Sequence record: MF547662.1
DNA: 64,000 nucleotides
Strand: one strand, 5' to 3'
Source: Clostridioides phage LIBA6276
Part shown: one piece after another, positions 1-64,000 of the stretch
How the letters are laid out: the number at the start of each line of letters is the position of its first letter
How positions within the stretch are numbered: the stretch's first letter is position 1
Notes under the pieces: generated by a model
Told to the model about the DNA's origin: nothing
Databases searched by the model: none
What the model saw: the letters and a program-made list of their open reading frames with translations, nothing else
Program-made: the position numbers and the translations under genes

Positions 1-861
1 ATGGCTAGAAAAGGTAAAATTAAATGTTCTTGTTGTGGAGAAGAAAAGTCAGCAGCAAGAGATTTTTATAGTAGCTCTAGTAAATTACATAAGAGCTTAA
101 GTACTTTTCCCATGTGTAAAAATTGCGTTGAAGAATTATATGATGAGTTAGTTTACAAGTATGCTGGGGATAAAAAAATAGCAGCAAAGAGACTATTTGT
201 AATGTTAGATGTTTATTATGATGAAGACTTATATAATACATGTATTAACAAAGAAAACAAAGGAAAGTCTAAATGGTTAGGCGAGTACATGAAAACTAAA
301 GCAAATGCTAGATATGTAAGTAAATCAAGTCTTGATAATATTAATTCAAAAAATCTAGTTGAAGATGATATTGATTCTGATTTTAAATTAAATGAAACAA
401 AAATAAATAATGATATGGTCGAAAGATGGGGAGCAGGACTAAGAAAAGAAGATTATATGTTTTTAGAAAATAAATTTAATGAGTTTTCTATGGCATATCA
501 ATGTAAAAGACCTGCTGAAAAAATGTTGTTAGAACAAATTTCTAAATGTTTATTAAAGAGTGATGAAGCACTAAGAAATGGTGATGCTACAGGGTTTGAA
601 AAAATGAATACCTTAATATCAAAACTTATGAATGATGCAAATATAAAACCTATTCAAGAAGCCAGTTTAGCAGAAAATGAAACGATTACATGGGGTACAT
701 GGATTGATAAAATAGAAAATTACAGACCTATAGGAGAGCCTTCAGAACAATTCAAAGATGTAGATAAAATAAAAACATATATTAATAAGTGGTTTATAGG
801 ACAAATGAGAAAAGTATTCGATTTAGCTAGTGAGGATAATCCAAATGATGACCAAGACTAG
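1..861 (+). CDS. putative terminase small subunit / DNA-packaging protein
   Basis: ORF directly upstream of and overlapping the large terminase; N-terminal Cys-x2-Cys...Cys-x2-Cys zinc-ribbon-like motif; position typical for a small terminase subunit. Confidence 0.4.
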   Translation: MARKGKIKCSCCGEEKSAARDFYSSSSKLHKSLSTFPMCKNCVEELYDELVYKYAGDKKIAAKRLFVMLDVYYDEDLYNTCINKENKGKSKWLGEYMKTKANARYVSKSSLDNINSKNLVEDDIDSDFKLNETKINNDMVERWGAGLRKEDYMFLENKFNEFSMAYQCKRPAEKMLLEQISKCLLKSDEALRNGDATGFEKMNTLISKLMNDANIKPIQEASLAENETITWGTWIDKIENYRPIGEPSEQFKDVDKIKTYINKWFIGQMRKVFDLASEDNPNDDQD

Positions 862-2620
862 AAAGCTAAATAATAACGAAATTAACTCAGATAAAAATAA
901 AGCTCTTGAAGAAGGAATAATTGAATGGACTAAGTTCTATAGAGAAAATCCACATAGATTTTGTATTGATTATTTTGGTCTTAATTTATATTTAGTTCAA
1001 ATTATTCTTATATATATGTTTGATAAATGTAATTATGCGATGCTTATATGTGCCAGAGGGTTTGCAAAGAGCTGGATTGCTGCTGTATATGCATGTTGTA
1101 GAGCTGTTTTATATCCAAATTCTAAAATTGGTATAGCTGCATTTACTAAATCACAAGCAGAACTTATTATAAGAGAAAAGATAGAAAAAGAATTAGTAAA
1201 ACAATCTCCTATGTTAGCTAGAGAGATTAAAAAGATAGAGTATAATAATAAATTTTCTAAAGTAACATTTCATAATGGAAGCACTATAGAAGCTATAGTC
1301 TCAAATGAGCAATCAAGAGGTTTCCGTTTCAATATTCTTATTGTAGATGAATTTAGATTAGTAAAAAAAGAAATACAAGATAGGATTCTTAAGCCATTTC
1401 TAAATGTAAGTAGAAATCTAAAGTTTAAAAAAGATGGAAAATATGAAGATTACCCTCCGGAGCCTAATAAAGAATTATATTTAAGTAGTGCATGGTTTAG
1501 GATGCATGAAGCATATGACAAATTTAAATTGTATGTGAAAGATATGGTAGATGGTAGAGATAAATTTGTACTTAATTGTAATTATAAACTTTCTCTTCAT
1601 CATGGAATATTAGATAAAGAAAGAGCAGATGAAATGAAAAGAGAAATGGATGCTGTTTCTTGGATTATGGAGATGGAATCACTTTTCTTTGGGGAAAATG
1701 AAGATGCTATATTTAAATCATCTTATGTGAATCCATGTAGAACATTAAAAAATCCATTTTATCCTCCAACAGATTTAGAAATATTATCTGCTAAAAATGG
1801 AAAAGTTAAGTGTAATTTACAAAAAAGAAAAGGTGAGTTGAGGATAATTTCTGCTGACATTGCTGTTGCAGAAGGAGACAATAATGATAACTCAGTGTAT
1901 ACATGTTGGAGGTTATTGCCTGAAAAAGATTATTATGAAAGAATGGTTGTTCATATAGAATCTCATAATGGTATGAAGCCAGACAAACAAGCAATAAGAT
2001 TAAAACAATTATTCTTTGATTTTGAAACTGATTTCTTAGTTATAGATACTCAAGGGGTAGGCCAAAGTGTTTTATCTGATTTACTTAGGGTTAATTATGA
2101 TGATGCTAGAAATAAAGAATATAATGCGTTTTCTCATGCTAATACAAATCATTTACATAATAATTTTATTACAAAAGAGAATTATCCAGTTATATTTGAG
2201 ATTAAGGCATATGGACAAATAAATCATGATTGTATAATTGGCTTACTTGATGTATTTCTAAAAAATAGAATAAAGTTACCAATAAATGATGTAGAGGCTA
2301 ATGACATGTTAAGTAGTACATCTGGATATGCAAAGAAAAATTATACAGACCAAGCGAGAATGATATTACCATACAAACAAACTACACTACTTGTAAACGA
2401 ATTAATAAACTTAGAAACTGTTAAAAATGATGGTCAAAAGTGGCTTAAGGTCAAAGAAAAGGGAAAAGCAAGAAAAGATAGATATTCTTCCTTAGCATAT
2501 GGAAATTATCTAGCAAATTTACTAGATGGAGAATTAAAAAAGAGAAATAGTAAGAACAGTGGACAAATAATTTCATTCTGGTCAGGAGGTGGAAACCATA
2601 ATAGAACTCAAAGGAGATAA
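830..2620 (+). CDS. terL: terminase large subunit
   Basis: 596 aa; Walker A-like ...CARGFAKSW... and Walker B-like ILIVDEF; size and position (before portal) typical of phage large terminase with C-terminal nuclease. Confidence 0.7.
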   Translation: MRIIQMMTKTRKLNNNEINSDKNKALEEGIIEWTKFYRENPHRFCIDYFGLNLYLVQIILIYMFDKCNYAMLICARGFAKSWIAAVYACCRAVLYPNSKIGIAAFTKSQAELIIREKIEKELVKQSPMLAREIKKIEYNNKFSKVTFHNGSTIEAIVSNEQSRGFRFNILIVDEFRLVKKEIQDRILKPFLNVSRNLKFKKDGKYEDYPPEPNKELYLSSAWFRMHEAYDKFKLYVKDMVDGRDKFVLNCNYKLSLHHGILDKERADEMKREMDAVSWIMEMESLFFGENEDAIFKSSYVNPCRTLKNPFYPPTDLEILSAKNGKVKCNLQKRKGELRIISADIAVAEGDNNDNSVYTCWRLLPEKDYYERMVVHIESHNGMKPDKQAIRLKQLFFDFETDFLVIDTQGVGQSVLSDLLRVNYDDARNKEYNAFSHANTNHLHNNFITKENYPVIFEIKAYGQINHDCIIGLLDVFLKNRIKLPINDVEANDMLSSTSGYAKKNYTDQARMILPYKQTTLLVNELINLETVKNDGQKWLKVKEKGKARKDRYSSLAYGNYLANLLDGELKKRNSKNSGQIISFWSGGGNHNRTQRR

Positions 2621-4073
2621 AAAAGATTATACTTTAGACCAAATAAAGTACTTAAATGAACAATTAAGACAAAGAAATTATGCAATGATAGAAAACACTA
2701 TAAATCTATCAAATGAAATGTATAAGATAAGAAATATAAGTAGAGACCAAGTAAGAAAAGCTATGACAGACCCTTACAAAAACGTAGAATTACTACAAAA
2801 GGTAAGTCTTTTGCTTAAAGAAACATCCGGTACATATAAAAGAATTCTAAATATGATTTCAACCATGAATACATTTGACCATTATATTATACCAATAAAT
2901 ATTTCTAAATTTAAAGATAAAAATGATTATGTCAACTCTTTTTTTAAGTCAGCTGCACTTCTAAAAAAATATCAACTTAAACATATTTGTCCTTGGATAA
3001 CTGAAAAAGTGTTAGAACAAGGAGAAATATATCTATATAAAATTGAAGATTCAAAATGCATAATGATGCAACAAATACCAGCCTCTTATTGTACAATAAC
3101 ATCTAAAGTAAATGGAGTATTAAGGTATGGAATTGATTTACGAAAAATAAATAAAAAGACTCTATCAGCATTTCCAATAGAAGTTCAAGAAGCATATAAA
3201 AAATTGAATGATGGAAGATTAAAAAAAGAAGACTTAATAGAAAATAAGTATTATGAATTAAGTGATAATGCTGTGGCATTTAATATAGATATTGATTCGA
3301 CAAAAGGAATACCATTTTTTAGTTTTTTATTTGATGATATCCTGGAACTCGAAGATATGAAAGATTTAAAGGGTTCTAATGCTATCATTGAAAGCATTAA
3401 GTTAATACATGGGAAAGTTCCTTATGGTAAAGATGGTGAGCCACTAGTTGCTTTTGATTTATTAAGTGCTTACTACCATGATATAAAATCAAACTTACCA
3501 GCTGGTACATCTGTAGCAGTAACCCCACTAGATATGGAAGGAATTAATCTAAGTGATGGAAAATCAAAGATTAATGATTATGTTAAAGAAGCAAAAGAAT
3601 TTATATTTGATAACGCTGGAATTAATACAGCTCTTTTTAACTCAGATAAAATAAATACAGAATCAATTGCAGATGGTGTTATAGCAGATAGTTTAATACC
3701 AATGAGGATTCAAAATGAAATAGAGACATGGATAAATTATGAACTAAATAAAAAGAACTCATCAAAAGCATTCCAACTTTACTTTGTTGGTACAACTCAT
3801 TTTAACCAATCTAAAATATCACAACAACTTAGAGAAAATATAAATAGTGTAGGAGATAGTAGAACAGTATATTTAGCTAGTACTGGAAAAGAGCCAATTG
3901 AAATTGCTAATTTATATAAGGCAGAACAATTAATGGAAATAGATGATTTATTGCCAGTTAAACAGGCTTCATATACATTTTCAAATAATGATGTTGGAAG
4001 ACCTACTAATGAAGACAAAGGTGATGGTGGTACAAATGGAAATAAAACAGATAGAAAAGATGAAAACAAATAA
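2589..4073 (+). CDS. portal protein
   Basis: 494 aa ORF immediately after terminase, start overlapping terL end; size and acidic Gly-rich C-terminus typical of portal. Confidence 0.55.
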   Translation: METIIELKGDKKDYTLDQIKYLNEQLRQRNYAMIENTINLSNEMYKIRNISRDQVRKAMTDPYKNVELLQKVSLLLKETSGTYKRILNMISTMNTFDHYIIPINISKFKDKNDYVNSFFKSAALLKKYQLKHICPWITEKVLEQGEIYLYKIEDSKCIMMQQIPASYCTITSKVNGVLRYGIDLRKINKKTLSAFPIEVQEAYKKLNDGRLKKEDLIENKYYELSDNAVAFNIDIDSTKGIPFFSFLFDDILELEDMKDLKGSNAIIESIKLIHGKVPYGKDGEPLVAFDLLSAYYHDIKSNLPAGTSVAVTPLDMEGINLSDGKSKINDYVKEAKEFIFDNAGINTALFNSDKINTESIADGVIADSLIPMRIQNEIETWINYELNKKNSSKAFQLYFVGTTHFNQSKISQQLRENINSVGDSRTVYLASTGKEPIEIANLYKAEQLMEIDDLLPVKQASYTFSNNDVGRPTNEDKGDGGTNGNKTDRKDENK

Positions 4074-4263
4074 TAAAAGGTTTATTATTGCATTTACAAG
4101 TGATAAAAAAGACGAATTAATGAAAAAAGGATTTGCTTTTATTAACAAAAATAAATGTGGAGAAGAATCATTTTATTTATTTGAAAATAAGCCTGATGAG
4201 ATACTTAATTTTAGTAAGGAAGATTTTAAAGATATAGGTTTTAGCGATGTAATGTTTGTTTAA
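4051..4263 (+). CDS. hypothetical small protein
   Basis: ATG at 4051 inside the longer six-frame ORF; 70 aa, between portal and scaffold-like gene. Confidence 0.3.
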   Translation: MEKMKTNNKRFIIAFTSDKKDELMKKGFAFINKNKCGEESFYLFENKPDEILNFSKEDFKDIGFSDVMFV

Positions 4264-4275
4264 GGAGGTGAGAGA

Positions 4276-5658
4276 TTGAAAGTAGTTAGTATTCCATGTG
4301 GATTTGAGACATTTTCTAATGAAGAGGATGATAGAAAATTAAATGTAAAATTAAAGATTTTACATGAAGGTAAAAATTTAAATAAAACTAAGTTTAATTT
4401 GTCAACTATAAATGAAGCGGAATCAACTTTATCAGATATACCAATACTTGGATATATAAAATATGATGAAGAACAAAATGTGGTAGATTTTGATGAGCAT
4501 AATATGATAACTAAAGTTGTAAAGGATGATAATGGTTATTCTATAGAGTATAAATTCTTAGAAAGACCACTTGGTGTAATTCCAAATAATACAGAGATAA
4601 CTTATACAGAAGAAGATGGAAAGACATATTTAAACTGTACAGGACTTATTTGGAAGCATTATTCTAATTCAGCATATCAATTATTGACAGAGTCAAAGTC
4701 AAAAAGTGTAAGTATGGAAATAGCAGTTGAAGATGGAGAAGTTGATAAAGCTGATGGTTATTATAATATTAAAAAATTTAGTTTTTTAGGAATTACTATT
4801 TTAGGAGATGATGTTGCTCCTGGAATTGAAGGGGCATCTATAAATACATATAGTAATTTTTCAAAATATAAAAAAGCAATCTATGATATTTGCAAAGAAA
4901 TGTATTCATTTAAAGGGAAGGAGGAAAATGTATTGGATAAAAAGAAAAATGATTTATTATCAATAGAAGAAATAGATACTTCTATTAATAGTCAATTAAA
5001 AAATAAGATGGTTGAGGTTGAAGACCCTTACTGGGGAGGTAAATACACAGCTAGAGAATATTATTTAAGAACTATTCTCCCTGAAGAAAAAATAGCTATA
5101 TTAGAAGACAATATAAATTATTGTAATTATTATGGTGTACCATATTCTATAGATGGAGATGATGTTGTTTTAGATTATGAAAACAGAAAATCATATATAG
5201 AAGAATGGAGAGAGAAAAAAGAAGGAGAAGTTATAGAAACTTTTTCTAAAGAAGATACTTTAAAAGAATTAGTTCTTGAAAAGTTTAATGAAAAAGAGAT
5301 TGAAATAAAAAATCTGACTGAAGAGTTGGAAAGTTTAAGAAAATTTAAGGCTGACAAAGAAATGGAAGAATATAAAGTAGAAGTTTCTAGTGTTATCTCA
5401 GAATTTAATTCTTTAACAGAAGAGGAAGTTAAGACTTTTAAAGAATCTGCTATAAAGAAAGAGATATCTTTAGAAGATTTAAGAAAAGAGTTGAGTTTAC
5501 TTGATTATGCTAAGTTAAAAGAAAATACAAAGAAATTTAATTCTGATAAGGAACTTATAGTTGAAGAAGCAAAAATAAATTATTCATCTACATTAGAAGA
5601 TGAAAATAAAGATACAAAATCATATGAACAAATATTAAGAAAACACTCAAATAAGTAG
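4276..5658 (+). CDS. putative head morphogenesis / scaffolding protein
   Basis: 460 aa, TTG start after GGAGGTG RBS; C-terminal third is highly charged coiled-coil (KE-rich), typical of scaffold proteins; position between portal and capsid. Confidence 0.35.
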   Translation: MKVVSIPCGFETFSNEEDDRKLNVKLKILHEGKNLNKTKFNLSTINEAESTLSDIPILGYIKYDEEQNVVDFDEHNMITKVVKDDNGYSIEYKFLERPLGVIPNNTEITYTEEDGKTYLNCTGLIWKHYSNSAYQLLTESKSKSVSMEIAVEDGEVDKADGYYNIKKFSFLGITILGDDVAPGIEGASINTYSNFSKYKKAIYDICKEMYSFKGKEENVLDKKKNDLLSIEEIDTSINSQLKNKMVEVEDPYWGGKYTAREYYLRTILPEEKIAILEDNINYCNYYGVPYSIDGDDVVLDYENRKSYIEEWREKKEGEVIETFSKEDTLKELVLEKFNEKEIEIKNLTEELESLRKFKADKEMEEYKVEVSSVISEFNSLTEEEVKTFKESAIKKEISLEDLRKELSLLDYAKLKENTKKFNSDKELIVEEAKINYSSTLEDENKDTKSYEQILRKHSNK

Positions 5659-5699
5659 TGTTTATTTTTATGAAAAAAAATAAAAAAGGAGATATAAAA

Positions 5700-6158
5700 A
5701 TGGCAGATAAAGCGATATTAAATTGTGATATAGATAAATATCCAGATGTTGTAACAGCAAAGAATGGAAGTGATGTACTAGAAAATGGCGCAATAGTTGC
5801 ATTAGGTGGCTTAGTCGATTCAGAGCTAGGAAACGATTGTTATAAAATAGAAAGATTATCAGAAGGATGTAGATTTGGAATTTTAGATAGTGTTGCACTT
5901 CAATATGATGAAAGATTGGATGAAAGAGATTATGAATTAAAAGCAAGTGAAATAGATAGAGTTAGATTACCTCATAAGGGGTTATGTATGACATTAGCTA
6001 AAAAACATTTTGATGGTGTAGTAGCTGTTGGTGATGAATTGGAACTTAAGGCAGATACCTATAAGTTGACAAAAAAAACTACAGGTTTAGTAGTTGCAAG
6101 AGTTGAAGAGTTATATAACTTTAATGGACAAGATTCTGTATATGTATCTTTTATGTAA
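5700..6158 (+). CDS. hypothetical head protein
   Basis: ATG at 5700 with AAGGAG RBS; 152 aa; followed by rho-independent terminator. Confidence 0.3.
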   Translation: MADKAILNCDIDKYPDVVTAKNGSDVLENGAIVALGGLVDSELGNDCYKIERLSEGCRFGILDSVALQYDERLDERDYELKASEIDRVRLPHKGLCMTLAKKHFDGVVAVGDELELKADTYKLTKKTTGLVVARVEELYNFNGQDSVYVSFM

Positions 6159-6170
6159 TAACAAGTAGAT

Positions 6171-6206
6171 GAACTGGAAACAGTTCTTTTTTTATGCAAA
6201 AAATGA
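6171..6206 (+). terminator. rho-independent terminator (GAACTG..CAGTTC + T-run) followed by conserved TTTTTTATGCAAAAAATGA motif
   Basis: hairpin and T tract read directly; the same 19-nt motif recurs at 10807-10825. Confidence 0.5.
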
Positions 6207-6227
6207 CTAATGAAAGGTGGAAAAAAG

Positions 6228-7199
6228 ATGGCTATAGATATAATAGCATTAAAAGATTTATCAAATGATATATTAAATAGAAAAGTAAAAAATTATTCTC
6301 AATGCGAAGATGCATTAAGAAAAGAAATAATAGATATATGTGGAGGTGAATGGGGACAATATACGTTCTTTGAAAATAAATATAAGATATTCCAGATATT
6401 ATCTGAAACAATAACTGATAAAGTAAATAGATTAACTGAAGAAGCATTTTCAGATTTTTGTGATGTAGAAAACTTTGATTTGGGTAATAAAAAAGAATTT
6501 ACAGTTAAAAATACTGATTTATTAAGGATTGCAAATATAGCTGAAGGTAAAAACAGTACAAGAAGACAAAGATTATTAGGAAAAAAAGTTCCTACATCTG
6601 TATTTAAATTAGCAATTGCTATATATGAAGAATTTGATAGATTTATAACTGGAAGAATAGACTGGTCTGAAATGGTAGATAGAGTATCTTCTACATTCCA
6701 ACATCATATAGCAGAGGCAATAGCATCTACTATGGAAGGAGCTTATACATCTGTACATACTAATTTAAAAACTAGTGCTGCTTATTCAGATAAGGATTTA
6801 AAGAAAATAGTTAATAAAGTAAAAGGTGCTACTGGACAGTCTGTTGCTATATATGGAACTCCAGAGGCAGTAGGAAACATAGAAGGTGTTGGAGCTGATT
6901 TAGATAAAGATGACAAGAGAAACTTTGGATATGTTAAAAACTTTAGTGGAACACCAGTAATAGAATTACCTAATTATTATGATGTTGAAAGAGATAAATG
7001 GGCATTAAGCAATAATATTTTATATGTTATACCAAATGATGAGAAGATAATTAAATTAGGTTTTGAAGGTAATACATTAATAATAGAAAACACTGATGGA
7101 ACAATTAGAGATGACCAACAAATAGAAATGTTCATGTCAAGAAAAATGCATCTAGGAGTTGTTGTGGCATCTAAATTTGGCATGTATAAGATACAATAA
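6228..7199 (+). CDS. putative major capsid protein
   Basis: 323 aa after strong terminator/promoter region, RBS AAAGGTGG; size and position consistent with major capsid; no diagnostic motif recognised. Confidence 0.4.
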   Translation: MAIDIIALKDLSNDILNRKVKNYSQCEDALRKEIIDICGGEWGQYTFFENKYKIFQILSETITDKVNRLTEEAFSDFCDVENFDLGNKKEFTVKNTDLLRIANIAEGKNSTRRQRLLGKKVPTSVFKLAIAIYEEFDRFITGRIDWSEMVDRVSSTFQHHIAEAIASTMEGAYTSVHTNLKTSAAYSDKDLKKIVNKVKGATGQSVAIYGTPEAVGNIEGVGADLDKDDKRNFGYVKNFSGTPVIELPNYYDVERDKWALSNNILYVIPNDEKIIKLGFEGNTLIIENTDGTIRDDQQIEMFMSRKMHLGVVVASKFGMYKIQ

Positions 7200-7225
7200 C
7201 ATTATAATTAGAAGGGAGATTAAAA

Positions 7226-7819
7226 ATGGCTGGAAAAGCAAAAAAAGAGGTTTCAAATGAAATTGAACAAATTAATGAAAATAAAATATTGCAAAAGAAG
7301 AGTTCAAGAAAAACATATAAACAATTGAGAAGTGAATTAAGGAAACTTAAAGATGAAATAGAAGTTGAGATAATGAACTTAGATACTGGTACTGTTCTTT
7401 ATAGAGATAGAGATGAAAGACTAATATTTGAAATGAATAAAGCTGGAGAAAAAACATTTATATTATTGTCTGATTTATATGAGATATCAAATAAACATAG
7501 AGGGTATTTTGAAAACTATCTTATAACTATAATTGATGTTGATAGTGATGATTATACTGTTGAAGATATATTAGAATATTTAAACTTAAAGGATATGTAT
7601 GAGTATTTAGATGAATATGATTTAGACTATATAAATCATATATTATTAAAATTAGATAATGATAAGTTTGTTAATCTAGTAGAAAAAGCTAATTATGGTT
7701 TGATAGAGTGCTTAGGTTCAAGGGTAATCGAATTATATAAAAAGGGTAAATTTGATTCTCACTATAAAGAACGTTTAATAGCTACTAGACTAGGTTTACA
7801 AAGCTTATTTGAGGACTAA
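7226..7819 (+). CDS. hypothetical structural protein
   Basis: 197 aa ORF with RBS GAAGGGAG, in head-tail connector region. Confidence 0.3.
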   Translation: MAGKAKKEVSNEIEQINENKILQKKSSRKTYKQLRSELRKLKDEIEVEIMNLDTGTVLYRDRDERLIFEMNKAGEKTFILLSDLYEISNKHRGYFENYLITIIDVDSDDYTVEDILEYLNLKDMYEYLDEYDLDYINHILLKLDNDKFVNLVEKANYGLIECLGSRVIELYKKGKFDSHYKERLIATRLGLQSLFED

Positions 7820-7865
7820 GGTGGTGTTATAACATCACCTATTTTGTTGAAAGAGTGGTGATGAT

Positions 7866-8501
7866 ATGGCTACACCAGTAAAAGATATATATAAACAATT
7901 TCTTTCTTTAATAAATGATGAGGAGATGCTATTACTTGAAGAAGAAATAATTGAGGATATGATGTATTCATATCTTCAAAAGGCTACATTTGATTTTTAT
8001 GAGTGTAGAAAAGATTTATCTATAATAGGGCAAAAAGAATATTGTATTACAATTCCAATAAATCAATCAGAATATGTTGTTAATCAAGTTAATAAAAACC
8101 ATGATATTTATTTAGTTGGTAAATCTACAAATAAAGAATATGAAGTCAATAGAGATTATACTGTAGAGTTTAAAGAAGAAGACTGTATAATAACCTTTGA
8201 AACAGAAACAGAGGAAGAAATCTTATTTAAGAGTAAATATCTAGGAGAAATAATTTCAGACCTTAATTTAGATGAAATAATTATATTAGCTTATGGAATG
8301 ATGGTTTGGTGGCTTCAACCTAAGATTCTTAGAGAAGAAAATTTAAAACAGATGTTAACTGACTCAGATTATAATACTAAGTCTGGTGCTAATATGTTAG
8401 CAAAACTTTGTTTATTAGAAGTTCAAATTAGAGAGCAACTTGCTAAATACAAGACAAGATATGTATATAAAGGTTTTAAAGGTTGGGATAAAATTGAGTA
8501 G
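7866..8501 (+). CDS. hypothetical protein (head-tail connector region)
   Basis: 211 aa ORF, co-directional tight packing. Confidence 0.3.
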   Translation: MATPVKDIYKQFLSLINDEEMLLLEEEIIEDMMYSYLQKATFDFYECRKDLSIIGQKEYCITIPINQSEYVVNQVNKNHDIYLVGKSTNKEYEVNRDYTVEFKEEDCIITFETETEEEILFKSKYLGEIISDLNLDEIIILAYGMMVWWLQPKILREENLKQMLTDSDYNTKSGANMLAKLCLLEVQIREQLAKYKTRYVYKGFKGWDKIE

Positions 8502-9486
8502 TTATATTAATAATTATAAAAAAAGAATTGGACTAGGATGTTCAACACCTAAAAAAAAAAGAATATTACAACTAAGATTAAGTTTTAAGAAATATTTAAA
8601 AGAAACACCAACCTGTATTGAAGTTCCTATAACTGATATAGATGAAGTTTGTATAACAGAAGATACTAAAAAAGCTGTAGTTTCAATTAATGATATAACT
8701 AATAATGATAAAAGAGCTTTAGATGAAAAAAATCTATTAGTTGAATCTGATTTAAATGTAGATGTGGGTTGCTATCTTTTCTATGATAATTGTTATTGGT
8801 TAACTATATTTAAAGAACATAAAGAAATGGATACATATAAACATTTCATAATAAAAAGATGCAATCAATTCTTTAATTATAAATATAAAGGTCAGATGTA
8901 TAAAATCCCTATAGCTGTTGAAAATTTAACCTTATATTCTGATGGTATGGCAGATAATAAATATACTTCTATCTCAGATACAAAAAGACAACTTTATTTT
9001 GGAAGTAATCCTGTCACTAAAACTATAGATATTGACACTAGAATAATGTTAACTGGTAAAACTGTATTTAGAGTTACTAGTATTAATGACTTTGAGTATA
9101 ATGGCAGAGAAACAGGAGCAGATGGTCTTATTAAAGCTATTTGTTTACAAGATGCATTGATTTCAAAAGATGATACAGTAAATAATATAGCTTGGAATGA
9201 TTTATCTGAAAATGATAGTGTAATTATTCCTTTCAGTAAGATTATAGGGGATGGATTTATTAATCTAGGTGAAGAAAATGAATACAGAATAGACCATTCT
9301 CAAGGAGTTAAATGGCTCTTAGACAAGCAATACAGATATTGTGATATAATTTATCAAGATGAGAAAAGATGTGTCATACAGGCTAATACATTGGCTAAGT
9401 ATTCTGGCTTAGAAGCCTTGCTATTGGCTAAAGATAAAGATACAAATGAAATAATAGATACTAAAAAAATAACAATAAGGGGGTAA
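8440..9486 (+). CDS. hypothetical structural protein
   Basis: 348 aa ORF; true start may be the TTG at 8494 rather than 8440. Confidence 0.3.
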   Translation: MLNTRQDMYIKVLKVGIKLSSYINNYKKRIGLGCSTPKKKRILQLRLSFKKYLKETPTCIEVPITDIDEVCITEDTKKAVVSINDITNNDKRALDEKNLLVESDLNVDVGCYLFYDNCYWLTIFKEHKEMDTYKHFIIKRCNQFFNYKYKGQMYKIPIAVENLTLYSDGMADNKYTSISDTKRQLYFGSNPVTKTIDIDTRIMLTGKTVFRVTSINDFEYNGRETGADGLIKAICLQDALISKDDTVNNIAWNDLSENDSVIIPFSKIIGDGFINLGEENEYRIDHSQGVKWLLDKQYRYCDIIYQDEKRCVIQANTLAKYSGLEALLLAKDKDTNEIIDTKKITIRG

Positions 9487-9500
9487 ATATATGGGTCTAT

Positions 9501-9995
9501 ATGGCTTTCCCTAACAAGATGATAAGTAATATAGGAACAACTCTAATGTCAAATCAAGACTTTGCTAAATTTATGATTTATAATGATGAATCCCAAAAAG
9601 ATATTTTGTCCATGCCTGATATAAAAAATCCTGTTAAAGAGCTTAGAAATAAAAAAGTATTTCTAAATAGAAGAGTAGAAAAAGTATTAAAAGAAGCAGA
9701 TATTTCAGTTTTTATAATAATGGCAGAGTATAGACCATGTACTACTGGAAGTAGAGAAATTAAAAAAACAAAGATAGAAATTGGTGTTGTTTGTCATGAT
9801 GAATGTCAAGATACAGCAAATGGCTTAAGAGATGTTGCATTAGTATGTTGTATAGTTGATATTATAACTCAAAATGAGGAAATAGCTGGTATAGGTAAGA
9901 TTAAGTTAGAAAATGTATATCAAATGTATAATTTAAGTACTGATTATAACGGATTTGTTATAACTGTATCTGCTGAAAGTTTTGGTGATATGTAA
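9501..9995 (+). CDS. hypothetical protein
   Basis: 164 aa ORF with RBS AAGGGGG. Confidence 0.3.
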   Translation: MAFPNKMISNIGTTLMSNQDFAKFMIYNDESQKDILSMPDIKNPVKELRNKKVFLNRRVEKVLKEADISVFIIMAEYRPCTTGSREIKKTKIEIGVVCHDECQDTANGLRDVALVCCIVDIITQNEEIAGIGKIKLENVYQMYNLSTDYNGFVITVSAESFGDM

Positions 9996-10798
9996 TGTTA
10001 GAGAATTATTATATTACAGGATTACCAATTAAACTAAGTGAAATATTAGGAACTGTATATCAACCCACTATTGAAGAGCTTATTAAACTGGATATGGCTA
10101 ATTTAGAAATGGTAAATCCATTTTTAGTACTTGAAAAGAGCTATTCTCAGTTATGTAACGAGGAATCCTTTGAATTAAAATGTAAATATGACACTATACC
10201 CATATTGGATTTAATGATGTTGACATCAAGAAAAGATTCTTCAGAGAAAGTTGAATTACTTAGTGATAAGATAAAAAAATCTTTATCTATATTATATAAA
10301 ACTGATATTAGAAATATTGAGTATATGAATAATATTAAAATTGGTATTTTAATTAAATTTGATGATAAAAAGAAAAATGCTTTTATAAGTAGAGAGGATT
10401 TTGGACTAGTATCAGATTTGATTTTAGAGATGTTTTGTATTGATAAAAAGAATTTATTTAAAGATGATGAAGATAAGTGGATTGAAAATACTGGCTCTGA
10501 AAGAGAAAAACAGTTGATTGCACACTTTAAAGAGAAGGAAAGAAAGAAAAGAGAAAAAGAAGCATACCATTTATGTGATTATATAAATATAGTTCAAAAT
10601 ATAAATGGATATATAGAAATAGATGTGATTTTAAAAATGACTTATTGGCAATTAATTAATGTTTATAAGACTAAGATACAATTTAAAAACTATAATGAAA
10701 GTTTAGGCTATGCATGGTCATTTAAATATCAAACAGATATGGATAAAATGAAGCATTGGTCTAAAGAGATAAAAATACCACTTAGCACTGTTAAATAG
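9995..10798 (+). CDS. hypothetical protein (tail completion region)
   Basis: 267 aa ORF; start overlaps previous stop (ATGTAATG). Confidence 0.3.
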   Translation: MLENYYITGLPIKLSEILGTVYQPTIEELIKLDMANLEMVNPFLVLEKSYSQLCNEESFELKCKYDTIPILDLMMLTSRKDSSEKVELLSDKIKKSLSILYKTDIRNIEYMNNIKIGILIKFDDKKKNAFISREDFGLVSDLILEMFCIDKKNLFKDDEDKWIENTGSEREKQLIAHFKEKERKKREKEAYHLCDYINIVQNINGYIEIDVILKMTYWQLINVYKTKIQFKNYNESLGYAWSFKYQTDMDKMKHWSKEIKIPLSTVK

Positions 10799-10825
10799 CA
10801 GTGCTATTTTTTATGCAAAAAATGA
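10784..10825 (+). terminator. rho-independent terminator + conserved TTTTTTATGCAAAAAATGA motif
   Basis: TAGCAC..GTGCTA stem then T-run; second copy of the 19-nt motif. Confidence 0.5.
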
Positions 10826-10842
10826 GAGGATGATTTTATAAT

Positions 10843-11661
10843 ATGAAAAGATTTGCAGTGAAAGATGCAGGTAATGTAATAGTAAAAAATAAAGTAACAG
10901 GAGAAGTATTGTTTTATTCACAGGATTTAAATGCTTTTAATTTTAAGATGGATTCAGAATCAGTTTATGCAAAAGCTAAAGGTGCAAATACAATAGCTTT
11001 TGATGGAGCAATAACAGCAAGTTTAACAATGGAACAAGAAGTAATACAAATGGCACAATTAGCGATGTTATTATCTTCTGATATAGATGAGAAAACTGCA
11101 AAGGTTGGGAAAAGAAAAGTATTAACATCTGATAGTACTAAGAAAGTTACTTTAGAAAATATAAAGCCAGTTGCAAATAGCATATCTGTATATAGTATAG
11201 AAAGTGATGGAATATCTATAATTAAAAAATTACAATTCACTTCATCAGTTACAGGAGCTAATACAGAAATAACAATATCTACAGCCGATTTTAATGCGGG
11301 AGATAAAGTAGCAGTATTCTATTTAGAAGAAATACCAAAAGCAAAAGTTGTAAAAATAAAAGAAGAATCTACTGCACCAAATTACGTTGTAGAAGCTGAG
11401 GTAATGGTTAAAACTGTGGATGGTGAATATATGGTTTTATACATGAGTGTTCCAAATGCAAAAGCACAAAGAAGTATAGAGTTAAATCTTACTGCTGAGA
11501 ATCCATCTGGATTTAATATGACATTAGATGTTTTACCAGATGAAAATAAAGAGTATGCTACATTCACATTTATAGGAGATGAAAATCTTAATCCTGCTAG
11601 AATGGCTTCAATGCTAGGTGTTGAATTAGAAGATGAAAAAGATACTAAACCTAAGAAATAG
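10843..11661 (+). CDS. putative major tail protein
   Basis: 272 aa; preceded by terminator/promoter motif shared with capsid gene and followed by strong terminator (11667-11699), i.e. highly expressed; position before tail assembly genes. Confidence 0.4.
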   Translation: MKRFAVKDAGNVIVKNKVTGEVLFYSQDLNAFNFKMDSESVYAKAKGANTIAFDGAITASLTMEQEVIQMAQLAMLLSSDIDEKTAKVGKRKVLTSDSTKKVTLENIKPVANSISVYSIESDGISIIKKLQFTSSVTGANTEITISTADFNAGDKVAVFYLEEIPKAKVVKIKEESTAPNYVVEAEVMVKTVDGEYMVLYMSVPNAKAQRSIELNLTAENPSGFNMTLDVLPDENKEYATFTFIGDENLNPARMASMLGVELEDEKDTKPKK

Positions 11662-11666
11662 TAAAA

Positions 11667-11699
11667 TGCCCTACTCAAAAGAGTAGGGGTTATTTTTTT
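11667..11699 (+). terminator. rho-independent terminator
   Basis: CCTACTC aaaa GAGTAGG then T9. Confidence 0.6.
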
Positions 11700-11758
11700 A
11701 CGTTTAAATCTGGTTTTAATCGGATTTGAACTTAAAAAAAATGAAAGAAGGTGATAAA

Positions 11759-12544
11759 GTGGTATTTTTAGATGATAAGTTTTTATTTGATAATATTTCA
11801 AGTGAATCCATGAACATTAAATTAGTTACTTTAGGTGATGATGAAATACTAAATGAATATGGATTGCCCTACGAAGAAGCGATTAAATCTGATAGTACTT
11901 TTAATAAAAATCCTTGTTACTCAGAGGATGAAACTACTATTGAACCTATAACACTACAATTCTGTTTGTGTAGCGAACATGGGGAGGCTTATGAGTGGGA
12001 TGACTATACGCTAGAAAACATATGTAATTGGTTTTGGCAGAGAGAATTTAAACCTTTTATCAGTTATGACAATATAGAAGAAATATACTATCTCAAAGCG
12101 AGAAAGATAATAAAAAGATATACAAAAGATAAAAAAGGTGTATTAGAAATAGAGTTTCAACCATATACAAATTATGCTTATAGAAGCTTTCAAAAAGTTA
12201 TAACTGTCAAGGATACAAGGGAAATTAAACTAAATAATGTGTCTAATGTAGATGAAGAATATGCTCCAGTAATTGATATTGAATGTCTAAAAGAAGGAGA
12301 TATAACTATTAGAAATTCTACTATCAGCGATAATGAAGAAGACAATTTAGTTATAAGTGGATTAGAATTAAATGAAAAAATAACAATAGATAATTTATAC
12401 TATACTGTTTTAAATAGTTCTGGTGAGAATAGGTTTAATATTGTTAATAGAAAGTGGATTAGGTTAAGAAGAGGTGTAAATATATTGAAGTTTACTGGAA
12501 ACTGTAAAGTTTCTATTAAGTGTAAATATCCAATAATAAAATAA
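11759..12544 (+). CDS. hypothetical tail protein
   Basis: probable GTG start at 11759 after GAAGGTGATAAA (same RBS context as genes at 37583, 48791, 50866); 261 aa. Confidence 0.3.
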   Translation: MVFLDDKFLFDNISSESMNIKLVTLGDDEILNEYGLPYEEAIKSDSTFNKNPCYSEDETTIEPITLQFCLCSEHGEAYEWDDYTLENICNWFWQREFKPFISYDNIEEIYYLKARKIIKRYTKDKKGVLEIEFQPYTNYAYRSFQKVITVKDTREIKLNNVSNVDEEYAPVIDIECLKEGDITIRNSTISDNEEDNLVISGLELNEKITIDNLYYTVLNSSGENRFNIVNRKWIRLRRGVNILKFTGNCKVSIKCKYPIIK

Positions 12545-12557
12545 GGGAGAGATAGAT

Positions 12558-13007
12558 ATGAATAAAATACAAGTAGATAAATTAATACAAGATGAAGTTA
12601 GGGCTATAATACCAATTATAGATGAGAATGGTAAAGAGGAATATATAGAAGTTAGAAATCCTGATAAGGAGACTAAAGAAGAGATATTAAATAAAATATG
12701 GGTTGGTATGGAGAATCCAGATTTAGCATTATCTCAAGAAGATATTCTTAAAATGTTAGTTGATAAGTTAACTAATATAGAGTTAAATATTGATATACAA
12801 GATGTGATAGATGGTAATATATCTAGTGAGTTAGAAACTACGATGTATTACATAGGTCAAATAGAAAATGAATTAACTGCATCTTTATTAATGAACACTG
12901 ATGTTAAGTTAGGTCAGATGAAGAATGAGATATTACAGGATAGAGTTTTAAAAGAAACTGAAGAAATTGAAAAGATGAATAATATTAAAGATAAGGTAGT
13001 GAATTAG
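12558..13007 (+). CDS. hypothetical protein, possible tail assembly chaperone
   Basis: 149 aa acidic protein in chaperone position; no slippery site identified. Confidence 0.25.
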   Translation: MNKIQVDKLIQDEVRAIIPIIDENGKEEYIEVRNPDKETKEEILNKIWVGMENPDLALSQEDILKMLVDKLTNIELNIDIQDVIDGNISSELETTMYYIGQIENELTASLLMNTDVKLGQMKNEILQDRVLKETEEIEKMNNIKDKVVN

Positions 13008-13445
13008 ATGGAATTTAAATCATTAGATGAACTAGTTGCCTATACAAAAAATAAGATTGCTGCATCTATGCCAGAAGTTGGAAAAGAAATGAAAGAGATA
13101 GTAAAAGGAGAAGTAAACAAACAAGTTTATTCTAATTACGCTCCATCACTTTATGATAGGACTTATGAATTGCTTAATGCAATAGATGTGTCTGAAATAA
13201 CATCAAATTCTGTAGCTACAGAAATTAAAGATAGTGGGAGTTGGTTTGATATATATAGCAAAGCACATGCTTTTCCAATGGAGCGATTTGAAAATGGAGG
13301 CGTGTGGGGACATGGAAGTACTAAATATAACCCTGTATTTAGACCTAGAACAAATATAATGGAGGAAAGTAATTCTAAGGCACAAGAGAGAGTACCTAAG
13401 TGTTTTAAATCAACTATGAATAGATTGGGAGTGCCAATAGAATAG
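13008..13445 (+). CDS. hypothetical protein
   Basis: 145 aa, start abuts previous stop (TAGATG). Confidence 0.3.
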   Translation: MEFKSLDELVAYTKNKIAASMPEVGKEMKEIVKGEVNKQVYSNYAPSLYDRTYELLNAIDVSEITSNSVATEIKDSGSWFDIYSKAHAFPMERFENGGVWGHGSTKYNPVFRPRTNIMEESNSKAQERVPKCFKSTMNRLGVPIE

Positions 13446-13668
13446 TATAAAAGATTTCCTATGCACATTTTCTTAAAATAAATAAAATTTAAAAATATAT
13501 TGTAAAAGATGAAAAAGTATGATACTATTTAAAAATAGAGAATTAATATGCTAATCATATTTTTAATGTATAAATTATTGTGTTGATTCTAACAACTAAA
13601 TAAAATGCAAAACAATAATTAAAAATATGAAAAATGATGGTTAAATTTTAGAAAAAGGAGATGTGCAT

Positions 13669-14498
13669 ATGGAAAATGAAAAAAGAAATGAAGTATTTTC
13701 AAATGAAGAGCTGGGGTAAATGTTAGGACTATAAGTTACGAAGATGGAAGTATAGGTATTAATGCTGAAGATACAGCGATTGGATTTGGTTGGTGCAAGA
13801 TAGAGAAAAAAGGAGAAAAAGAATATAAGTCAGTAAGATGGAAAAGAATGAATGAATTTTCTAAGGAGTTTGGTTTCGACCACTTGTGGTCGAAAGATGA
13901 TTACATATCAGAATCACTTTTCTATATGTTAGGTATGAAAGCTAAAAATGAAGCAGCAGTAAAATTTCAAAAATGGTTAGCAATAGATATAATTCCAACC
14001 ATTCGTAAGCATGGAGCTTATATGACTGATACAAAGATAGAAGAAATACTATCTAATCCAGATACAATTATTAAATTAGCAACTGACTTAAAAAAAGAGA
14101 GAGAAAAGAGAAAAGCTTTAGAAATAACAAATAATAAACAACAACAAATCATAGGTGAACTTAAACCAAAAGCAGACTATACATATTTGATACTTAGAAA
14201 TGAAGGATTAGTAACCATAACTCAAATAGCTAAAGATTATGGGATGAGTGGTAAAGCTATGAATAACAAACTGAATGAGTTAGGAATACAGTTCAAACAG
14301 AGTGGACAATGGTTATTGTATAGTGACCATCAGGCTAAAGGATATACCCATTCTGACACAATAGATATTGTAAGAGCTGATGGAACACATGATGTTAAGA
14401 TGAATACTAAATGGACTCAAAAAGGAAGATTAATGATATATAAGAAACTTAAATCAATAGGCATATTGCCTGTCATAGAACTTAGTGAAGTTTGCTAG
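13669..14498 (+). pseudogene. Bro-N / KilA-C (ORF6C) antirepressor-like paralog with apparent frameshift
   Basis: ATG 13669 gives MENEKRNEVFSNEELG then stop; the Bro-N continuation (VRTISYEDGSIGINAEDTAIGFGW...) is in another frame, running into ORF 13848-14498 which carries the KilA-C-type motif WLAIDIIPTIRKHGAYMTD; paralogs at 14654 and 23505 are intact. Confidence 0.45.
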
Positions 14499-14594
14499 GT
14501 CGTCTCAAAATACATGTTAAGGTTTAATAAAAAGAATTCAAAGATATAAGATAATATTGATAACTACATAATAAGAATATTGCTAGAGAGATTA

Positions 14595-14641
14595 GCATGC
14601 AGAATCAATATTATTCTAATCTCTCTAGTTAAAATAAATAG
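14595..14641. promoter_or_regulatory. 13-bp-arm inverted repeat CTAGAGAGATTAG..CTAATCTCTCTAG between Bro paralogs
   Basis: perfect palindrome arms read from sequence; shorter copy at 15494-15537. Confidence 0.4.
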
Positions 14642-14653
14642 GGAGATGTGTAT

Positions 14654-15439
14654 ATGGAAAATGAAATGAAAGTAGAAGTCTTTAAAAATGAGCAGTTTGG
14701 TGAAATTAGAGTGTTAGAAAAAGGTGGAGAACCTTGGTTTGTGGGAAAAGATGTAGCTGAAATGTTAGGATATTCCAATTCAAGAGATGCCTTAAAAAAG
14801 CATATCGACGAAGAGGATAAGGGGGTAGCGAAATGCGACACCCTTAGAGGAAGACAAATTTTAACAATTATTAATGAAAGTGGATTATATAGTTTAATCT
14901 TAAGTTCTAAGTTGGCAGAAGCTAAAAAATTCAAAAGATGGGTGACAAATGAAGTATTACCTACAATAAGGAGACATGGAGCATACCTGACAGATGATAA
15001 GATAGAGGAAATATTATCCAATCCAGATACAATTATAAAACTGGCTACAGAATTAAAAGAAAAGAGAGAAAAAATAAAACAATTAGAAACAGAAGTTGTC
15101 CATAAAGAAGATGTGATAATTGGATTAGTTGAAGATATAAGTTTAGCAGAGAAAAGACAAAGAATTAATCAGATAGTTAAATATAAGGTAGAGCCTAAGA
15201 ATTTCAGTAAGAGATGGAATTTGTTATATGACGAATTTGAGAAAAAATATCATCTTGATTTGAAAAGAAGAATTAATAATTGTGATATAAAACCTAAAAT
15301 TAGAAATAAGATAGATTATATAGATAGAGAAATGAGTATGATTCCTCAATTGTATGAGATAACATGTAAACTGTTTGAAAATGATGTGGAAGAATTAAAA
15401 AATGAATGGATTTCTGTTATAGAAGAAAAAGTTTGTTAG
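14654..15439 (+). CDS. phage antirepressor-like protein, Bro-N + KilA-C domains
   Basis: N-terminus EVFKNEQFGEIRVL..PWFVGKDVAEMLGY (Bro-N) and KRWVTNEVLPTIRRHGAYLTD (KilA-C/ORF6C) motifs; RBS AGGGAG. Confidence 0.6.
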   Translation: MENEMKVEVFKNEQFGEIRVLEKGGEPWFVGKDVAEMLGYSNSRDALKKHIDEEDKGVAKCDTLRGRQILTIINESGLYSLILSSKLAEAKKFKRWVTNEVLPTIRRHGAYLTDDKIEEILSNPDTIIKLATELKEKREKIKQLETEVVHKEDVIIGLVEDISLAEKRQRINQIVKYKVEPKNFSKRWNLLYDEFEKKYHLDLKRRINNCDIKPKIRNKIDYIDREMSMIPQLYEITCKLFENDVEELKNEWISVIEEKVC

Positions 15440-15567
15440 ATTTAGATGTGACAAATAGTCACTTATGAGATAGCATTGATAATTGAATAATAAGGCTAGA
15501 GAGATTAGTCTAATATCATTGTTATTCTAATCTCTTAAACTAAATAAAATGAAAAGGAGATTGGAAT

Positions 15568-16281
15568 ATGGGAAATTTAATGGTGTTTGAAGGTAAAGAA
15601 GTTGAAGTATTTGAGTTTGAAGGAAAGATTTTATTCAATCCTAAACATGTGGCAGAATGTTTAGAGATTTCAGATGTTAACAGCAGTATTAGAAAATTTA
15701 ATGATAATCAGGTAGTTAAACTGACTAATTCAGATATGCACAATATGCATATCCGAAAATTAAATAATGCAGGAGAGAAATTTCTTACAGAAAGTGGAGT
15801 ATACAAACTAATATTTAAGTCTAAAAAGAAAGAAGCAGAAAAATTTCAAGATTGGGTAATGGATGAGGTATTGCCATCTATTCGTAAAACAGGTACATAT
15901 AATATAAATCAAAATTATCTATTAGAAATGATACAAGGTGGTATTATGGGAGGTCTTAAATCTGTAGCACAATATGTAGATGACAGATTTAATGGAATTG
16001 AAGAAAGTAATAATCGAAAAATTAATGAGATAGAAAGTCTAATTGGACTTAGAGCCAAGAATGTAACCATGTTATCAAAATTATTAAAATTAAAATTGTC
16101 TTATATTAGAGGATACAATGTTAAGGCAAATGATTATGATTATAAGGCTACAACAACTAAAATATTCTTCAGATATAATGTGAATAAGTGGGAGGATATA
16201 CCAGCATCTAAATTTAATGAAGTTTATGACATAATTAATAATTTAGAAAACATTGATGATGTATATACATGGAAAAATTAG
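15568..16281 (+). CDS. Bro-N domain protein (antirepressor-like paralog)
   Basis: EVFEFEGKILFNPKHVAECLEI ... FQDWVMDEVLPSIRKTGTY motifs; RBS AAAGGAG. Confidence 0.5.
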   Translation: MGNLMVFEGKEVEVFEFEGKILFNPKHVAECLEISDVNSSIRKFNDNQVVKLTNSDMHNMHIRKLNNAGEKFLTESGVYKLIFKSKKKEAEKFQDWVMDEVLPSIRKTGTYNINQNYLLEMIQGGIMGGLKSVAQYVDDRFNGIEESNNRKINEIESLIGLRAKNVTMLSKLLKLKLSYIRGYNVKANDYDYKATTTKIFFRYNVNKWEDIPASKFNEVYDIINNLENIDDVYTWKN

Positions 16282-16330
16282 AAAATACCCACAGTTGGGG
16301 ATTTTGGAAATATGACATAAATATAATAAG

Positions 16331-16375
16331 ATTAGTAGCTCTTATAGATTTTTAAATAAAATAAGAGCTACTAAT
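16331..16375. terminator. 15-bp-arm hairpin ATTAGTAGCTCTTAT/ATAAGAGCTACTAAT
   Basis: perfect inverted repeat downstream of the Bro cluster. Confidence 0.45.
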
Positions 16376-16573
16376 CTTATTATATTTGTAGAATATAGAA
16401 TATTATATATAAATTTATAAAAAACAAATAAAATGATAAAAAACAAAAATAAATAACATATTATTACATATTTTTCCATTTTAATTATTTTGAAAAAGTG
16501 TTAGAATTTGTATAACAAATAATAATTCCGGAAAGACTTGTTTGAACTTTATAGCAATATTGGAGGTATTATT

Positions 16574-17278
16574 ATGTTTAAAATAATTATATGTGAAGAT
16601 GAAGAAATTCAAAGAAAAATAATGTTTGAATATATAGAGATTTTCTTTAAAAAAGATATTGAATATGAAATTATTTGTTTTAATAATGGAGAAGAATTAA
16701 TAAATAATTATATTAAAGCAGATATAATTTTTATGGACATAGGATTTAAAGGTATGAATGGCTTAGAAGCAGCAAAAGAAATAAGAAAAATAGATAAGGA
16801 TGTTGTTATAATATTTGCAACAGCTTTCGTATCGTATGCTACAGAAGGTTATGATGTTAGAGCTTTTAGCTATTTACTAAAACCTATAGCATATAATTCT
16901 TTTGAAAAAATAATGTCAAAATATTTCATTGAGAGGTCTGAAGAAAAGAAATTAATAGAATTTAAAATAAAAGATGAAACAAAAGTAATAAAATTAGAAG
17001 AGATAATATGTATAGAGAGTTTAGGTAAATATATAAAGATTCATACTAAGACTGAAAGTTTTTTTACTGCAATTAAAATCAAAAGGATTGAAGAGAAACT
17101 TTCTAGTAAAATATTCTTTCGATGTCATAAAAGTTTTTTAATAAATTTATTAGAAGTTAGAAATTATAACAGGAAAGAAGTTATTTTAGGTGATAGAAAG
17201 ATAAAAGCTACAATTTCTTATAGAAAATATAACAATTTTAAAAAGAGTCTCACTTCTTTTCTATGTGATAGATTTTGA
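16574..17278 (+). CDS. LytTR-family (AgrA-like) response regulator, orphan
   Basis: receiver-like N-terminus (ICEDEE..IIFMDIGF..G..G) plus C-terminal LytTR DNA-binding pattern (IEFK..IKLEEIICIES..KYIKIHTK..); RBS GGAGG; no kinase gene adjacent. Confidence 0.7.
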   Translation: MFKIIICEDEEIQRKIMFEYIEIFFKKDIEYEIICFNNGEELINNYIKADIIFMDIGFKGMNGLEAAKEIRKIDKDVVIIFATAFVSYATEGYDVRAFSYLLKPIAYNSFEKIMSKYFIERSEEKKLIEFKIKDETKVIKLEEIICIESLGKYIKIHTKTESFFTAIKIKRIEEKLSSKIFFRCHKSFLINLLEVRNYNRKEVILGDRKIKATISYRKYNNFKKSLTSFLCDRF

Positions 17279-17513
17279 ATAAAATAAATTATTTATAATT
17301 ATAAAATGAATAAAATTATTCTTGAAATTGCGTTTATACCGTTTTCCTATGCGTTCATTCCTTTTCACTTGATTTTCTACTGAAAAGAAATTATTATATA
17401 ATTAAAAGATACGTATCCTATTTAAAAGAGAAACTTATCAAAAATAAATTATTAAAGATAAGTTTCGAGATTATTTAGTATTTTTAAGTACATTTTATAG
17501 GGGGATGACGTAT

Positions 17514-17873
17514 ATGGAAAATTTTAAAAAAGATTTTGTGAAAAGTATGGGTATAATTAAATCATCTGAAATATTTCAAGGAAATATATTAGAGAAAAAT
17601 GAGCAAAGACTTGAGATGATTGAATATACGAAGCGAGATATTAATTTACTGACTAAAATTAAACATCTTTTTGAAAATATAAATGAATGTAATTTACAAG
17701 ATGCACAATACATAATAGAAAATGAATTGTTTTATGAAAGAGTTTCAATTCATACAATAAATAAATATATAAATAAATTTGGTGATATAAATGATTTTAA
17801 ATATGCATATAGATTGAAAGCAAAAAACGGGTTTAGGAGGACTATGGATTATTTAGTTAGAAAAAAGCATTAA
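17514..17873 (+). CDS. hypothetical protein
   Basis: ATG 17514 after AGGGGGATG RBS; 119 aa. Confidence 0.3.
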   Translation: MENFKKDFVKSMGIIKSSEIFQGNILEKNEQRLEMIEYTKRDINLLTKIKHLFENINECNLQDAQYIIENELFYERVSIHTINKYINKFGDINDFKYAYRLKAKNGFRRTMDYLVRKKH

Positions 17874-17934
17874 GATAATTAAATTTGTATATATTAGAGG
17901 CAATCTAAATTGATTGTCTTTTTTTTATTAAATA

Positions 17935-17982
17935 ATTTATGTTGCAGTTATTTAAATGATGACAGAGATATGACAAGGATAA
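17935..17982 (+). repeat. conserved 48-bp element, copy 1 (ATTTATGTTG-C/T-AGTTATTT..AATGATGACA-N5-ATGACAAG-G/T-ATAA)
   Basis: three copies (17935, 18514, core only at 22748); contains tandem 11-bp direct repeat ATGACAnnnnT/ATGACAAGnAT. Confidence 0.6.
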
Positions 17983-18025
17983 TTATAAGCATAAATATTT
18001 TGTTTTACATTAAGGAGGTGTGAAT

Positions 18026-18313
18026 ATGGAGTTAATATTTAAATTTAAGGATGTTCATGAATGTGTAGATTTTACTAAGGAGTTTAATCGTATTTATGCA
18101 AATAAAGAAAACTTCAAAAATAGATTGTTATTCAATAAAGTCAATATTCCAAAACATTTAATATATAATTATGATGATGATATTTGGACTGGAGATATAA
18201 TTAAAATGGCTAATCAGGCAAAGAAAAATGATTATAGCTTCTTTATGTTTAACAATATAATTTATTTTATAGATGATGAATGTATAAGTTATAAGATAGG
18301 TTTTAGAGATTAA
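18026..18313 (+). CDS. hypothetical protein
   Basis: ATG 18026 after AAGGAGGTG, 95 aa, ~45 bp downstream of repeat copy 1. Confidence 0.35.
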   Translation: MELIFKFKDVHECVDFTKEFNRIYANKENFKNRLLFNKVNIPKHLIYNYDDDIWTGDIIKMANQAKKNDYSFFMFNNIIYFIDDECISYKIGFRD

Positions 18314-18513
18314 ATTGTAAAATTTATAAGACGTTTATTATTATATTAATATAGATAAGGCGAGTGGCCATAGTACACCTTTAAGGTGTGGAGATAGAAT
18401 AAACCTTTTATTATTATAAGATAATAGAAGGTTTATTCTATTGTAATATAAATATCAAGATGTATTAATAAATATTAAAGATAATCAATTTAGATTGTTT
18501 TTTAAATTGAATC

Positions 18514-18561
18514 ATTTATGTTGTAGTTATTTCAATGATGACATGTGTATGACAAGTATAA
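18514..18561 (+). repeat. conserved 48-bp element, copy 2
   Basis: ATTTATGTTGTAGTTATTTCAATGATGACATGTGTATGACAAGTATAA. Confidence 0.6.
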
Positions 18562-18680
18562 GATACTTGGAAATATTGAAGGACATATAATACTAGATAT
18601 TATTAAAAGTAATAAATAGTCGTTGCTATTGGCGACTTTGAGAAGTATAATTTTCTTTTATTAATTATGGAGGTGAAAAT

Positions 18681-18839
18681 ATGAGTCAACATAAAATAAA
18701 ACCAATTCAGGCAACACCTGAATTATCAGGTAAAGACGCTGAATTATTTATAAGGCAAGTATTCAGTAAACCAAGTCAAAAGGAAATAGAAAGAAATGAA
18801 AGACTTTTAAACATTATAACCTCGTGTAAGACTCTTTAA
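18681..18839 (+). CDS. small ORF (52 aa), below ORF-track cutoff
   Basis: ATG with GGAGGTG RBS 7 nt upstream; downstream of repeat copy 2. Confidence 0.3.
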   Translation: MSQHKIKPIQATPELSGKDAELFIRQVFSKPSQKEIERNERLLNIITSCKTL

Positions 18840-19149
18840 GGCTTTGCAAAAATTATCACTTGTGTTTATGCCTTGATTACTTAGAATCGAACATAAGAGG
18901 TTAATTTTTATGACTGAAAGTATTAGAATTCCAACAAGTGTTCCTGAGAGGAACATTTTGTTTGGTGTTTAGCTACTATAAGAGCTTATTTTAATTTTGA
19001 GTGTGATGGGATTGAGGAGCTATTACTTGAGAGTAGATGATTTACTGGAATGGTTTATCATGTGAATTAAATTCCGTAGCTTCTAACTAGCCTTAAGTTT
19101 AAGGGTTACCTATTTATAAAAAATGACAGATAATGAGATTTAATATGTA

Positions 19150-19235
19150 GTCAAAGATGTAGTAGAAAAAATAGGATATAAAGATGTATCTGACACCTTG
19201 AAAAACATATTGATGAAAAAGTTAAAAATATTAAG
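19150..19235 (+). pseudogene. degenerate Bro-N gene remnant
   Basis: translates VVEKIGYKDVSDTLKNIL.., cf. VAEMLGYSNSRDALKKHI in intact paralogs; surrounding frames are broken; followed by terminator 19232-19258. Confidence 0.35.
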
Positions 19236-19471
19236 GCAGCTTATATAGCTGTCTTTTTTGTATAGAATAAAAAAGTTTATTATAACAGATAGTTATTATT
19301 TTATTAGTGTGTTACCAAGAATAAATTCCTTTTATCTAATATTTATTACAAATAATATATATTTTTATCTAATGAATGATTTTATATTTTAGTGTAAATT
19401 GGTATATTTTACCATTTACACTTGATATAATAAAAAATATAAACTATTTAAATAGAATTAGGGGGAATTGT

Positions 19472-22400
19472 ATGGAAAAGTATCTTTTTAATCAAAAACT
19501 ATTAAAAGAAAAATATAATATGGAAATAGACCTAGACTTATATGACTATAAACAAAGACGATTAATTTTAGAAAAATGGAGAGATATAATTGATAATAAA
19601 TCTATTGATAAATTAAATGAAATTCAACTTAAGGAAATATTTGTATCGGATATTTTAAACAAAGTTCTTAGGTATAAAAGTCTTACGGACAATATAATGG
19701 ATTATAATATAAAACCAGAAGAAAAAACTAAGATTGATGGAACAAGAGCTGATATTGTACTAGGCTATTTTTCTAATGAAGAAAGTGACTATAGAGTAGC
19801 AATAGAATTAAAAAAACCAACAACTAATTTAGATGCAAAACAACTAAGAAAAAACAATCATAATACACCAGTAGAACAAGGGTTTTCTTACTTGCCTAAA
19901 TATGGAAGAAATTGCACATGGCTTATTGTCTCTAACTTCAAGGAAATTAGATTGTATAATGCTAATGATGCTACAGAGTATGAATTTTTTTCTATTAAAG
20001 ATATATATGAAAAAGATGATGTATTTAAAAAATTTTTATATCTTTTGTCATCTAAATCTTTAATGACCAAACATGGAAAATCTAGGGTTGAAGTACTTTG
20101 GGAAGAGAATATAAAGCAAGAGGAAGCCATAGAAAAAGGTTTTTATGACCTATATAAAAATACTAGATTAAATTTATTTAATGATATACTTTTAAATAAT
20201 AAAGATATTTTGGATGTAAAAACTTGTTTAACAAAGACACAAAAAATATTAGATAGAGTTATATTTGTTTGTTTTGCAGAACATAAAGGATTAATACCAG
20301 AGAATATCTTTGAAACATGTATTCAAGTAGGGAAAAAAAGTGTATCTAGGTTTGGAGTCTGGGAACAAGTAAAGGGTCTGTTTGAATCTATAGATTTAGG
20401 TAATCAGGAAAAGGGCATAAATCAATTTAATGGAGGTTTATTTGCAGAAGATTATATTTTGAATAATCTAAAGATACCAAATAAATGTTTCGAGAATTTA
20501 TACAAGTTATCTTTATATGATTTTAACAGTGATTTAAATGAAAATATATTAGGGCATATATTTGAAAAATCTATATCTGACTTAGAAGAACTAAAACTAG
20601 AAATAAATCAAGTTAATATTAAGAAAAAAGATAGTAAGAGAAACAAAGATGGGATATTTTATACTCCCAAATACATAACGAAACATATTGTTAATAACAC
20701 CATAAGAAGATATTTAGATGAGAAGAAAAAAGAATTAGGCGAAGATAAACTTCCAGAACTAAAAGAAGAAGATTATGAAACAGTTGTGGTTGGTAGGAAT
20801 ATACAGCATAAGCGTGTACAAGTTGTAGAATATAAAACTGATAAAATTCAAAAATATATAAACTTTTGGAAAAATTATAGAGACGTTGTAAAAAATATAA
20901 AAATTTTAGACCCAGCTTGTGGAAGTGGAGCTTTTTTGAATGAGGCTTTTTCTATGTTAAAAAAAGAAGCTGAATCAGTAAACGAAATACTTCGTGATTT
21001 AACCGATGGTGAGATATCATTTTTTGACTTAGATGCTAATATATTAAAAAATAATTTATATGGAGTTGATTTGAATGAAGAATCTGTGGAAATAACTAAA
21101 TTGTCTTTATGGCTTAAAACAGCTAACAAGTATAGTTTATTAACTAGCTTAGATAATAATATAAAATGTGGAAATTCTATTATTGATAACAAAGAGGTTG
21201 ATTGTGCTAAAGCTTTTGATTGGAATGTTGAATTTGAAGATGTAATGATGTCAGGAGGGTTTGATATTATTATTGGAAATCCTCCATATGTTTCAACTAA
21301 AATGATTCCAGAAAAGCACAGAGAATATTATTGGAAAAAATATAAAGATTTACTAATTAGTGAAATGGATTTATATGAATTATTTTTATATGAGTTTTGC
21401 GAAAATAAATTAAAGCAAGATGGATTTTTGGGATTTATAACACCTAATACGTATTTCACAAATAAAAGCTTTGAAAATTTAAGAAAATATTTACTTAAAA
21501 ATGTATGTGTTGATACTATTTTAGACTTTCCATATAGATTTTTTCCTTTTGAGGATGTAAACAAGGAAACCGCTATAATTATAATTAATAAAAAATTGCC
21601 GAATATTAAAAATAATATAAATCTTATAAGTATAAATAAAGAAAATATGAAAAAGATTAAGATTTTCAATAGTAATACATACAACTCTGAAAATAAAATT
21701 ACTATAAAAAGTATTATAAATGATTTGGATAATAAAATTGTGATACAAAGCAACCCAATAATATTAAAAATGCTCAAATGTAAGCATAAATTAGGGGATT
21801 ATTTAAATTTACATAAAGGTTGGATGAGTGTCCCTAATAAAACAATTTGTGATGGAATTATATATGATAAGAAAATATTAAGTAGTAATGATATAAAAGA
21901 TAATAACCAATTAAATGGAATTTTAAATAAATGTTTGGAAGGTAAGGATATACATAGATACTATATTGATAAAGTAGATAAATTTGTAAATATTGAAAAC
22001 ATGGATGACAAAACTATGAGGTGGCACAAATCACCTAAGATAATAACACAAAGAATAGTTGGTCAAAATCAAAATAAGATAATTGCAACAGTAGATATTG
22101 AAGGTACTATAATATTCCCTAGTGGAAATATCATAAATTTAATTAAAGAAGATAATTTGGAAGATATATATTTTTATATAGGAGTTATAAATTCTAGTTT
22201 AATAAATTACTTTTATAATAAATTTTATGGAGAATCAAATACCAACTTGACAGCAGATGCAGTAAAAAATATACCAATACCAAATTTAAAAAATGTTGAT
22301 AAATCAATTATTATAAATAATAGTAAAATACTAATAAATAAATATGGTAAATTATACTTATACACTAATAAATTTTTGAAAAATGTATTTAAGATATTGA

Positions 22401-22699
22401 GCATAGATAATAATCCATCTAATAAATTATATAATTTTTATTTATTAGATTTTGATGAATTTTACAATGAACTTAGCAAAAAAAAGAAGCTTTATTTTAA
22501 GAATATTGATGAGTTAGAGGAATATTTTAATAAGTACAAAGATGCTATTAATAGAATCATATACGATATAAATGTATGCGAAAATACAATCAATACTTTT
22601 GTATATGATTTGTATGGTATAATTGAGCTAGAAAGTAAATCTATAGAAGATATATGTAAGACAACAAAAGACACTGTGGTTACAAGTTTAGCTTATTAA
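19472..22699 (+). CDS. Type IIG (MmeI-like) restriction-modification fusion enzyme: N-terminal PD-(D/E)xK nuclease + N6-adenine methyltransferase + target-recognition region
   Basis: DPACGSGAFL (SAM motif I), NPPY (motif IV, amino-MTase) and N-terminal D..IELK nuclease-like motif; 1075 aa from ATG 19472 (RBS AGGGGG); the six-frame ORF starts earlier at 19376. Confidence 0.65.
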   Translation: MEKYLFNQKLLKEKYNMEIDLDLYDYKQRRLILEKWRDIIDNKSIDKLNEIQLKEIFVSDILNKVLRYKSLTDNIMDYNIKPEEKTKIDGTRADIVLGYFSNEESDYRVAIELKKPTTNLDAKQLRKNNHNTPVEQGFSYLPKYGRNCTWLIVSNFKEIRLYNANDATEYEFFSIKDIYEKDDVFKKFLYLLSSKSLMTKHGKSRVEVLWEENIKQEEAIEKGFYDLYKNTRLNLFNDILLNNKDILDVKTCLTKTQKILDRVIFVCFAEHKGLIPENIFETCIQVGKKSVSRFGVWEQVKGLFESIDLGNQEKGINQFNGGLFAEDYILNNLKIPNKCFENLYKLSLYDFNSDLNENILGHIFEKSISDLEELKLEINQVNIKKKDSKRNKDGIFYTPKYITKHIVNNTIRRYLDEKKKELGEDKLPELKEEDYETVVVGRNIQHKRVQVVEYKTDKIQKYINFWKNYRDVVKNIKILDPACGSGAFLNEAFSMLKKEAESVNEILRDLTDGEISFFDLDANILKNNLYGVDLNEESVEITKLSLWLKTANKYSLLTSLDNNIKCGNSIIDNKEVDCAKAFDWNVEFEDVMMSGGFDIIIGNPPYVSTKMIPEKHREYYWKKYKDLLISEMDLYELFLYEFCENKLKQDGFLGFITPNTYFTNKSFENLRKYLLKNVCVDTILDFPYRFFPFEDVNKETAIIIINKKLPNIKNNINLISINKENMKKIKIFNSNTYNSENKITIKSIINDLDNKIVIQSNPIILKMLKCKHKLGDYLNLHKGWMSVPNKTICDGIIYDKKILSSNDIKDNNQLNGILNKCLEGKDIHRYYIDKVDKFVNIENMDDKTMRWHKSPKIITQRIVGQNQNKIIATVDIEGTIIFPSGNIINLIKEDNLEDIYFYIGVINSSLINYFYNKFYGESNTNLTADAVKNIPIPNLKNVDKSIIINNSKILINKYGKLYLYTNKFLKNVFKILSIDNNPSNKLYNFYLLDFDEFYNELSKKKKLYFKNIDELEEYFNKYKDAINRIIYDINVCENTINTFVYDLYGIIELESKSIEDICKTTKDTVVTSLAY

Positions 22700-22747
22700 T
22701 GAACAATTAGAAGGTCTACTTAAAGTAGGCTTTTTTTGTTATAATTC

Positions 22748-22775
22748 AATGATGACAGAGGTATGACAAGTATAA
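22748..22775 (+). repeat. conserved element, copy 3 (core only)
   Basis: AATGATGACAGAGGTATGACAAGTATAA between convergent RM and XRE genes. Confidence 0.55.
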
Positions 22776-22794
22776 TTTAAAAAAGAGGTGTATA

Positions 22795-23244
22795 TTAATT
22801 ATCCTCTTTTAGTCGTTCATATGCATTATCTATCATTCTCTCTATAGCTTTTCTATCCATTTCATCTAGTTGCATATATTTTTTAAGAACTTCTTTGACT
22901 TCATTATTGTAATCAGTATTTTCTAAGAATTTATTCATATCTTCTAAAGATTTAATGTCTTTTTTCCCATCAAGTATATCATAGATGGAATTATCTTCAC
23001 ATACGATTGATGGCATACCAGGTATATTTGCACTGACTGAATAGTTGGTTTTTGTATGACCTAAAAGATAATCTGTAGTGACATTAAAGTATTCAGCTAG
23101 TTTAACTATAGACTCTGCTGGTGGAGTTCTTTGGTCGTTTTCATACATACCTATAGTGCTTTGTGATACATTTAATATTTCAGCTAATTCATGTTGCTTT
23201 AATCCAAACTTAATTCTAAGTTTTTTTAATCTTTCTCCAAACAT
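22795..23244 (-). CDS. XRE-family HTH transcriptional regulator (repressor-like)
   Basis: LKKLRIKFGLKQHELAEILNVSQSTIGMYENDQRTP HTH_3 pattern; RBS GGAGGTG; divergent from Bro gene at 23505. Confidence 0.7.
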   Translation of the reverse strand: MFGERLKKLRIKFGLKQHELAEILNVSQSTIGMYENDQRTPPAESIVKLAEYFNVTTDYLLGHTKTNYSVSANIPGMPSIVCEDNSIYDILDGKKDIKSLEDMNKFLENTDYNNEVKEVLKKYMQLDEMDRKAIERMIDNAYERLKEDN

Positions 23245-23504
23245 TTTTCACCTCCAAGATATCTTTATAATTATTATACCACATAAAGTAATAAAATATT
23301 ATACTTGACATTACATTATGTGGAGTGTATTATAAAAATATAAATTACTTTAAGTGATAAAATTACTTTTAGTAATTAAAAAGAAGCCTTACAAACTTTG
23401 GACGGCGAGTAAGACTTCTTAAATAGCTGATATAATTATCAACTTGAATAGAATGATTATATCAGCTTCTTATAAAAAATACAACTTATAAGGAGGGATT
23501 AATT

Positions 23505-24548
23505 ATGGAGATAATTAATAGAGAAAATGAAAAAAGAATAATAAGCTTTAACAATGAATTATTTGGAGAAATAAGAACAATTAGAATTGAAAATGAACCC
23601 TATTTTGTCGCAACAGATATTGCAAAAGCTCTTGGGTATAAGGACACAACAAATGCAATTAAACAACATTGTAGGTGGGTGGTGAAACACCACATACCTC
23701 ACCCACAAAGTAAAACTAAAACTTTGGAAGTGAATATAATACCAGAAGGTGATATGTATAGATTAATTATAAATAGCGAATTACCAAGTGCTGAAAAATT
23801 TGAGCGTTGGGTATTTGATGAAGTTCTTCCATCAATAAGAGAACATGGAGCTTATATGACTAATGAAGCATTAGAGAAGGCAATCAATGACCCAGATTGG
23901 ACTATAAAATTACTTACAGAACTAAAGAAAGAGAGAGCTACTAAAGAAAAGTTAAAAGTAGAGCAAGAGAAAAATAAACCTAAACTTGAACTAGCTAATG
24001 CTATAGAAAGTTCATCAAGCTCAATACTAATTGCTCAACTATCTAAGATATTAAATCAGAATGGAGTAGATATAGGGCAGAATAGATTGTTTGAGTGGAT
24101 GAGAAATAATGAATATCTAATTAGGAAGAAAAGAGCTGACCATAATACTCCAACTCAAAAGTCAATGGATTTGAAAGTATTAGAGGTTTCTGAGAGTACT
24201 GGGATAGATAAAGATGGAAATACTGTAATAAGACAAACTCCTGTTGTAACTGGAAAAGGACAAATATATTTTGTAAATAAGATATTGAAAGAGAATAACA
24301 AAGTACTTAAGAGATTCATGATAAATAATGATTACATAAGAGGAGTTATGGTTGAGATAGGTAAAACATATGCTATATATGACCATGAGTACTATGGATT
24401 TATTGGTATATTAAAGAGTGTAAGAAATGAGAAAATAAGAGTAGAAAAAATAGGAGATGTTTCTAGCAGTAGGGATATTCCAATCTGTATGATAGATTAC
24501 ATAGAAGAAGCTAGTAAAGAAGATATTAATAAATATTTGAGTAAATGA
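23505..24548 (+). CDS. antirepressor-like protein, Bro-N + KilA-C domains
   Basis: ELFGEIRTIRIENEPYFVATDIAKALGY and ERWVFDEVLPSIREHGAYMT motifs. Confidence 0.6.
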   Translation: MEIINRENEKRIISFNNELFGEIRTIRIENEPYFVATDIAKALGYKDTTNAIKQHCRWVVKHHIPHPQSKTKTLEVNIIPEGDMYRLIINSELPSAEKFERWVFDEVLPSIREHGAYMTNEALEKAINDPDWTIKLLTELKKERATKEKLKVEQEKNKPKLELANAIESSSSSILIAQLSKILNQNGVDIGQNRLFEWMRNNEYLIRKKRADHNTPTQKSMDLKVLEVSESTGIDKDGNTVIRQTPVVTGKGQIYFVNKILKENNKVLKRFMINNDYIRGVMVEIGKTYAIYDHEYYGFIGILKSVRNEKIRVEKIGDVSSSRDIPICMIDYIEEASKEDINKYLSK

Positions 24549-24648
24549 TTTTGTGGAAATAGGAGTTTTGGCTTCTATTTCCTTTTGTAGTATAAATTTT
24601 CCTTTAGAATTGATACAATTAATGTATCAGAATAAAGGAGATAATGTT

Positions 24649-25809
24649 ATGTTAATAAGTGAATATATTAAAGATAATAGATGTGGGAAAAAAAGTAAAT
24701 TATATTTCAAAAAGCTTGAAGAAATAAAACAAGAATTTATTAATAGAGATTTAGAATATTTGTTGTTAACAACTTGGGACGAAGAAATCTCATGTATGAT
24801 GAAAACTGGAAGAGATTTGGATAAGTTAAAATATAGGGATGGATTTAAGGAAATAAACAATTTATTTGATAGCATATCAGAAGAAATAAGAGATGAATAT
24901 AAAGAAAAAGATACATATACAATGTTTTTTAGCAGTTGCTCTAAAGAAAAATATTATATAGCTTGTGAGTTAGCCAATAGTGCTTATAAACATATAATAC
25001 TTCCTAATATATTTGAAGATGACAAAAGTGTAAATCACAAAGTTGTGTTTAAAAAAGAACAAAAAAAAGAAATAGCATTAATGTTGAAACTTATTTCTAG
25101 CTATATGCAACATGGGTTTTCAGGTTATAAAATTTATGATACAGATATAAAATTTATAGAAAATCTATGTTTGTTTGAGGGTAAAAAGGTTTGTTATCCA
25201 AAACCAAATAATTTAACACATTTTTTAGGAGATATTTCTAGGTCTGATAATGACCCAATAGAAATACTTCATGCTAGAAATGTAATAAACAAAATAATGG
25301 AAAAAGGGTATTTTGATAATGAATTTGAACTAGTGTATTTTTTAAGAGGGAAAATAATGACTCCAATGCAAAATAAGTATGAGAAAATTGATACATCATC
25401 ATTAGAAAAAATAAATTATTTAGAAGAAAAAGCGCTTATCCAGAAAAAAATGATTTTAAATGATGAAATGGCTTATAAATGGAAAAGTGAGATTAATATG
25501 TTTAAAGTAATTTGTAAAAAGTTTAAAGATGCAACACATCAATATAGACCTGAGTGGTTAAATGGTCAAACTTTAGATGTATTTGTTCCCTCTATTAATT
25601 TGGCTTTTGAGTATCAAGGACAACAACATTTTAAGAGTGTAGATTTTTTTGGAGGGGAAGAAACTCTTGAAAAAAATAAATTAAGAGATAAAAAAAAGAA
25701 AAGGCTATGTGATGAAAATAATGTTAAATTAATTTATTGGAATTATGATGAACCAATAACTACTATAGTATTAAAGAAAAAATTAAAAGAAAATAATGTC
25801 GAATTGTAA
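24649..25809 (+). CDS. hypothetical protein with C-terminal DUF559/Vsr-like PD-(D/E)xK nuclease-fold domain
   Basis: C-terminus LDVFVPSINLAFEYQGQQHF...DKKKKRLCDENNVKLIYW fits the D..(E)..G..H...D..R...L...G..V.R pattern of DUF559; start at second ATG of GATGTTATG after AAGGAG (shared leader). Confidence 0.4.
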   Translation: MLISEYIKDNRCGKKSKLYFKKLEEIKQEFINRDLEYLLLTTWDEEISCMMKTGRDLDKLKYRDGFKEINNLFDSISEEIRDEYKEKDTYTMFFSSCSKEKYYIACELANSAYKHIILPNIFEDDKSVNHKVVFKKEQKKEIALMLKLISSYMQHGFSGYKIYDTDIKFIENLCLFEGKKVCYPKPNNLTHFLGDISRSDNDPIEILHARNVINKIMEKGYFDNEFELVYFLRGKIMTPMQNKYEKIDTSSLEKINYLEEKALIQKKMILNDEMAYKWKSEINMFKVICKKFKDATHQYRPEWLNGQTLDVFVPSINLAFEYQGQQHFKSVDFFGGEETLEKNKLRDKKKKRLCDENNVKLIYWNYDEPITTIVLKKKLKENNVEL

Positions 25810-25870
25810 TAATTTTCCTAATAGTATATTCTTGATATAATTGAAGTATCAGGATAGGGGGAGATGTTAT
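25786..25870 (+). repeat. promoter/leader cassette copy A (direct repeat of 26726-26812; partial copy 24595-24650)
   Basis: 37 nt identical then ~85% identity; contains TGATATAAT extended -10 and G-rich RBS followed by GATGTTATG start context. Confidence 0.6.
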
Positions 25871-26579
25871 GGAAGAATATTTAGGTCATTTTATTTTAAT
25901 AGGGCTAGGTGTAGGATATATTATTGTTTATTGCTTTATAAGAAACGTAATGGATAATGCTAAAGAAAAAGAAGCTAGATTAGAAAGAATAGCAGAAAGA
26001 AATAGAGAAAAAACAAAGGTGGAAAAGGCTATACAAAAAAATATTTCAATGGCTAAATGTCAAGCTTTTGGTAATTCAAACAGTGACAGTGTGATATTAA
26101 GCAATAATGGTAAAATATCTATCATTCATGCTGGATTTAAGACAGCAGTTAAAAAAAATATAGAAGATTTAGTAAGCATTAAGTTTAGCATGCAAGTTAG
26201 TGAAAAAAATCAGATGAGGATAATATCTATAGTTCCTACATATGATAAATATACTTTTGTAGAAAAAATATATTTAACTTTGATATTTGAACTTAATACT
26301 TATGAAGTATTTTATATTCCAGAACATAAAAATATAAATAATGCAGATATTCAAGAAAAAATAAAAGAAATGGAAAGATTTAAATTAGTTGTAGAGAATG
26401 AAGCAGCTAAATTTAAAAATGCTAAAATAGAAAGCAATAATGATATAAAAAAAGATGATGATGATATATCAAAAATTTCAAATTCATTAAAAGAATTACA
26501 CAGTTTGAAAGACCAAGAGATATTAACAGAAGAAGAATTTAATGAAAAGAAAAAAGTATTATTAGAGAAAATTAAATAA
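25869..26579 (+). CDS. membrane-anchored protein with C-terminal SHOCT-like domain
   Basis: N-terminal hydrophobic helix (HFILIGLGVGYIIVYCFI) and C-terminal LKELHSLKDQEILTEEEFNEKKKVLL (SHOCT-like). Confidence 0.4.
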   Translation: MEEYLGHFILIGLGVGYIIVYCFIRNVMDNAKEKEARLERIAERNREKTKVEKAIQKNISMAKCQAFGNSNSDSVILSNNGKISIIHAGFKTAVKKNIEDLVSIKFSMQVSEKNQMRIISIVPTYDKYTFVEKIYLTLIFELNTYEVFYIPEHKNINNADIQEKIKEMERFKLVVENEAAKFKNAKIESNNDIKKDDDDISKISNSLKELHSLKDQEILTEEEFNEKKKVLLEKIK

Positions 26580-26637
26580 AAATATTAAGACAGTATACTA
26601 ACTGTCTTTTTTTATGCTTTAAAAAGGAGTTGGTTAA

Positions 26638-26748
26638 ATGGCAGAAGAATTTAAGATTAAGACCAGTATAGAACTTGATGATAAAAAAGCTAGACAACAA
26701 TTAGCATCATTACAAGCGTCAGCAAAAGAAAATAATGTCGAATTGTAA
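26638..26748 (+). pseudogene. tape measure protein N-terminal remnant (36 aa) fused to repeat cassette
   Basis: MAEEFKIKTSIELDDKKARQQL.. is ~80% nt-identical to the intact TMP start at 27854 (MVEEFKIKTSIELDDKEAREKL..), then runs into the repeat encoding KENNVEL*; preceded by the same terminator+RBS arrangement as the real TMP. Confidence 0.55.
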
Positions 26749-26812
26749 TAATTTTCCTAATCGTATATTCTTGATATAATTAATGTATCAGAATATAAGG
26801 GGGATGTTATGT
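26726..26812 (+). repeat. promoter/leader cassette copy B
   Basis: see copy A. Confidence 0.6.
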
Positions 26813-27792
26813 TTAAGAAGATATTATTGATTGGGATTGTGAGTATATTAGGATTTGGAGTTGTAGGATGTAGTGATAGTAATAAAAATGAAGTAGTAAA
26901 AAAAGAAAAAAAAGAGGTATCATTAGAAGGGCTTACTCATATTATGAAAAACTATGATAAAATGACAGATTATTCTATAGATAAATTTTCTAATGAAGAG
27001 GAAAATGATTTTAATAAAGAGAATTGCATAATAGATGACAATGATGAAAAAACAAAAGAGGCATTAGAAATTACAGATAAAACATCTAAAGATATGAATG
27101 AATTGATTGCTTTATCTAAAGAATACAAAAAGAATGATTTAAATGACACAAAAAAGAAATTTGAAGATAGAATGGATGAATTCAAATCAGATATTAATTC
27201 TTATATGGTAGATATAACTCCATTTGAAACACCTGAAAGTTTGTTAAAAGAACTTGAAGAAAAGGAAAATGAGAAGATTATTTGGAAGGAGAGAAAATTT
27301 TTTATCATTGATAAAAAATTAGATAGTAAATTTATGGACTCGGAAAACAGGCCAATAAATAGTTGGTTTAAAAGTAATTATGACTTAAGAAAATTTCAGA
27401 TAGATTTTCAAAATACAGTATTAACAGGAAATGAACAGTTGAAAAAAAACTTTGATAACATAAAAATGAATATTGATGATAATAACTCTCATGAATTATT
27501 AAAGAATCAGACTAAATTAAAAAAAATTATAAAATATTGGGGTTCAGAATTATATGCTATGAATTCATATATTAGAAGTAATGAAATTACTTTGAGTGGG
27601 AATATGAATATACTTCTTTCTAAATTTGAAGAAGAAATTAGGTGTTATAGGACTATAGAATCTTCATTCTCACATGATTTAAAATCGACAAAACAGAATT
27701 TAGATAATGATAGTACAATGATGCCTTCTTATATAGAAAGTGCAGAAAAATATTATAATGACATAAAAGAAATGGAAACTTATTGGAATTAA
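26809..27792 (+). CDS. putative lipoprotein (secreted)
   Basis: signal peptide MFKKILLIGIVSILGFGVVGC with lipobox-like Cys; immediately upstream of TMP. Confidence 0.5.
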   Translation: MFKKILLIGIVSILGFGVVGCSDSNKNEVVKKEKKEVSLEGLTHIMKNYDKMTDYSIDKFSNEEENDFNKENCIIDDNDEKTKEALEITDKTSKDMNELIALSKEYKKNDLNDTKKKFEDRMDEFKSDINSYMVDITPFETPESLLKELEEKENEKIIWKERKFFIIDKKLDSKFMDSENRPINSWFKSNYDLRKFQIDFQNTVLTGNEQLKKNFDNIKMNIDDNNSHELLKNQTKLKKIIKYWGSELYAMNSYIRSNEITLSGNMNILLSKFEEEIRCYRTIESSFSHDLKSTKQNLDNDSTMMPSYIESAEKYYNDIKEMETYWN

Positions 27793-27853
27793 ATAAAAAC
27801 ATTAAGGCAGTCAATTGACTGTCTTTTTTTATACAAAAAAAGGAGTTGAGTAG

Positions 27854-29332
27854 ATGGTTGAAGAGTTTAAAATTAAAACCAGTATTGAACTTGATGACAA
27901 AGAAGCTAGAGAAAAATTAGAAAAGTTAAAAAATAGTGGTCAAGATAAGCCTATTAAATTAAATTTGAAAATAGGTGAATTAGATAAGTTATCACAGCAA
28001 GCAGAACAACTAAAAGGCATATTTAATAAAGCTTTCAAGATTGATAGTACTGCTTTAAGTAATTTAAAGCAAATTGAATCTACTATGAAAGAAATAAATA
28101 AACTAAGTAGAAGAAGTCAAGATAGTTTACTTGGTGGTGGCTCTGGAAATACAGGAAATATAAATAATGAACAACAAGATTTAATAAGACAATATAAAGA
28201 AATTTCAAATGTTGTGTCTAGGCTTCAAAATCAGATGAGGACAGGTTTAGGGGATAGTTCAATTGAAAGAACAACAGAGCAAATTGAAAGATTAAAAAGA
28301 CAATTGGATTCAGTGTATGCACAAATGAATTCATCATCTCAAGCTAGAATGGATATGTTTGATGCTTCAAGAGCAACAAGAGATTTAGCTGATATGAATA
28401 GAAGTCTTTCAAGAATAGAAGATATGGCAACACAAGCATCTGCTAGGCTTAATGGATTAGGCGATAATATAGATACAGATAAAGTAAATAGACTTAGGAA
28501 TGAGTTACAAGAATTAAAACAGATAGCTAGTAGAAATATAGATTTAAATCTTGATGTAGGTAATATAGTTAATAGAATACAAGAGATAAATCAAGAAGTT
28601 AGAAATTTAGAAAGAGTTGATAGCTTAAGGTCTAATTTCAGCAGAATAGAAGATTCTATTAGACAGGCATTTGGGAATGAGAGAGTTGAAGCTTTTAGAC
28701 GTTCTTTAGAGCAACTTCAAGGTTCGGCAGGAAATCTAAATGGTGATTTTAACAATATATTTGATAGACTAACAAGAGAAATGAGAGACGCGAGACAAGA
28801 AGCTGAAAGATTAAATAATACAGTTTCAAAGGGTGGAGGATTTTTTAATGATTTTTATTCATCTATAGCATCATATTCGATTGGAGATATGTTAGGAGAT
28901 GCTTTAACTGACGGAATTAGGTCTATGAAAGATGTTATATTAGAGCTTGATAGCTCTATGACTGACCTTAAAAAGGTTGCAGAACCAACAGATATTGATA
29001 GCACATCTGAGTTAGATAAGATAAGGGAAAAAGCAATACAAACAGCTAAAGATGTAGGAATGAGTGCATCACAAGTTCAAGAATCAATAGCATCTTCTTT
29101 ACAAGCAGGAATTGGAGGTATGCAAGAAAGTATTGCTGCTGCAAGACAATCAATGATACTTGCCAATGTAGGGGACATGGATGTTGAAGGTGCTTCTTCA
29201 GCAGTAAACACAATAATAAATGGATTTAGAATTGAACCTTTAAAAGAAATGCAAGTGCAGGTTGGAAATACTACAAAGAAAACAACAGAATTAACTGCTG
29301 CAATGGATATGCTAAATTGTTTGGCGTGTTAG
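27854..29332 (+). CDS. tail tape measure protein, N-terminal segment
   Basis: 492 aa, coiled-coil rich; N-terminus paralogous to remnant at 26638; tail-module position. Confidence 0.55.
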   Translation: MVEEFKIKTSIELDDKEAREKLEKLKNSGQDKPIKLNLKIGELDKLSQQAEQLKGIFNKAFKIDSTALSNLKQIESTMKEINKLSRRSQDSLLGGGSGNTGNINNEQQDLIRQYKEISNVVSRLQNQMRTGLGDSSIERTTEQIERLKRQLDSVYAQMNSSSQARMDMFDASRATRDLADMNRSLSRIEDMATQASARLNGLGDNIDTDKVNRLRNELQELKQIASRNIDLNLDVGNIVNRIQEINQEVRNLERVDSLRSNFSRIEDSIRQAFGNERVEAFRRSLEQLQGSAGNLNGDFNNIFDRLTREMRDARQEAERLNNTVSKGGGFFNDFYSSIASYSIGDMLGDALTDGIRSMKDVILELDSSMTDLKKVAEPTDIDSTSELDKIREKAIQTAKDVGMSASQVQESIASSLQAGIGGMQESIAAARQSMILANVGDMDVEGASSAVNTIINGFRIEPLKEMQVQVGNTTKKTTELTAAMDMLNCLAC

Positions 29333-29654
29333 ATAGAAATATCTAATATTATGAGGGGGCAAAATCGGTGAAGACTGAGATGTTACCACCGAGGTAAATT
29401 AAAGAATTAAAAGACTTTAATCACCGTAACGCATAGGAAATGAACCTATGCTATTTTTATGTTTAAAATAGCATAGAATATAATTTTCCCACGAGTGTCC
29501 TCCATCTGAACAAGTAATCTTGAAGATGAAAATATATGCTGAACTTACATGAATAAGAAATGTAAGAACTACAAGATAAAAAGCTTGTAGGGTAACAATT
29601 TGAAACTATGCAGGGAATAATTATGCAATTGGAACAGCAGGTGTTGCCGAAGCG
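29333..29654 (+). other. 322-nt structured non-coding segment interrupting tape measure coding (candidate small group I intron or intergenic spacer of a split gene)
   Basis: stops in the TMP frame; several hairpins (CTATGCTATTTT..AAAATAGCATAG; TTACC..GGTAA; GGTGA..TCACC); the downstream reading frame opens at 29616 (NYAGNNYAIGTAGVAEA MKRGG...). Confidence 0.3.
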
Positions 29655-32600
29655 ATGAAACGTGGAGGTAGTGTACTTCATGAGTATGGCGTCAGTTTAG
29701 GTGACACAGTGGGTATGATAACAGCAACAAATGAAGCGATACAAAATCCAGAAAAAGTAGGTAATGGTTTAAAAAGTGTCGCAATAAATTTAGCAGGTAT
29801 GAAAGTTTCAGCTGATGATGGTACACTTTCTTTAAATAAAACTGCAAAAGGCTTAAAGGAAATAGCTGGAATCACAATTTATAAAAATAAAGATACTGGC
29901 GAATTGAAGAATATGGTTCAGCTCTTAGATGAGTTGAAAGGCAAATGGGGAGAACTCAGAGAGGATGAACAAAAAGGATTGGCTGAAGCAATAGCAGGTA
30001 AGCAACAAGCAGCTATATTCCAATCCTTAATGGGTAATTATGAGACTTTTAAAGAAATAAGGGAAGAATTCAGTCAGGGGCTTCAATTTGGTTCGGCTGA
30101 GGCTGAAAACAAACAATATTTAGATAGTCTTGCAGGGCGTTTAAATGAGTTGAAAACAATATGGGCAGATATATTCCAAAATGTATTTAATTCAAATACA
30201 ACATATGGATTTTTAGATGGTTTAATATCTGTATCTAATGGAATAAATAGTGTTATAAAAACATTAGAAAGATTAAAATTAACAACACCAGCATTAATAG
30301 GAAGTTTTATGACTTTAAAAACGTTATTCTCTGGTATGGGAATGACAAATGGTACTAGAAATGTGGCTAGACTTATAAATCCTTTAAATATGATAGGAAC
30401 TCCTATTAAAGCTACAACTACAATACTACAATCATTTAGACATGCAGTAATGGCGGCAAATGTAGCTGGTGCTAATGGAGCAAATGTAATTACTAGAGCA
30501 GGAACAGGTTTGGGAGCATTAAGAAAAAGTTTATCTAGGACTTCTATTGGTATTGGAACATTAAATATAGCAACAAGTTTGTTGAACGGGGCTATGATAG
30601 GTTTGGCTACTTTTGCTATATCTAAAGGAATACAATGGATAGATGATACTATTCACAAGTATGAAAAATTAGCAGAAAAACAAAAAGAAGTTATTGGAAC
30701 TACTACAAGCGAGATAAGCTCCTTGCAACAAAAGAAAAAGAGTTTAGAAGGTATATCAGAAGAGTACAATAATTTAGCTAGTAAGACCGAAAAGACTGCT
30801 GATGAAACTGAAAGATTTAGCGAACTTAAACAACAAATTGCAGATATAGCACCAGAATTAGTATTGGGTGTAGATGAGAATAATGACCCTATTCTAAATA
30901 TGAGTGGTAACTTAGATGAGGTCATTAATAAATTAAGAAAGGCTATAGAAGAAAAAAATAAACTTTTAAAGTCTCAAGAAGATGAACTTGCAATAACTAC
31001 ATCAAAGACTGCACCAGATACAAAAAAAGACCTTGATAAAGAAAAGAAAAAACTTGATAAAGTTCTTGAAGATGAGCATAATTTATTTAAAAATGCTTTA
31101 AGTAAATCTAATTTTAAAGAACAAACAGAAGCATTAAAAAAGGCTTACAATCAACAAGAAACAGATTTTGCAGAACATCATCAAAAACTTCTTACTGAAT
31201 ATGAAAAATATAATGAAGAAGAAGAGGTAATGCAGAAAAGGGCGATTAATAGATTAACTAATTCTGATATATCTAAAACATATGCTAAACAATCTGAACA
31301 AAAGAAAAGTAAAATGAATGAGCTTGTAGCTAATATGAATTGGCATGACTATAGTGTAGGACAACAGAATAGCATTATAAGTGCTTTTGATAAAATAAGT
31401 GAGTCAATTCCTGTTGAAAAATTAGACCAGTGGAATAAGAAGATAACTGATGCTAACATAAATTATCAAGCATCTGGCGATATGAACCAATATACTAAGG
31501 AACTACAAGGTTTAGCAAATGAACTTCAAAAGCTAAGTGGTGGAAGTATAAGTGCTGATACTTGGCTTATTGGATTACAACAAGGTTTTTCTGGATTAGA
31601 CTTAGCCAGTATGAAATTACATACTTTCTTGAAAAGTTATGGTTCATCTTTAGCTGAACTTGAAAACAAAGACAGTCTTGCAATAAAGCTTAAAAATCAA
31701 TTTGATGCATTAAATGATTTTTCTCAAAATTTAGAAGTCAATGGTAAAATCAATGTAAAACTGCTTGAAGATATACAAAGTGGAGAAGCTGGTCAAGATT
31801 TACCACAACAACTAAAAGATATAATAAATGGATTCACATTTGGAGAAGATTCACAAATAGAAGCTCAGGCTCAATTAGCCCTACAAGTAACAACTACGTT
31901 GCAAAACGAAGGTCAATTATCTGATGATGTTGTTAAACAATTAAATGACTTATTTAAGGGTAAATTACAATTAACAGATGACATTCTTAAAAATGGACTA
32001 AAAATCAGTGATAAGTTACCTGCATTGCCAGGAAATATGGTTCAAGCATTAAATGAGCAATTTGCAAATGCTTTTACAGGAGACAATGCTCCTGAAATCA
32101 CACCTAGTGTAAATGGAGAAAAAGCTAAAAAGGAATTAAAAGAGTTAGAAAAATTCAAACAAGATACTTTTAAATCAGATAAAATTGTGACTGAAATTAA
32201 TAATAAAGGACTAGATTTCGCAAAAAAAGACTTGAGTGTATTAAAAGAACAGTTGGATAGATTTAAAAATGAAGATACAAAGTTGTCTTTTACTACAGAT
32301 TGTGCAGATGCTTTTAAAGATGTAAATTCTTTAGAGGAAGCTAGAAAAAAAATATCTGCTCCAATGAGTTTAAAATATGATATAGATGTAGATAAAAAAG
32401 GATTGACTGAAGCAAAAAAAGTCTATGATATTTTACCTGATAATCTCAAAAAAAAGATAGAAACAGAAGTAATAGGTATAGATAAATTAGACACATTACA
32501 AAACTTAATAGATAAAGCTCCAAATAAAAAAGAAACTATATTTGAAATAATTAATAAAAATCCAGATAAGCTAAATGAGATAGATGAAATTCTTAATAAC

Positions 32601-35600
32601 GTTCCAAATGATAAAAAGGAAGCTGTTATTGATTTTATAGTAAATAATTTAGACCAACTTGAAAAAGCTAAAAATGTACAAGAATTTATAAACAATTTAC
32701 CTCCAGAAATAAAAAAACAACTTGGAATAGAAGTTGAAGGAGGAGAAAATGCAGAGAAAACTGTTAATACAGTTCAAAATGCAGATGGAACTAAGGCTGA
32801 CCTTTTAGTAAATGCAGAAGTAAATGGAGAATCACAAGTAGTTGAATGCATAGAAACATTGGATAAGAATGGTAATAAAACATACACTCCTAATTTAAAT
32901 CCTCAAGTTAATAATAGTGAAAAAGTTGTTCAGTGCATGAGAATATTAGATGAATATGGAAATGAATCTTATATTCCAATTGTAAGTCCTCAAGTTACTA
33001 ATGAAGAAGGGCTTAACAGTACTAAACAAAAAATGGATGAGTTAGATAATAAAACAGTAACTTCAACTGTACAAATAAAGACAGAAGGAGAAACTGAAGT
33101 TGAACAAGCAACCAATTTTATAGAAAATACAAATCCAACTAAGGTTATTGAGTTATCCATAAACAACTCTGGTAAAGATGAAATTGACAATACAAAACAA
33201 AAGTTAGATGAACTTAATAATGAAAAAGCCACTCCTACTATTGAAGCTACAGGTGCAGAACAAGCATCCAAACAATTAAATCAATTATCACAAAAAGCAC
33301 AAGAAATTGGGCAAGGTAATTATCATATAAATGTTAGTACTTCAACTGAACAAGGGGCTAAGAATATTTCAGGACTTATAGCTAGAGTAAAACAATTCTT
33401 AGCTTTGAAAGTATCTACACTTGTATTTAGAACTGAAACTGCACAAGCAGCAAAAAATGTATCAGGTTTGTTAGCCAAAGTACAAAGTTATGTTAGCCGA
33501 TATGGTGGAAAAACTATAAAGACTACATTTAGTGCATTAACTGCAACTGCTGCAAAGAACATATCAGGGCTTATTAGGAAAATAGAGTCATTTAAATCAA
33601 ATTATGCAGGAAAAACATTCACTACTACATTTGTAACTAATAAAGTGACTAATAGTTCTGGTGGTGGAGGAGGAGGAAATAGTTCAGATAAGACCAATAA
33701 AACTGAACGTACCTCTGTTACTAATGTAACTCCAATTCCAGCTAATCTATTAGCTCAACCTAGAACATCAGAACCAGCACCAATAAGTGACGAAACTCCT
33801 GTAACACCAAAACCATCCTTATTCTCAAGAGCAGTATCAAGAGCCACATCCGCTTTCAAAGTAATCAAACCTAAAGTTACAATAAACAATGACACAATAG
33901 ACTCATCTGTAAAATATAGTATAGAATTATTTAAAGAGTTAGAAAATGCTATATCAGCAGTAACAAATGAAATAGCTCTATTAGACAAAAAAATGGAACA
34001 TGCTACAGGTGATGAGAAGATTAAATACTTACAGGAGCAAAATAAATTATTTGCTCAACAAAAAGATTTAATAAAACAACAACAAGATGGATATAAAGCT
34101 GAAAGTAACAGACTTAAAAATAGATTAAAAGAAAAGAAAATGGGCTTTAAGTTTGATGATACTGGAAATCTAACTAACTATGAAGAAAAGTTAATATCAA
34201 TAGAAAAAGAATTAGACAAATTAAATTCAAAGTCTGGTGACAAAGAAAATAAAAAAGATGAATCCAGAAAAAAAGAGTTGGAAGAAACTAAGAAAGTCCT
34301 TGAAGAATATATTAAAGTTACATTTACAGAACTGCCTAAATGTGAGCAAGAATGGGAAGAATACAATAATAAAATTAAAGAACACAATGAGGAGTTAAGG
34401 AAAGCACAAGAAGAAATGTGGAAACTTAATAAGAATTCCACATGGACTTCTATGTACAAAGATGTAGAGCAAGTAAATAATGAAATAGCAATGATAGATG
34501 TATTACTTAAAAATGCTACAGGTGATGAGCAGATAGAGTTGTTAGAAAAGAAAAAAGAGTTAATGGCCAAGAAGGCTAAAGAACTATCTGAAACAACAGC
34601 ATATCTTCAAGAAACACAAAAAGAGCTACAACAAAAGCTACAAGGCTATGGATTTACATTTAGAGATAATGGCGATATAACTAACTTCATTCAACATAAA
34701 AATCAACTTAAAAAGAACATGACTGATGAAGAATTTAAGAGAATGGAAGAGGCAGCAGAGGGATATTTGGATTTATTGATAAATAAAATACCTGATGCCA
34801 ATAAGGAAATTGCTGAATCTAAGGAAGAAATTGAAGCATTAAATAAAGAAATTCAAGATGCTTATAAAGACCAGCTTAAAGAAGCTCAAAGCCTACAAGA
34901 AAAAATTAGAGACATGTATAAAAAAGAGCTTGAAGAGAGACTTAAAGAAATAGATAAAGAAACTAAAGCTAAAATTGATTCTCTTAAAAAGCAACAAGAT
35001 GCTTACAATGATTCAAGAAAAGAAGCCAAATATAAAGATGATTATGAAGAACAACAAGATGTAATAAGTGATTTAGAAAAACAAATAGCAATAGCTGAAA
35101 GAGATAGTTCTTTAAGTGGTCAGAAGAAACTTAAAGATTTACAAAAACAATTAAAAGAAGAACAGAAGAAATTACAGGATTTAGTACAAGACCATGTAGA
35201 CGACCAAGTTAACGATATGTATGACAAGGAATCTGACAGACTACAAGAAGAAGCAGATAAGTTAAAAGAAGAGTTAGAGAAAAAATACTCAGATGAAAAT
35301 TTAGTTGATTTAATTAATGAAGCAATTTCAAGCGGTAAATTTGTAGGTCTTGATGGAGAGGTTAAGAAACTTCAAGATGCTATTATTGAATACATAAATA
35401 AATATGAAGATGGTATGTTGGCAATGGGTTCTGTCACTAAGCAGGAATGGCTCGATAGATTAAAAGAAGGTAAAGAGACATTAGAAGATATTAATGACAT
35501 ATTGGATGAATTAGATTTAAGTAAATTTGCTATGCCTAATTATAATCCTCCTTCAAATTCTCGTTCAAGAAGTACATCTCCAATATCAGCAGTTAATTAT

Positions 35601-35723
35601 AATTCACCATTTGTTGTTGTACAAGGGAATGTAACTAAAGATGTAATGCCTGAATTTGAAAAGAAGATGAGGAAAATGATTGAAGAAAATAACAAAAAAA
35701 TTATTTCTAATACTAGGTCTTAA
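29655..35723 (+). CDS. tail tape measure protein, C-terminal segment
   Basis: 2022 aa, long coiled-coil/low-complexity stretches, Gly-rich hydrophobic N-terminal region typical of TMP; frame is open from 29616. Confidence 0.6.
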   Translation: MKRGGSVLHEYGVSLGDTVGMITATNEAIQNPEKVGNGLKSVAINLAGMKVSADDGTLSLNKTAKGLKEIAGITIYKNKDTGELKNMVQLLDELKGKWGELREDEQKGLAEAIAGKQQAAIFQSLMGNYETFKEIREEFSQGLQFGSAEAENKQYLDSLAGRLNELKTIWADIFQNVFNSNTTYGFLDGLISVSNGINSVIKTLERLKLTTPALIGSFMTLKTLFSGMGMTNGTRNVARLINPLNMIGTPIKATTTILQSFRHAVMAANVAGANGANVITRAGTGLGALRKSLSRTSIGIGTLNIATSLLNGAMIGLATFAISKGIQWIDDTIHKYEKLAEKQKEVIGTTTSEISSLQQKKKSLEGISEEYNNLASKTEKTADETERFSELKQQIADIAPELVLGVDENNDPILNMSGNLDEVINKLRKAIEEKNKLLKSQEDELAITTSKTAPDTKKDLDKEKKKLDKVLEDEHNLFKNALSKSNFKEQTEALKKAYNQQETDFAEHHQKLLTEYEKYNEEEEVMQKRAINRLTNSDISKTYAKQSEQKKSKMNELVANMNWHDYSVGQQNSIISAFDKISESIPVEKLDQWNKKITDANINYQASGDMNQYTKELQGLANELQKLSGGSISADTWLIGLQQGFSGLDLASMKLHTFLKSYGSSLAELENKDSLAIKLKNQFDALNDFSQNLEVNGKINVKLLEDIQSGEAGQDLPQQLKDIINGFTFGEDSQIEAQAQLALQVTTTLQNEGQLSDDVVKQLNDLFKGKLQLTDDILKNGLKISDKLPALPGNMVQALNEQFANAFTGDNAPEITPSVNGEKAKKELKELEKFKQDTFKSDKIVTEINNKGLDFAKKDLSVLKEQLDRFKNEDTKLSFTTDCADAFKDVNSLEEARKKISAPMSLKYDIDVDKKGLTEAKKVYDILPDNLKKKIETEVIGIDKLDTLQNLIDKAPNKKETIFEIINKNPDKLNEIDEILNNVPNDKKEAVIDFIVNNLDQLEKAKNVQEFINNLPPEIKKQLGIEVEGGENAEKTVNTVQNADGTKADLLVNAEVNGESQVVECIETLDKNGNKTYTPNLNPQVNNSEKVVQCMRILDEYGNESYIPIVSPQVTNEEGLNSTKQKMDELDNKTVTSTVQIKTEGETEVEQATNFIENTNPTKVIELSINNSGKDEIDNTKQKLDELNNEKATPTIEATGAEQASKQLNQLSQKAQEIGQGNYHINVSTSTEQGAKNISGLIARVKQFLALKVSTLVFRTETAQAAKNVSGLLAKVQSYVSRYGGKTIKTTFSALTATAAKNISGLIRKIESFKSNYAGKTFTTTFVTNKVTNSSGGGGGGNSSDKTNKTERTSVTNVTPIPANLLAQPRTSEPAPISDETPVTPKPSLFSRAVSRATSAFKVIKPKVTINNDTIDSSVKYSIELFKELENAISAVTNEIALLDKKMEHATGDEKIKYLQEQNKLFAQQKDLIKQQQDGYKAESNRLKNRLKEKKMGFKFDDTGNLTNYEEKLISIEKELDKLNSKSGDKENKKDESRKKELEETKKVLEEYIKVTFTELPKCEQEWEEYNNKIKEHNEELRKAQEEMWKLNKNSTWTSMYKDVEQVNNEIAMIDVLLKNATGDEQIELLEKKKELMAKKAKELSETTAYLQETQKELQQKLQGYGFTFRDNGDITNFIQHKNQLKKNMTDEEFKRMEEAAEGYLDLLINKIPDANKEIAESKEEIEALNKEIQDAYKDQLKEAQSLQEKIRDMYKKELEERLKEIDKETKAKIDSLKKQQDAYNDSRKEAKYKDDYEEQQDVISDLEKQIAIAERDSSLSGQKKLKDLQKQLKEEQKKLQDLVQDHVDDQVNDMYDKESDRLQEEADKLKEELEKKYSDENLVDLINEAISSGKFVGLDGEVKKLQDAIIEYINKYEDGMLAMGSVTKQEWLDRLKEGKETLEDINDILDELDLSKFAMPNYNPPSNSRSRSTSPISAVNYNSPFVVVQGNVTKDVMPEFEKKMRKMIEENNKKIISNTRS

Positions 35724-35861
35724 TATATGTAATTGGTCTTTATTTATTATTCACTCATTTACTTACGTTTTATAATTTATAGTCAGATTTTTTTTGAAAA
35801 TATATATTTATCTAATAAAAAATATTGTTTATAAAAAACGTATTTATGATATAATAGTAAT

Positions 35862-36003
35862 ATAAATGATATAAATTTATATCATAAAGACATAAAAAAA
35901 GAGACTACAACTATTTGTGCTAGGGTGTCTCTTCATAAATAAGCGAAGTGTTAATTAGAGGAAGAATCACCTGAATTGCCGTTCGGGTGATTCTTAATTT
36001 TTT
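35862..36003 (+). ncRNA. candidate type I antitoxin sRNA (locus 1)
   Basis: TGATATAAT extended -10 at 35847-35855; rho-independent terminator GAATCACC..GGTGATTC + T-run 35964-36003; antisense to 3' end of toxin ORF. Confidence 0.35.
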
Positions 36004-36130
36004 GCAACGTTTTCTTAAACTCATCTATTTCTTTAAAGAGTCTATTTAAATTCTGAACCAACTTAATCAAACTAATAATTATAGTTGTAAGAAATGTTAT
36101 TATCGTTAACAAACAAATTAGATATTTCAT
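35951..36130 (-). CDS. small membrane peptide, type I toxin-like (59 aa)
   Basis: MKYLICLLTIITFLTTIIISLIKL.. TM helix + charged tail; GGAGGTG RBS; own promoter TTAACA-17-TGGTATAAT; long 5' UTR. Confidence 0.45.
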   Translation of the reverse strand: MKYLICLLTIITFLTTIIISLIKLVQNLNRLFKEIDEFKKTLQKIKNHPNGNSGDSSSN

Positions 36131-36391
36131 AATATCATATCACCTCCCCTCTTGATTTGACATGGGAAGGCTTATGTATATGAAGATTCACCCTAATAGT
36201 TTTTTTATGTAGTCTCTAAAAATATTATACCATAAATTACCAATATGTTAAATTTAATATTATATTGTCTACAATTGTAAAAGAATATTGTGTTCTAAGA
36301 AGTTATTCTATTAATAGTATAGCTTTTTTATTTTTCAATGAAGATAATGACAACATTGACTATTTTGATAATATTGGAGTATAATAGTAAT

Positions 36392-36545
36392 ATAAATGAT
36401 ATAAATTTATATCATAGGGACATAAAAAAGAGACTACAAACTATTTGCTGTAGGGTGTAGTTCTTAAAGTTAACAATAAAAAGAATAGATTTATGTATTA
36501 CTTTCAGAATCACTAGACCCGCCAGTCTGGTGATTCTTTAGTTTT
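36392..36545 (+). ncRNA. candidate type I antitoxin sRNA (locus 2)
   Basis: -10 TATAAT 36380-36385; terminator AGAATCAC..GTGATTCT + T-run at 36507-36545. Confidence 0.35.
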
Positions 36546-36652
36546 CTAATAGATGCTTTCAAGTTTAAGATTGCATCTATTAGCTTTGTCAAATGATTGA
36601 TTATTCTTGTAATCATAATTATCATTATTAAAAACAAAACTAAGTACTCCAT
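36491..36652 (-). CDS. small membrane peptide, type I toxin-like (53 aa), paralog of 35951-36130
   Basis: MEYLVLFLIMIIMITRIINHL...KNHQTGGSSDSESNT; GGGGTG RBS. Confidence 0.45.
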   Translation of the reverse strand: MEYLVLFLIMIIMITRIINHLTKLIDAILNLKASIRKLKNHQTGGSSDSESNT

Positions 36653-36910
36653 AGTCTCACCCCCTTTCTTACTGGGGATTTTAACTAAAGAGCCATCACC
36701 CTAATAGTCTAAACTGTAGTCTCTAAAAATATTATACCATAATTTTCCAATATGTTAAATTTAATATTATATTGACGACAGGAGTAGAATAAAGATATAA
36801 TACAGATAACAGAAAATTTAAAAATTTTACATAAGAATTACTACTTATCTATGCCACCTTAAAAAGTGGCTATTTTTCTATTCTGGTATATATTTAAGGA
36901 GGTGTTACAA

Positions 36911-37066
36911 ATGATAAATAATATAGAAGATTGTAAGCTTCTTATTGAGGCAGAAATAAGAATGAAAGATATAGATGAAAAAGAACTAATATCTCAAAGG
37001 GAGATTCTGAAAGACCTAAATATTAATGAAAAAGACCTTGAAGATATTGAAGTGAATTTTGAATAA
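36911..37066 (+). CDS. small acidic protein (51 aa)
   Basis: ATG 36911 after AAGGAGGTG; the six-frame ORF starts at 36866. Confidence 0.3.
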   Translation: MINNIEDCKLLIEAEIRMKDIDEKELISQREILKDLNINEKDLEDIEVNFE

Positions 37067-37201
37067 TGAAATGATTTATAATATACCTATTTTAAATATG
37101 TATTAGTTGATATCAGTAATCGTCTTTATCTAGTGATTTTTTATTTATTAACTGTAAACGAATCTGTTTTACAAAAAACGTATCTGTGGTATAATAAAAG
37201 T

Positions 37202-37307
37202 AAGGAATTTAATCTACTTAATACAAAGAGTGATTGTTTCCTTAAAGTTAATTAAAAATTAATTTATCTTTTGAAACCACTCTTATTGGCGTCTGAGTGG
37301 TTTTTTG
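37202..37307 (+). ncRNA. candidate type I antitoxin sRNA (locus 3)
   Basis: TGGTATAAT at 37187-37195; terminator AACCACTC..GAGTGGTT + T6 at 37275-37307. Confidence 0.35.
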
Positions 37308-37380
37308 CTTTATCATATATGTAACAAGCTATTAAACTTGTTGCAATATTTAGGCAAATATTAAACACTACTGTTTCCAT
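37264..37380 (-). CDS. type I toxin-like peptide (38 aa)
   Basis: METVVFNICLNIATSLIACYIYDKAKNHSDANKSGFKR: hydrophobic helix + YIYDK + basic tail; GGAGGTG RBS; paralog at 57552-57683. Confidence 0.5.
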   Translation of the reverse strand: METVVFNICLNIATSLIACYIYDKAKNHSDANKSGFKR

Positions 37381-37582
37381 AAATTCACCTCCTTATAAAA
37401 AAATAAAGCGAGGCTCACCTCCTTCCTTTGAAGAAGTAGGCTAAATACAGAAACAACCACTCTTAGCACTTTCGATTTAAAATTCCTTACTATACTAGAT
37501 TATACCATAATTTTACAATTAATAAAATATTTTAGCTCATCTTAATTGATGGGCTTTTCTAATACAAAGAAGGTGATAAAAT

Positions 37583-39298
37583 ATGCATTTTAATGTGAAT
37601 CTTAAACAGATAAAATCTGATTACACATTAACCATTCACAAGATGAACAAATCATTTTTAGGTCAAATTCCAATCAACTTTTTAAACTCGATAAAGCGGG
37701 AGCTTGGTGGAGTAGATGAAATACAACTGACCATTCCAAAATATATTACAGATAGATTTTTATTTAATAAAATAATAAATCCCATTTTTGAAGAAGTAAA
37801 AGAAGAACGTCTTATTTGTCTTAATAATAAAGAGTACTTTGTAATTAAGAATGTTGTAACAACAGATGATAAGTTAAAAGTAGTAACAGCTAAATCTAAA
37901 GAAGTTAAACTAGGAAAAATTGATGTGAATATTGAGGACTATGGATTACAGATGTTTACCAAAGATGAAGAAGCATCTATTATATCTCTTAATGATTATT
38001 TAAAACAAGAGACAGGCTGGAAACTTGGTTATGTGGATGATTCAATTGCTTATGAAACTGATAGTGAAGGTAATAAGAGAGAAAAGGTAAGATGGCAAGA
38101 AAGTATTAATTCTAACTGGTTAGACTATTTTAATAATGAACTAAAAGAACAATTTGAATGTATAGCTGATTTTGATACTTATAATAATTTAGTTAATTTG
38201 TATCATATAGATAGTTTTGGAGATAACATTCAGTTATATTTATCTCATGATAACTACATAAAATCACTTGAAAGAACTACAAATAGTGATGATATAGTAA
38301 CTAGACTGAAGCTTGAAGGTAGTGAAGATATGAATGTAATAGGAGCTACAGTTACAGGATATGATTACATTGAGAACTATTCTTATTTCTTAGACAATAA
38401 AGAAATGAGTGAAGAACTTAGTAGAGCTATAAAGAAATACCAAGAAATGAATGAAATAAGAGAGCCAATTTGGAGAGAACTAATAGATACAAAGCTTAAG
38501 AAGCAAAGAGAACGTGATAGTAAAAGCAACGAATGGCAAATGGTAATAGAGATGATAAGTAAGAAAAAAGATATAAAAAAGACATATGATAATCCACAGC
38601 ATAAAGATGAAATAAATTCAGCTAAAATAGCAGTAGAGATAAGTGAACTAGAAGATAAAAAAGTCATATTGGATGTTCAAATAAAACATTTAGAAGAAGA
38701 AATAGCTAAGTTAAATGAAAGTATAAAAGATATAAATATTCTTTGTAAGAGGGAGACTTCAACTGATGAGGATGGATATCTAATATTTAATGAGGTTCTA
38801 TTAGATGAATTAAATGAGTTCCTCTACTATGACACTTATACAAATGATGCTTTTTTAAAAGTTGAAGATTTAATAGCAGAAGGTAAAAGGCAATTAAGTT
38901 TGAAATGTATTCCAACACGAGAATGGACTCTGGATGTTATAAACTTCTTAGATAGAATTATAGATATTAATTTTAGACAGCATTGGAAGGGTGATTTGAG
39001 CTTAGGAGATATTATAGTGTTACATAGCAAAGAATCTAAAGAAGAAGAATTAGTATATTTTACATCTTTTACCCAGAATTTAAAAAACGGGAAGTTAGAT
39101 ACTTTAGAATTAACTTTAAGTAATAAAAAAATAAAAGAAGATGACAAAAGAACTATAGCTGATTATTTGACTAAAGCTGAACACGCAACAAGAACATTGA
39201 ACTCTAAAAGACATTTATTTATTCAGCAACAGAAGAAAAGAATTAACCTACCAGATGAATATATTCCTAAGAAAAATATACAAAAGGAGTTGATGTAG
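37583..39298 (+). CDS. putative distal tail protein (Dit-like)
   Basis: 571 aa; first gene after TMP/TA loci; RBS GAAGGTGATAAA. Confidence 0.4.
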   Translation: MHFNVNLKQIKSDYTLTIHKMNKSFLGQIPINFLNSIKRELGGVDEIQLTIPKYITDRFLFNKIINPIFEEVKEERLICLNNKEYFVIKNVVTTDDKLKVVTAKSKEVKLGKIDVNIEDYGLQMFTKDEEASIISLNDYLKQETGWKLGYVDDSIAYETDSEGNKREKVRWQESINSNWLDYFNNELKEQFECIADFDTYNNLVNLYHIDSFGDNIQLYLSHDNYIKSLERTTNSDDIVTRLKLEGSEDMNVIGATVTGYDYIENYSYFLDNKEMSEELSRAIKKYQEMNEIREPIWRELIDTKLKKQRERDSKSNEWQMVIEMISKKKDIKKTYDNPQHKDEINSAKIAVEISELEDKKVILDVQIKHLEEEIAKLNESIKDINILCKRETSTDEDGYLIFNEVLLDELNEFLYYDTYTNDAFLKVEDLIAEGKRQLSLKCIPTREWTLDVINFLDRIIDINFRQHWKGDLSLGDIIVLHSKESKEEELVYFTSFTQNLKNGKLDTLELTLSNKKIKEDDKRTIADYLTKAEHATRTLNSKRHLFIQQQKKRINLPDEYIPKKNIQKELM

Positions 39299-39299
39299 A

Positions 39300-41228
39300 T
39301 TGATATTAGATAATTCACCAGCGGATAGCTGGATAAGAATTACTGGAGTAATTGTTACTTACAATAACACACTTTATCAAGTAGTAGATAAAGAGACAAA
39401 TAAAAAATATATATACTGGGATGCTGATAATCCAGGGACATTGAAAGTTTCTAATGTAAGATTACCAGAAGGAAATACACAATTTTTAGTAGTTGTAAAT
39501 GATAATGGAAAGCATACAGAAGTTCCTACAAACTCATCAATATTCAATATATCTTTTGATGGTAATTCAAGAAAAAATACTGAAGAACAAATCTGGGGAT
39601 TGTATGAAACAGATGAAAAACACAATGAAAAGTTTGTAGTTATTGAAAAAGATATTGATGGAATACATCAAACAGTTTTAGAGGTACAAGAAGATGCATC
39701 TCATATAAAAGAAAATATGTCTCTTATAGACCAGAGAGCTGAAAATGTAAATATATTAGTAAAAGAAGTAACTAAAAATTTTGGTGGTTCACAAGAAAAT
39801 ATAACATTAAGAGAAAACATAAATAAGGCTATAATTAAGTTAAATACAGACTTAGGAACATTTAGCTCTAATATGTCTAATTATTTTAACGATAATGAGA
39901 TTACAGATGAAGAAAAAGAAAAGATTGATATTGAACTTAATTTATTAGATACAGACAAAGCAAGTTTATATACAGAGCTACAAAAACTTATTGATAGAAC
40001 TACTGGAGTAGACTTAGTAGCAATAAACACTTCAAAAACAGCATTGGATGCAGCAAGTACCAATCTAAACTCTATAATTGATTCAGTTATTTCAGATAGT
40101 ATAATTACACCTTCAGACAGAATTTTAGCTATAAATGCAAATGCTCAATATAACTTAAAGATAAATGAACTTAAAAATACAGTGGATAGAATTTATATAA
40201 CAGGTATGGGTGGAAGTATATCAGAGGAATTTTCACAGATAAATGCTACAGCTAAAGAAATAAAATTAGAAGTAGCAAAAGTTGATGGTGCAACTAAAAC
40301 AAATGCTGCTGAAATTAAATTAACTAAAGACGATATAACAATGATGGTTACAAGGAATAATTCTGGCTCAATTGTAGGAATTAAACCTGATAAAATTGAA
40401 TTTGGATTCAATGATATATCAAATTATGTAGAGATAAGCAGGAGTGGTCTAACAGTAAATCAAGGAGCTATAGCATGTGATATATTAACTACTCCATCTG
40501 GTCATGAACCAATAATCAGATTATTTGGAAGTAGTAGGTCTGGATTTGCAATAGATGCAAGAAGGTCTGATGGTTCTAGTCAAGCCTCAGCAATAAGATT
40601 AAAATATGATAGCAATAATTATTTTTGGGTAGGATATGATACTGCTGAGATTTATGTTGATGGAGAAGAACACTTTATTGTTGAAAGAGATGATACTTTT
40701 GTAAGATGTGGAGGAGCTACATTTACATTTACAAATGGAGATAGTTTAGGTATAGGATATTCATTTTATCCAGAGCGTTCATCAACTGATTTAGGTTGTG
40801 ATGATTATAAATGGAGGTATTTATATTCACGTTCTACTCTAAGTGAATCTGACAAAAAGTTTAAAGAGAATATAGTATACATAAAAGATATTAAGAATAG
40901 AACTCGTTCAAGTATAACGCCAACACCATTTTTAGATTTTATAAAAGATGAATTTAAACCAGCAACATTTGATTATATTGTATCAGCAGAAAAAGATAGA
41001 ACAATTGCAGACAGTCAAATAGGGTTTATAGCTAATGATTTTAAAGATAGTTATGTTGGAAAAACATTTCTATATGATTATGGAGAAGAAAATGGATTAA
41101 TGTTTAGCCCATCTGGTTATACAACTGTTGTAGCAACTGCACTTCAAGAGGAAATACAAAAAAGAGAAGAATTGGAAATGATAGTTAGTGAATTAAATGA
41201 GAAAATTAATAATTTAGGAGGATATTAA
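39300..41228 (+). CDS. putative tail-associated (Tal-like) protein
   Basis: 642 aa, TTG start abutting previous stop; position after Dit. Confidence 0.35.
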   Translation: MILDNSPADSWIRITGVIVTYNNTLYQVVDKETNKKYIYWDADNPGTLKVSNVRLPEGNTQFLVVVNDNGKHTEVPTNSSIFNISFDGNSRKNTEEQIWGLYETDEKHNEKFVVIEKDIDGIHQTVLEVQEDASHIKENMSLIDQRAENVNILVKEVTKNFGGSQENITLRENINKAIIKLNTDLGTFSSNMSNYFNDNEITDEEKEKIDIELNLLDTDKASLYTELQKLIDRTTGVDLVAINTSKTALDAASTNLNSIIDSVISDSIITPSDRILAINANAQYNLKINELKNTVDRIYITGMGGSISEEFSQINATAKEIKLEVAKVDGATKTNAAEIKLTKDDITMMVTRNNSGSIVGIKPDKIEFGFNDISNYVEISRSGLTVNQGAIACDILTTPSGHEPIIRLFGSSRSGFAIDARRSDGSSQASAIRLKYDSNNYFWVGYDTAEIYVDGEEHFIVERDDTFVRCGGATFTFTNGDSLGIGYSFYPERSSTDLGCDDYKWRYLYSRSTLSESDKKFKENIVYIKDIKNRTRSSITPTPFLDFIKDEFKPATFDYIVSAEKDRTIADSQIGFIANDFKDSYVGKTFLYDYGEENGLMFSPSGYTTVVATALQEEIQKREELEMIVSELNEKINNLGGY

Positions 41229-41229
41229 T

Positions 41230-41385
41230 ATGGAAGTAAATTTACAAAAAGCATATACAGTAGCATTTGAAGAGATAAAAAGTTTATATAATGAACTAAT
41301 ACTTTATAAAGCACTTAACATGCAACAACAAGAAGAAATTGAGAACTTGAAAAAAGAACTAGAAGAACAAAATAAAGAACAATAG
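41230..41385 (+). CDS. small coiled-coil protein (51 aa)
   Basis: ATG after AGGAGG RBS; below ORF-track cutoff. Confidence 0.3.
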   Translation: MEVNLQKAYTVAFEEIKSLYNELILYKALNMQQQEEIENLKKELEEQNKEQ

Positions 41386-41396
41386 GATGTGATACT

Positions 41397-43472
41397 TTGA
41401 AAAATTATGAAATAAAGAATCATACCATAGAAGTAGATTTTAGTAATTATAGAATAAATAAAAGGTTACTAGACTATTTTATTTATAATGAAAATGATGT
41501 TAAAACAGCTTATATTGAAGCAATATTGAAAAATAAAGATGAAATAATAGATTTATCTGAATATGATAGAGTTTTAGTTAGCATTACAAAAAGTGATGGA
41601 CAAAAGGTTAATGGTGAATGTGAAGTTGTAGATGCAGAAAATGGTGTTGTAGAGATAGAACTTAGTCGACAAGCACTTGCAAGTGTTGGTATAAATACAT
41701 TTCAACTATCCCTTGTGAAAGAGGGAACTCTACTTAATACTACAAATCTTTATTATAGAGTTGAAGAGGGTATGATTAATGATGATGATATCACCTCAAC
41801 TGATGAATATGGAGTATTATTGGTAATAATAGCCCAAGCAGAAGAGATTATAAAAAACAATAAAGAGTTAACTAAAAGAGTTGAACAACTTGAAATAACT
41901 ATCTTAGGAAATGAAGAAGTTAGGGATAAAGCAGAGCAGATTAGGATTTATAATGAAGATATAAGAAACATACAAGAAGAAGAAAGAGAGTTTAATGAGT
42001 TAACACGTCAAAACCAAGAAGCAAATCGTGAAGAATCCATTCAGAATATGCAAATCCAAGTTGATGATAAACTTACTGATTGTCAACTCCAATTAGATGA
42101 AATGATAGATGCCAAGTCTGAAGAAATAGACAATATTGTTGATGATAAAATGCTTGATGTCCAAGCTCAAACAGATAAGAAATTTCAGGACTTAGATACT
42201 AGAGCTAATAATATTTTTGATTTATATGATAAGACATTTGAAGATAAGCTTACAGACAACCAAGAACAAATTGATTATAAACTTGATGAAGTAAATCAGG
42301 CTATATCTAATGTAGAAGATTGTATTGATAAAAGTACTACAAAATTAGATACAAAGATAAAAGAAATAGATGACAAAATAGTTGAAGTAAATACTGCTAA
42401 GACAGATATGACAACAACTGTATCTAACAAAATAACTGAATTTGAAAATAGATTTAGTGAATTAGAAAGTCTTGATGCTAGAGGCGAGTTAATACAAGCT
42501 AGAGAAACTATTGATGGAAATGTAAAGGACACTTTAAAGGATAGATTAACATATGATTTTGAGAAAGTTAATGAGAAAATTGCTGAGATGACTTCTGCTG
42601 CAACTAATGTAGCTTTTAGTAAATCTTATGTTGAATCGGATTGGGTTGCTGATGGAGAATATTTTAAACTTATAGTTAATCATAATTTAGTTACAGAAAA
42701 TATATTTGTAGCAATATTAGATGAAGCAACTAAGAAAAGTATGACTAATTCTTATACTATAGTAGATTCTAATACGATAGAAATATTTAATGAAAGTAAC
42801 ATAAATGTAAGAGTAACTGTTGTAAATGGTAATACAAACAAAGAAGTTATACAAGCTACAATAAATGATAACATAACAACACTAGATAGTACTTATTCTA
42901 GTGTTAAAATTGATGCAAAAATTGATGAGAGTCTAATTAAGATAAATGAAAATAAAAGTAATATAGCTACTAACTTAGAGAAGATAAATCTAATACAAAA
43001 TAAAGTTGGTTCAAGTGAATTAAGTACAATATCTAAAAATATATCAGATGCAGTAAATGAATTAGATGCTAGTGTAAAAATTCTTGAGGCTGGTGGAAAC
43101 TTAGGTCAACAATTAGACAGTTTAAAAGCCAAGTATGACGCACTTTCTAATAAAGTCTTAGATATAGCAGTTTATTTGGAATTGGAATCTGGCTTACTTC
43201 CAGATGAAGTAGGACACTGGTTTGATGGTTTGTCTGATGATAAAGCGATATTATCTATTGATGGAGATTTAAAACTAGATACAGAAAATAGGAAAATACA
43301 AGGTGCTACTGGTAGTGTTACATTCAATAGAATAACAATTCCTTTTGAATGTAAAAAATTAAGATATATACATGAACTAAATGATAATTATATAGAAACT
43401 GTATCTGATAAGAATATATCTATTGGTACAACTATAATAGATTTAGACAAATATTCTTACGAAATTAAATAA
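41397..43472 (+). CDS. tail fibre-like coiled-coil protein
   Basis: 691 aa, TTG start; central long acidic coiled-coil (DDKL..QLDEMID.. repeats) and C-terminal beta-rich region. Confidence 0.4.
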   Translation: MKNYEIKNHTIEVDFSNYRINKRLLDYFIYNENDVKTAYIEAILKNKDEIIDLSEYDRVLVSITKSDGQKVNGECEVVDAENGVVEIELSRQALASVGINTFQLSLVKEGTLLNTTNLYYRVEEGMINDDDITSTDEYGVLLVIIAQAEEIIKNNKELTKRVEQLEITILGNEEVRDKAEQIRIYNEDIRNIQEEEREFNELTRQNQEANREESIQNMQIQVDDKLTDCQLQLDEMIDAKSEEIDNIVDDKMLDVQAQTDKKFQDLDTRANNIFDLYDKTFEDKLTDNQEQIDYKLDEVNQAISNVEDCIDKSTTKLDTKIKEIDDKIVEVNTAKTDMTTTVSNKITEFENRFSELESLDARGELIQARETIDGNVKDTLKDRLTYDFEKVNEKIAEMTSAATNVAFSKSYVESDWVADGEYFKLIVNHNLVTENIFVAILDEATKKSMTNSYTIVDSNTIEIFNESNINVRVTVVNGNTNKEVIQATINDNITTLDSTYSSVKIDAKIDESLIKINENKSNIATNLEKINLIQNKVGSSELSTISKNISDAVNELDASVKILEAGGNLGQQLDSLKAKYDALSNKVLDIAVYLELESGLLPDEVGHWFDGLSDDKAILSIDGDLKLDTENRKIQGATGSVTFNRITIPFECKKLRYIHELNDNYIETVSDKNISIGTTIIDLDKYSYEIK

Positions 43473-43488
43473 ATAGAGGTGGAAAAAC

Positions 43489-46400
43489 TTGAAAGAAAAT
43501 AAATTAATACAGCGTGGAAGATATTTTGATACTATTTATGAGATTGAGGATTTTGAACCAGAATTTGATAAATATGATTTTGTTAAAATGTTTACTTCAA
43601 AATATATAGACTGTACATATGGTTTGAAATCTGATGAAACATTGTGGGTAACAGGAAATAATCAAGTGGTTGGAAAATATAGTCCAAGAAATAATAACAT
43701 TTCACGTAGAGTAGATACATTTACAAAAATTGATGGGGTATCCAATATAAAAGATATTGCAATAGGAAGTGAGCATACTGTAATTTTAAAAAAAGATGGA
43801 ACTTTATTAGGTGTTGGTCAAAATTCAAATGGAGCATTAGGGCTTGGGGGAGATATTACAGTAGCAACAACTTTTACTAAACTACCTATAGAAGATGTTG
43901 TGAAAGTTGTTGTTGGAAGTGGACTTACTATAGCATTAAAATCTAATGGAGAGTTGTATTTTACTGGTTATAATGGTAGTCAACAATTTGATAACTTAGA
44001 GAATACAAATACTTTTATTAAATTATCAATAACAGATGTAAAGGATATAGATTGTGGTGATGGTTTTACTTTTATATTAAAAACTAATGGGGAATTATAT
44101 TCATGTGGTAGTAATTCATATGGACAATTAGGACTAGGAGACAATACTAATAGAAATACTTTTACTAAAGTTAATATAGATAATGTAAAAGAAATATCTT
44201 GTGGTAGATACAATTCATTTATAATAAAAAATGATGATTCTTTATATGGATGTGGATACAATACAGAAGGTCAATTAGGATTAGGTGATATTACCAATAG
44301 AAATGTATTTACCAACATGGCTCTTAATGTAAAAAAAGTTGTATATGGAATAAATTCTACTATAATTCTAAAAAATGATGATTCTTTATATGGATGTGGA
44401 CGAAATACATATGGACAATTAGGTTTGAGAAATGTTCCTAATCCTAAAACATTCATTAAAATTGGTATAAATAATATAAAGGACATATATTGCGGAAATA
44501 ATCATACGATTATGATAAGAAATGATAATAAACTTTTATTCTGTGGAACTAATAGAGAATCACAAATAGGCAATCCAAATAATATAAATTATCCTGTAGA
44601 CGTATTTACAGAATATAAAAGTGCTGAGGTGTTGGGATATAATAAATCTGTTACCATGAACAATAAAAACTATCTTATAAAAGAAAATGGGGATTATATT
44701 TGTTATGGAAACATAAAAAAAATTGTATCTGTTGAAGGTTCGACTTATGCATTACTAGAAAATGGTGAACTATGGGTATCTGGGAATAATACAGATGGAC
44801 AATTAGGATTAAATCATAAAGTAACTCAAAATTATTTTACTAGAGTTCCAATAGATAATATAAGAGATGTTGTTTGTGGTGCTTACTATGCTTTTATAAT
44901 AAAAAACGATGATACTGTATGGGTGACTGGACTTAATAATTCTGGGCAATTAGGAACTGGCAATACTTCTCAACTACAAAAATTTACAAAAATCTCCATA
45001 GATAATGTAAAAAAAATTGCATGTGGTCGTTCTCATGTTTTAATATTAAAAAATGATAATAGTATATGGGGTGCAGGAGCAGGTTATTATTTAGGAATAG
45101 GTACTACTAGTAGTACAGGTATAACATCCTTTACAAAAGTTCCTATAGATGATGTAAGAGATATAGCATGTGGATATGAATGCTCTATAATATTAAAAAA
45201 TGATAATAGTATATGGGGTGCAGGAGCAAATCATAGTGGTCAATTAGGGAAAACCTCAAATAATAGTGTGGAAAAATATTTTATAGAATTATCTATAAAT
45301 AAAGCAGTAAAGGTGAAAGAAATATATTGTGGGATTTATCATACATTAATATTGAAAACTAATGGAGAATTATATGGATGTGGTAGTAATACACAAGGAC
45401 AATTAGGAAGAAGGATTTCTACAGACAAATTAGAACAATTTACTTTAATAGAAACTGATACCACTCATATATGTAACAATCATTGCGAATCATATAATAC
45501 ACTTATAATAGATTCTATCGGAAGGTTAAAAGCTACTGGTCAAAATAATTATAATCAATTAGGTTTAGAAAATAATAAAACTACACTAATAGAAAGTTTT
45601 ACTCCTACAAATATTGTAATCGGACAAGGTAATAATAGATATATTGCTGGTGGTAGTGATTGTACATTTTTAGTAAAAACTGATGGTAAAGTGTATGGTA
45701 TAGGAAATAGACTTAATGGAAGGTTTGGTACAGGTTCAGATAGTGTAGCAGCATCTACATTTACAAGAATTGGTTTTGAATTTAATAGTACAGAAATAGA
45801 CTATAATAATGATTTTAGGATAGCAACTACTAATGTAAATGATTATATGAGTGTCTTTTTAAAAAAAAGTAATGGAGAATTATATGGTGTGGGGAATAAC
45901 ACATATGGTCAATTAGGTATCGGAAACAATTCTACATGTCATTACTTTTATCCAATAAATATAAAAAATATAAAAGATGTGATATGTGGATTAAATTATA
46001 CCTTAATATTAAAAAAAGATGGAGAGTTATTAGTTACAGGTAATACTTCAAGTCAAAAAGCATTAGACACCAAAACCTTGTTAACTAGTGAACCGTATAG
46101 ATTTAATCAAGTGAGTACTATAAGTAATGTAGAAAAGGTTGTATGTGGTTCACTAATTGTTTTTGCGTTACTTGGTGATGGAAGATTATATAGTACAGGA
46201 ACTAATACATATGGTCAATTAGGATTAGGTGATATTGCCAATAGAGATAGTTTTGCAAGGGTCAATATAAATAATGTAAAAGAAATTGCGTGTGGGATAA
46301 GTCATACATTAATATTAACAAGTAATGGAGAATTATATGCCACAGGGAGAAATGATGAAGGTCAATTAGGACTAGGAGACAATACTAATAGAAATACTTT

Positions 46401-48372
46401 TACTAAAGTTAATATAAATAATGTAAGAAAAGTAATATGTGGTGCTTATTACACATTGGTGTTAACAAATGATGGAGAATTATATGCTACTGGAAGAAAT
46501 AAAGAGGGGCAGTTGGGACTAGGTGATATTGTTAATAGAGATACTTTTACTAAAGTTAATATAGATAATGTGAAGGAAATATCCTGTGGTCTTGACCATA
46601 CATTAGTATTGAAAAATAATGGAGAATTATATGGATGTGGGAGTAATGGACAGGGGCAATTAGGATTAGGAGATAACACTGGCAGAAATACTTTTACTAA
46701 GATTAATATAGATAATGTTAAAGGTATTAATGCAGGTGGTCGTTCATCTTATATTTATAAAAACGATGGAAGTGTTTTTTCTACTGGACAAAATACATAT
46801 GGATTATTAGGATTGGGTGATGTTACTAACAGAAATATTTTTACTAAGGTTAATATTAAAATTTTTGACTTTGAAAAAATAACAGATTGTATAGTCAATA
46901 ATAATTTTAATTTAGTAAATAATAAATTTTTAATACCTACAAAAGATACTAAATATCAACATTATGTAACTTCGTCTGATGATTTTAATTACAACGAAAT
47001 ACTAGGCTCTCAATATCCTGTTTCACCTTATGCTAATGAAGTATTAGAATTGCCTTTCAATAATATAAAAGAATTTTGGATGTCTAAAACACATTCTTTA
47101 ATTGTTAATACTGATGGAGAATTATATGGATGTGGTAAAAATACTTATGGACAATTATTAAATCCATTAACAACAACTTCTTTGCTAGAGTTTACTAAGT
47201 TAAACTTTGATAATATTAAACAAGCTTCATGTGGAAATGGATTTTCATATTTTGTTAGAAATGATGGAGCTTTATTTTCTTGTGGTTTAAATTCAAATGG
47301 TCAATTAGGACTGGGTCATAATAATGATGTTTCTGAACCTCAACTGATTACAACAATATCTAATGTAAAAAAAGTAATGTGTGATAATAATTTTACATTA
47401 GCTTTATTAAATAACAATGAATTGTATGCACAAGGATACAATAGATTTGGTAACTTTGGTTTAGGTGAAGAGAAAAAAGATACTATAATACCTTTATTCA
47501 CTAAAATTGCTACAAATGTGGAAGATGTAGAAATAGGCACTAATTATATTTTACTTAGAAAAACAGATAATACAGTTTATATTAGTGGTAGAATAAGAGA
47601 TTGTTATAATATAGAAGAAAACAATATATATGTTTTTAATGAAATTAAAACACCTTCTAGTATATACAAAGAAAATTTAGTATGGGTTAATCCTGTAAAT
47701 GATGAAACTGTATCTTTAATTTATAAAGTAAATTCAGTTAATTCAACTATTGAAATTATTGAAAAAACAATCTCTGGAATAAAGTTAAAAATAAATGATG
47801 ATGGTAATGAAATTATAAAAATAGAAATGTATATAAATAATGAGTTGATTACTACTATGACAGAATTTACAAATAAATATTCTCAATTTACCATACCATT
47901 AGATAAATTAGTTCTTGGGAGAAATAATATTGTATTTAAAGGATATGATAATTTTAAAGGAAATATATATACTTCTTTGACAATAAATAAAGAAAATAAT
48001 TCTATATATGTATCTGAAAATTCAAGTTTATTAATTAATGGAAAAAGATATACTGTTCAATCTGTTTCAGAATCTGAGGGTAAGGTCACAGTAAATTTAG
48101 ATAGAGGTTTAGAAGGAAATGTTAATGTGGGTGATATAATATATCAATTAATCAATAGGTTAAATGTTCAAATAAAAACTAATAACACTGGTATGCATAA
48201 AGATGCTAAATTGCTAGAAATGAAAAAAGTTGACACAGGTTATCAAGAAATATATGAGTTTAAAGAAAATGGAATTAAAGAAGTAGAACCTAAAATTATT
48301 GTAAATGGAAATGAAGATACAGCAATAAAAAGACCATCTATGATATTTTCTATAGATGAGACTACACTTTAG
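43489..48372 (+). CDS. giant RCC1-like beta-propeller repeat protein (putative tail fibre / receptor-binding protein)
   Basis: 1627 aa; >20 tandem ~50-aa repeats of ..NGELY.CG.N..GQLGLGD.TNRN.FTKVNI.NVK.I.CG..H.. (RCC1/ATS1 signature); TTG start after GAGGTGG. Confidence 0.55.
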   Translation: MKENKLIQRGRYFDTIYEIEDFEPEFDKYDFVKMFTSKYIDCTYGLKSDETLWVTGNNQVVGKYSPRNNNISRRVDTFTKIDGVSNIKDIAIGSEHTVILKKDGTLLGVGQNSNGALGLGGDITVATTFTKLPIEDVVKVVVGSGLTIALKSNGELYFTGYNGSQQFDNLENTNTFIKLSITDVKDIDCGDGFTFILKTNGELYSCGSNSYGQLGLGDNTNRNTFTKVNIDNVKEISCGRYNSFIIKNDDSLYGCGYNTEGQLGLGDITNRNVFTNMALNVKKVVYGINSTIILKNDDSLYGCGRNTYGQLGLRNVPNPKTFIKIGINNIKDIYCGNNHTIMIRNDNKLLFCGTNRESQIGNPNNINYPVDVFTEYKSAEVLGYNKSVTMNNKNYLIKENGDYICYGNIKKIVSVEGSTYALLENGELWVSGNNTDGQLGLNHKVTQNYFTRVPIDNIRDVVCGAYYAFIIKNDDTVWVTGLNNSGQLGTGNTSQLQKFTKISIDNVKKIACGRSHVLILKNDNSIWGAGAGYYLGIGTTSSTGITSFTKVPIDDVRDIACGYECSIILKNDNSIWGAGANHSGQLGKTSNNSVEKYFIELSINKAVKVKEIYCGIYHTLILKTNGELYGCGSNTQGQLGRRISTDKLEQFTLIETDTTHICNNHCESYNTLIIDSIGRLKATGQNNYNQLGLENNKTTLIESFTPTNIVIGQGNNRYIAGGSDCTFLVKTDGKVYGIGNRLNGRFGTGSDSVAASTFTRIGFEFNSTEIDYNNDFRIATTNVNDYMSVFLKKSNGELYGVGNNTYGQLGIGNNSTCHYFYPINIKNIKDVICGLNYTLILKKDGELLVTGNTSSQKALDTKTLLTSEPYRFNQVSTISNVEKVVCGSLIVFALLGDGRLYSTGTNTYGQLGLGDIANRDSFARVNINNVKEIACGISHTLILTSNGELYATGRNDEGQLGLGDNTNRNTFTKVNINNVRKVICGAYYTLVLTNDGELYATGRNKEGQLGLGDIVNRDTFTKVNIDNVKEISCGLDHTLVLKNNGELYGCGSNGQGQLGLGDNTGRNTFTKINIDNVKGINAGGRSSYIYKNDGSVFSTGQNTYGLLGLGDVTNRNIFTKVNIKIFDFEKITDCIVNNNFNLVNNKFLIPTKDTKYQHYVTSSDDFNYNEILGSQYPVSPYANEVLELPFNNIKEFWMSKTHSLIVNTDGELYGCGKNTYGQLLNPLTTTSLLEFTKLNFDNIKQASCGNGFSYFVRNDGALFSCGLNSNGQLGLGHNNDVSEPQLITTISNVKKVMCDNNFTLALLNNNELYAQGYNRFGNFGLGEEKKDTIIPLFTKIATNVEDVEIGTNYILLRKTDNTVYISGRIRDCYNIEENNIYVFNEIKTPSSIYKENLVWVNPVNDETVSLIYKVNSVNSTIEIIEKTISGIKLKINDDGNEIIKIEMYINNELITTMTEFTNKYSQFTIPLDKLVLGRNNIVFKGYDNFKGNIYTSLTINKENNSIYVSENSSLLINGKRYTVQSVSESEGKVTVNLDRGLEGNVNVGDIIYQLINRLNVQIKTNNTGMHKDAKLLEMKKVDTGYQEIYEFKENGIKEVEPKIIVNGNEDTAIKRPSMIFSIDETTL

Positions 48373-48385
48373 AAGGGATTAAATT

Positions 48386-48712
48386 ATGAACGTAAATATA
48401 AATGAAGAAAAAATTGAAAAGCTTAAGCAGAAAAAGAAAATAAGTAATTTAAATATAAGTCAAAAAACGCAAGATAATGACATTACAGATTTAATGTTAG
48501 CAACTGCTGAAATATGTGAAATGGTATTAAGTAGTCAACAGACATCTACTATGTCATTAAGAAATATAAAATTAAATGAAGGAGGAAGTAGTATGGCAGC
48601 AATTTATGTGGGATTGATAGAGAGAGGTTTAAAAACAATTGACCAAGTACCTGTAAAATACAGAGAAGAAGTAAGAAAAATGTGTGAAGCATTAGAGATT
48701 TCATTATCATAG
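48386..48712 (+). CDS. hypothetical protein
   Basis: 108 aa ORF. Confidence 0.3.
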   Translation: MNVNINEEKIEKLKQKKKISNLNISQKTQDNDITDLMLATAEICEMVLSSQQTSTMSLRNIKLNEGGSSMAAIYVGLIERGLKTIDQVPVKYREEVRKMCEALEISLS

Positions 48713-48790
48713 AATTGTAAGAGTTCTTTTTTTATGTTCAAAATAGAGAGTTACTAATGTAGCTCTCTAACTTAAAAAGAAGGTGATAAA

Positions 48791-49120
48791 TTGTTAAATG
48801 AAGAGGTAGTAAAAAAATTAAAGAATGTACCTAGCGACACTAATAATGCAATAGAAACTGCTAAAACAGAGATTAACAACAAAATAGGTGATACAACACA
48901 ACTTACTACAACAGATAAAACAAATATAGTTAGTGCATTAAATGAGGTAAAAACTAGCGTAGATAGCATAGAAACAACAGCAGAGAAAACAAGTTATAAT
49001 AATGCAACAAGTAATCTTACTGCTACAAATGTTCAAGGGGCGATTGATGAAGTTGTTAGAAAAATAGAAAATTTTAATGAGGTTAATATATCTATACAAA
49101 ATGATATGTTACCTATTTAA
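48791..49120 (+). CDS. hypothetical protein
   Basis: TTG start after GAAGGTGATAAA; 109 aa. Confidence 0.3.
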   Translation: MLNEEVVKKLKNVPSDTNNAIETAKTEINNKIGDTTQLTTTDKTNIVSALNEVKTSVDSIETTAEKTSYNNATSNLTATNVQGAIDEVVRKIENFNEVNISIQNDMLPI

Positions 49121-49136
49121 GATAGGAGAGTGAAAA

Positions 49137-50852
49137 ATGGCTATAGTTTATGAATTTAATTATACAGGTGCTGAACAAAGTGTAGTGTTGCCACCTGGTA
49201 AATATAAGTTTGAATGTTTTGGTGCTTGTGGTGGTAATTATTATGATTTTGTACAGTGTGCAAAAGGTGGCTATACTGCTGGTTCTTTAATATTGAAAGA
49301 AAATACTACATTACATGTTTACGTTGGGCAAAGTGGTTATTGTAAAGGTGTTAATGGTATTGAGACTTGTAGAAGTGGTTTTAATGGTGCGGGTGGTATA
49401 ACCACTTATAAAAGTACTTCTGATGGTTATTATAGTCTTGCAGGTGGTGGAGCTACTGATATTAGACTTATTGGTGGTAACTGGGATAATTTACAAAGTT
49501 TGCTATCTCGCATAATTGTTGCAGGTGGTGGTGGTGGTGGAAGCGGAAATTCACATGATAGTATTGGTCATGGTGGTGGTACAAAAGGTAAAGATGGTAT
49601 TTCTATAGCAAATAAATATTTTGCAGGCGGTGGAAGCCAATTTCAAGGCGGTTTAACTTTTAATAGTCTTTATAATGGTTCTTTTGGTGTAAGCGGTGCT
49701 GGAGATGGCATTAGTGGTGTTGGTGGCGGTGGTGGTTGGTATTGTGGTGCAGGTAGTTTTTATGCTGAATTTGGTGGTGGTGGAAGTGGATATATTCTAA
49801 CAAAAGATAGTTATAAGCCAGCAAATTATAGTCCATCTTCTAAATATTATTTTAGCGATATAAATAGCGTTGTAGGTGGAAATACTACGAAACAAGATGG
49901 TTATGCTAAAATAACATTACTCCAAGCATTACCTTTTTTAACTATATCCTCTTATAATTCCACTACAGCTACATTTAAAGCTGACCACACAGACCCTACA
50001 TTGCTTACAAAAATAGAATATTTTATAGATGATGTACTAAAAGAAACTATAACAACAGATTTAACAACAGAGAAAATAATTAACTATACATTAGAAGATA
50101 ATACACTACACACACTTAAGATAGTTGTCACAGACAGCGCTAATGCTACAGCAGAAAAAGTTGTAAGTATAAGCAAAGGAATTGCACCTCTTCCTGCTGG
50201 TTCTACAACAGATGAAGTTACAAGTAAATGGATAGAAATTAAAGATGCATTTAAAAGTGGCAAAACAAGTATTATAAACACTTTAGCATTAAAGAATATA
50301 GAAGCAAGTTTAAATAATACGCTAGTTGAATTATCAGAGAAAATAAAAACAAGTTTTGACAGTTCTGACGCTAGTGTGCAGGATTTGATGAACCAGTTAA
50401 CACAAGCTAATAACACTATAAGTCAGTTAAATTCTAAATATAAATATGCCAGTGGTACTATTGATGTTGTTAAAAATAGTTCTTTAATGGCTAATTTATA
50501 TGGAGAGTCCTTTGGTAGACAACCTGGTACTTGGCTTAAGATTGATAATTTAGGTTTTATTCCTAATATTTTTGTTGCTGAATGCCAATATGTTACTTCT
50601 AATAATTATTTTTTTAAACATATTGTTATTGCTACTTGTAATATAAATTGGTTTTGGGATAAAAAAGATTTTTCAGCTAGAATTGTATTTACTAAAGAAA
50701 AAAATTCTAATCAAGATTTTAGTGGAAGTGGAATTATTTATTCAAATAATGAGTGTGATGTATATATAAATAATAAAGGCATTAATGTTCCTGCAAGTAG
50801 TCCTAATGTTTCTAGTTACCTACATTCTTGGCATGCTATAAAATTTATATAA
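49137..50852 (+). CDS. glycine-rich tail fibre-like protein
   Basis: 571 aa with long Gly tracts (AGGGGGGSGN..GGGTKGKDG..GGGGGWYCGAG) and C-terminal beta-rich domain. Confidence 0.4.
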   Translation: MAIVYEFNYTGAEQSVVLPPGKYKFECFGACGGNYYDFVQCAKGGYTAGSLILKENTTLHVYVGQSGYCKGVNGIETCRSGFNGAGGITTYKSTSDGYYSLAGGGATDIRLIGGNWDNLQSLLSRIIVAGGGGGGSGNSHDSIGHGGGTKGKDGISIANKYFAGGGSQFQGGLTFNSLYNGSFGVSGAGDGISGVGGGGGWYCGAGSFYAEFGGGGSGYILTKDSYKPANYSPSSKYYFSDINSVVGGNTTKQDGYAKITLLQALPFLTISSYNSTTATFKADHTDPTLLTKIEYFIDDVLKETITTDLTTEKIINYTLEDNTLHTLKIVVTDSANATAEKVVSISKGIAPLPAGSTTDEVTSKWIEIKDAFKSGKTSIINTLALKNIEASLNNTLVELSEKIKTSFDSSDASVQDLMNQLTQANNTISQLNSKYKYASGTIDVVKNSSLMANLYGESFGRQPGTWLKIDNLGFIPNIFVAECQYVTSNNYFFKHIVIATCNINWFWDKKDFSARIVFTKEKNSNQDFSGSGIIYSNNECDVYINNKGINVPASSPNVSSYLHSWHAIKFI

Positions 50853-50865
50853 ATGAGGTGATAAA

Positions 50866-59754: not shown

Positions 59755-60867
59755 TTAATTAGCTTTGAATAAATTTTCAGATATTCTATCTGAAGCTTCT
59801 TTATCCATTTCTTTAAGTACATGAGAATATACATTAAGAGTAGTATTAATATTTGAATGTCCCACCCTTTCAGATATAACCTTTATAGGTACTTTAGAAT
59901 TTATAAGTAAAGTAACATGTGAATGTCTTAAGTCATGAAATCTAATATGAGGTAAATCATTGTTCTCTAAGAATTTTCTAAATTTCTTACTCATTACATC
60001 TTCAGCAATTGGATTCCCTTTTCTATCAAAAAATAGTAAGTTATATTCATTTCTAACAATACTTCTCAATAACTTCTTATTCTGCTCCAGCCTATAATTT
60101 TTTAGTAAATTCATAAGCTCTATTGGTGCAAATATTTTTCTAACAGAGCTTTCTGTCTTTGGCTCTTTAAGTATAACAGAACCATCTAATCTACTAGTTA
60201 TCTTATTTACTGTTATTGTATTTTCATCAAAATCAATATTATCCCAAGTTAATCCCAAAACTTCTGAAAGTCTTAATCCTAGACCTATAGCTAAACTAAT
60301 AGGAAGCTCCATATTAGTTCCTTTAGCTAACTCTAATAATTTTAACATTTGTTCTTTATCATAAATTTCATTTTTAAATTTTTTAATTCTTGGACTTTCT
60401 ATACCATCTATAATATTTTCTTTTATTAACTTAATTCTATACGCTCTCTTTATTGCAAGTCTCAATACATTTATATGTACTTTAATAGTTTGAGGGTTTA
60501 AGTTACCAGCTAAATCATCTACATAATTCTGTATATGAATATTTCTCAACTCTTGAAGACGATATTTTCCAATAGAAGGATTAATATGATTTTTACAAAT
60601 AGCAATGTAACTTTTATATGTAGATGCCGAAATATTATCTTTATATTTTTCAAGAAAGTCTAATATAAATCCAGCTAGAGTGATTTCATTTGGAACAAGA
60701 AAACTATCTTTATATATACTGTCCTTAACTTCAGCCAATCTTTTATTAGCATCTCTCTTTTTATCAAAAGCTCCCATATTCTTTTGTTTTCTTTTTCCTG
60801 ATTCATCATCTCTAAATTCTAAGTACACTACATAATTTTTATTTCTTTTTCTTATAAAAGCGTTCAT
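59755..60867 (-). CDS. int: tyrosine integrase (phage integrase family)
   Basis: N-terminal SAM-like domain, catalytic R..(LRLSEVLGLTWDNIDF), HDLRHSHVT, Y (NVYSHV) motifs; RBS GGAGGG. Confidence 0.7.
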   Translation of the reverse strand: MNAFIRKRNKNYVVYLEFRDDESGKRKQKNMGAFDKKRDANKRLAEVKDSIYKDSFLVPNEITLAGFILDFLEKYKDNISASTYKSYIAICKNHINPSIGKYRLQELRNIHIQNYVDDLAGNLNPQTIKVHINVLRLAIKRAYRIKLIKENIIDGIESPRIKKFKNEIYDKEQMLKLLELAKGTNMELPISLAIGLGLRLSEVLGLTWDNIDFDENTITVNKITSRLDGSVILKEPKTESSVRKIFAPIELMNLLKNYRLEQNKKLLRSIVRNEYNLLFFDRKGNPIAEDVMSKKFRKFLENNDLPHIRFHDLRHSHVTLLINSKVPIKVISERVGHSNINTTLNVYSHVLKEMDKEASDRISENLFKAN

Positions 60868-61317
60868 GGTTATCCCTCCTATGAAAATTCATATACTTAT
60901 TATACCATACAGAGGAGGCAAAAAATAGTCATTTTAGCTGACTTTCAACTGACTTTTTTAATTCTTTTATTTATATAATTATTGAAATTACTTAGTTGTA
61001 AAGAAATAAGACATAGAATACACAATTCTATGTCTTATACTAGTAATTTATTTATTTTTTATATTTTGCGTTTTAAGCAATCGAATTTCTGAATAGGACT
61101 AATTATAAGCATTGATTTTTATAAAGCCTTAAAATCGAATTTAGAAGGTCATTTCGTTTTGATAAGTTTTAAATTCTAATTAAGTATTAGGATAATTAGA
61201 TAGTAAAGAGTTAATCTGGAATTTATTATATAAAACAACTTTAATAGTGGAAAATATAACTTTAAATGTGGTATAATATTTTATATAATAAATTATAAAA
61301 AGGAGGTTGATATATCT

Positions 61318-62160
61318 ATGAAACTTGATTTTAAACCAACAAAAGTACCTGAAATTGAAATACAGGATGCAGCAGGTATAAATTATCTAAACAGAATAGG
61401 TACAAAAAATAGTGATACTCATTATAAGATTACTAAAAATAGAGTTACTTTTAGAGTAAAAAAAGAAGATATATTTGTTAAATTTTTAGATAATGGTAAA
61501 AAAGAACTGAATGAAAAATATTACTTATATATCGAATATTTAAAAGAGACTATTTTAAAAGAAGAAGTTGAATCTTTTGAAATAGGATTTGAAAAAGCTA
61601 ATATTTGGGCTGATAAGCACTTAAGTGACTTTGAATATTTAAATTCATTAATTTGGGATATTAAAGAAAAGAGACAATCCAAAATATTAGAAGAAGAAAA
61701 TGTTGACACCCTAGAGAAGGCTAAAACTGTTAAATTTCCTTGTTTCTCAAAATACTCAGGTGAATATATATATGATGTAATGCAAACTGATTTAGAGCAT
61801 TGTGTTGCATATTATGCAGGAAATTTAAACAGTAAAGAATTTAACTTTTCAAGTGTTGGTGTTAATCAGTTAAATTACAATCCATCATCAGAAAGAACTA
61901 AAAGTTATAATTGCATAAAATATTTATTAGATACATTTTATCCTCATATATCAAAAAATTTATTAGCTTATTTTAAAGATATAAGTCTTGATGATGCAAA
62001 AAAAATTATTTTTACAAGTGGAAAATACAAAGGTAAAACAGCATATGATGTTTATAAAGAAAATAGAAGTTATTTAGAATGGTATTTACAAAATACAAAA
62101 AAAACTATATATAATATTAGAATGATAACAGCTATTAATCTAATTAAAGAATGTGAATAA
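61318..62160 (+). CDS. hypothetical protein
   Basis: 280 aa, AAGGAGG RBS, 2 nt upstream of transposase gene. Confidence 0.3.
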   Translation: MKLDFKPTKVPEIEIQDAAGINYLNRIGTKNSDTHYKITKNRVTFRVKKEDIFVKFLDNGKKELNEKYYLYIEYLKETILKEEVESFEIGFEKANIWADKHLSDFEYLNSLIWDIKEKRQSKILEEENVDTLEKAKTVKFPCFSKYSGEYIYDVMQTDLEHCVAYYAGNLNSKEFNFSSVGVNQLNYNPSSERTKSYNCIKYLLDTFYPHISKNLLAYFKDISLDDAKKIIFTSGKYKGKTAYDVYKENRSYLEWYLQNTKKTIYNIRMITAINLIKECE

Positions 62161-62162
62161 AA

Positions 62163-63473
62163 ATGGATGTATTAAATTTACCAGATTTTGAAGTTATTGA
62201 TACAATAATAAATGAACACGATATGACTGTAATTGTTAAACCTAAAAAAGAACCCACCATATGTTATGAATGTGGTTGCACTGAATATTATAAGCATGGA
62301 AAGTCTACACGTTCTGTTAAGGATTTAAATATTTTTGACAAACATGTAGTAATAGAAATACATAGTTATAGATATAAATGTAAACATTGTAATTCTACAT
62401 TCAATCAAAAATATAAAAGCATTGATGAAAGAGGTAAAATTACTATTAGATTAAGAAAACAGATAGAAAAAGAATCTCTTAAGAAACCATTTTCCAGTAT
62501 TGCAGATGAATATAGTGTTTCACCAACCACAGTAAAAAGAATGTTTGAAGTTTATATGAAGGAACTTGAAAAAAATATAGTTTACACTACCCCAATAGTG
62601 TTGAGTATAAATGGACTATATCTTAAGAACTCAGTAAGAGCTATATATATAGATGTAGTCCATCATAAAATTCTTGATATTCAAGCAACTAGAAATAAAA
62701 CTGATATCAAAGCATTTTTAAATAAATTTCCTAATAAAAAACAAATCGAAGTCATAATAATTGATATGTGCAAACATTGTAAAGAAGCAATTTATGAGGA
62801 ATTACCAAAGGTAAAAATTATTATAGATAGATTTCATGTTTTACAATTAATTACAAATGCCCTAGAAAAAGAAAGAAAGTCTTTTAAAGATACTTTAACA
62901 ATTAAGCAACGCAAAAAACTATTAAAAGATAAAATTTTACTATCAAAAAATAGAGAGGAATTAAAAGATGAACAAATACAGAATATGCAAACGATATTCA
63001 ATGAATTTCCACATTTAAAATTAGTATATGAGCTTAAGGAACAATTTAGAGATATTTATGGATGTCAAAATAAAGAAGATGCTTTTAAAATATATGAGAA
63101 ATGGAAATTGTCAGTTCCTAAAAATATGAAATATTACCAAGAGGTGATAAAAACAGTTGATAGTTGGTACTTAGAGATATTTAACTATTTTGGATATAGA
63201 ACAGCAAATACTTCTACTGAAAGCGTAAATAATTTAATTAAATATATTGAAAAAGCTGGAAAAGGTTATAGATTTGAAATTTTTAGAGCTAAGATATTAT
63301 TTGAAACAATAGCAACTAATAAACCTAAATATAACAAATTAACCTCAACTAAAATTGTAAATACCATCAAGTCTTTTAGTTGGGATGATTCATATAATAA
63401 AGAAAAATTAATAGAGGGATTCGGAGTTAATATTCCACAATTACTTGAAGTTTTCAAAAGTGATAGATTTTAA
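62163..63473 (+). CDS. ISL3-family transposase
   Basis: N-terminal Cys-pair zinc finger (CYECGC..C..C), central DDE region and DRFHVLQLITNALEKERK motif characteristic of ISL3 transposases. Confidence 0.65.
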   Translation: MDVLNLPDFEVIDTIINEHDMTVIVKPKKEPTICYECGCTEYYKHGKSTRSVKDLNIFDKHVVIEIHSYRYKCKHCNSTFNQKYKSIDERGKITIRLRKQIEKESLKKPFSSIADEYSVSPTTVKRMFEVYMKELEKNIVYTTPIVLSINGLYLKNSVRAIYIDVVHHKILDIQATRNKTDIKAFLNKFPNKKQIEVIIIDMCKHCKEAIYEELPKVKIIIDRFHVLQLITNALEKERKSFKDTLTIKQRKKLLKDKILLSKNREELKDEQIQNMQTIFNEFPHLKLVYELKEQFRDIYGCQNKEDAFKIYEKWKLSVPKNMKYYQEVIKTVDSWYLEIFNYFGYRTANTSTESVNNLIKYIEKAGKGYRFEIFRAKILFETIATNKPKYNKLTSTKIVNTIKSFSWDDSYNKEKLIEGFGVNIPQLLEVFKSDRF

Positions 63474-63777
63474 TTTGTTCTTTTATTTTTTCAATAATAC
63501 TTATGTTATATTATTAACAGATAAAAAAGTCATCTAAATTAATAGATGACTTAATCATTTTTATGCTACTTTTTCAATGTATTTTTCATTAACAACATAA
63601 GTCTTGAACTTATGTACTATCATTATATCCTGCATGTTCTCTAGTGTCATTATAACTCTAATTCATTTTTTCAATAGAAAATCTTAATCCTGTATAGATA
63701 TTTTCTAAATGATATAATGTCATACATTTGTCATCATAATAATAATTATATTTTTCCAGTATTATATATTTATTCAT

Positions 63778-64000
63778 TTATCTTATTCCAGTACTTCCGA
63801 AGCCATTCTTGCCTCTTTGTGATTCAGATAATTCATCTACAACTTTTAATATGGCTCTTGGCACTTGTTGAAATACACCTTGAGCTAATTTGGTATGTTT
63901 AGGAATTAGGATTTCAAAGTCTTCTTCATTATATGTAATTATTTTAATTTCACCTCTATAACCTGAATCAACTGTACCAAATCTTACTGTTGGATATATT
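63778..64000 (-). CDS. dut: dUTP diphosphatase (C-terminal part, runs off window)
   Basis: minus-strand translation ends ..SGYRGEIKIITYN...RGKNGFGSTGIR*, the dUTPase motif V. Confidence 0.65.
   Translation of the reverse strand, partial: IYPTVRFGTVDSGYRGEIKIITYNEEDFEILIPKHTKLAQGVFQQVPRAILKVVDELSESQRGKNGFGSTGIR

Follow-up and report, generated by a model that had tools for sequence, protein, structure and literature searches.

The question raised by this locus is how some 15 non-structural genes come to stand between the end of gene 16 (13445) and the start of the tape-measure protein (TMP) gene (27854) in the middle of a phage tail module. The window, being the whole stretch of 64,000 nucleotides analysed, corresponds to positions 1-64000 of the phage, called LIBA2945 (= phiCD5763) throughout; positions 13000-28500 of MF547663.1 were matched at 100% identity by sequence comparison, and the LIBA-2945 phage is stated to be identical to phiCD5763, i.e., the same genome, in the relevant passages of Ramírez-Vargas et al. 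(2018; PMC5786514). The phage is a member of the phiCD211/phiCD5763 family of ~130-kb C. difficile phage-plasmids (SPbeta-like siphoviruses). A variable accessory region of 14,408 bp (13446..27853) was delimited from the ORF map and the homology breaks of the relatives, in agreement with the extent proposed by an earlier sequence-only reading, and its base composition is mildly below that of the flanks (0.22-0.31 versus about 0.25-0.31). On its left lie two conserved tail-module genes, gene 15 (12558-13007, +) and gene 16 (13008-13445, +), which occupy one reading frame with a single TAG stop between them. Their earlier description as chaperone-position genes holds for the position; neither gave a family match in Pfam or PHROG profile searches, such that the "chaperone" label is positional only and the identity unproven. 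The interruption itself is known and of modest interest, since it was already reported in 2018 for the same phage by Ramírez-Vargas et al., whose account, in the passages concerned, describes regulators, antirepressors, and a DNA methylase in the region, with a gene number differing between subgroups, and gives there no boundaries, hotspot reading, linker or scar analysis, or SPbeta comparison (PMC5786514). The block is very probably the form taken in LIBA2945 by a hypervariable accessory region that this family carries just ahead of TMP, at a permissive site whose location is fixed; where the block lies, what it contains, how it varies, its linker repeats, and its recombination scar were observed directly.

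The comparison set consisted of 17 distinct relatives from phage-database, IMG/VR, and PLSDB sources, with a presence/absence matrix covering 13 relatives. All 17 carry something between gene 16 and TMP, including non-structural DNA in the IMG/VR and PLSDB relatives, and the gap ranges from 4.4 to 17.2 kb in the six phage genomes measured (4.4, 9.9, 11.6, 14.0, and 17.2 kb in the relatives versus 14.4 kb here). The left homology stops at 13444-13450, right after the gene 16 stop, in five phage-database relatives and ten IMG/VR loci. The contents of the site differ in every distinct relative, the cargo elsewhere including an AAA_21 ATPase with a partner gene, DUF4379 proteins, ToxN, a DpnII/MboI REase with an AAA_22 protein, an HTH-TPR regulator, a CWB2 protein, WG-repeat proteins, IscB, and DUF3800. 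No island gene is universal among the relatives with a fully covered island in the presence/absence matrix, and the minimal islands of phiCD211 (4.4 kb) and L012 (5.3 kb) have no gene in common at ≥50% coverage except for a partial 62-63% match to gene 22. Because no island gene is universal and none matched a structural family in Pfam or PHROGs, the genes are accessory and non-structural, as had been proposed. The sequence-only reading had held that the same gene order in related phages would count against its view; the position of the site proved to be conserved across the relatives and its content did not.

The interruption extends beyond the family. In SPbeta, yomM-yomL-yomK-yomJ (about 4 kb), and in Sundance, the non-structural gp033-gp034, occupy the equivalent position: small genes of the yomO/yomN or gp031/gp032 type precede them, and the TMP gene comes next. 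Here too the genes are non-structural (one integrase-like, one on the opposite strand, and one for "immunity protein d"), yet these regions have no sequence homology with the LIBA2945 island and are far smaller, at 1.5-4 kb; LIBA2945 has its YomM-like recombinase at another location (53512-54456). Given the relatives' gaps at the same place and the non-structural genes of SPbeta and Sundance, the interruption is therefore ancestral to the lineage.

The left-hand portion of the LIBA2945 island would serve as a cargo bay, holding three further Bro paralogs (one frameshifted), an orphan LytTR regulator, small genes of unknown function, and a type IIG restriction-modification (RM) enzyme. Four Bro-N/KilA-C paralogs had been claimed for the island and four were found, the first of which (13670..14498, +; an antirepressor-type gene recognised from Pfam, homologues, and sequence) is frameshifted near 13715. 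The annotated ORF at 13848-14498 retains only the KilAC half of this gene (Pfam ANT E=1.4e-31; Bro-N remnant 19.5 bits, below cutoff), while intact homologues of 274-278 aa in pCD1602_4 and ES-S-0173-01 align from 13713. Paralog 2 (14654..15439, +; Pfam Bro-N E=1.5e-29) and paralog 3 (15568..16281, +; Pfam Bro-N E=1.7e-18) are Bro-N proteins, and the alleged degenerate fifth copy shrank to a 25-codon trace at best (19129-19203, E=0.043). The orphan response regulator (16574..17278, +) combines a receiver with a LytTR DNA-binding domain (Pfam Response_reg 5.8e-15, LytTR 2.8e-19; BtsR/LytR-like in NCBIfam, under equivalog cutoffs) and has no partner kinase gene within the island; it recurs in five distinct IMG/VR relatives and is absent from all phage-database relatives. 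Two small genes (17514-17873 and 18026-18313, +) matched only PHROG families of unknown function, and a 52-aa ORF (18681..18839, +) is the commonest small island gene across the relatives by presence and absence, being missing in pCD1602_4 and L012. The RM enzyme (19472..22699, +, in a long ORF from 19376) was identified by Pfam (Eco57I 3e-42, MmeI_Mtase 1.9e-18, weak MmeI_N and MmeI_hel) and PADLOC (REase_MTase_IIG, E=2.7e-100), is named a methylase in the 2018 passages (PMC5786514), and is followed directly by a terminator (22709-22735). Copies at 98-100% identity are present in AR1086-1 (split there), ES-S-0107-01, L010, L012, and L015.

The right-hand portion may be regarded as a semi-conserved core, composed of an XRE regulator, a divergent promoter/operator, a Bro-KilAC gene, an optional nuclease-like gene, and a SHOCT membrane protein, and would resemble a repressor/antirepressor switch. 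The XRE-family HTH regulator (22795..23244, -; Pfam HTH_3 3.8e-18) is encoded so as to converge on the RM gene and diverge from the Bro/KilAC gene, with homologues of 58-100% identity in 8 of the 13 relatives of the matrix. Between the XRE and Bro/KilAC genes, the promoter scan placed the region's top sigma-70-like promoter, TTGACA-17-TATTAT, with a pair of tandem palindromes after it (23305..23376, +); these palindromes, ATTACTNNNAGTRAT, at 23344-23358 and 23362-23376, are presumed to be the operators controlling the Bro/KilAC gene. The latter, paralog 4 (23505..24548, +; Pfam ANT 3.6e-27, Bro-N 1.3e-23), is the Bro copy kept in the conserved core and ends before a terminator at 24555-24582. 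The nuclease-like protein that follows (24649..25809, +) is homing-endonuclease-like by PHROGs (559, 9084, and 7140; HNH/homing-endonuclease matches at E 2e-12 to 1.5e-10) and had no match in Pfam, NCBIfam, or PDB. Its C-terminal D...EYxGxxH module is common to the DUF4379 proteins of other islands (BLASTP E=1e-6 and 5e-6). The membrane-anchored SHOCT-domain protein (25869..26579, +; Pfam SHOCT 6.3e-7) has an N-terminal TM helix at approximately residues 4-28 and a terminator after its gene (26587-26608). A lipoprotein cassette would be an extra addition between the SHOCT and TMP genes; its gene (26809..27792, +; signal peptide with lipobox ...VVG|C21) was found in LIBA2945 alone among the 13 relatives tested, with a terminator (27804-27829) immediately before the TMP RBS. 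The earlier identification of the LytTR, type IIG RM, convergent XRE, SHOCT, and lipoprotein genes was thus backed by Pfam, PADLOC, and the lipobox.

In domain composition, Bro-N/KilAC (Ant) and XRE, the core appears similar to P22 immI, the Gifsy phages, and P1 ant, as does its predicted divergent layout, in which operator-like palindromes follow the ant promoter; LIBA2945 differs in having four Bro paralogs. Such a likeness invites the reading that the block is primarily an ancestral lysogeny-control (immunity) module, an essential part of the life cycle within the structural cluster and not cargo. The typical switch arrangement of XRE, divergent promoter/operators, and Bro-KilAC is kept in 8 of 13 relatives, SPbeta has yomJ, its "immunity protein d", at the same position, and the label is used in the 2018 passages (PMC5786514). 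We consider this possible but doubtful. The XRE/Ant core is absent from L012, L015, and ES-S-0173-01 in the presence/absence matrix and is therefore not an obligatory immunity module: the L012 and L015 islands are complete without XRE, Ant, and SHOCT, and ES-S-0173-01 has the HTH-TPR regulator instead. Furthermore, the genome has additional HTH regulator clusters outside the island, at 113-114 kb and 120.7 kb, and the bulk of the 14 kb (RM enzyme, LytTR, extra Bro genes, and lipoprotein) is not switch machinery.

The accessory reading draws further on the signals between the genes. The claim that the genes possess their own promoters and terminators stood for the 18 terminator-like hairpins in the island (versus 2.7 ± 1.8 in shuffles) and two recurrent promoter-like motifs, but generic sigma-70 matches were not enriched in the island (110 versus 128.7). 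Motif A, TTGATAYAATTRAWGTATCAGRATA, an extended -10 (TGnTATAAT) with a short leader, occurs at 24610..24634 (+), 25832-25856, and 26771-26795 (3 copies versus 0.01 expected; none outside the island in 64 kb), each copy ending ~13 nt upstream of a start codon. Motif B, AATGATGACA-N4-TATGACAAG-N-ATAA, occurs at 17955..17982 (+), 18534-18561, and 22748-22775 (3 copies versus 0 expected; confined to the island within 64 kb), and appears to be both promoter-like and a recurrent recombination joint. The TMP start is preceded at 25 nt by a strong terminator, and the stretch between them holds no promoter. Judged from these motifs, most island genes would be self-contained promoter-gene-terminator units (morons). 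Lambdoid morons, in the concept of Hendrix and Juhala, are extra genes of variable presence with their own promoter- and terminator-like signals between conserved late genes. The LIBA2945 genes are apparently alike in signals, location, and varying presence, yet some 15 of them are lined up at one site, where lambdoid morons are single genes, and the compositional contrast is weak here.

Exon 1 of the TMP gene (27854..29313, +) forms the right flank, carrying PhageMin_Tail profile positions 1-76 at aa 391-467; the ORF at 27854-29332 is this exon and no separate gene. A 289-nt type A intron (29314..29602, +) inside the PhageMin_Tail domain separates it from exon 2 (29603..35723, +) in the splice model, the junctions being set by the uninterrupted ES-S-0107-01 allele, and the spliced TMP of 2526 aa covers PhageMin_Tail 1-201/201 (92.5 bits). 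The intron fold has 82 consensus pairs, 20 with compensatory changes, and a P1 with U.G at the splice site. The intron is 88-91% identical to relatives at the nucleotide level, whereas the product of the adjoining exon 1 shares just 23-28% identity with most of them and 98% with L012. Among the genomes, introns of three families are found at 5 or more sites of the PhageMin_Tail domain, with 1-3 per genome, and the 5′ two-thirds of TMP is mosaic among relatives. These features could be taken to mean that TMP itself drives the hotspot, with nuclease or mobile-intron breaks in its 5′ part being repaired from co-infecting relatives and co-conversion dragging the cassettes along; nuclease-like genes also recur among the islands, and the placement of nuclease genes at exchange boundaries is reportedly a published generalisation (PMC10448857). 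Such a mechanism is unlikely, being opposed by the ORF-less nature of the TMP introns, nuclease-like proteins without known cleavage activity or target, and the distance of 5-14 kb between the TMP gene and the left cargo bay, the most variable part, while ordinary mosaicism explains the data equally well.

Past rearrangement is recorded in a recombination scar (26570..26795, +) defined by direct repeats D2, D8, and D4. Its first part (26570-26748) is a copy of "terminator + RBS + first 36 TMP codons" (D2 and D8, 26570-26715 versus 27787-27931, 81-82%), in which an older TMP start is kept as a 36-codon relic ORF (26638-26748) with 86% aa identity to the TMP start of phiCD211 and AR1086-1; its second part (26724-26795) duplicates the nuclease-like gene's 3′ end together with the motif-A promoter (D4, 25785-25856 versus 26724-26795, 94%). 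The TMP-start relic and the duplicated promoter/terminator linkers reveal cassette shuffling by recombination. Among the homology breakpoint clusters, 22 of 35 are intergenic or at gene edges, deep coding sequence making up 74% of the island (binomial P=4e-6), a clustering which is also expected from selection for functional joins and does not prove linker-targeted recombination; those near motif B fall at 17986-17996 in 5 loci and 22721-22794 in 8 loci. With contents varying in every distinct relative, other defence and selfish elements included, and breakpoints clustering at intergenic linkers, the earlier proposal of a recombination hotspot that takes up cargo is supported by the sequences.

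On another reading, LIBA2945 alone gained a foreign 14-kb island in one recent event, which broke the canonical major-tail/chaperone/TMP order. This would accord with the adjacency of chaperone and TMP genes generally kept by canonical siphophages and with the lipoprotein cassette being unique to LIBA2945 among the 13 relatives tested, but it is contradicted by the gap in every relative and the interrupted SPbeta and Sundance outgroups, by the stepwise assembly evident in the internal scar, and by a nearest relative and identity that differ from segment to segment (99.7% to AR1086-1 over 19200-26736, 85% to pCD1602_4 over 13652-14500, and 99% to L008 over 12500-17986). It was rejected as most improbable, and with it the original claim that an insertion had broken intact synteny in LIBA2945; the observation behind that claim is confirmed and its interpretation overall partly supported. 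The genes could also be read as encoding structural or assembly proteins of an unusual tail that have gone unrecognised, but this is hardly credible, their location in the structural cluster and the many unannotated proteins of the family being outweighed by the lack of a universal gene, even between the minimal islands barring the partial gene 22 match, and by a domain content that is regulatory, RM, or nuclease-like.

The hypervariable accessory site has a counterpart in the defence-system hotspots of P2-like phages and P4-like satellites reportedly described by Rousset et al. in 2022. Both have a fixed locus, conserved core-gene borders, and defence content switching between relatives, here type IIG RM, ToxN, DpnII-type REase, and an AAA_21 ATPase pair. 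The present site differs in that a large share of its content is regulatory (Bro/Ant, XRE, and LytTR) or selfish (IscB and nuclease-like genes) and not defensive, that it is carried on a Gram-positive phage-plasmid, and that it interrupts the tail module.

As for the consequences in this family, the content would turn over by recombination between related phage-plasmids at common intergenic linkers, these being the motif-A promoter, motif B, similar terminators, and the terminator-RBS-TMP 5′ junction. We infer that the island genes are expressed in the lysogen and that late transcription crosses the terminators, the transcription of the island genes probably being the work of host RNA polymerase and not tied to the late structural operon. 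As to cargo-gene functions, the RM enzyme would protect the lysogen and stabilise the plasmid, Bro/Ant and the regulators may engage in cross-talk with the repressors of the phage itself and of co-resident prophages, and the envelope proteins may mediate exclusion.

The stretch from 13000 to 28500 of the window is a 100% match to the same coordinates of LIBA2945 (MF547663.1), a circular record of 132,508 bp, so that the whole window corresponds to 1-64000 of this genome. The LIBA-2945 phage genome was in turn described by Ramírez-Vargas et al. (2018, PMC5786514) as identical to phiCD5763, a large, plasmid-like siphovirus and a relative of phiCD211/phiCDIF1296T. Gapless plus-strand ORFs lead from the terminase gene to gene 16 (end 13445), and the next structural ORF begins at 27854. 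The interruption of the structural genes by the intervening island (13446-27853) is not new, having been published in the same 2018 paper, which counts 5-7 genes in the region for phages like phiCD5763 and 1-4 for phages like phiCD2955 (PMC5786514). The sequence-only reading had proposed a moron island that breaks the conserved order of the tail genes. The region was indeed found to be real, accessory, and recombinationally active, but its position is ancestral and not peculiar to LIBA2945, as judged from its relatives and from phages SPbeta and Sundance.

Nearly all of the cargo named in that reading was borne out by domain searches between 13445 and 27854. On the plus strand, these identified a KilAC domain with a Bro-N remnant (13848-14498), two Bro-N proteins (14654-15439 and 15568-16281), a receiver-LytTR regulator (16574-17278), an Eco57I/MmeI-type enzyme also detected by PADLOC (19376/19472-22699), a Bro-N plus KilAC (ANT) protein (23505-24548), and a SHOCT protein with a single predicted N-terminal transmembrane helix (25869-26579), while the HTH_3 (XRE) gene lies on the minus strand (22795-23244). 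Two further plus-strand genes encode a nuclease-like protein recognised by PHROG matches (24649-25809) and a predicted lipoprotein with a signal peptide and lipobox Cys21 (26809-27792). The four proposed Bro-N/KilA-C paralogs are present, albeit the first is frameshifted near 13715 (its intact homologues have 274-278 aa), and the supposed degenerate fifth copy shrinks to a 25-codon trace at 19129-19203 (E=0.043).

The only PADLOC match in the window is the restriction-modification (RM) gene, assigned to REase_MTase_IIG (E=2.7e-100, 334.7 bits, residues 76-869 covered). Its product scores 145 bits for Eco57I and 67 bits for MmeI_Mtase in Pfam, with MmeI_N and MmeI_hel at 24 bits each, slightly under their cutoffs. 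The predicted protein of 19472-22699 thus has the type IIG layout of an N-terminal endonuclease, a gamma-class N6-adenine methyltransferase, and a C-terminal specificity region in one polypeptide. The copy in phage AR1086-1 (L003 17550-20777) encodes a 100% identical protein yet is divided into ORFs of 54 and 1000 aa, such that its N-terminal (nuclease) part is probably inactivated. The nuclease label of the 24649-25809 protein derives from its matches to PHROG families annotated as HNH, homing, or intron-encoded endonucleases (E 2e-12 to 1.5e-10) together with a common C-terminal motif; no match was returned by Pfam (E<=10), NCBIfam, or a PDB sequence search, and a single-sequence AlphaFold model was unusable (pLDDT 33).

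The site was then located in relatives by tblastn with gene 16 and the first exon of the tape-measure protein (TMP) gene, both of which were found in every related phage-database genome. The position is fixed, every relative having the gene 16 homologue to the left of the site and the TMP gene to its right, and the gap between these two genes measures 4.4 kb in phiCD211 (= phiCDIF1296T), 9.9 kb in AR1086-1, 11.6 kb in ES-S-0107-01, 14.0 kb in ES-S-0173-01, 14.4 kb in LIBA2945, and 17.2 kb in pCD1602_4. Nucleotide homology ends at 13444-13450 against five phage-database relatives and ten IMG/VR loci. Inside the boundary the island is a mosaic, being 99.7% identical to AR1086-1 over 19200-26736, 99% identical to an IMG/VR locus (L008) over 12500-17986, and 85% identical to pCD1602_4 over 13652-14500; the lipoprotein gene has a homologue in none of 13 relatives.

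The cargo behind this fixed boundary differs from phage to phage. The island of pCD1602_4 holds an AAA_21 ATPase with a partner gene and DUF4379 proteins; that of ES-S-0173-01 a CWB2 surface protein, an HTH-TPR regulator, a DpnII/MboI-type restriction endonuclease with an AAA_22 protein, and WG-repeat proteins; and those of ES-S-0107-01, pCd18_2, and the FDAARGOS_1528 plasmid hold ToxN (L004 5688-6239), IscB, and DUF3800, respectively. Most islands hold defence-type genes (the IIG RM gene, ToxN, the DpnII endonuclease with AAA_22, the AAA_21 ATPase); regulators, surface proteins, Bro paralogs, and nuclease-like genes are no less frequent. The pCD1602_4 island also carries, on the minus strand at L005 15793-15911, the Fusobacteriales-1 RNA motif (RF02920, 97 bits) with three tandem hairpin repeats, directly 5' of a 176-aa ORF without a Pfam match, which might represent a type III antitoxin-like repeat array.

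A presence/absence matrix revealed no gene common to all relatives with a complete island, and the island genes are therefore accessory. Of the island, phiCD211 has just XRE, Ant, SHOCT, and a small ORF, and one IMG/VR locus (L012) just the RM gene and a small segment. Most often kept is the XRE/Ant/(nuclease-like)/SHOCT block adjoining the TMP gene, and the interval from gene 16 to XRE varies most. Given the lack of a universal gene, the island genes would be dispensable for lytic growth. Their description as morons agrees with their presence or absence among otherwise syntenic relatives (13 in the matrix) and with hairpin predictions that provide downstream terminators of their own, namely 3' of the genes ending at 17873, 18839, 22699, 24548, 26579, and 27792. 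In total, 18 terminator-like hairpins were counted in the island against 2.7 +/- 1.8 expected from shuffles.

The notion that the island disrupts an otherwise intact module has to be weighed against more distant phages. The structural genes are SPbeta-like: YonF shares 40% identity with the terminase, and YomI and YomH are matched by the TMP and gene 14, respectively. Read along its transcription, SPbeta has the genes in yomO/yomN position, then the integrase-like yomM, yomL on the opposite strand, yomK, yomJ ("immunity protein d"), and finally the TMP gene yomI, with about 4 kb taken up by yomM-yomJ. Brevibacillus phage Sundance likewise places the integrase-like gp033 together with gp034 between gp032 and its TMP gene. 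Since both carry non-structural genes directly 5' of the TMP gene, the arrangement is a trait of the whole supergroup and not a disruption specific to LIBA2945. The window also encodes a tyrosine recombinase (53512-54456; Phage_integrase with a SAM-like N-domain) that is 35% identical to gp033; whereas gp033 and its SPbeta counterpart YomM occupy the pre-TMP site, the LIBA2945 homologue is found downstream of the tail-fibre genes.

In the left flank, genes 15 (12558-13007) and 16 (13008-13445) have neither a family match nor a chaperone signature, so that "chaperone" describes their position alone. A G/GT-type -1 frameshift pair is not apparent there, as no overlapping plus-strand ORF exists; the two genes lie in one frame with a single TAG (13005-13007) between them, and gene 16 starts at the next codon. 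Stop-codon read-through could conceivably yield a fusion protein in place of a frameshift. The same gene 15/TAG/gene 16 layout is seen in phiCD211. Further upstream, the Dit-like gene at 11759-12544 (PF20195/PF20753, phrog_33), a homologue of SPbeta YomH and Sundance gp036, precedes the TMP gene, and its counterparts in SPbeta and Sundance follow theirs; the tail module of the big C. difficile phages has thus been rearranged.

Profile match and comparative alignment identify the right flank as the tape-measure gene, its two "TMP" ORFs forming a single gene split by an intron. The PhageMin_Tail profile is divided between the ORFs 27854-29332 (profile positions 1-76) and 29655-35723 (100-201). 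The segment 29309-29605 is 88-91% identical to relatives, as against merely 23-28% for the exon 1 protein. A five-copy alignment and the uninterrupted allele of ES-S-0107-01, which is intron-less at the phiCD211 site, place the junctions of the 289-nt intron at 29313/29314 and 29602/29603. The junction sequence reads exon ...ATGCT / intron AAATTG...TTTG / exon AAACTAT, the 5' exon ending in U and the intron in G. RNAalifold predicted 82 pairs, of which 20 show compensatory changes, and its fold contains a P1 helix that puts U.G at the splice site. In-silico splicing yielded a TMP of 2526 aa with a single continuous PhageMin_Tail match (1-201/201, 92.5 bits). The predicted U.G in P1, the terminal G, and the restored frame are features of group I introns. 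The group I core model RF00028 gave no match on the window even at E<=1, and Rfam searches of the whole window (gathering threshold) and of 29100-29900 and 35600-37700 (E<=1, E<=0.1) returned nothing relevant; this intron, termed type A, is consequently defined by comparative alignment. The type B' intron in the TMP gene of L012 scores 103 bits on RF00028. Rfam searches of four relatives recovered only the Fusobacteriales-1 RNA of pCD1602_4, and not the "Intron_gpI" annotated in phiCD211.

Small, ORF-less TMP introns of families A, B, and B' recur in the phage family, numbering 1-3 per genome at >=5 sites, all inside the PhageMin_Tail domain. They lie at 29314-29602 in the window and, among the loci of relatives, at L006 18916-19204; L002 20581-20868 and 20892-21157; L005 7216-7483, 7727-8012, and 8169-8426; and L012 17238-17526 and 17582-17872. 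In different phages the type A intron, 88-91% identical between copies, interrupts three separate codon positions, each time after ...GCT, which suggests spread by ectopic transposition, for example reverse splicing. The 5' two-thirds of the TMP gene (27854-33700) have no nucleotide similarity to phage-database relatives; identity to these relatives is 65-87% in the 3' third, from 33733 on, so that the mosaic zone reaches through most of the gene. Exon 1 is 96-98% identical in nucleotides to L012. The idea that the lipoprotein and the divergent TMP allele form a linked exclusion or immunity pair is weakened by L012, which has the TMP allele (98%) without the lipoprotein. Just 3' of the TMP gene, 35724-37582 comprises 1.8 kb with almost no coding potential, conserved in relatives and without an Rfam match. 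Within it lie two tandem units of ~510-530 nt. Each combines a terminator-like hairpin and a perfect 20-nt palindrome (ATGATATAAATTTATATCAT) with an extended -10-like box, either TGATATAAT or TGGTATAAT, and may be a small RNA gene or a regulatory unit.

Within the island, two promoter-like repeats, each in three copies, are absent from the remainder of the 64 kb. Motif A consists of an extended -10 element (TGnTATAAT; TGATATAAT) with a short leader and ends ~13 nt 5' of the starts at 24649, 25869, and 26809. Motif B, AATGATGACA-N4-TATGACAAG, occurs at 17955, 18534, and 22748, the first two copies preceding 18026 and 18681. The promoters assigned to island genes are pattern matches only, the generic promoter count not exceeding that of shuffles. 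Motif B was rejected as a candidate LytTR binding site, since such sites have a periodicity of roughly 21 nt, which its 11-nt repeat spacing does not fit. The XRE and Bro-N+ANT genes are divergent, and between XRE and 23505 lies the best sigma-70-type promoter of the region (TTGACA-17-TATTAT, 23305-23333), followed by two adjacent palindromes, ATTACTNNNAGTRAT, at 23344 and 23362. Operator matches of this type number four in the window against 1.08 expected, two of which adjoin in this intergenic region. The pair appears to be a classical repressor-controlled antirepressor arrangement. Towards the right boundary, a promoter-free gap of 25 nt separates a strong predicted terminator (27804-27829) from the TMP start, and late transcription must hence read through this terminator or be anti-terminated. 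A phage RNA polymerase of the YonO type might explain such read-through, yet the annotation of LIBA2945 at 84-132 kb includes no ORF of that size, showing only a LuxR/GerE-type factor 5' of the structural genes.

Evidence of cassette turnover is preserved around the lipoprotein gene. A ~150-nt unit of terminator, RBS, and first TMP codons occurs twice (26570-26715 and 27787-27931; 81-82% identity), as does a 72-nt unit of the 3' end of the nuclease-like gene plus motif A (25785-25856 and 26724-26795; 94% identity). The duplicated units stand on both sides of the lipoprotein gene, and 36 codons of a TMP start remain as a relic at 26638-26748, 86% identical to the TMP start of phiCD211. Judging from this layout, the duplications and relic are the scar of unequal recombination between two phages whose shared linkers were followed by different cassettes. 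Of the 35 homology-breakpoint clusters mapped across 14 relatives, 22 fall between genes or at gene edges, even though deep coding sequence makes up 74% of the island (P=4e-6). Joints recur most often at motif B (17986; 22721-22794), at the 19200-19227 terminator, at motif A (24651-24666), and at the relic (26736). This distribution fits linker-mediated exchange, and selection for intact genes would leave the same pattern. An ambitious and rather improbable extension would regard the pre-TMP site as a cassette-exchange locus kept across the SPbeta-like supergroup, at which promoter-gene-terminator cassettes are swapped via shared linkers and exchange is actively stimulated by DNA breaks from mobile-intron and homing-nuclease activity concentrated in the nearby 5' portion of the TMP gene. 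If true, the TMP gene would act as a recombination engine for a neighbouring cargo bay.

With the basic observation already published, the value of this analysis lies in refinement and not discovery. It adds the precise limits of the island, its behaviour as a hotspot for defence and selfish cargo across the family, the linker repeats with the scar, the parallel in SPbeta and Sundance, and the recognition of the TMP as one intron-split gene. For annotation, a "broken" tail module is normal in SPbeta-like phages and no sign of a defective prophage, and the two "TMP" ORFs should be treated as a single intron-split gene. The IIG enzyme could protect the lysogen and stabilise the plasmid, and the orphan LytTR regulator and extra Bro proteins could disturb the regulation of the host or of co-resident prophages, as also proposed by the 2018 authors (PMC5786514). 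Elements like phiCD211 are reported from about 5% of 2,584 C. difficile genomes (PMC6127314). The region is where the large phage-plasmids of clinical C. difficile strains keep exchangeable defence and regulatory genes, including RM, ToxN, IscB, antirepressors, and the orphan LytTR regulator, and it may affect phage resistance, gene regulation in the host, and the induction of prophages that share the cell.

Follow-up and report, generated by a model that had tools for sequence, protein, structure and literature searches.

The length of a phage tail is set by the length of its tape measure protein, so a correct model of this gene matters for the large phiCD211-like phages of C. difficile. Among the phage introns of group I, those in orf142 of the Staphylococcus phage Twort belong to subgroup IA2, and both ribozyme activity and a crystal structure are known for them. 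That group I introns crowd conserved sites of phage structural genes is already established biology, and their presence at several sites of tape measure genes in Firmicute prophages has been published (Tourasse and Kolsto 2008, PMC2504315). The locus analysed here lies in a 64-kb window (the whole stretch of DNA under study) and is recorded in GenBank (LIBA2945, MF547663) as two CDS, "ATPase involved in DNA repair" and "hypothetical protein". Literature searches on LIBA2945 and phiCD211 brought up no specific account of the intron described here, and the LIBA2945 copy is neither annotated nor described in the sources searched. Our results indicate that positions 29314-29602 are very probably an ORF-less group I self-splicing intron that interrupts the tape measure gene within its PhageMin_Tail domain, arranged as follows.

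27854-29332, + strand: ORF1, 492 aa (ORF list)
29655-35723, + strand: ORF2, 2022 aa (ORF list)
27854-29313, + strand: exon 1 of the tape measure gene (ORF list; Pfam PhageMin_Tail profile positions 1-76)
29314-29602, + strand: very probable ORF-less group I intron, 289 nt (BLAST family; covariation; 150.5 bits with the family model R1; MFE z = -6.07)
29603-35723, + strand: exon 2 of the tape measure gene, including the stop codon (translation; Pfam profile positions 83-201)

ORF1 and ORF2 share a strand but not a frame, and the region between them folds far more stably than its shuffles, which bears out the first-pass annotation in its view that a structured insert splits a tape measure gene. 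That annotation had placed the insert at 29333-29654 (322 nt), with coding stopping at 29332 and resuming in a new frame at 29616-29655; the change of frame stands, but the bounds had to be moved to 29314-29602 (289 nt), as the intron begins at 29314 and the ORF2 frame is already open from 29604. The insert is ORF-less, as had been noted, with no + strand ORF of at least 40 aa between ORF1 and ORF2. A minus-strand ORF of 72 aa (29463-29681) that overlaps the insert is a mechanical, unsupported call.

Exon 1 ends in ...GAT ATG CU, which supplies two nucleotides of a Leu codon, and this end is set by homologues and by in-silico splicing. Joining U29313 to A29603 yields a single open frame of 2526 aa (about 2500 aa had been estimated) in which both exons are open over 7.6 kb, and restores a motif in which ...AMDML is followed by NYAGNNYAIG.... 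Seven uninterrupted homologues read ...AMD(L/M)(L/M)NYAGNN(Y/F)AI... across the junction gap-free, the outcome of an alignment to related tape measure proteins that the first-pass annotation had suggested. The spliced exons are colinear with a DNA allele that lacks the intron (66/90 bases identical, no indel), and phiCD211 likewise has no intron at this site. The PhageMin_Tail domain, divided over the two ORFs as partial matches (profile positions 1-76 in ORF1, 83-201 in ORF2), becomes a single match of 88.9 bits over positions 1-201 in the spliced protein. Both GenBank CDS are one intron-bearing 2526-aa tape measure gene, and the annotation needs correcting.

The last base of the intron is G29602, and excision restores the reading frame exactly; at the 5' splice site U29313 stands in a U.G wobble with the P1 guide, the junction being set independently by the homologues. 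Six other junctions are in frame (29317/29615, 29318/29610, 29318/29613, 29320/29615, 29322/29602 and 29322/29614) and would give MLNNNY, MLNSGNN, MLNWNN, MLNCNN, MLNCLNYAGNN or MLNCLNN; they were rejected because none gives the homologues' invariant NYAGNN and fits P1 as well, neither requirement being satisfied by any of them. The same splice rule (after the U.G pair; terminal G) produces open frames in phiCD211, Javan355 and 6ec, and contiguous Pfam domains in phiCD211 and 6ec.

These observations bear directly on the alternative, raised in the first-pass annotation, that ORF1 and ORF2 are separate genes divided by an ordinary intergenic spacer, whose 492-aa N-terminal and 2022-aa C-terminal tape measure polypeptides cooperate. 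GenBank does annotate two CDS, the ORF2 ATG at 29655 has a weak AGGTG ~12 nt upstream, and unspliced RNA would give a 492-aa product. However, the break falls mid-motif within one Pfam domain, and 17 conserved codons (NYAGNNYAIGTAGVAEA) precede the first possible start. The stretch 29603-29654 is conserved coding sequence 5' of the annotated ATG, and its 17 codons (29604-29654) can be translated only after splicing because they lack a start, with no in-frame ATG, GTG or TTG within 29604-29654. The last six sense codons of ORF1 and its stop (29314-29332) are intron sequence, so that its last six residues (NCLAC before the stop) come from the intron; the phiCD211 ORF ends alike (LLAC) despite having its intron at another site. 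Finally, the spacer is a conserved structured RNA that is also present in unrelated genes and phages. We consider separate genes extremely improbable and return to the group I intron, whose predicted fold is laid out below.

29309-29327, + strand: P1, exon AUGCU (29309-13) with internal guide GGCGU (29323-27), from sequence; loop AAAUUGUUU
29319-29322, + strand: putative P10 guide GUUU, able to pair with AAAC (29603-06) at the start of exon 2, from sequence
29328-29347, + strand: P2 hairpin, 8 bp, GAAA tetraloop (29336-39), by covariation
29355-29360, + strand: P3 5' strand GGGGGC, partner 29497-29502, by covariation
29365-29392, + strand: P4 (UCGGUG 29365-70/CACCGA 29387-92), J4/5 AA, P5 (29373-75/29382-84) and L5
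29393-29425, + strand: P6 (GGU 29393-95/ACC 29423-25) and P6a (29398-404/29415-21), by covariation
29429-29435, + strand: P7 5' strand, A29429, bulged C29430 and GCAUA 29431-35, partner 29535-29540
29436-29489, + strand: P7.1 (GGAAA 29436-40/UUUCC 29485-89) and 12-bp P7.1a (29446-57/29465-76)
29490-29496, + strand: joiner CACGAGU from P7.1 to the P3 3' strand, near-invariant in 56 sequences
29497-29502, + strand: P3 3' strand GUCCUC, by covariation
29503-29528, + strand: P8 hairpin, CAUCU/AGAUG with inner CAAG/CUUG, outer helix 93-94% paired
29529-29540, + strand: J8/7 AAAAUA (29529-34) and P7 3' strand UAUGCU (29535-40)
29544-29566, + strand: P9 hairpin, 7 bp, 100% of cells paired, 5/7 pairs covary
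29569-29590, + strand: P9.1 hairpin, 7 bp, conserved loop AUAAAAAG, 98.7% paired, 6/7 pairs covary
29591-29602, + strand: 3' tail GGUAACAAUUUG, terminal G29602 at the 3' splice site

Judged from the sequence, this fold has the topology of a group I intron (P3 5', P4-P5, P6, P7 5', P3 3', P8, P7 3'), with P4-P6 adjacent and the P3/P7 pseudoknot present. The insert region has an MFE of -80.1 kcal/mol (z = -6.07), and 0/100 shuffles were as good. Covariation over the whole intron was assessed in 24 diverse copies with slid alignments as controls: 94.2% of the proposed-pair cells form, against 35-41% in the controls, the covariation score is 0.578 against at most 0.10, and two-sided changes occur in 55/79 pairs. 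The 3' domain gave the same pairing result over 56 sequences. Pairing and two-sided changes are found in P2 (89.5% of cells; 8/8 pairs) and in P3, which is pseudoknotted with P7 (99.3%; 5/6), while covarying pairs number 5/9 in P4/P5 (96.3% of cells paired), 8/10 in P6/P6a (97.5%) and 5/5 in P7.1 (99.3%); in P7.1a, whose length varies, 88.8% of cells pair.

The outer pair of P7, A29429-U29540, is without exception either A-U (37 sequences) or G-C (19), and the five inner pairs are invariant, so that covariation there speaks neither for nor against them; at J8/7 (AAAAUA) and the P7 3' strand that follows, the block TGAAAATRTATGC is invariant in 56 sequences. The strands align with GACUA/UAGUC of the Twort introns, and the in-silico geometry places the bulge C29430 beside G29431-C29539, a pair that we infer to be the guanosine-binding one. 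No partner was found for the 7-nt joiner CACGAGU, and the fold has no J3/8 spacer. The inner part of P8 aligns poorly; its internal loop resembles a tetraloop receptor and may have such a role. In the 3' tail, a TAAC(A) block is conserved; the tail aligns with ...GUAACAUAAUUG, with which the Twort introns end.

The P1 helix, with its wobble U29313.G29323 at the 5' splice site, is identical in phiCD211 and becomes GCGAU/GUCGC in Javan355 and GGGU/GCCC in 6ec, all with U.G at the site; at the other site used in phiCD211, P10 has UUUU facing GAAA. The hairpins named in the first-pass annotation fared differently. The 12-bp hairpin CTATGCTATTTT/AAAATAGCATAG at 29446-57/29465-76 is real and conserved, with compensatory changes in relatives. 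TTACC/GGTAA is not kept in relatives, and GGTGA pairs with CACC(GA) at 29387-92 in P4, not with TCACC at 29421-25; both proposals were set aside, covariation backing P4 UCGGUG/CACCGA and P6 GGU/ACC instead. A local hairpin GCAUAGG/CCUAUGC, favoured by the MFE fold, was rejected because CCUAUGC belongs to the covarying P7.1a, GG to P7.1, and GCAUA/UAUGC forms P7. The initial P3 candidate GGGGG/UUCCC (29486-90) was unsupported in relatives, the real partner being GUCCUC at 29497-502.

The intact structure also weighs on the idea that this is a group I intron by descent that no longer splices, leaving a tape measure pseudogene in a defective prophage or plasmid. ORF-less introns can decay, and the copy in the window has no homing endonuclease. 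Against this, all modelled helices are fully paired in the window copy, which at 150.5 bits is among the highest-scoring with the family model; P1 and P10 suit the exons on either side, and these remain open over 7.6 kb; and the same intron occurs at the same site in related Clostridioides elements, seen in two viral contigs and in two protein clusters ending ...MDMLNCLAC, one of which comprises 14 sequences on 10 contigs. A dead intron is very unlikely, and we favour one that is active.

In the proposed mechanism, the intron in the late transcript would fold as P1-P2, a P4-P5-P6 stack and a P3-P8 domain pseudoknotted with P7. Free guanosine at P7 G29431-C29539 would attack after U29313, which P1 (AUGCU/GGCGU) would hold in its U.G pair, and the 3' OH of U29313 would then attack after the terminal G29602, with P10 (GUUU/AAAC) aligning exon 2. 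The exons would be joined as ...GAUAUGCU to AAACUAUGC..., giving an mRNA for a single 2526-aa tape measure protein; the predicted RNA junction has GATATGCT directly followed by AAACTATGC, and the peptide across it would be ...DMLNYAGNNYAIGTAGVAEAMK. Catalysis, guanosine binding and in vivo splicing are what we infer from the features above. Unspliced RNA would yield only the 492-aa fragment, because the TAG stop of ORF1 (29330-32, in the 5' strand of P2) is reached 17 nt into the intron.

A covariance-model search for the group I core had been suggested in the first-pass annotation as a check on the intron, with missing core pairings counting against it, and the search is negative in a manner that misleads. 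RF00028 has no match in the window at its gathering score or in the region at E up to 10, and no other Rfam family or ribozyme matches. Nor did RF00028 match the family members in the stretches L001-L004, or 18 further family loci at E up to 1, of which 17 score 69-151 bits with R1, a model built from the window intron's family only; altogether it misses 23/23 family-bearing stretches tested. In phiCD211, the same Rfam search does pick up a classical intron that lies 30 nt from the family member. We do not take the negative as a refutation, because the classical phiCD211 intron was found while all family members were missed, and because R1 reaches the Twort introns (E = 1.2e-5, 2.9e-5 and 1e-4). 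Two of these matches (E = 1.2e-5 and 1e-4) fall in the orf142 region, where RF00028 itself scores 64-101 bits. RF00028 is thus blind to the whole family, and a standard covariance-model check would wrongly refute the group I reading. By these matches, the family is homologous to the proven group I introns of Twort.

The lack of an Rfam group I match could also be read as pointing to another kind of element that landed here, be it a non-autonomous transposon of small size, what is left of an IStron, a ribozyme of another class or the gene of a small RNA. IStrons, in which a group I intron is joined to an IS element, are a known feature of C. difficile (PMC4227781). However, neither terminal inverted repeats nor a target duplication were found at 29313/29314 and 29602/29603, there is no transposase or other ORF, and no other Rfam family matches, while the topology, U.G site, terminal G, bulged P7 and Twort similarity are all those of group I. 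The predicted structure already contradicts this reading, which is scarcely conceivable. The small group I intron offered as a candidate in the first-pass annotation is supported by the exact junction, the covarying group I fold, the endonuclease-bearing relatives and the R1-Twort match.

Those relatives form a large, conserved RNA family whose core motif is found in contigs mostly of Firmicutes, at least 120 of them viral and 43 from bacterial genomes. By BLAST, the insert by itself shares 89-91% identity with copies in phiCD211-like phages and 70-77% with copies in phages that are unrelated, namely crAss-like ones and those of Bacillus, Staphylococcus and Streptococcus. In several relatives the intron splits tape measure or helicase genes and holds a homing endonuclease gene, located in L1 (Bacillus PJN02) or L5 (Javan355, 6ec). 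Three loci (L035, L036, L062) have an ORF-like insert after the P9 5' strand. The window copy has no homing endonuclease ORF; presumably it has passed down along with the phage, or else recombination or reverse splicing has spread it. An R1 search of the 64-kb window found no further family copies. The phiCD211 homologue (L001 3006-3293), which is unannotated, lies just upstream of the annotated Intron_gpI and is ~91% identical to the window copy, the two being ~45 codons apart in orthologous genes.

The exchanged P7 core GCAUA/UAUGC, the single P7.1/P7.1a element and the invariant CACGAGU joiner would mark a sub-family. We tentatively suggest, with rather less than even confidence, that the intron belongs to a large, coherent IA-type sub-family that is missed by Rfam and unannotated in many phage and prophage genomes, the genes being recorded as split, and that near-identical ORF-less copies have recently switched sites without an endonuclease. 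One conceivable route for such switching is reverse splicing, with the shared target AUGCU as its guide. Among phage genes recorded as "split", those for tape measure proteins and helicases included, many probably host introns that have gone unrecognised. For a family this common in Firmicute phages, RF00028 is a practical blind spot, which a family-specific covariance model would close.

Compared with the Twort orf142 introns, which align with R1 at J6/7-P7, J8/7-P7', the UGAAC joiner, P9 and P9.1, the window family shares the 3' tail ...GUAACAnnAUUG, a P9 that is often GAAA-looped, a P2 with a GNRA loop and an extra pairing after P7. The P7 core differs, GCAUA/UAUGC replacing the usual GACUA/UAGUC of Twort by exchange of the second and third pairs, and the extra element consists only of P7.1 with P7.1a, whereas Twort has P7.1 plus P7.2. 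The mark of IA2, P7.1 and P7.2 hairpins between P7 and the P3 3' strand, is therefore absent, one stem only being present, with P7.1a as an optional extension and the unpaired 7-nt joiner after it, and the layout looks more like IA1 (P7.1/P7.1a) than IA2. The C. difficile IStron CdISt1 (PMC4227781) shares the host species and an IA-type ribozyme without a homing endonuclease, and IStron insertions into genes are made harmless by splicing, as proposed for the window intron; IStrons, however, carry IS200/IS605 or IS607 at the 3' end, together with P7.1 + P7.2 and P9.0-P9.2, whereas the window element, at only 289 nt, carries neither an IS nor an ORF. The annotated Intron_gpI of phiCD211 (NC_029048, 28891-29156) comes from a sister phage, where it interrupts the same domain of the same gene, and is likewise ORF-less and of similar size (~275 nt), but it occupies another site and is a separate group I intron of the classical kind, scoring 41.7 bits with RF00028. 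TMP-IVS1/2/3 of Bacillus cereus-group prophages (PMC2504315) differ in host genus and phage lineage and are likened to the window intron by gene, sites and type: they too interrupt the tape measure gene of Firmicute prophages, with several insertion sites per gene, many copies lacking an endonuclease gene and an IA type, and, like the window and phiCD211 pair, they include close introns at different sites with P1 and P10 adapted to each.

From their sequence, the two annotated coding sequences at 27854-35723 appear to be a single tape measure gene interrupted by an intron. In GenBank MF547663 (phage LIBA2945, identical to the window and with the same coordinates) the upstream frame is labelled "ATPase involved in DNA repair" and the downstream frame "hypothetical protein", with no plus-strand ORF between them:

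27854-29332, + strand, ORF1, 492 aa, in a different frame from ORF2
29314-29602, + strand, the insert, a proposed ORF-less group I intron, 289 nt
29655-35723, + strand, ORF2, 2022 aa, in a different frame from ORF1

In a Pfam search ORF1 matches positions 1-76 of the PhageMin_Tail profile (PF10145) and the ORF2 frame positions 83-201, so that each holds one part of a single domain. From 29604 onward the ORF2 frame is open, and the 17 codons (NYAGNNYAIGTAGVAEA) preceding its first ATG contain no ATG, GTG or TTG start. Joining U29313 to A29603 in silico gives ...TAAMDML/NYAGNNYAIGTAGVAEAMKRGG... (here and below a slash marks the junction) and a complete ORF of 2526 aa, close to the ~2500 aa anticipated in the first-pass annotation; the product has a single PhageMin_Tail match, 1-201, at 88.9 bits, where the separate halves score 26.9 and 50.1. 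Seven homologues from a database search run gapless across the junction (e.g. ELKNAMDLMNYAGNNFAIGTDG and ELTEAMDLLNYAGNNYAVGTDG), N127 being invariant and A129 nearly so. At the DNA level, the spliced exons of LIBA2945 align colinearly to an intron-less allele (contig L172), with 66 of 90 bases identical and no indels, and the sister phage phiCD211 (NC_029048) reads uninterrupted at the LIBA2945 intron site (...LDLSNYAGNNFAI...). The U29313/A29603 junction fits the homologues, and the limits first assigned to the insert, 29333-29654, need correcting. Alternative in-frame junctions with a U before and a G at the end were also tried; they give MLNNNY, MLNSGNN and similar peptides, which mismatch the homologues. 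That the two frames encode independent TMP-N and TMP-C polypeptides, the other reading offered earlier, is contradicted by a break that falls mid-motif and by conserved codons that have no start codon.

The structured non-coding insert within the tape measure gene is real: the region, which has no plus-strand ORF, folds with an MFE of -80.1 kcal/mol (z = -6.07), a value equalled by none of 100 shuffles. The fold comes from diverse ORF-less copies, first 5 (alignment A1) and later 24 (alignment A3). Standard pairs occupy 94.2% of cells in A3 under the proposed fold, against 35-41% when the 3' partners are slid by 1-3 columns and 69.5% in shuffles; the covariation score is 0.578 (<=0.10 in slid controls), and 55/79 pairs are changed on both sides (22-35 in slid controls).

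Table. Pairing in individual helices, alignment A3
P3, pseudoknot strands 29355-60 with 29497-502: 99.3% of cells paired, 5/6 covary
P4/P5: 96.3% of cells paired, 5/9 pairs covary
P6/P6a: 97.5% of cells paired, 8/10 pairs covary
P7.1: 99.2% of cells paired, 5/5 pairs covary

An alignment of the 3' domain with 56 sequences, all <85% identical, gives the same picture, with P9 100% and P9.1 98.7% paired. Here every sequence pairs at the outer position of P7, 37 with A-U and 19 with G-C, and next to this pair come a bulged nucleotide and five pairs that never vary (GCAUA/UAUGC). Of the three hairpins noted initially, the 12-bp one corresponds to P7.1a, which covaries and is variable in length; GGTGA/TCACC and TTACC/GGTAA are not conserved pairings. 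The joiner CACGAGU (CA[C/A]GAGU, 29490-29496), between P7.1 and the 3' strand of P3, is near-invariant in the 56 diverse sequences and no pairing partner for it was identified, so that a tertiary or active-site role is probable.

The strand order of the insert (P3 5', P4-P5, P6, P7 5', P7.1, P3 3', P8, P7 3', P9), in which P3 crosses P7, is that of group I introns, with an insertion of IA type following P7. The 5' splice site follows the U of a U.G wobble in a 5-bp P1 and the last base of the intron is G, while GUUU just 5' of the guide is complementary to the AAAC that starts exon 2 and forms a candidate P10; J3/4 is A-rich, J8/7 has 6 nt, and the P7 bulge adjoins a G-C pair. The covariance model R1, derived solely from the 3' domain of the insert family, matches introns of Staphylococcus phage Twort (E = 1.2e-5, 2.9e-5 and 1e-4), whose ribozymes are proven experimentally, and two of these matches lie in the orf142 region, where the Rfam group I intron model RF00028 scores 64-101 bits. 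In the R1 alignment, GACUA/UAGUC of Twort is placed on GCAUA/UAUGC of the insert family, and both have the UGAAC joiner, P9, P9.1 and the 3' tail ...GUAACAnnAUUG. Applied to phiCD211 (with both of its introns removed) and to phages Javan355 and 6ec, the insert's splice rule yields open frames, with contiguous PhageMin_Tail domains in phiCD211 and 6ec. By its core topology, U.G site, terminal G and Twort matches, the insert has the fold, limits and homology of a group I intron, one of the candidate readings of the first-pass annotation. An element of another type is opposed by the lack of inverted repeats, target duplication and transposase, and by the lack of a match to any alternative Rfam family.

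We infer that the insert splices in vivo, and that its chemistry follows the standard group I pathway, in which guanosine would attack after U29313 and the 3' OH of exon 1 would then attack after G29602. The outcome would be one mRNA with the ligated junction ...GCAATGGATATGCT/AAACTATGCAGGGAAT..., encoding a 2526-aa tape measure protein with the peptide DMLNYAGNNYAIGTAGVAEAMK across it, and translation of unspliced RNA would end at a TAG 17 nt inside the intron. A dead intron or pseudogene is possible in principle, but the sequence carries no sign of decay: the LIBA2945 copy scores 150.5 bits, all modelled helices are intact and the exons are open over 7.6 kb, which argues for an active intron.

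RF00028 gives no match in the window at its gathering score, none over the whole window at E <=0.1, none in 29100-29900 at E <=10, none for the family members of four relatives (phiCD211, Bacillus PJN02, Javan355 and 6ec) and none at 18 further family loci, 17 of which R1 scores at 69-151 bits; in total it detects 0/23 family-bearing stretches. The same runs do recover classical group I introns of phages, including one in phiCD211 (41.7 bits, E = 3e-9) whose neighbouring family member RF00028 misses, and the negative result thus reflects the model, not absence of the core. The most likely cause is that P7 and the region following it depart from the model consensus. Accepted as it stands, a negative in the covariance-model search proposed at the outset would have pointed the wrong way. 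This family will escape any annotation pipeline that depends on Rfam, and the value of the LIBA2945 intron lies both in the annotation and in the gap it exposes in the standard model. Rfam also returned a weak caiA RNA match at 23418-23507 (E = 0.054; 34.6 bits, below the gathering score of 55.5), which lies directly upstream of the antirepressor gene and is probably due to chance.

By BLAST, the insert, and not the flanking coding DNA, is 89-91% identical in phiCD211, phiCDIF1296T, pCD1602_4 and ES-S-0173-01, and its 3' two-thirds are 70-77% identical in unrelated Bacillus, Staphylococcus and Streptococcus phages and a crAss-like phage. Scanning for the core motif identified at least 120 viral contigs, and 43 contigs among species-representative genomes; among the matches listed, most are from Streptococcus, Staphylococcus, Clostridia, Bacilli, Enterococcus and Limosilactobacillus. 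A few (L126, L127, L133, L141 and L165) come from metagenome bins that carry the labels Gammaproteobacteria, Myxococcales, Cytophagales, Treponema or Saccharibacteria, and these may be misbinned phage contigs or true spread beyond Firmicutes. Javan355 and 6ec have tape measure genes split by the same RNA with a homing or HNH endonuclease gene inside, and in PJN02 a RecD-like helicase gene is split and the RNA follows "mobile intron protein" and "endonuclease" genes. The 5' strands of P1, P2 and P3/P4 lie upstream of the endonuclease gene in Javan355 and 6ec, placing the gene in L5, and downstream of it in PJN02, placing it in L1; in L035, L036 and L062 ORF-like sequence begins after the P9 5' strand. 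These differing positions suggest one ribozyme scaffold subject to repeated, independent gene invasions.

Introns crowd into the PhageMin_Tail domain, a hot-spot with at least six distinct sites: ML/NY (LIBA2945), AG/NN (6ec), EA(M or I)/ (contigs L009 and L053), QNA/EK and TIG/IN (phiCD211) and IAGK/ (L172). The two tape measure introns of phiCD211 (contig L001, 3006-3293 and 3327-3601) are 33 nt apart. The first, which is unannotated, is ~91% identical to that of LIBA2945 and is inserted ~45 codons downstream, at ...ESVQNA/EKVG...; the P1 target AUGCU is common to both copies, and the P10 guide, GUUU in LIBA2945 and UUUU in phiCD211, appears to have changed to fit the new exon 2. The second is the classical intron found by RF00028 and is annotated as Intron_gpI, with a true 3' end that, judged by colinearity, would be G3601 and not 3582. 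In L009 and L053, related viral contigs of Clostridioides type, the LIBA2945 intron occupies the same site and a second insertion begins 54 nt downstream, after GCCGAAGCGAT/, with P1 as in Javan355 (GCGAU/GUCGC); this second site, after T29656 in the window, is empty in LIBA2945. L172, intron-less at the LIBA2945 site, has another family member at 4304-4505, after ...SIAGK (R1, 79.8 bits). Database proteins P0003, P0004, P0006, P0008, P0009 and P0010 stop abruptly within the domain, suggesting still more intron sites.

Following the tape measure stop, 35800-36850 is an ORF-poor 1.1 kb with two tandem ~530-bp units, the repeats being 88-96% identical. Each unit has a plus-strand promoter-like site, a strong terminator hairpin (35962-95; 36506-37) and a convergent near-consensus minus-strand promoter (36251-24; 36758-31) upstream of an unannotated small ORF, one per unit:

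36130..35951, - strand, small ORF, 59 aa
36652..36491, - strand, small ORF, 53 aa

Both products have a hydrophobic N-terminal helix and a charged tail. From these features the units look like two unannotated type I toxin-antitoxin modules, presumably comparable to the type I systems of C. difficile prophages.

Group I introns have long been known from structural and DNA-metabolism genes of phages. Neither an intron in LIBA2945 nor a LIBA2945-type intron in phiCD211 was found described in the searchable literature. In the B. cereus group, IA1/IA2 introns occupy three sites in prophage tape measure genes, with closely related introns at different sites and P1/P10 adapted (Tourasse and Kolsto 2008, PMC2504315). 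The LIBA2945 and phiCD211 copies, ~91% identical to each other, follow this pattern, lying at different sites with the P10 guide adapted.

Follow-up and report, generated by a model that had tools for sequence, protein, structure and literature searches.

Four putative type I toxin-antitoxin cassettes with predicted panhandle toxin mRNAs in an extrachromosomal phage of Clostridioides difficile

The window analysed here, the whole stretch of 64,000 nt of Clostridioides phage LIBA6276 (MF547662.1), was 100% identical to phage LIBA2945 (phiCD5763), a 132-kb phiCD211-like prophage that is kept outside the chromosome; in PMC5786514, LIBA2945 is called a 'plasmidial' phage, circular and extrachromosomal. 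The original prediction had placed three tandem type I toxin-antitoxin (TA) loci directly after the tape measure gene and a fourth at 57.5 kb, each with a small minus-strand ORF, and all four ORFs were found at or very near the expected positions (Table 1). The tape measure gene ends at position 35723, and the ORFs of units 1 to 3 (U1 to U3) lie within positions 35951-37380. Units 1 to 3 carry no annotation in the LIBA2945 record, in line with the proposal that such units fall below annotation cutoffs, and tblastn and blastn searches of the whole window gave no further copies.

Table 1. Window positions of the four cassettes and their surroundings (T, predicted toxin mRNA; AT, predicted antitoxin RNA; SD, ribosome-binding site; energies in kcal/mol)
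Feature	Position	Strand	Description
Tail tape measure gene	29655..35723	+	2022-aa ORF; upstream edge of island; so annotated in phiCD211, phiCDIF1296T and CD161
AT1 promoter	35828..35855	+	TTTATA-N16-TG-TATAAT; scan; conserved between units 1 and 2
AT1	35862..36003	+	~142 nt; 5' palindromic hairpin 35866-35885; terminator hairpin 35962-35995, then T-run; fold z = -4.3
T1	35893..36217	-	~325 nt; 5' arm 36179-36217, 3' arm 35901-35937; anti-SD CCTTCCC 36164-36170; MFE z = -7.2
U1 toxin ORF	35951..36130	-	59 aa, MKYLICLLTI...; family 1, PHROG 5620
U1 SD	36140-36149	-	GGGGAGGTGA
U1 toxin -10 box	36224-36229	-	with TG; promoter scan
AT2 promoter	36356..36385	+	TTGACT-N18-TATAAT, without TG; scan
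AT2	36392..36545	+	~150 nt; terminator hairpin 36506-36537; fold z = -5.0
T2	36424..36724	-	~300 nt; panhandle; duplex -36.7; MFE z = -7.8
U2 toxin ORF	36491..36652	-	53 aa, MEYLVLFLIM...; family 1, PHROG 5620
U2 SD	36657-36665	-	GGGGGTGAG
U2 toxin -10 box	36731-36736	-	with TG; promoter scan
Promoter and leader	36772..36880	+	TTGACG-N18-TATAAT; terminator-like hairpin 36853-36870; upstream of Phd fragment
51-aa acidic ORF	36911..37066	+	between U2 and U3; truncated Phd/YefM-type antitoxin; PHROG 13860
AT3 promoter	37168..37195	+	TTTACA-N16-TG-TATAAT; scan
T3	37196..37492	-	~297 nt; 5' arm 37450-37491, 3' arm 37199-37240 (repeat I1); duplex -41.9; MFE z = -7.7
AT3	37202..37308	+	~107 nt; terminator hairpin 37274-37304; fold z = -4.0
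U3 toxin ORF	37264..37380	-	38 aa, ...YIYDKAKNHS...; family 2, PHROG 738
U3 SD	37386-37395	-	AAGGAGGTGA
U3 toxin -10 box	37499-37504	-	TG-TATAAT; locus geometry comparison
AT4 -10 box	57489-57494	+	TG-extended; sequence and locus geometry comparison
T4	57496..57767	-	~272 nt; panhandle; duplex -43.8; MFE z = -10.9
AT4	57498..57622	+	~125 nt; terminator hairpin 57590-57617; fold z = -6.0
U4 toxin ORF	57552..57683	-	43 aa, ...YIYDKLKSHS...; family 2, same PHROG family as U3
U4 SD	57690-57699	-	AAGGAGGTGA
U4 toxin -10 box	57774-57779	-	with TG; locus geometry comparison

Comparison of the four peptides showed that they form two families, as had been proposed: U1 and U2 (family 1) are 42% identical over 33 aa and fall in a PHROG with no assigned function, and U3 and U4 (family 2) share their NCBIfam and PHROG families. 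All four have a hydrophobic N-terminal segment followed by a net-positive tail, so that the charged tail of the original prediction stood for each unit, but the extreme C-terminus of U1 and U2 turned out to be polar or acidic, not basic. In these two longer peptides (53-59 aa), which have an amphipathic middle segment, the lysines lie mid-peptide and give way to polar or acidic residues over the last 10-12 positions; a lysine-rich C-terminus is thus present only in part.

The results of our profile searches showed that U3 and U4 match the NCBIfam family NF047374 (CD_typeI_toxin, 'type I toxin-antitoxin system toxin') with E-values of 5.2e-7 (30 bits) and 7.3e-15 (55.1 bits), respectively, both under the curated equivalog cutoff of 60 bits. 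As judged from these matches, the two peptides belong to the C. difficile type I toxin family as divergent or short variants and are homologous to its experimentally validated members. Short variants of 34-35 aa, such as CD0904.1 and CD0956.3, are recognised in this family (PMC7699646), and tblastn placed relatives of U4 and family 2 in 51 C. difficile phage records. U1 and U2 were unmatched by NF047374 even at E <= 10 and had no family in Pfam, NCBIfam or PADLOC, and at E <= 10 the four peptides hit none of the type I toxin families in Pfam (Fst, Hok, Ldr, TxpA and others). Since an hhalign comparison of family 1 with family 2 gave a probability of only 17% over 15 columns, confined to the K-x-K-N-H motif, no protein homology is claimed between them; family 1 appears to be a toxin family not described before, which shares its RNA plan with the known one.

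Seven variants of the U1 ORF differed by 21 synonymous and 17 non-synonymous changes, where about 20% synonymous changes are expected at random, and contained no frameshift, a pattern that indicates purifying selection on the minus-strand family-1 ORF. Six C. difficile plasmid records contained U2, either unchanged or at 98% identity. A word-indexed protein search with U1 returned two near-identical proteins and nothing else, and an exhaustive HMM search was therefore needed for more distant members; it gave only six cluster representatives, four of them distant. These four retain the hydrophobic N-terminus and a K-x-K/R-N-H/R-P...D tail, and their loci retain the toxin-mRNA features, with a toxin-side promoter wherever the contig is complete on the toxin 5' side. 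The antisense promoter was clear in L023 and L025 only and weak or unclear in L026 and L028. When genome, viral and metagenome collections were scanned with degenerate hairpin patterns, nothing but U1-like copies from C. difficile came back, so that the range of family 1 outside Clostridioides rests on these four metagenomic or assembly loci.

Each toxin ORF is preceded by its own SD site and, as anticipated, by its own sigma-A-like promoter, with a perfect TG-extended TATAAT box. Comparison of 14 loci showed the same spacing in all of them, with TG-TATAAT 84-124 nt before the ATG and an antisense TATAAT 59-113 nt past the stop codon. The predicted 5' UTRs of the four units measure 72-111 nt, where about 100 nt had been expected. 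The extended -10 box proposed for the plus-strand units was found in units 1, 3 and 4 and is missing from unit 2, the only one of the 14 loci whose antisense TATAAT box lacks the TG. The region 35700-37600 contained 29 promoter-like sites, compared with 15.6 +/- 3.3 in shuffled sequences.

The plus-strand stem-loop and T-run that were predicted to overlap the 3' end of the peptide gene lie within the 3' ends of all four ORFs, and a convergent antisense gene with a Sigma-A promoter and a rho-independent terminator over the toxin 3' end can thus be read in all four units. Terminator-like sites numbered six in 35700-37600, compared with 0.2 +/- 0.4 in shuffles; those of AT3 and AT4 were read directly from the sequence, as their loops of 12-13 nt caused the automated scan to miss them. 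The first 67 nt of AT2 are 90% identical to AT1, and DNA about 78% identical to AT3 occurs in unannotated stretches of many C. difficile plasmids (~9-42 kb, mostly ~33 kb). Among the family-1 loci, which are few and mutually related, pairing in the plus-strand terminator hairpin stands at 94%, and 9 of its 14 pairs are changed on both sides, a value reached in none of 500 shuffles. The antitoxin terminator hairpin sits within the toxin codons for K-N-H...S-G. A search of Rfam with 35700-37600 at E <= 10 gave chance-level matches only, all far under gathering scores.

A conserved plus-strand protein beneath the proposed sRNAs would offer another reading of these regions, and none was found: the convergent units are free of ORFs from promoter to terminator. 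The candidate considered, a 40-aa ORF at 36338-36460, begins before the AT2 promoter, unit 1 contains nothing equivalent to it, and the substitution pattern favours the minus-strand frame.

MFE folding of the predicted toxin mRNAs brought the 5' and 3' ends together in four cases out of four, in a panhandle that formed no part of the original prediction. The duplex of the two arms of T1 has an energy of -42.2 kcal/mol, compared with -12.6 +/- 3.2 kcal/mol in shuffles; taken together, cognate arm duplexes ranged from -32 to -50 kcal/mol, compared with -11 to -17 kcal/mol in shuffles, and pairs across sequence groups were much weaker. The 5'-3' complementarity known from hok/Sok is thus conserved in the predicted toxin mRNAs, and the covariation of the arms, seen in few and related loci, indicates that panhandle pairing is conserved in both toxin families. 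The panhandle is unmentioned in the searched portions of the text of PMC5961336 and PMC7699646. Anti-SD/SD hairpins appeared in the MFE folds of T1, T2 (ATCCCC/GGGGGT) and T4 (CCTCACTTTC/GAAAGGAGG), the reading of T3 is blurred by a duplicated SD-like element, and the anti-SD covaries across family-1 loci. The 3' hairpins proposed for the minus strand, at -8 to -10 kcal/mol and z -1.5 to -2.8, are weak (that of T1, at -10.2 kcal/mol, is followed by U7), which makes the 3' ends of the toxin mRNAs uncertain; their loops are large and their stability is modest, and the automated scan returned no minus-strand terminator.

The flanking inverted repeats might instead serve as DNA elements, such as the terminal repeats of a small mobile cassette, with the RNA panhandle as a by-product. 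Such a role would suit the modularity of the cassettes, which occur in many contexts and orders (the unit order is swapped in CD161, and single units are found elsewhere), and the imperfect repeats of ~40 bp that bound each unit of ~300 bp. However, the transition mismatches between the arms, read in the toxin sense, comprise 32 of the G.U type and 8 of the A.C type (p = 1.8e-4), a bias unexpected for a DNA repeat, and the repeats begin exactly at both predicted transcription start sites. For CD0956.2, moreover, the published mRNA 3' end falls on the start site of RCd10 (PMC5961336). We consider a DNA-level function hardly probable and read the repeats as the arms of a predicted RNA panhandle.

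Comparison with relatives showed that phiCD211, phiCDIF1296T and pZ1322PCD0028-2 have lost the 164 bp at 37354-37517. In phiCD211-type genomes, the toxin start, SD, UTR and promoter of unit 3 are lost and the antitoxin gene is kept; likewise, two replicons of ~300 kb carry a copy of antitoxin 1 with only a C-terminal stub of the toxin. An intact toxin without its antisense gene was not seen among the loci compared, the natural deletion cases being small in number. These truncated copies of units 1 and 3, together with a neighbouring Phd gene that is itself a fragment, would fit a view of the cassettes as decaying relics that no longer function in the LIBA2945 phage. That view is quite improbable when none of the four units here has a damaged ORF, SD, promoter or antisense gene, U1 is under purifying selection and U2 is conserved at 98-100% in the six plasmid records.

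The remnants also bear on what U1 and U2 do. Both could be small membrane proteins with another role (superinfection exclusion, lysis modulation or anti-defence), tuned by a cis-antisense RNA and without addiction, and the undetectable homology to validated toxins, the polar or acidic tail in place of the lysine-rich tails of known C. difficile toxins and a PHROG without assigned function can all be cited for this. Against it, the layout of promoter, UTR, anti-SD, ORF and convergent sRNA, like the panhandle, is that of the validated loci, antitoxin-only remnants with truncated ORFs persist on other replicons, the slot is elsewhere occupied by TA genes, and a sequestered SD in a closed mRNA is a typical safeguard for a toxic product. 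A non-toxic role is accordingly rather unlikely in our estimation, and we favour a toxin function for U1 and U2.

The 51-aa acidic ORF between units 2 and 3, which was absent from the first reading, matches residues 61-111 of a Phd/YefM antitoxin encoded by pCd18_2 with 71% identity; there, the antitoxin gene is followed by a RelE/ParE gene and occupies the same slot as the cassettes here. The 51-aa ORF resembles this type II TA system in its C-terminal 51 residues and its location and differs from it in that the N-terminal 60 residues and the toxin gene are gone: no RelE/ParE partner follows it among the ORFs of the window, leaving an orphan fragment, for which Pfam, NCBIfam and PADLOC returned nothing. 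The leader upstream of it accompanies family-1 units in relatives. We conclude, with a probability of about 0.8, that the stretch from the tape measure gene to the next tail gene is an accessory island of addiction modules with three type I cassettes, the fourth lying at 57.5 kb.

The neighbours of this island include SocA-domain and Phd/RelE genes, and the island varies between relatives as defence hotspots do. The cassettes might thus be mainly abortive-infection or phage-exclusion devices, the toxin being freed when an incoming phage stops host transcription, which would be compatible with addiction; type I and other TAs do exclude phages, as hok/sok does T4 (cited in PMC6563280). However, PADLOC returned no match, prophage maintenance is the sole role shown by experiment for the homologous family (PMC7699646), and four cassettes on an episomal prophage suit addiction. 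Exclusion as the main role is therefore unlikely, though less so than the alternatives above, and addiction remains our preferred reading.

On this addiction reading, we infer that the cassettes are transcribed, that the peptides are toxic, that the antisense RNAs act as antitoxins and that the modules maintain the phage. Each cassette would produce a minus-strand toxin mRNA of ~270-325 nt, encoding a peptide of 38-59 aa with one N-terminal membrane helix, and a convergent, highly structured plus-strand RNA of ~105-150 nt, whose sequence pairs without mismatch with both the toxin ORF 3' end and the 3' UTR. The toxin mRNA would be kept closed, stable and poorly translated, its ends shut by the panhandle and its RBS masked by the upstream anti-SD hairpin; a stable message is favoured, indirectly, by the closed folds (z -7.2 to -10.9). 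Since the RBS is out of its reach, the antisense RNA would act at the 3' end of the toxin mRNA, where a long duplex may lead to decay and/or refolding of the message. This is how the homologous RCd antitoxins of C. difficile, and RatA and SR4 of B. subtilis, have been shown to act. If the episomal phage were lost, the presumably labile antisense RNA would decay first, the more stable toxin mRNA would be translated and the membrane peptide would arrest growth or kill the cell; this post-segregational killing would stabilise the phage-plasmid.

The 5' half of the antitoxin is nearly the same sequence as the 5' end of the toxin mRNA, and its binding would consequently displace that end from the panhandle. 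We propose only tentatively, and at odds short of even, that U1 and U2 are a new type I toxin family (PHROG 5620) and that both families share this undescribed mechanism, a closed panhandle opened by an antitoxin carrying a copy of the mRNA 5' end. Were it true, the antitoxin would strip the 5' end off the 3' arm and expose the mRNA to decay, and the K-N/S-H...S-G motif of both families would be set largely by the antitoxin terminator hairpin and not by peptide function.

The phiCD211-like phages are plasmids of ~130 kb in many C. difficile lineages, and a set of four type I cassettes plus a type II remnant, in a recombination-prone slot, would account for their stability in a concrete and testable way. 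The family-1 peptides, if toxins, would be a second toxin family in the C. difficile type I repertoire, which already serves genome editing as a counter-selection tool. The panhandle with 5'-end mimicry offers a hypothesis for how 3'-overlapping antitoxins control toxins whose RBS they cannot reach, and an antisense terminator over a conserved peptide motif would be a clean case of RNA structure constraining protein sequence.

The match to the type I TAs of C. difficile prophages that had been claimed for these units is supported by the homology of U3 and U4 and by the uniform spacing of the 14 loci, with a predicted transcript geometry that would agree with the mapped one. The comparison set consisted of CD0956.2-RCd10, CD2907.1-RCd9, CD2517.1-RCd8, CD0977.1-RCd11, CD0904.1-RCd13 and CD0956.3-RCd14 (Maikova 2018, PMC5961336; Peltier 2020, PMC7699646), for whose family toxicity, antitoxin rescue and a role in prophage maintenance have been published (PMC7699646; PMC6563280); phiCD211, 1296T and LIBA2945 are unmentioned in the text supplements of Peltier 2020 (PMC7699646). 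RACE mapping of CD0956.2/RCd10 and CD2517.1/RCd8 gave toxin mRNAs of 298-306 nt, 5' UTRs of 83-88 nt and antitoxins of 130-140 nt (PMC5961336), and the corresponding values for our four units, all with predicted ends, are ~270-325 nt, 72-111 nt and ~105-150 nt, the antisense RNAs being covered fully or largely by the 3' end of the toxin mRNA. These features support a type I TA interpretation of the four units.

U3 and U4 share with the C. difficile systems a homologous toxin with the K-N/S-H-S...K-S-G-W/F motif, Sigma-A-type promoters on both strands with predicted convergent transcription, a prophage location and, by prediction, an antitoxin of ~105-125 nt under the toxin mRNA 3' end and a 5' UTR of ~84-111 nt. 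U1 and U2 have all of the RNA-level features in common with them, as far as sequence can tell, whereas their toxins are longer, not detectably homologous and polar or acidic at the end, and their antitoxins, unlike the RCd ones, are prolonged at the 5' end by ~38 nt that include a 20-nt palindrome. The known systems belong to an integrated phiCD630-type prophage, and those described here to a 132-kb episomal phage.

The B. subtilis systems txpA/RatA (skin), bsrG/SR4 and yonT/SR6 (SPbeta) resemble our units in several ways: the layout is convergent, the antitoxin binds the 3' end of the toxin mRNA far from the RBS, as predicted here, the toxin mRNA sequesters its own SD, and a prophage encodes a small membrane toxin with a single helix (PMC6563280). 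Sequence similarity between them and our units was absent (Pfam, E <= 10). To our knowledge, a panhandle combined with an antitoxin that mimics the mRNA 5' end is not among the mechanisms described for B. subtilis. Long-distance 5'-3' interactions are an established part of how type I toxin mRNAs are built (PMC8594479): in hok/Sok of plasmid R1 and aapA1/IsoA1 of H. pylori, 5'-3' pairing closes the full-length toxin mRNA, as predicted here. The hok and aapA1 mRNAs are activated by 3' trimming, in Gram-negative hosts and with unrelated toxin families, and their antitoxins target the 5' or translation-initiation region, whereas the target proposed here is the 3' arm of the panhandle.

All four small minus-strand ORFs predicted to encode toxins of type I toxin-antitoxin (TA) loci, three in tandem behind the tape measure gene and a fourth at 57.5 kb, proved to be real in the window. 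We refer to the ORFs as U1 to U4, to their predicted mRNAs as T1 to T4 and to the predicted plus-strand antitoxin RNAs as AT1 to AT4. Each toxin ORF was preceded by a strong Shine-Dalgarno sequence (SD), 7-9 nt from the ATG, and by its own promoter, with a perfect and TG-extended TATAAT box 84-124 nt upstream, and each peptide had the expected N-terminal hydrophobic stretch and net-positive tail. The signals of a convergent plus-strand transcription unit were also present in each cassette; its promoter was followed ~105-150 nt on by a stem-loop and T-run located within the 3' end of the toxin ORF, and no ORF was found between this promoter and terminator in any unit. AT1 to AT4 are predicted to begin near 35862, 36392, 37202 and 57498, and T1 to T4, of ~270-325 nt, near 36217, 36724, 37491 and 57767, respectively. 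The TG-extended -10 box that had been claimed for the plus-strand promoters was found with the exception of unit 2 (TTGACT-N18-TATAAT, without the TG). The region contained 6 terminator-like sites when 0.2 were expected and 29 promoter-like sites when 15.6 +/- 3.3 were expected, and a window-wide search found no fifth copy of the cassette. The four-unit observation as a whole was confirmed.

Coordinates of the toxin ORFs and of the features associated with them
Feature	Position	Strand	Remark
Tape measure gene	29655-35723		LIBA2945 record annotation
U1 toxin ORF	35951-36130	minus	59 aa
U2 toxin ORF	36491-36652	minus	53 aa
U3 toxin ORF	37264-37380	minus	38 aa
U4 toxin ORF	57552-57683	minus	43 aa
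AT1 terminator hairpin	35962-35995	plus	on conserved-motif codons
AT2 terminator hairpin	36506-36537	plus	on conserved-motif codons
AT3 terminator hairpin	37274-37304	plus	on conserved-motif codons
AT4 terminator hairpin	57590-57617	plus	on conserved-motif codons
51-aa ORF promoter	36772-36801	plus	
Terminator-like hairpin in 51-aa ORF leader	36853-36870	plus	
Next tail gene	37583-39298		LIBA2945 record annotation

Several other elements were observed in and beside the cassettes. In the window, an upstream ATG in the 5' UTR of unit 1 (36131-36175) opens a 7-codon mini-ORF that stops within the SD, and in some relatives (P0001, L004 and L005) the same ATG is in frame, giving an ORF of 68-74 aa (MYISLP...); translation of unit 1 probably starts at the SD-proximal ATG (36130). 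The 5' UTR of unit 3 (37381-37430) carries, relative to unit 4, a 28-nt insertion that duplicates an SD-like sequence, GGAAGGAGGTGAG, upstream of the true SD, AAGGAGGTGAA, with an anti-SD-like GCCTCGCTTT in between; the duplicated element may act as a decoy or as a switch. At the extreme 5' end of AT1 and AT2 (35866-35885 and 36396-36415), outside the toxin mRNA and past its terminator, is a perfect 20-nt palindrome, ATGATATAAATTTATATCAT; it is absent from some variants (L021 and L039) and could be a stabilising 5' hairpin or a protein operator. Unit 4 lies beside a 614-aa ORF (57866-59710, minus), convergent with the cassette, and a 73-aa membrane ORF (57223-57444, plus). Pfam gave no match for either ORF, and PADLOC, run on the larger ORF alone, likewise gave none. 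The larger ORF could be a further accessory or defence gene.

Comparison by megablast showed that positions 35700-37600 are 100% identical, at equal coordinates, to Clostridioides phage LIBA2945 (MF547663.1) and 97.5% identical to phiCD211, phiCDIF1296T (CP011970) and AR1086-1. The phage of isolate LIBA-2945 is identical to phiCD5763, a siphovirus of C. difficile with a 132.5-kb circular extrachromosomal "plasmidial" genome (PMC5786514). Between the tape measure and the next tail gene, the sole feature annotated in the LIBA2945 record is a 156-nt plus-strand ORF (36911-37066), while the first two small minus-strand ORFs are annotated as hypothetical proteins in phiCD211 and phiCDIF1296T. MF547663.1 is collinear with the window until 49546; unit 4 is found at 57405-57533 in that record and at 57555-57683 in the window, a 150-nt offset that points to an indel, or to a differing number of repeats, in the vicinity of the glycine-rich or tail fibre genes.

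Homology to a known C. difficile toxin family was demonstrated for units 3 and 4 (family 2). The NCBIfam model NF047374 ("type I toxin-antitoxin system toxin") matched U4 (E 7.3e-15, 55 bits) and U3 (E 5.2e-7, 30 bits), both scores being under its curated cutoff of 60 bits. Relatives of U4 were found by tblastn in 51 C. difficile phage records, phiCD38-2, phiMMP04, phiC2 and phiCD6356 among them, which agrees with the published presence of toxin homologues in all C. difficile phages (PMC7699646). DNA ~78% identical to the AT3 region occurs in many C. difficile plasmids of ~9-42 kb, mostly ~33 kb, where these stretches are unannotated. The predicted transcripts of units 3 and 4, whose ends are predictions, have the same proportions as the RACE-mapped C. 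difficile modules, in which the CD0956.2 mRNA is 298 nt with a 3' end coincident with the RCd10 start site, the antitoxin is 134 nt and the 5' UTRs are 83-88 nt (PMC5961336). Both units are ordinary representatives of this known family, and they may have been catalogued before. The unrelated C. difficile phage phiCD24-1 (44 kb) also has a family-2 homologue, at 17573-17722; it shares the strand of the structural genes there and lies between a tail component gene and a 5.5-kb ORF annotated only as of "unknown function", which we take to be the tape measure by its size and position.

U1 and U2 (family 1) had no match in Pfam, NCBIfam or PADLOC and were assigned to PHROG 5620, to which no function is attached. 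They are 42% identical to each other across the C-terminal 33 residues, and at the DNA level ~90% identity extends over the two promoter regions and the opening 40-67 nt of each transcript, the coding middle being divergent. In a profile-profile comparison of the two families, the K-x-K-N-H motif alone aligned (17% probability). The U1 ORF is under selection: seven variants showed 21 synonymous and 17 non-synonymous changes, when ~20% synonymous would be expected at random, with no frameshift or stop, and the other frames scored lower. When 1.84 billion representatives were searched exhaustively with a profile, only six family-1 clusters were returned, of which four were distant (37-40 bits); in these four members an amphipathic middle lies between a hydrophobic N-terminus and a K-I/L-K/R-N-H/R-P-N/D-G...D tail. 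Their loci (SRR29845385, SRR27784490, JGI 3300014678 and GCA_025475735.2) adjoin HTH repressors, an integrase and Fic, or ordinary chromosomal genes, and retain the anti-SD hairpin, the hairpin within the 3' end of the ORF and the arm complementarity. The toxin-side promoter is present in those contigs that are complete at the toxin 5' side, and the antisense promoter is clear only in L023 and L025 and weak or unclear in L026 and L028. The most fitting description of units 1 and 2 is that of a new putative toxin family, carried on the same RNA chassis, in a system of known kind.

Variation among relatives resembled that of TA systems. A clean 164-bp deletion (window 37354-37517; compare L002 and L003 around 3147) in phiCD211, phiCDIF1296T and pZ1322PCD0028-2 removes the start codon, SD, 5' UTR and promoter of the unit 3 toxin and leaves the antitoxin gene intact, as an orphan. 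Two ~300-kb replicons, of C. difficile BI1 (L007, NC_017177.1, 1480-1654) and Clostridioides sp. ES-W-0016-02 (L008, CP061362.1, 1497-1653), carry an AT1-like gene that has a TG-extended -10 box of its own and lies beside only the last ~33 toxin codons (~100 nt), adjoining DUF4116 and NERD genes; the gene may serve as an anti-addiction copy or may be a relic. In the loci compared, no intact toxin lacked its antisense partner. The cassettes are modular: unit 1 is solitary in pCD1602_4 and pCd18_2, as is unit 3 in ES-S-0173-01, and CD161 has units 1 and 2 in swapped order. As seen in relatives L009, L020, L021 and L022, the slot that separates the tape measure from the tail gene forms a variable island and a TA hotspot, with a complete Phd/YefM-RelE/ParE pair in pCd18_2 and a SocA-domain antitoxin gene immediately upstream in FDAARGOS_1528 and Z1322PCD0028. 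The 51-aa acidic product of the ORF at 36911-37066 is 71% identical to the C-terminal residues 61-111 of the pCd18_2 Phd/YefM antitoxin. With neither the N-terminal domain nor the RelE/ParE toxin present, it is a truncated and orphan type II antitoxin. The leader of this ORF stays beside family-1 units in relatives, even after loss of the ORF.

Covariation was demonstrated for the antitoxin terminator hairpin, using ten distinct family-1 sequences. The 14-bp hairpin was 94.3% paired in the antitoxin sense, with nine pairs altered on both sides, values that were reached by 0 of 500 shuffles, while slid controls were only 33-52% paired. Eleven cells were G.U or U.G in the antitoxin sense and thus A.C mismatches on the toxin strand, which indicates that selection acts on the plus-strand hairpin, as would be anticipated for an antitoxin terminator. 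The hairpins fall exactly on the codons of the best-conserved peptide motif (family 1, K-N-H-P...S-G-D; family 2, K-N/S-H-S...K-S-G-W/F), and the invariant H-S and S-G residues of family 2 are on opposite arms. In one distant family-1 member, CAC to CGU on one arm and GUG to ACG on the other changed together, turning K-N-H...S-G-D into R-N-R...Q-D-D (H to R and G to D). Much of the conserved "protein" motif in the two families, we infer, is dictated by the antisense hairpin.

A repeat finder showed that in each unit the start of the toxin transcript and that of its antitoxin are inverted repeats (for example, 37199-37240 with 37450-37491 and 35921-35937 with 36179-36195), so that the 5' end of the toxin mRNA is complementary to its own 3' UTR. 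This panhandle closed the ends in the MFE folds of all four predicted mRNAs, with z values of -7.2, -7.8, -7.7 and -10.9 for T1 to T4, respectively. Cognate 5'/3' duplexes reached -35 to -42 kcal/mol in six family-1 lineages and -32 to -50 kcal/mol in twelve family-2 loci, when shuffles gave -11 to -17 kcal/mol and pairs across sequence groups were clearly weaker. The arm sequences vary between lineages with complementarity kept, and transition mismatches, read in the toxin sense, were 32 of the G.U type and 8 of the A.C type (binomial p = 1.8e-4), which argues for pairing as toxin-strand RNA and against a DNA-level repeat. The evidence that RNA pairing conserves the panhandle is good, short of definitive since the loci are few and related. 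Among type I toxin mRNAs in general, long-distance 5'-3' interactions are a recognised feature (PMC8594479); in the searched text of the two primary C. difficile papers, no mention of such an interaction was found. Anti-SD/SD hairpins were predicted in T1 (CCUUCCC/GGGGAGG), T2 (AUCCCC/GGGGGU) and T4 (CCUCACUUUC/GAAAGGAGG).

Computational evidence supports the interpretation of the cassettes as type I TA systems, their transcripts and toxicity being predictions. Nothing here is categorically new, and the most interesting by-products are the panhandle and the hairpin-imposed peptide motif. The toxin mRNA would be constitutive and held closed by the panhandle and the anti-SD hairpin. The antisense RNA, complementary to the toxin mRNA only at the 3' end of the ORF and in the 3' UTR, would be unable to mask the RBS. 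The 5' half of the antisense RNA would be a near-copy of the mRNA 5' end and yet pair perfectly with the 3' arm, so that it should outcompete the 5' end and free it. The antisense RNA would presumably form an extended duplex with the toxin mRNA, promoting decay and/or refolding; this step is likened to the action of the RCd antitoxins, for which duplex-driven decay and/or refolding has been proposed (PMC5961336). When the phage-plasmid is lost, the labile RNA would disappear and the peptide would be made, leading to post-segregational killing, which is the role that has been shown for the homologous phiCD630-1 modules (PMC7699646). The cassettes may have a defence (abortive-infection) role.

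Follow-up and report, generated by a model that had tools for sequence, protein, structure and literature searches.

The diffocins of Clostridioides difficile are bacteriocins defined by a headless, contractile R-type particle, and their receptor-binding protein (RBP), RtbM, is described as a product of ~200 kDa that is the main factor setting the killing spectrum, with three 'WD40' propellers predicted in it (PMC13324602, citing, as does PMC5786514, Gebhart 2012, 2015 and Kirk 2017). In that 2026 review the term 'WD40' denotes the propeller shape of RtbM. Control of killing spectrum or host range and binding of the S-layer protein SlpA have been reported for the diffocins and the Avidocin-CDs. 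Mounting of a foreign RBP required the cognate distal part of the adaptor, while the downstream small genes raised activity, the RtbN-position protein being assigned a chaperone role (Gebhart 2015). In 2018, the tail module of phiCD5763, an infectious siphovirus, was reported to encode proteins resembling the diffocin RBPs CD630_13740 and CDR20291_1218, and the RCC1 gene product of this phage was named a putative RBP (PMC5786514). This reading has thus been known since 2018; we confirm and extend it here.

The window analyzed is a 64,000-nucleotide stretch of Clostridioides phage LIBA6276 (MF547662.1). It represents a siphovirus genome, in which terminase, capsid and lysis genes are present, and is essentially the same as that of Clostridioides phage LIBA2945 (phiCD5763, MF547663.1), where the gene of interest is already annotated in GenBank as "RCC1 domain-containing protein". 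The open reading frame is intact, with a TTG start and zero internal stops, and lies in the tail-fibre section of the siphovirus tail module, between tail-fibre genes and 5' of the lysis genes. The initial annotation had placed it between a coiled-coil fibre and a Gly-rich fibre; this setting holds, except that two small genes coding for proteins of 108 and 109 aa intervene before the Gly-rich gene. The relevant features are:

41397-43472, plus strand: 691-aa coiled-coil fibre, read as the adaptor (phrog_13479, 'tail fiber protein')
42993-43472, plus strand: adaptor tip (residues 533-691), a homologue of the diffocin RtbL-position protein's distal half, where the RCC1 protein is proposed to dock
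43476-43482, plus strand: Shine-Dalgarno sequence GAGGTGG, 6 nt 5' of the TTG start, read directly from the sequence
43489-48372, plus strand: RCC1-repeat protein of 1627 aa, putative RtbM-type RBP (open reading frame, Pfam, homology, synteny and PMC5786514)
48386-48712, plus strand: 108-aa RtbN-position homologue, putative fibre assembly chaperone (alignment with 42% identity, e-value = 2e-25)
48791-49120, plus strand: 109-aa protein, start of a second RBP module (phrog_2137 positions 161-267 of 267)
49137-50852, plus strand: 571-aa PtsM-type RBP with an N-terminal Gly-rich domain and a C-terminal head (PF12810; solved chain)

Pfam searches recovered the RCC1-like domain WD40_RLD (PF25390) with e-value = 6e-242 (802.6 bits against a cut-off of 150) and PF00415 (RCC1) with 454.8 bits against a cut-off of 21.7; the RCC1 family matched in 13 stretches and RCC1_2 in 17. 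Tandem repeats of ~50 aa thus score above the curated thresholds of the families that define RCC1-like domains (PF00415, PF13540 and PF25390). We also considered a WD40 repeat protein and rejected it: the matches are to RCC1 families, PF25390 being an RCC1-like domain despite its short name. Using a blade hidden Markov model built from the 1627-aa protein itself, we counted 24 confident blades and one marginal blade, in agreement with the initial claim of more than twenty tandem RCC1 repeats. These do not form a single uniform array, and fall into discrete groups of 7+7+7 (residues 44-397, 420-779 and 790-1143) followed by 3-4 more (1204-1371). The protein is accordingly made up of three complete seven-bladed propellers, a domain of about four blades and a 256-aa non-RCC1 C-terminus:

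43489-43617, plus strand: N-terminal segment (residues 1-43), with the motif MKxNKLLQRGxYF kept in all alleles (invariant alignment columns)
43618-44679, plus strand: propeller 1 (residues 44-397), seven blades (blade model; AlphaFold2 model; Foldseek match to UVR8)
44746-45825, plus strand: propeller 2 (residues 420-779), seven blades (blade model); the most variable region
45856-46917, plus strand: propeller 3 (residues 790-1143), seven blades (blade model); holds the most regular 147-nt array
46918-47601, plus strand: domain 4 (residues 1144-1371), a linker and about four RCC1 blades forming an incomplete propeller (blade model; structure model)
47602-48369, plus strand: non-RCC1 C-terminal domain (residues 1372-1627; structure model; Big_7 matches)

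The beta-propeller fold proposed initially is borne out by the AlphaFold2 model of residues 1-420 (pTM 0.80), in which residues 28-360 form a complete seven-bladed RCC1-type propeller that Foldseek superposes on UVR8 (TM 0.72-0.83, rmsd 2.6-3.3 A, TMt 0.79-0.83, about 375 columns); residues 1-27 are disordered in this monomer model (pLDDT about 32). Propellers 2 and 3 are predicted to be seven-bladed from their 7+7 blade counts. Domain 4 is modelled with pLDDT >90 and superposes on UVR8/HERC2 over about 250 columns, and its joint model with the C-terminal domain has a pLDDT of 85.6. The latter domain consists of two all-beta subdomains, at about 1397-1501 (Big_7/Ig-like, with a weak Big_7 hint and matches from Big_7-repeat proteins) and about 1513-1606, and is closed by a conserved tail ending in TAIKRPSMIF. 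It is always C-terminal in 78 relatives, and of 1.84 billion proteins just 29 cluster representatives belong to its family, mostly RCC1 proteins of the RtbM type.

Given that some propeller-fold phage tail proteins are glycosidases, and that the tail module has further fibres without an assigned activity, the protein might be thought of as a surface-degrading depolymerase instead of a pure binder. However, it matches, in sequence and in fold, only RCC1-like propellers that are not enzymes (UVR8, RPGR, HERC and RCC1), and the Pfam search of the 1627-aa protein recovered no catalytic family; we regard such an enzymatic role as very improbable.

To place the protein among the diffocin RBPs, we examined its BLASTP alignments with P0083, which cover residues 1-520 (31% identity, e-value = 1e-60) and 788-1623 (33% identity, e-value = 2e-121), the C-terminal domain included. 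The genes for P0083 and its counterpart P0040 lie directly 3' of a Phage_tail_fib gene in a chromosomal cluster that codes for sheath, tube, TMP, NlpC/P60, sheath initiator, Baseplate_J and Mu gp48 proteins and is followed by host genes, an order matching that published for the diffocins. From this synteny, their size and the statement in PMC5786514, we infer that P0083 and P0040 are the published RtbM proteins. The homology to the RtbM-position protein extends end to end, from the N-terminal motif to the specific domain at the C-terminus, and the gene has an adaptor with the cognate distal part directly 5' and a small RtbN-type gene 3'. Since the headless contractile particle defines the diffocins and not the RBP family, we assign the protein to the RtbM family of RBPs without regarding it as a diffocin component, the window being a siphovirus genome.

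The adaptor itself is 97% identical to that of phiCD211 across residues 1-530 and then diverges, its tail-side residues 1-565 being conserved among phiCD211-like phages. Its tip shows 47% identity (e-value = 8e-42) to residues 166-327 of the RtbL-position protein encoded at 9001-9981 of locus L006, with the match beginning right after the PF12571 baseplate-side domain of that protein.

Together with the tail-module setting, the full-length homology to the diffocin RBP position supports the initial placement of the gene among receptor-binding or fibre genes and its reading as an RBP. The protein is probably the distal, host-recognizing side-fibre subunit of a phage of the phiCD5763/LIBA2945 type, a large temperate siphovirus of C. 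difficile, and would sit at its tail tip. The only points in favor of a non-structural, intracellular role are the propagated names 'regulator of chromosome condensation' and 'DNA condensation protein' and the PHROGs category 'DNA, RNA and nucleotide metabolism', which for RCC1 proteins of tails and virions is an annotation problem, an artefact of name propagation. Against this, the gene sits between tail-fibre genes and 5' of the lysis genes, a homologue occupies the RBP position of the diffocin, an element with no genome to condense, and purified virions of phages W70 and GAP32 were found to contain RCC1 proteins. Bacteria are also not known to have a Ran GTPase that could be the target of an RCC1-type exchange factor; RCC1 in the name of this protein is a label for the fold only. 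We therefore think that it is almost certainly not an intracellular protein.

Comparison of related phages demonstrates that the RCC1 gene is a hypervariable cassette inside a conserved tail module: its flanks are ~94% identical at the nucleotide level and an upstream 642-aa tail protein is 97% identical in amino acids, while the RCC1 products are only 29-50% identical, so that no other gene of the module diverges as much. Variation peaks in propeller 2 (19-43% identity between alleles), and domain 4 and the C-terminus are better conserved than propellers 1-3. In two diffocin alleles the adaptor body is 100% and the chaperone 99% identical, and the propellers are only 26-42% identical. The identity of the adaptor tip, and not that of the adaptor body, follows the RCC1 allele (rho 0.64 over all pairs and 0.90 among siphophages, from pairwise comparisons that are mutually dependent); this correlation could reflect plain linkage of adjacent DNA in recombination blocks instead of co-adaptation. 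As the propellers are variable and the C-terminus better conserved, specificity more likely resides in the three propellers, chiefly propeller 2, than in the C-terminal region initially proposed for binding assays.

The gene also contains internal nucleotide repeats. The 23-mer reported initially is present, at positions 1-3 nt away from those first given: it is exact at 45361 and 46618, with one mismatch at 47113 and three at 44086, where the chance expectation is of no copies. The longest perfect repeat is not this 23-mer but one of 41 nt:

45041-45081 and 45188-45228, plus strand: a perfect 41-nt direct repeat in two copies spaced at 147 nt, where blades 518 and 567 of propeller 2 begin

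The most regular 147-nt tandem array (46195-46856) lies within propeller 3. In P0001 and locus L010, the site of the 41-nt repeats holds three copies of the 147-nt unit at 100% identity. This natural allele, known from one draft assembly contig recorded under two samples, is longer by exactly two identical blades. The anticipated variation in repeat number is thus seen in one natural allele.

A second module adjoins directly 3' of the RCC1 module, in the order PtsL-type distal fragment, PtsM-type RBP and small gene. The 109-aa protein matches the distal part only of tail-collar fibre (PtsL-type) adaptors, and the 571-aa protein contains PF12810 (e-value = 3e-45) and, in residues 288-571, matches the solved chain 31he_AAA 'Tail fiber protein' (e-value = 1e-81). 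A PtsM-type assignment of the RCC1 protein was rejected: the Pfam search found no PF12810 in it, and both PtsM features are in the neighboring 571-aa protein. PtsHN10M, of matching architecture, binds the LMW subunit of SlpA directly (PMC9615553). With an adjoining RBP of a family that has such evidence, the RCC1 protein may not be the primary or only RBP. It would then be an accessory adhesin or second fibre, making a reversible first contact or binding a secondary receptor (a polysaccharide, for example, or a different cell-wall protein), and the role of primary RBP, with irreversible binding of SlpA, would fall to the PtsM-type Gly-rich protein. The completeness of the second module, the solved homologue of its head, its variation among relatives (locus L008 lacks the 571-aa gene) and the two-RBP question raised for myophages with a PtsM-like protein and a 'WD40-fold' fibre (PMC13324602) are in line with this. 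Yet the diffocins hold only an RCC1-type protein at the RBP position, which is the reported main determinant of their killing spectrum, and the RCC1 gene is the most divergent of the tail module, as expected for the main specificity determinant; we consider such an accessory role unlikely.

Taking the RCC1 protein as a host-recognizing RtbM-family fibre, we propose that the 691-aa coiled-coil protein would be attached to the tail by its N-terminal ~565 residues, which are conserved, and offer its RtbL-like distal ~125-160 residues as the docking site. The RCC1 protein, presumably located in the virion, would dock there through its conserved parts, namely the N-terminal peptide and/or domain 4 with the C-terminal Ig-like domains, and the RtbN-like 108-aa protein would help in assembly. 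The three hypervariable propellers, chiefly the second, would most probably bind the variable SlpA and thereby confer strain specificity. Diversity would arise by the swapping of the whole cassette (adaptor tip and RCC1 gene) between phages and diffocin loci, and by blade gain through recombination or slippage between the 147-nt-periodic repeats. More speculatively, and with little likelihood in our estimation, rapid change of blade number and content at these repeats might provide a fast host-range switch, and together with the tandem PtsM-type module this would give the phage a dual system of independently evolving RBPs for several S-layer cassette types.

C. difficile phages and diffocin-derived Avidocins are under development as precision antimicrobials, with RBPs setting the strain range, and of the two main types of RBP one is the RtbM/RCC1 family, which has neither an experimental structure nor a mapped binding site. 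The domain map gives construct boundaries for swap and binding work, separating the variable propellers from the conserved elements (N-terminal peptide, domain 4, Ig-like core), and does likewise for the RtbL-like adaptor tip and the RtbN-like partner.

Among known systems, the eukaryotic RCC1, UVR8, RPGR and HERC1/2 proteins share the seven-bladed RCC1-type fold and repeat signature, but the phage protein has three and a half propellers per chain, an Ig-like fusion and a tail-module setting, and no functional relation is implied. RCC1 proteins occur in 110 of 50,697 phage records, so that such a host-recognition module is unusual in frequency, as first noted, though not novel in view of the GenBank annotation, PMC5786514 and virion RCC1 proteins elsewhere. 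W70 gp237-239, GAP32 GAP_001, the 121Q/PBECO4 paralogues and the SP-15 and Jenst proteins are likewise phage-encoded RCC1 propellers, some detected in virions by mass spectrometry; however, most of them have a single propeller and a length of about 380-870 aa, their identity is only about 23-30%, they lack the C-terminal domain and RtbL/RtbN-type partners, and their function is putative. The PtsM-type RBPs of C. difficile myophages and Avidocin-CDs share the adaptor-RBP-chaperone logic and the strain-specific S-layer recognition that we predict for the RCC1 protein, but have an unrelated fold (Gly-rich N-terminal domain and dimeric beta head). The RCC1 proteins of phiCD211/phiCDIF1296T, AR1086-1, ES-S-0107-01 and ES-S-0173-01 agree in position within the conserved tail module, architecture and termini and differ in sequence (29-50% identity) and length (1593-1760 aa), and are predicted to be different specificity alleles. 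Diffocin RtbM (CD630_13740/CDR20291_1218) shares the N-terminal motif, multiple RCC1 propellers with a partial fourth, the same C-terminal domain, the order of adaptor with homologous distal half, RCC1 protein and homologous small protein, the host species and extensive allelic diversity. It differs in identity (only about 32-37%), in length (1726-1773 aa against 1627 aa) and in its mounting on a contractile particle by a 327-aa PF12571 baseplate adaptor, whereas the phage protein would sit on a non-contractile siphovirus tail via the 691-aa coiled-coil adaptor, with a PtsM-type second RBP module adjoining.

The RCC1 gene is a single unbroken ORF of 1627 codons on the plus strand at 43489-48372, with a TTG start and a GAGGTGG ribosome-binding site 6 nt 5' of it, right behind the stop codon of the preceding gene. 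Both the PHROG and the GenBank annotations place it within a siphovirus tail module:

Genes of the tail module and its surroundings
29655-35723: tape measure protein, 2022 aa
37583-39298: tail-tip protein
39300-41228: tail-tip protein
41397-43472: coiled-coil 'tail fiber', 691 aa
43489-48372 (+): RCC1 protein
48386-48712: 108-aa protein
48791-49120: tail-collar fragment, 109 aa
49137-50852: Gly-rich protein, 571 aa
50866-51159: 97-aa protein
51458 onward: lysis genes

The structural genes are split between head/neck and tape measure by a regulatory island (22795-29332; a regulatory protein, an antirepressor, an ATPase and others), which was also remarked in phiCD5763 in 2018 (PMC5786514). Separately, a 1.9-kb ORF-poor stretch (35723-37583) between the gene for the tape measure and the tail gene that follows it contains a ~530-nt unit in tandem duplicate, each copy with a small minus-strand ORF (35951-36130, 59 aa; 36491-36652, 53 aa) coding for a hydrophobic helix and a charged tail, beside terminator-like hairpins. 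These look like candidate type I toxin-antitoxin modules; the duplicated unit matched no Rfam family, and Rfam and tRNA scans of the whole window gave no match.

Pfam searches recovered PF25390 (E=6e-242), PF13540 (17 stretches) and PF00415 (13 stretches) in the RCC1 protein. An iterative blade profile made from the protein's own sequence detected 24 confident blades and one marginal blade, arranged as follows:

Blade map of the RCC1 protein, from the blade profile
Residues 44-397: first group, seven blades
Residues 420-779: second group, seven blades
Residues 790-1143: third group, seven blades
60 residues between the third and fourth groups: linker
Residues 1204-1371: fourth group, three to four blades
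256 residues at the C-terminus: RCC1 signal absent

Thus, the count of more than twenty tandem ~50-aa RCC1 repeats in the initial annotation stands (24-25 blades by profile), but they form groups of 7+7+7+3-4 and not a uniform array. Likewise, the 23-mer nucleotide repeat noted there does occur four times (0-3 mismatches; 0 expected by chance), but at positions 1-3 nt away from those originally listed. The gene has a 147-nt (49-aa) periodicity, most regular at 46195-46856, as detected by Tandem Repeats Finder and a repeat finder.

An AlphaFold2 model of residues 1-420, computed from an alignment of 21 diverse alleles, has a pTM of 0.80, with residues 28-360 mostly at pLDDT >90 and residues 1-27 disordered in the monomer. 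It superposes on UVR8 with TM-scores of 0.72-0.74 by query and 0.79-0.83 by target (rmsd 2.6-3.3 Å, ~375 columns). The beta-propeller predicted earlier is therefore borne out, and a refutation on the ground that no propeller is predicted fails, since the structures matched are complete RCC1-type propellers with seven blades. For residues 1140-1627 the model (mean pLDDT 85.6) comprises about four RCC1 blades, which align with UVR8 and HERC2 (~250 columns, 3.2-3.6 Å), then a pair of all-beta domains and finally a short tail. In this model the first beta domain of the non-RCC1 C-terminal region (CTD; residues 1372-1627) is Ig-like; Pfam gives a sub-threshold Big_7 hint on it, and in an exhaustive HMMER search Big_7-repeat proteins match precisely this segment. 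As RCC1 blades dominate the matches in fold searches of PDB and BFVD, the modeled CTD fold is assignable only as 'Ig/Big_7-like plus a second beta domain'; comparison of the CTD with PDB sequences recovered no match. The CTD is rare: the exhaustive search of 1.84 billion proteins recovered 29 cluster representatives, versus a single match in a word-indexed protein search, and in relatives it is always C-terminal. It also follows a different N-terminal domain, DUF6273, and makes up, together with about four blades, the whole of a 420-aa protein; therefore, the incomplete fourth propeller (domain 4; residues 1144-1371) and the CTD behave as a modular core. Extra Pfam families reported in the relatives (Phage_fiber_C, KH_9, CBM9 and others) lie inside RCC1 blades without an independent stretch and were rejected as spurious.

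Database searches showed that relatives of the RCC1 protein on C. difficile chromosomes include proteins of 1726 and 1773 aa. Their loci code, in order, for sheath, tube, assembly chaperone, an 817-aa tape measure, an NlpC/P60 hub-hydrolase, DUF2577, sheath initiator, Baseplate_J, Mu gp48, a 327-aa Phage_tail_fib protein, the RCC1 protein and two small proteins, beyond which lie regulators and ordinary host genes. This is the published order of the diffocin, an R-type bacteriocin, and the two RCC1 proteins are alternative alleles of one diffocin locus. The diffocin receptor-binding protein, RtbM, is a ~200 kDa primary determinant of killing spectrum, for which three 'WD40' propeller domains have been predicted (2026 IUCrJ review, PMC13324602). 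The window protein aligns with P0083, an RCC1 protein at the RtbM position, over residues 1-520 (31% identity) and 788-1623 (33%, CTD included). The last ~160 residues of the upstream fibre match residues 166-327 of the diffocin adaptor at the RtbL position (47% identity, E=8e-42), starting just past its baseplate-side PF12571 domain, and the 108-aa downstream protein matches that at the position of RtbN (42% identity, E=2e-25). Gebhart et al. [quoted passage not shown] The window holds a natural equivalent of such fusions, in which a siphovirus-specific adaptor body bears an RtbL-type distal tip. Hence it is very probable that the RCC1 protein is a receptor-binding protein of the RtbM family mounted via an RtbL-like adaptor tip. 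The initial observation of an RCC1 propeller protein at a receptor-binding-type position in the tail module is confirmed, and its interpretation gains support from the fold model and the diffocin homology. By analogy, the S-layer protein SlpA is a plausible putative ligand.

The main rival reading is that the primary receptor-binding protein is not the RCC1 protein but the 571-aa Gly-rich protein encoded downstream. The latter scores against PF12810, the Gly-rich domain, at E=3e-45, and over residues 288-571 it resembles a chain of known structure named 'Tail fiber protein' (31he_AAA; E=1e-81). This combination is the PtsM architecture of PtsHN10M, a protein whose binding target is the LMW subunit of SlpA (PMC9615553). 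The 109-aa protein encoded just before it (48791-49120) shows similarity to PtsL-type adaptors in their distal part only. With the 97-aa protein these constitute a second receptor-binding module (48791-51159), which is swapped for other genes in one relative; it shares 82-93% DNA identity with C. difficile myophages and so is mosaic between sipho- and myophages. The phage thus has a PtsM-type module in tandem with the RtbM-type one. The window is not an exact copy of the LIBA2945 record (MF547663.1; there 49137-50702): the window's Gly-rich protein has 50 extra residues, inserted in frame within its Gly-rich domain, and no other difference. Either the isolates truly differ by this indel, or one of the assemblies has collapsed a repeat. 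A phage-like metagenome contig (ERZ28594470 scaffold_147; 9001-19502) codes in tandem for giant RCC1 proteins of 1657 and 1632 aa, with a ~170-aa protein ahead of each, which suggests duplicated adaptor-RBP modules.

Returning to the RCC1 protein as the RtbM-type component, we compared its alleles. In phiCD211-like phages the flanking tail genes share ~94% DNA identity and the upstream 642-aa tail protein 97% protein identity; the RCC1 proteins share only 29-50%, and the sequences begin to diverge within the adaptor, near residue 565. In a region-by-region comparison of seven loci using tool-made alignments, the adaptor tip tracks the RCC1 allele (Spearman 0.64 for all pairs, 0.90 among siphophages) and not the adaptor body (about 0), though with non-independent pairs these values and their p-values serve only as a guide, and linkage alone could suffice as the cause. 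Across these loci propellers 1-3 are the most divergent parts (propeller 2, 19-43% identity); conservation is higher in residues 1-43, domain 4 and the CTD. The two diffocin alleles (1773 and 1726 aa) are 40% identical overall, with 26-42% in the propellers (26% in propeller 2) and 62% in the CTD, beside adaptor bodies, adaptor tips and chaperone-position proteins that are 100, 81 and 99% identical. Such adaptor bodies and chaperones next to very different RCC1 alleles point to a sharply bounded replaced cassette. Since diffocin killing spectra are attributed to the RtbM-type protein, the propellers are likely to be specificity determinants; the conserved parts likely form a structural and docking core.

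Blade number also varies, as had been anticipated from the nucleotide repeats. P0001, a variant of the window protein on a contig recorded for two samples, carries the blade ILKNDNSIWGAGAGYYLGIGTTSSTGITSFTKVPIDDVRDIACGYECSI three times versus once in the window. At the DNA level a 147-nt unit (45041-45187) is triplicated in frame with 100% identity and identical flanks; in the window, direct repeats of 41 nt without a mismatch (45041-45081 and 45188-45228) bound it and would be an obvious substrate for unequal recombination or slippage. The expansion would give propeller 2 a predicted nine blades. In another variant, P0008, the blade that is triplicated in P0001 carries one inserted residue. 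The 1522-aa P0013, which resembled a blade loss, was rejected as one, since its gene has simply been called shorter at the N-terminal end.

The gene is 100% identical, at equal coordinates, to that of LIBA2945 (phiCD5763; MF547663.1, 132.5 kb, circular), where GenBank labels it 'RCC1 domain-containing protein / alpha-tubulin suppressor'. The identical protein occurs on 90 contigs, some plasmid-labelled. RCC1 proteins are found in 110 phage records and have been detected in virions of W70 and GAP32. The PHROGs RCC1 families (phrog_7220, phrog_16766, phrog_4219) are categorized under 'DNA, RNA and nucleotide metabolism: regulator of chromosome condensation'; with members in tail modules and detected in virions, this looks like a name-propagation artefact. 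According to the 2018 description of phiCD5763 (PMC5786514), the tail modules of this phage, of phiCD211 and of relatives code for proteins that resemble the diffocin receptor-binding proteins CD630_13740 and CDR20291_1218 and share 24-100% identity; our cluster look-up did not return the CD630/R20291 accessions, and literature searches combining RCC1 with phiCD211, or with receptor-binding protein and beta-propeller, found no paper. Given the GenBank annotation, the PHROGs families, the reports of RCC1 proteins in phages and virions and the 2018 description of phiCD5763, the central interpretation is already published. As far as the literature examined goes, what is added here is the explicit map of 7+7+7+~4 blades and an Ig-like domain, the RtbL-tip and RtbN homologies in a siphophage, the regional variability map, and the blade-expansion allele with its 41-nt repeat. 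These are increments and not a new kind of system.
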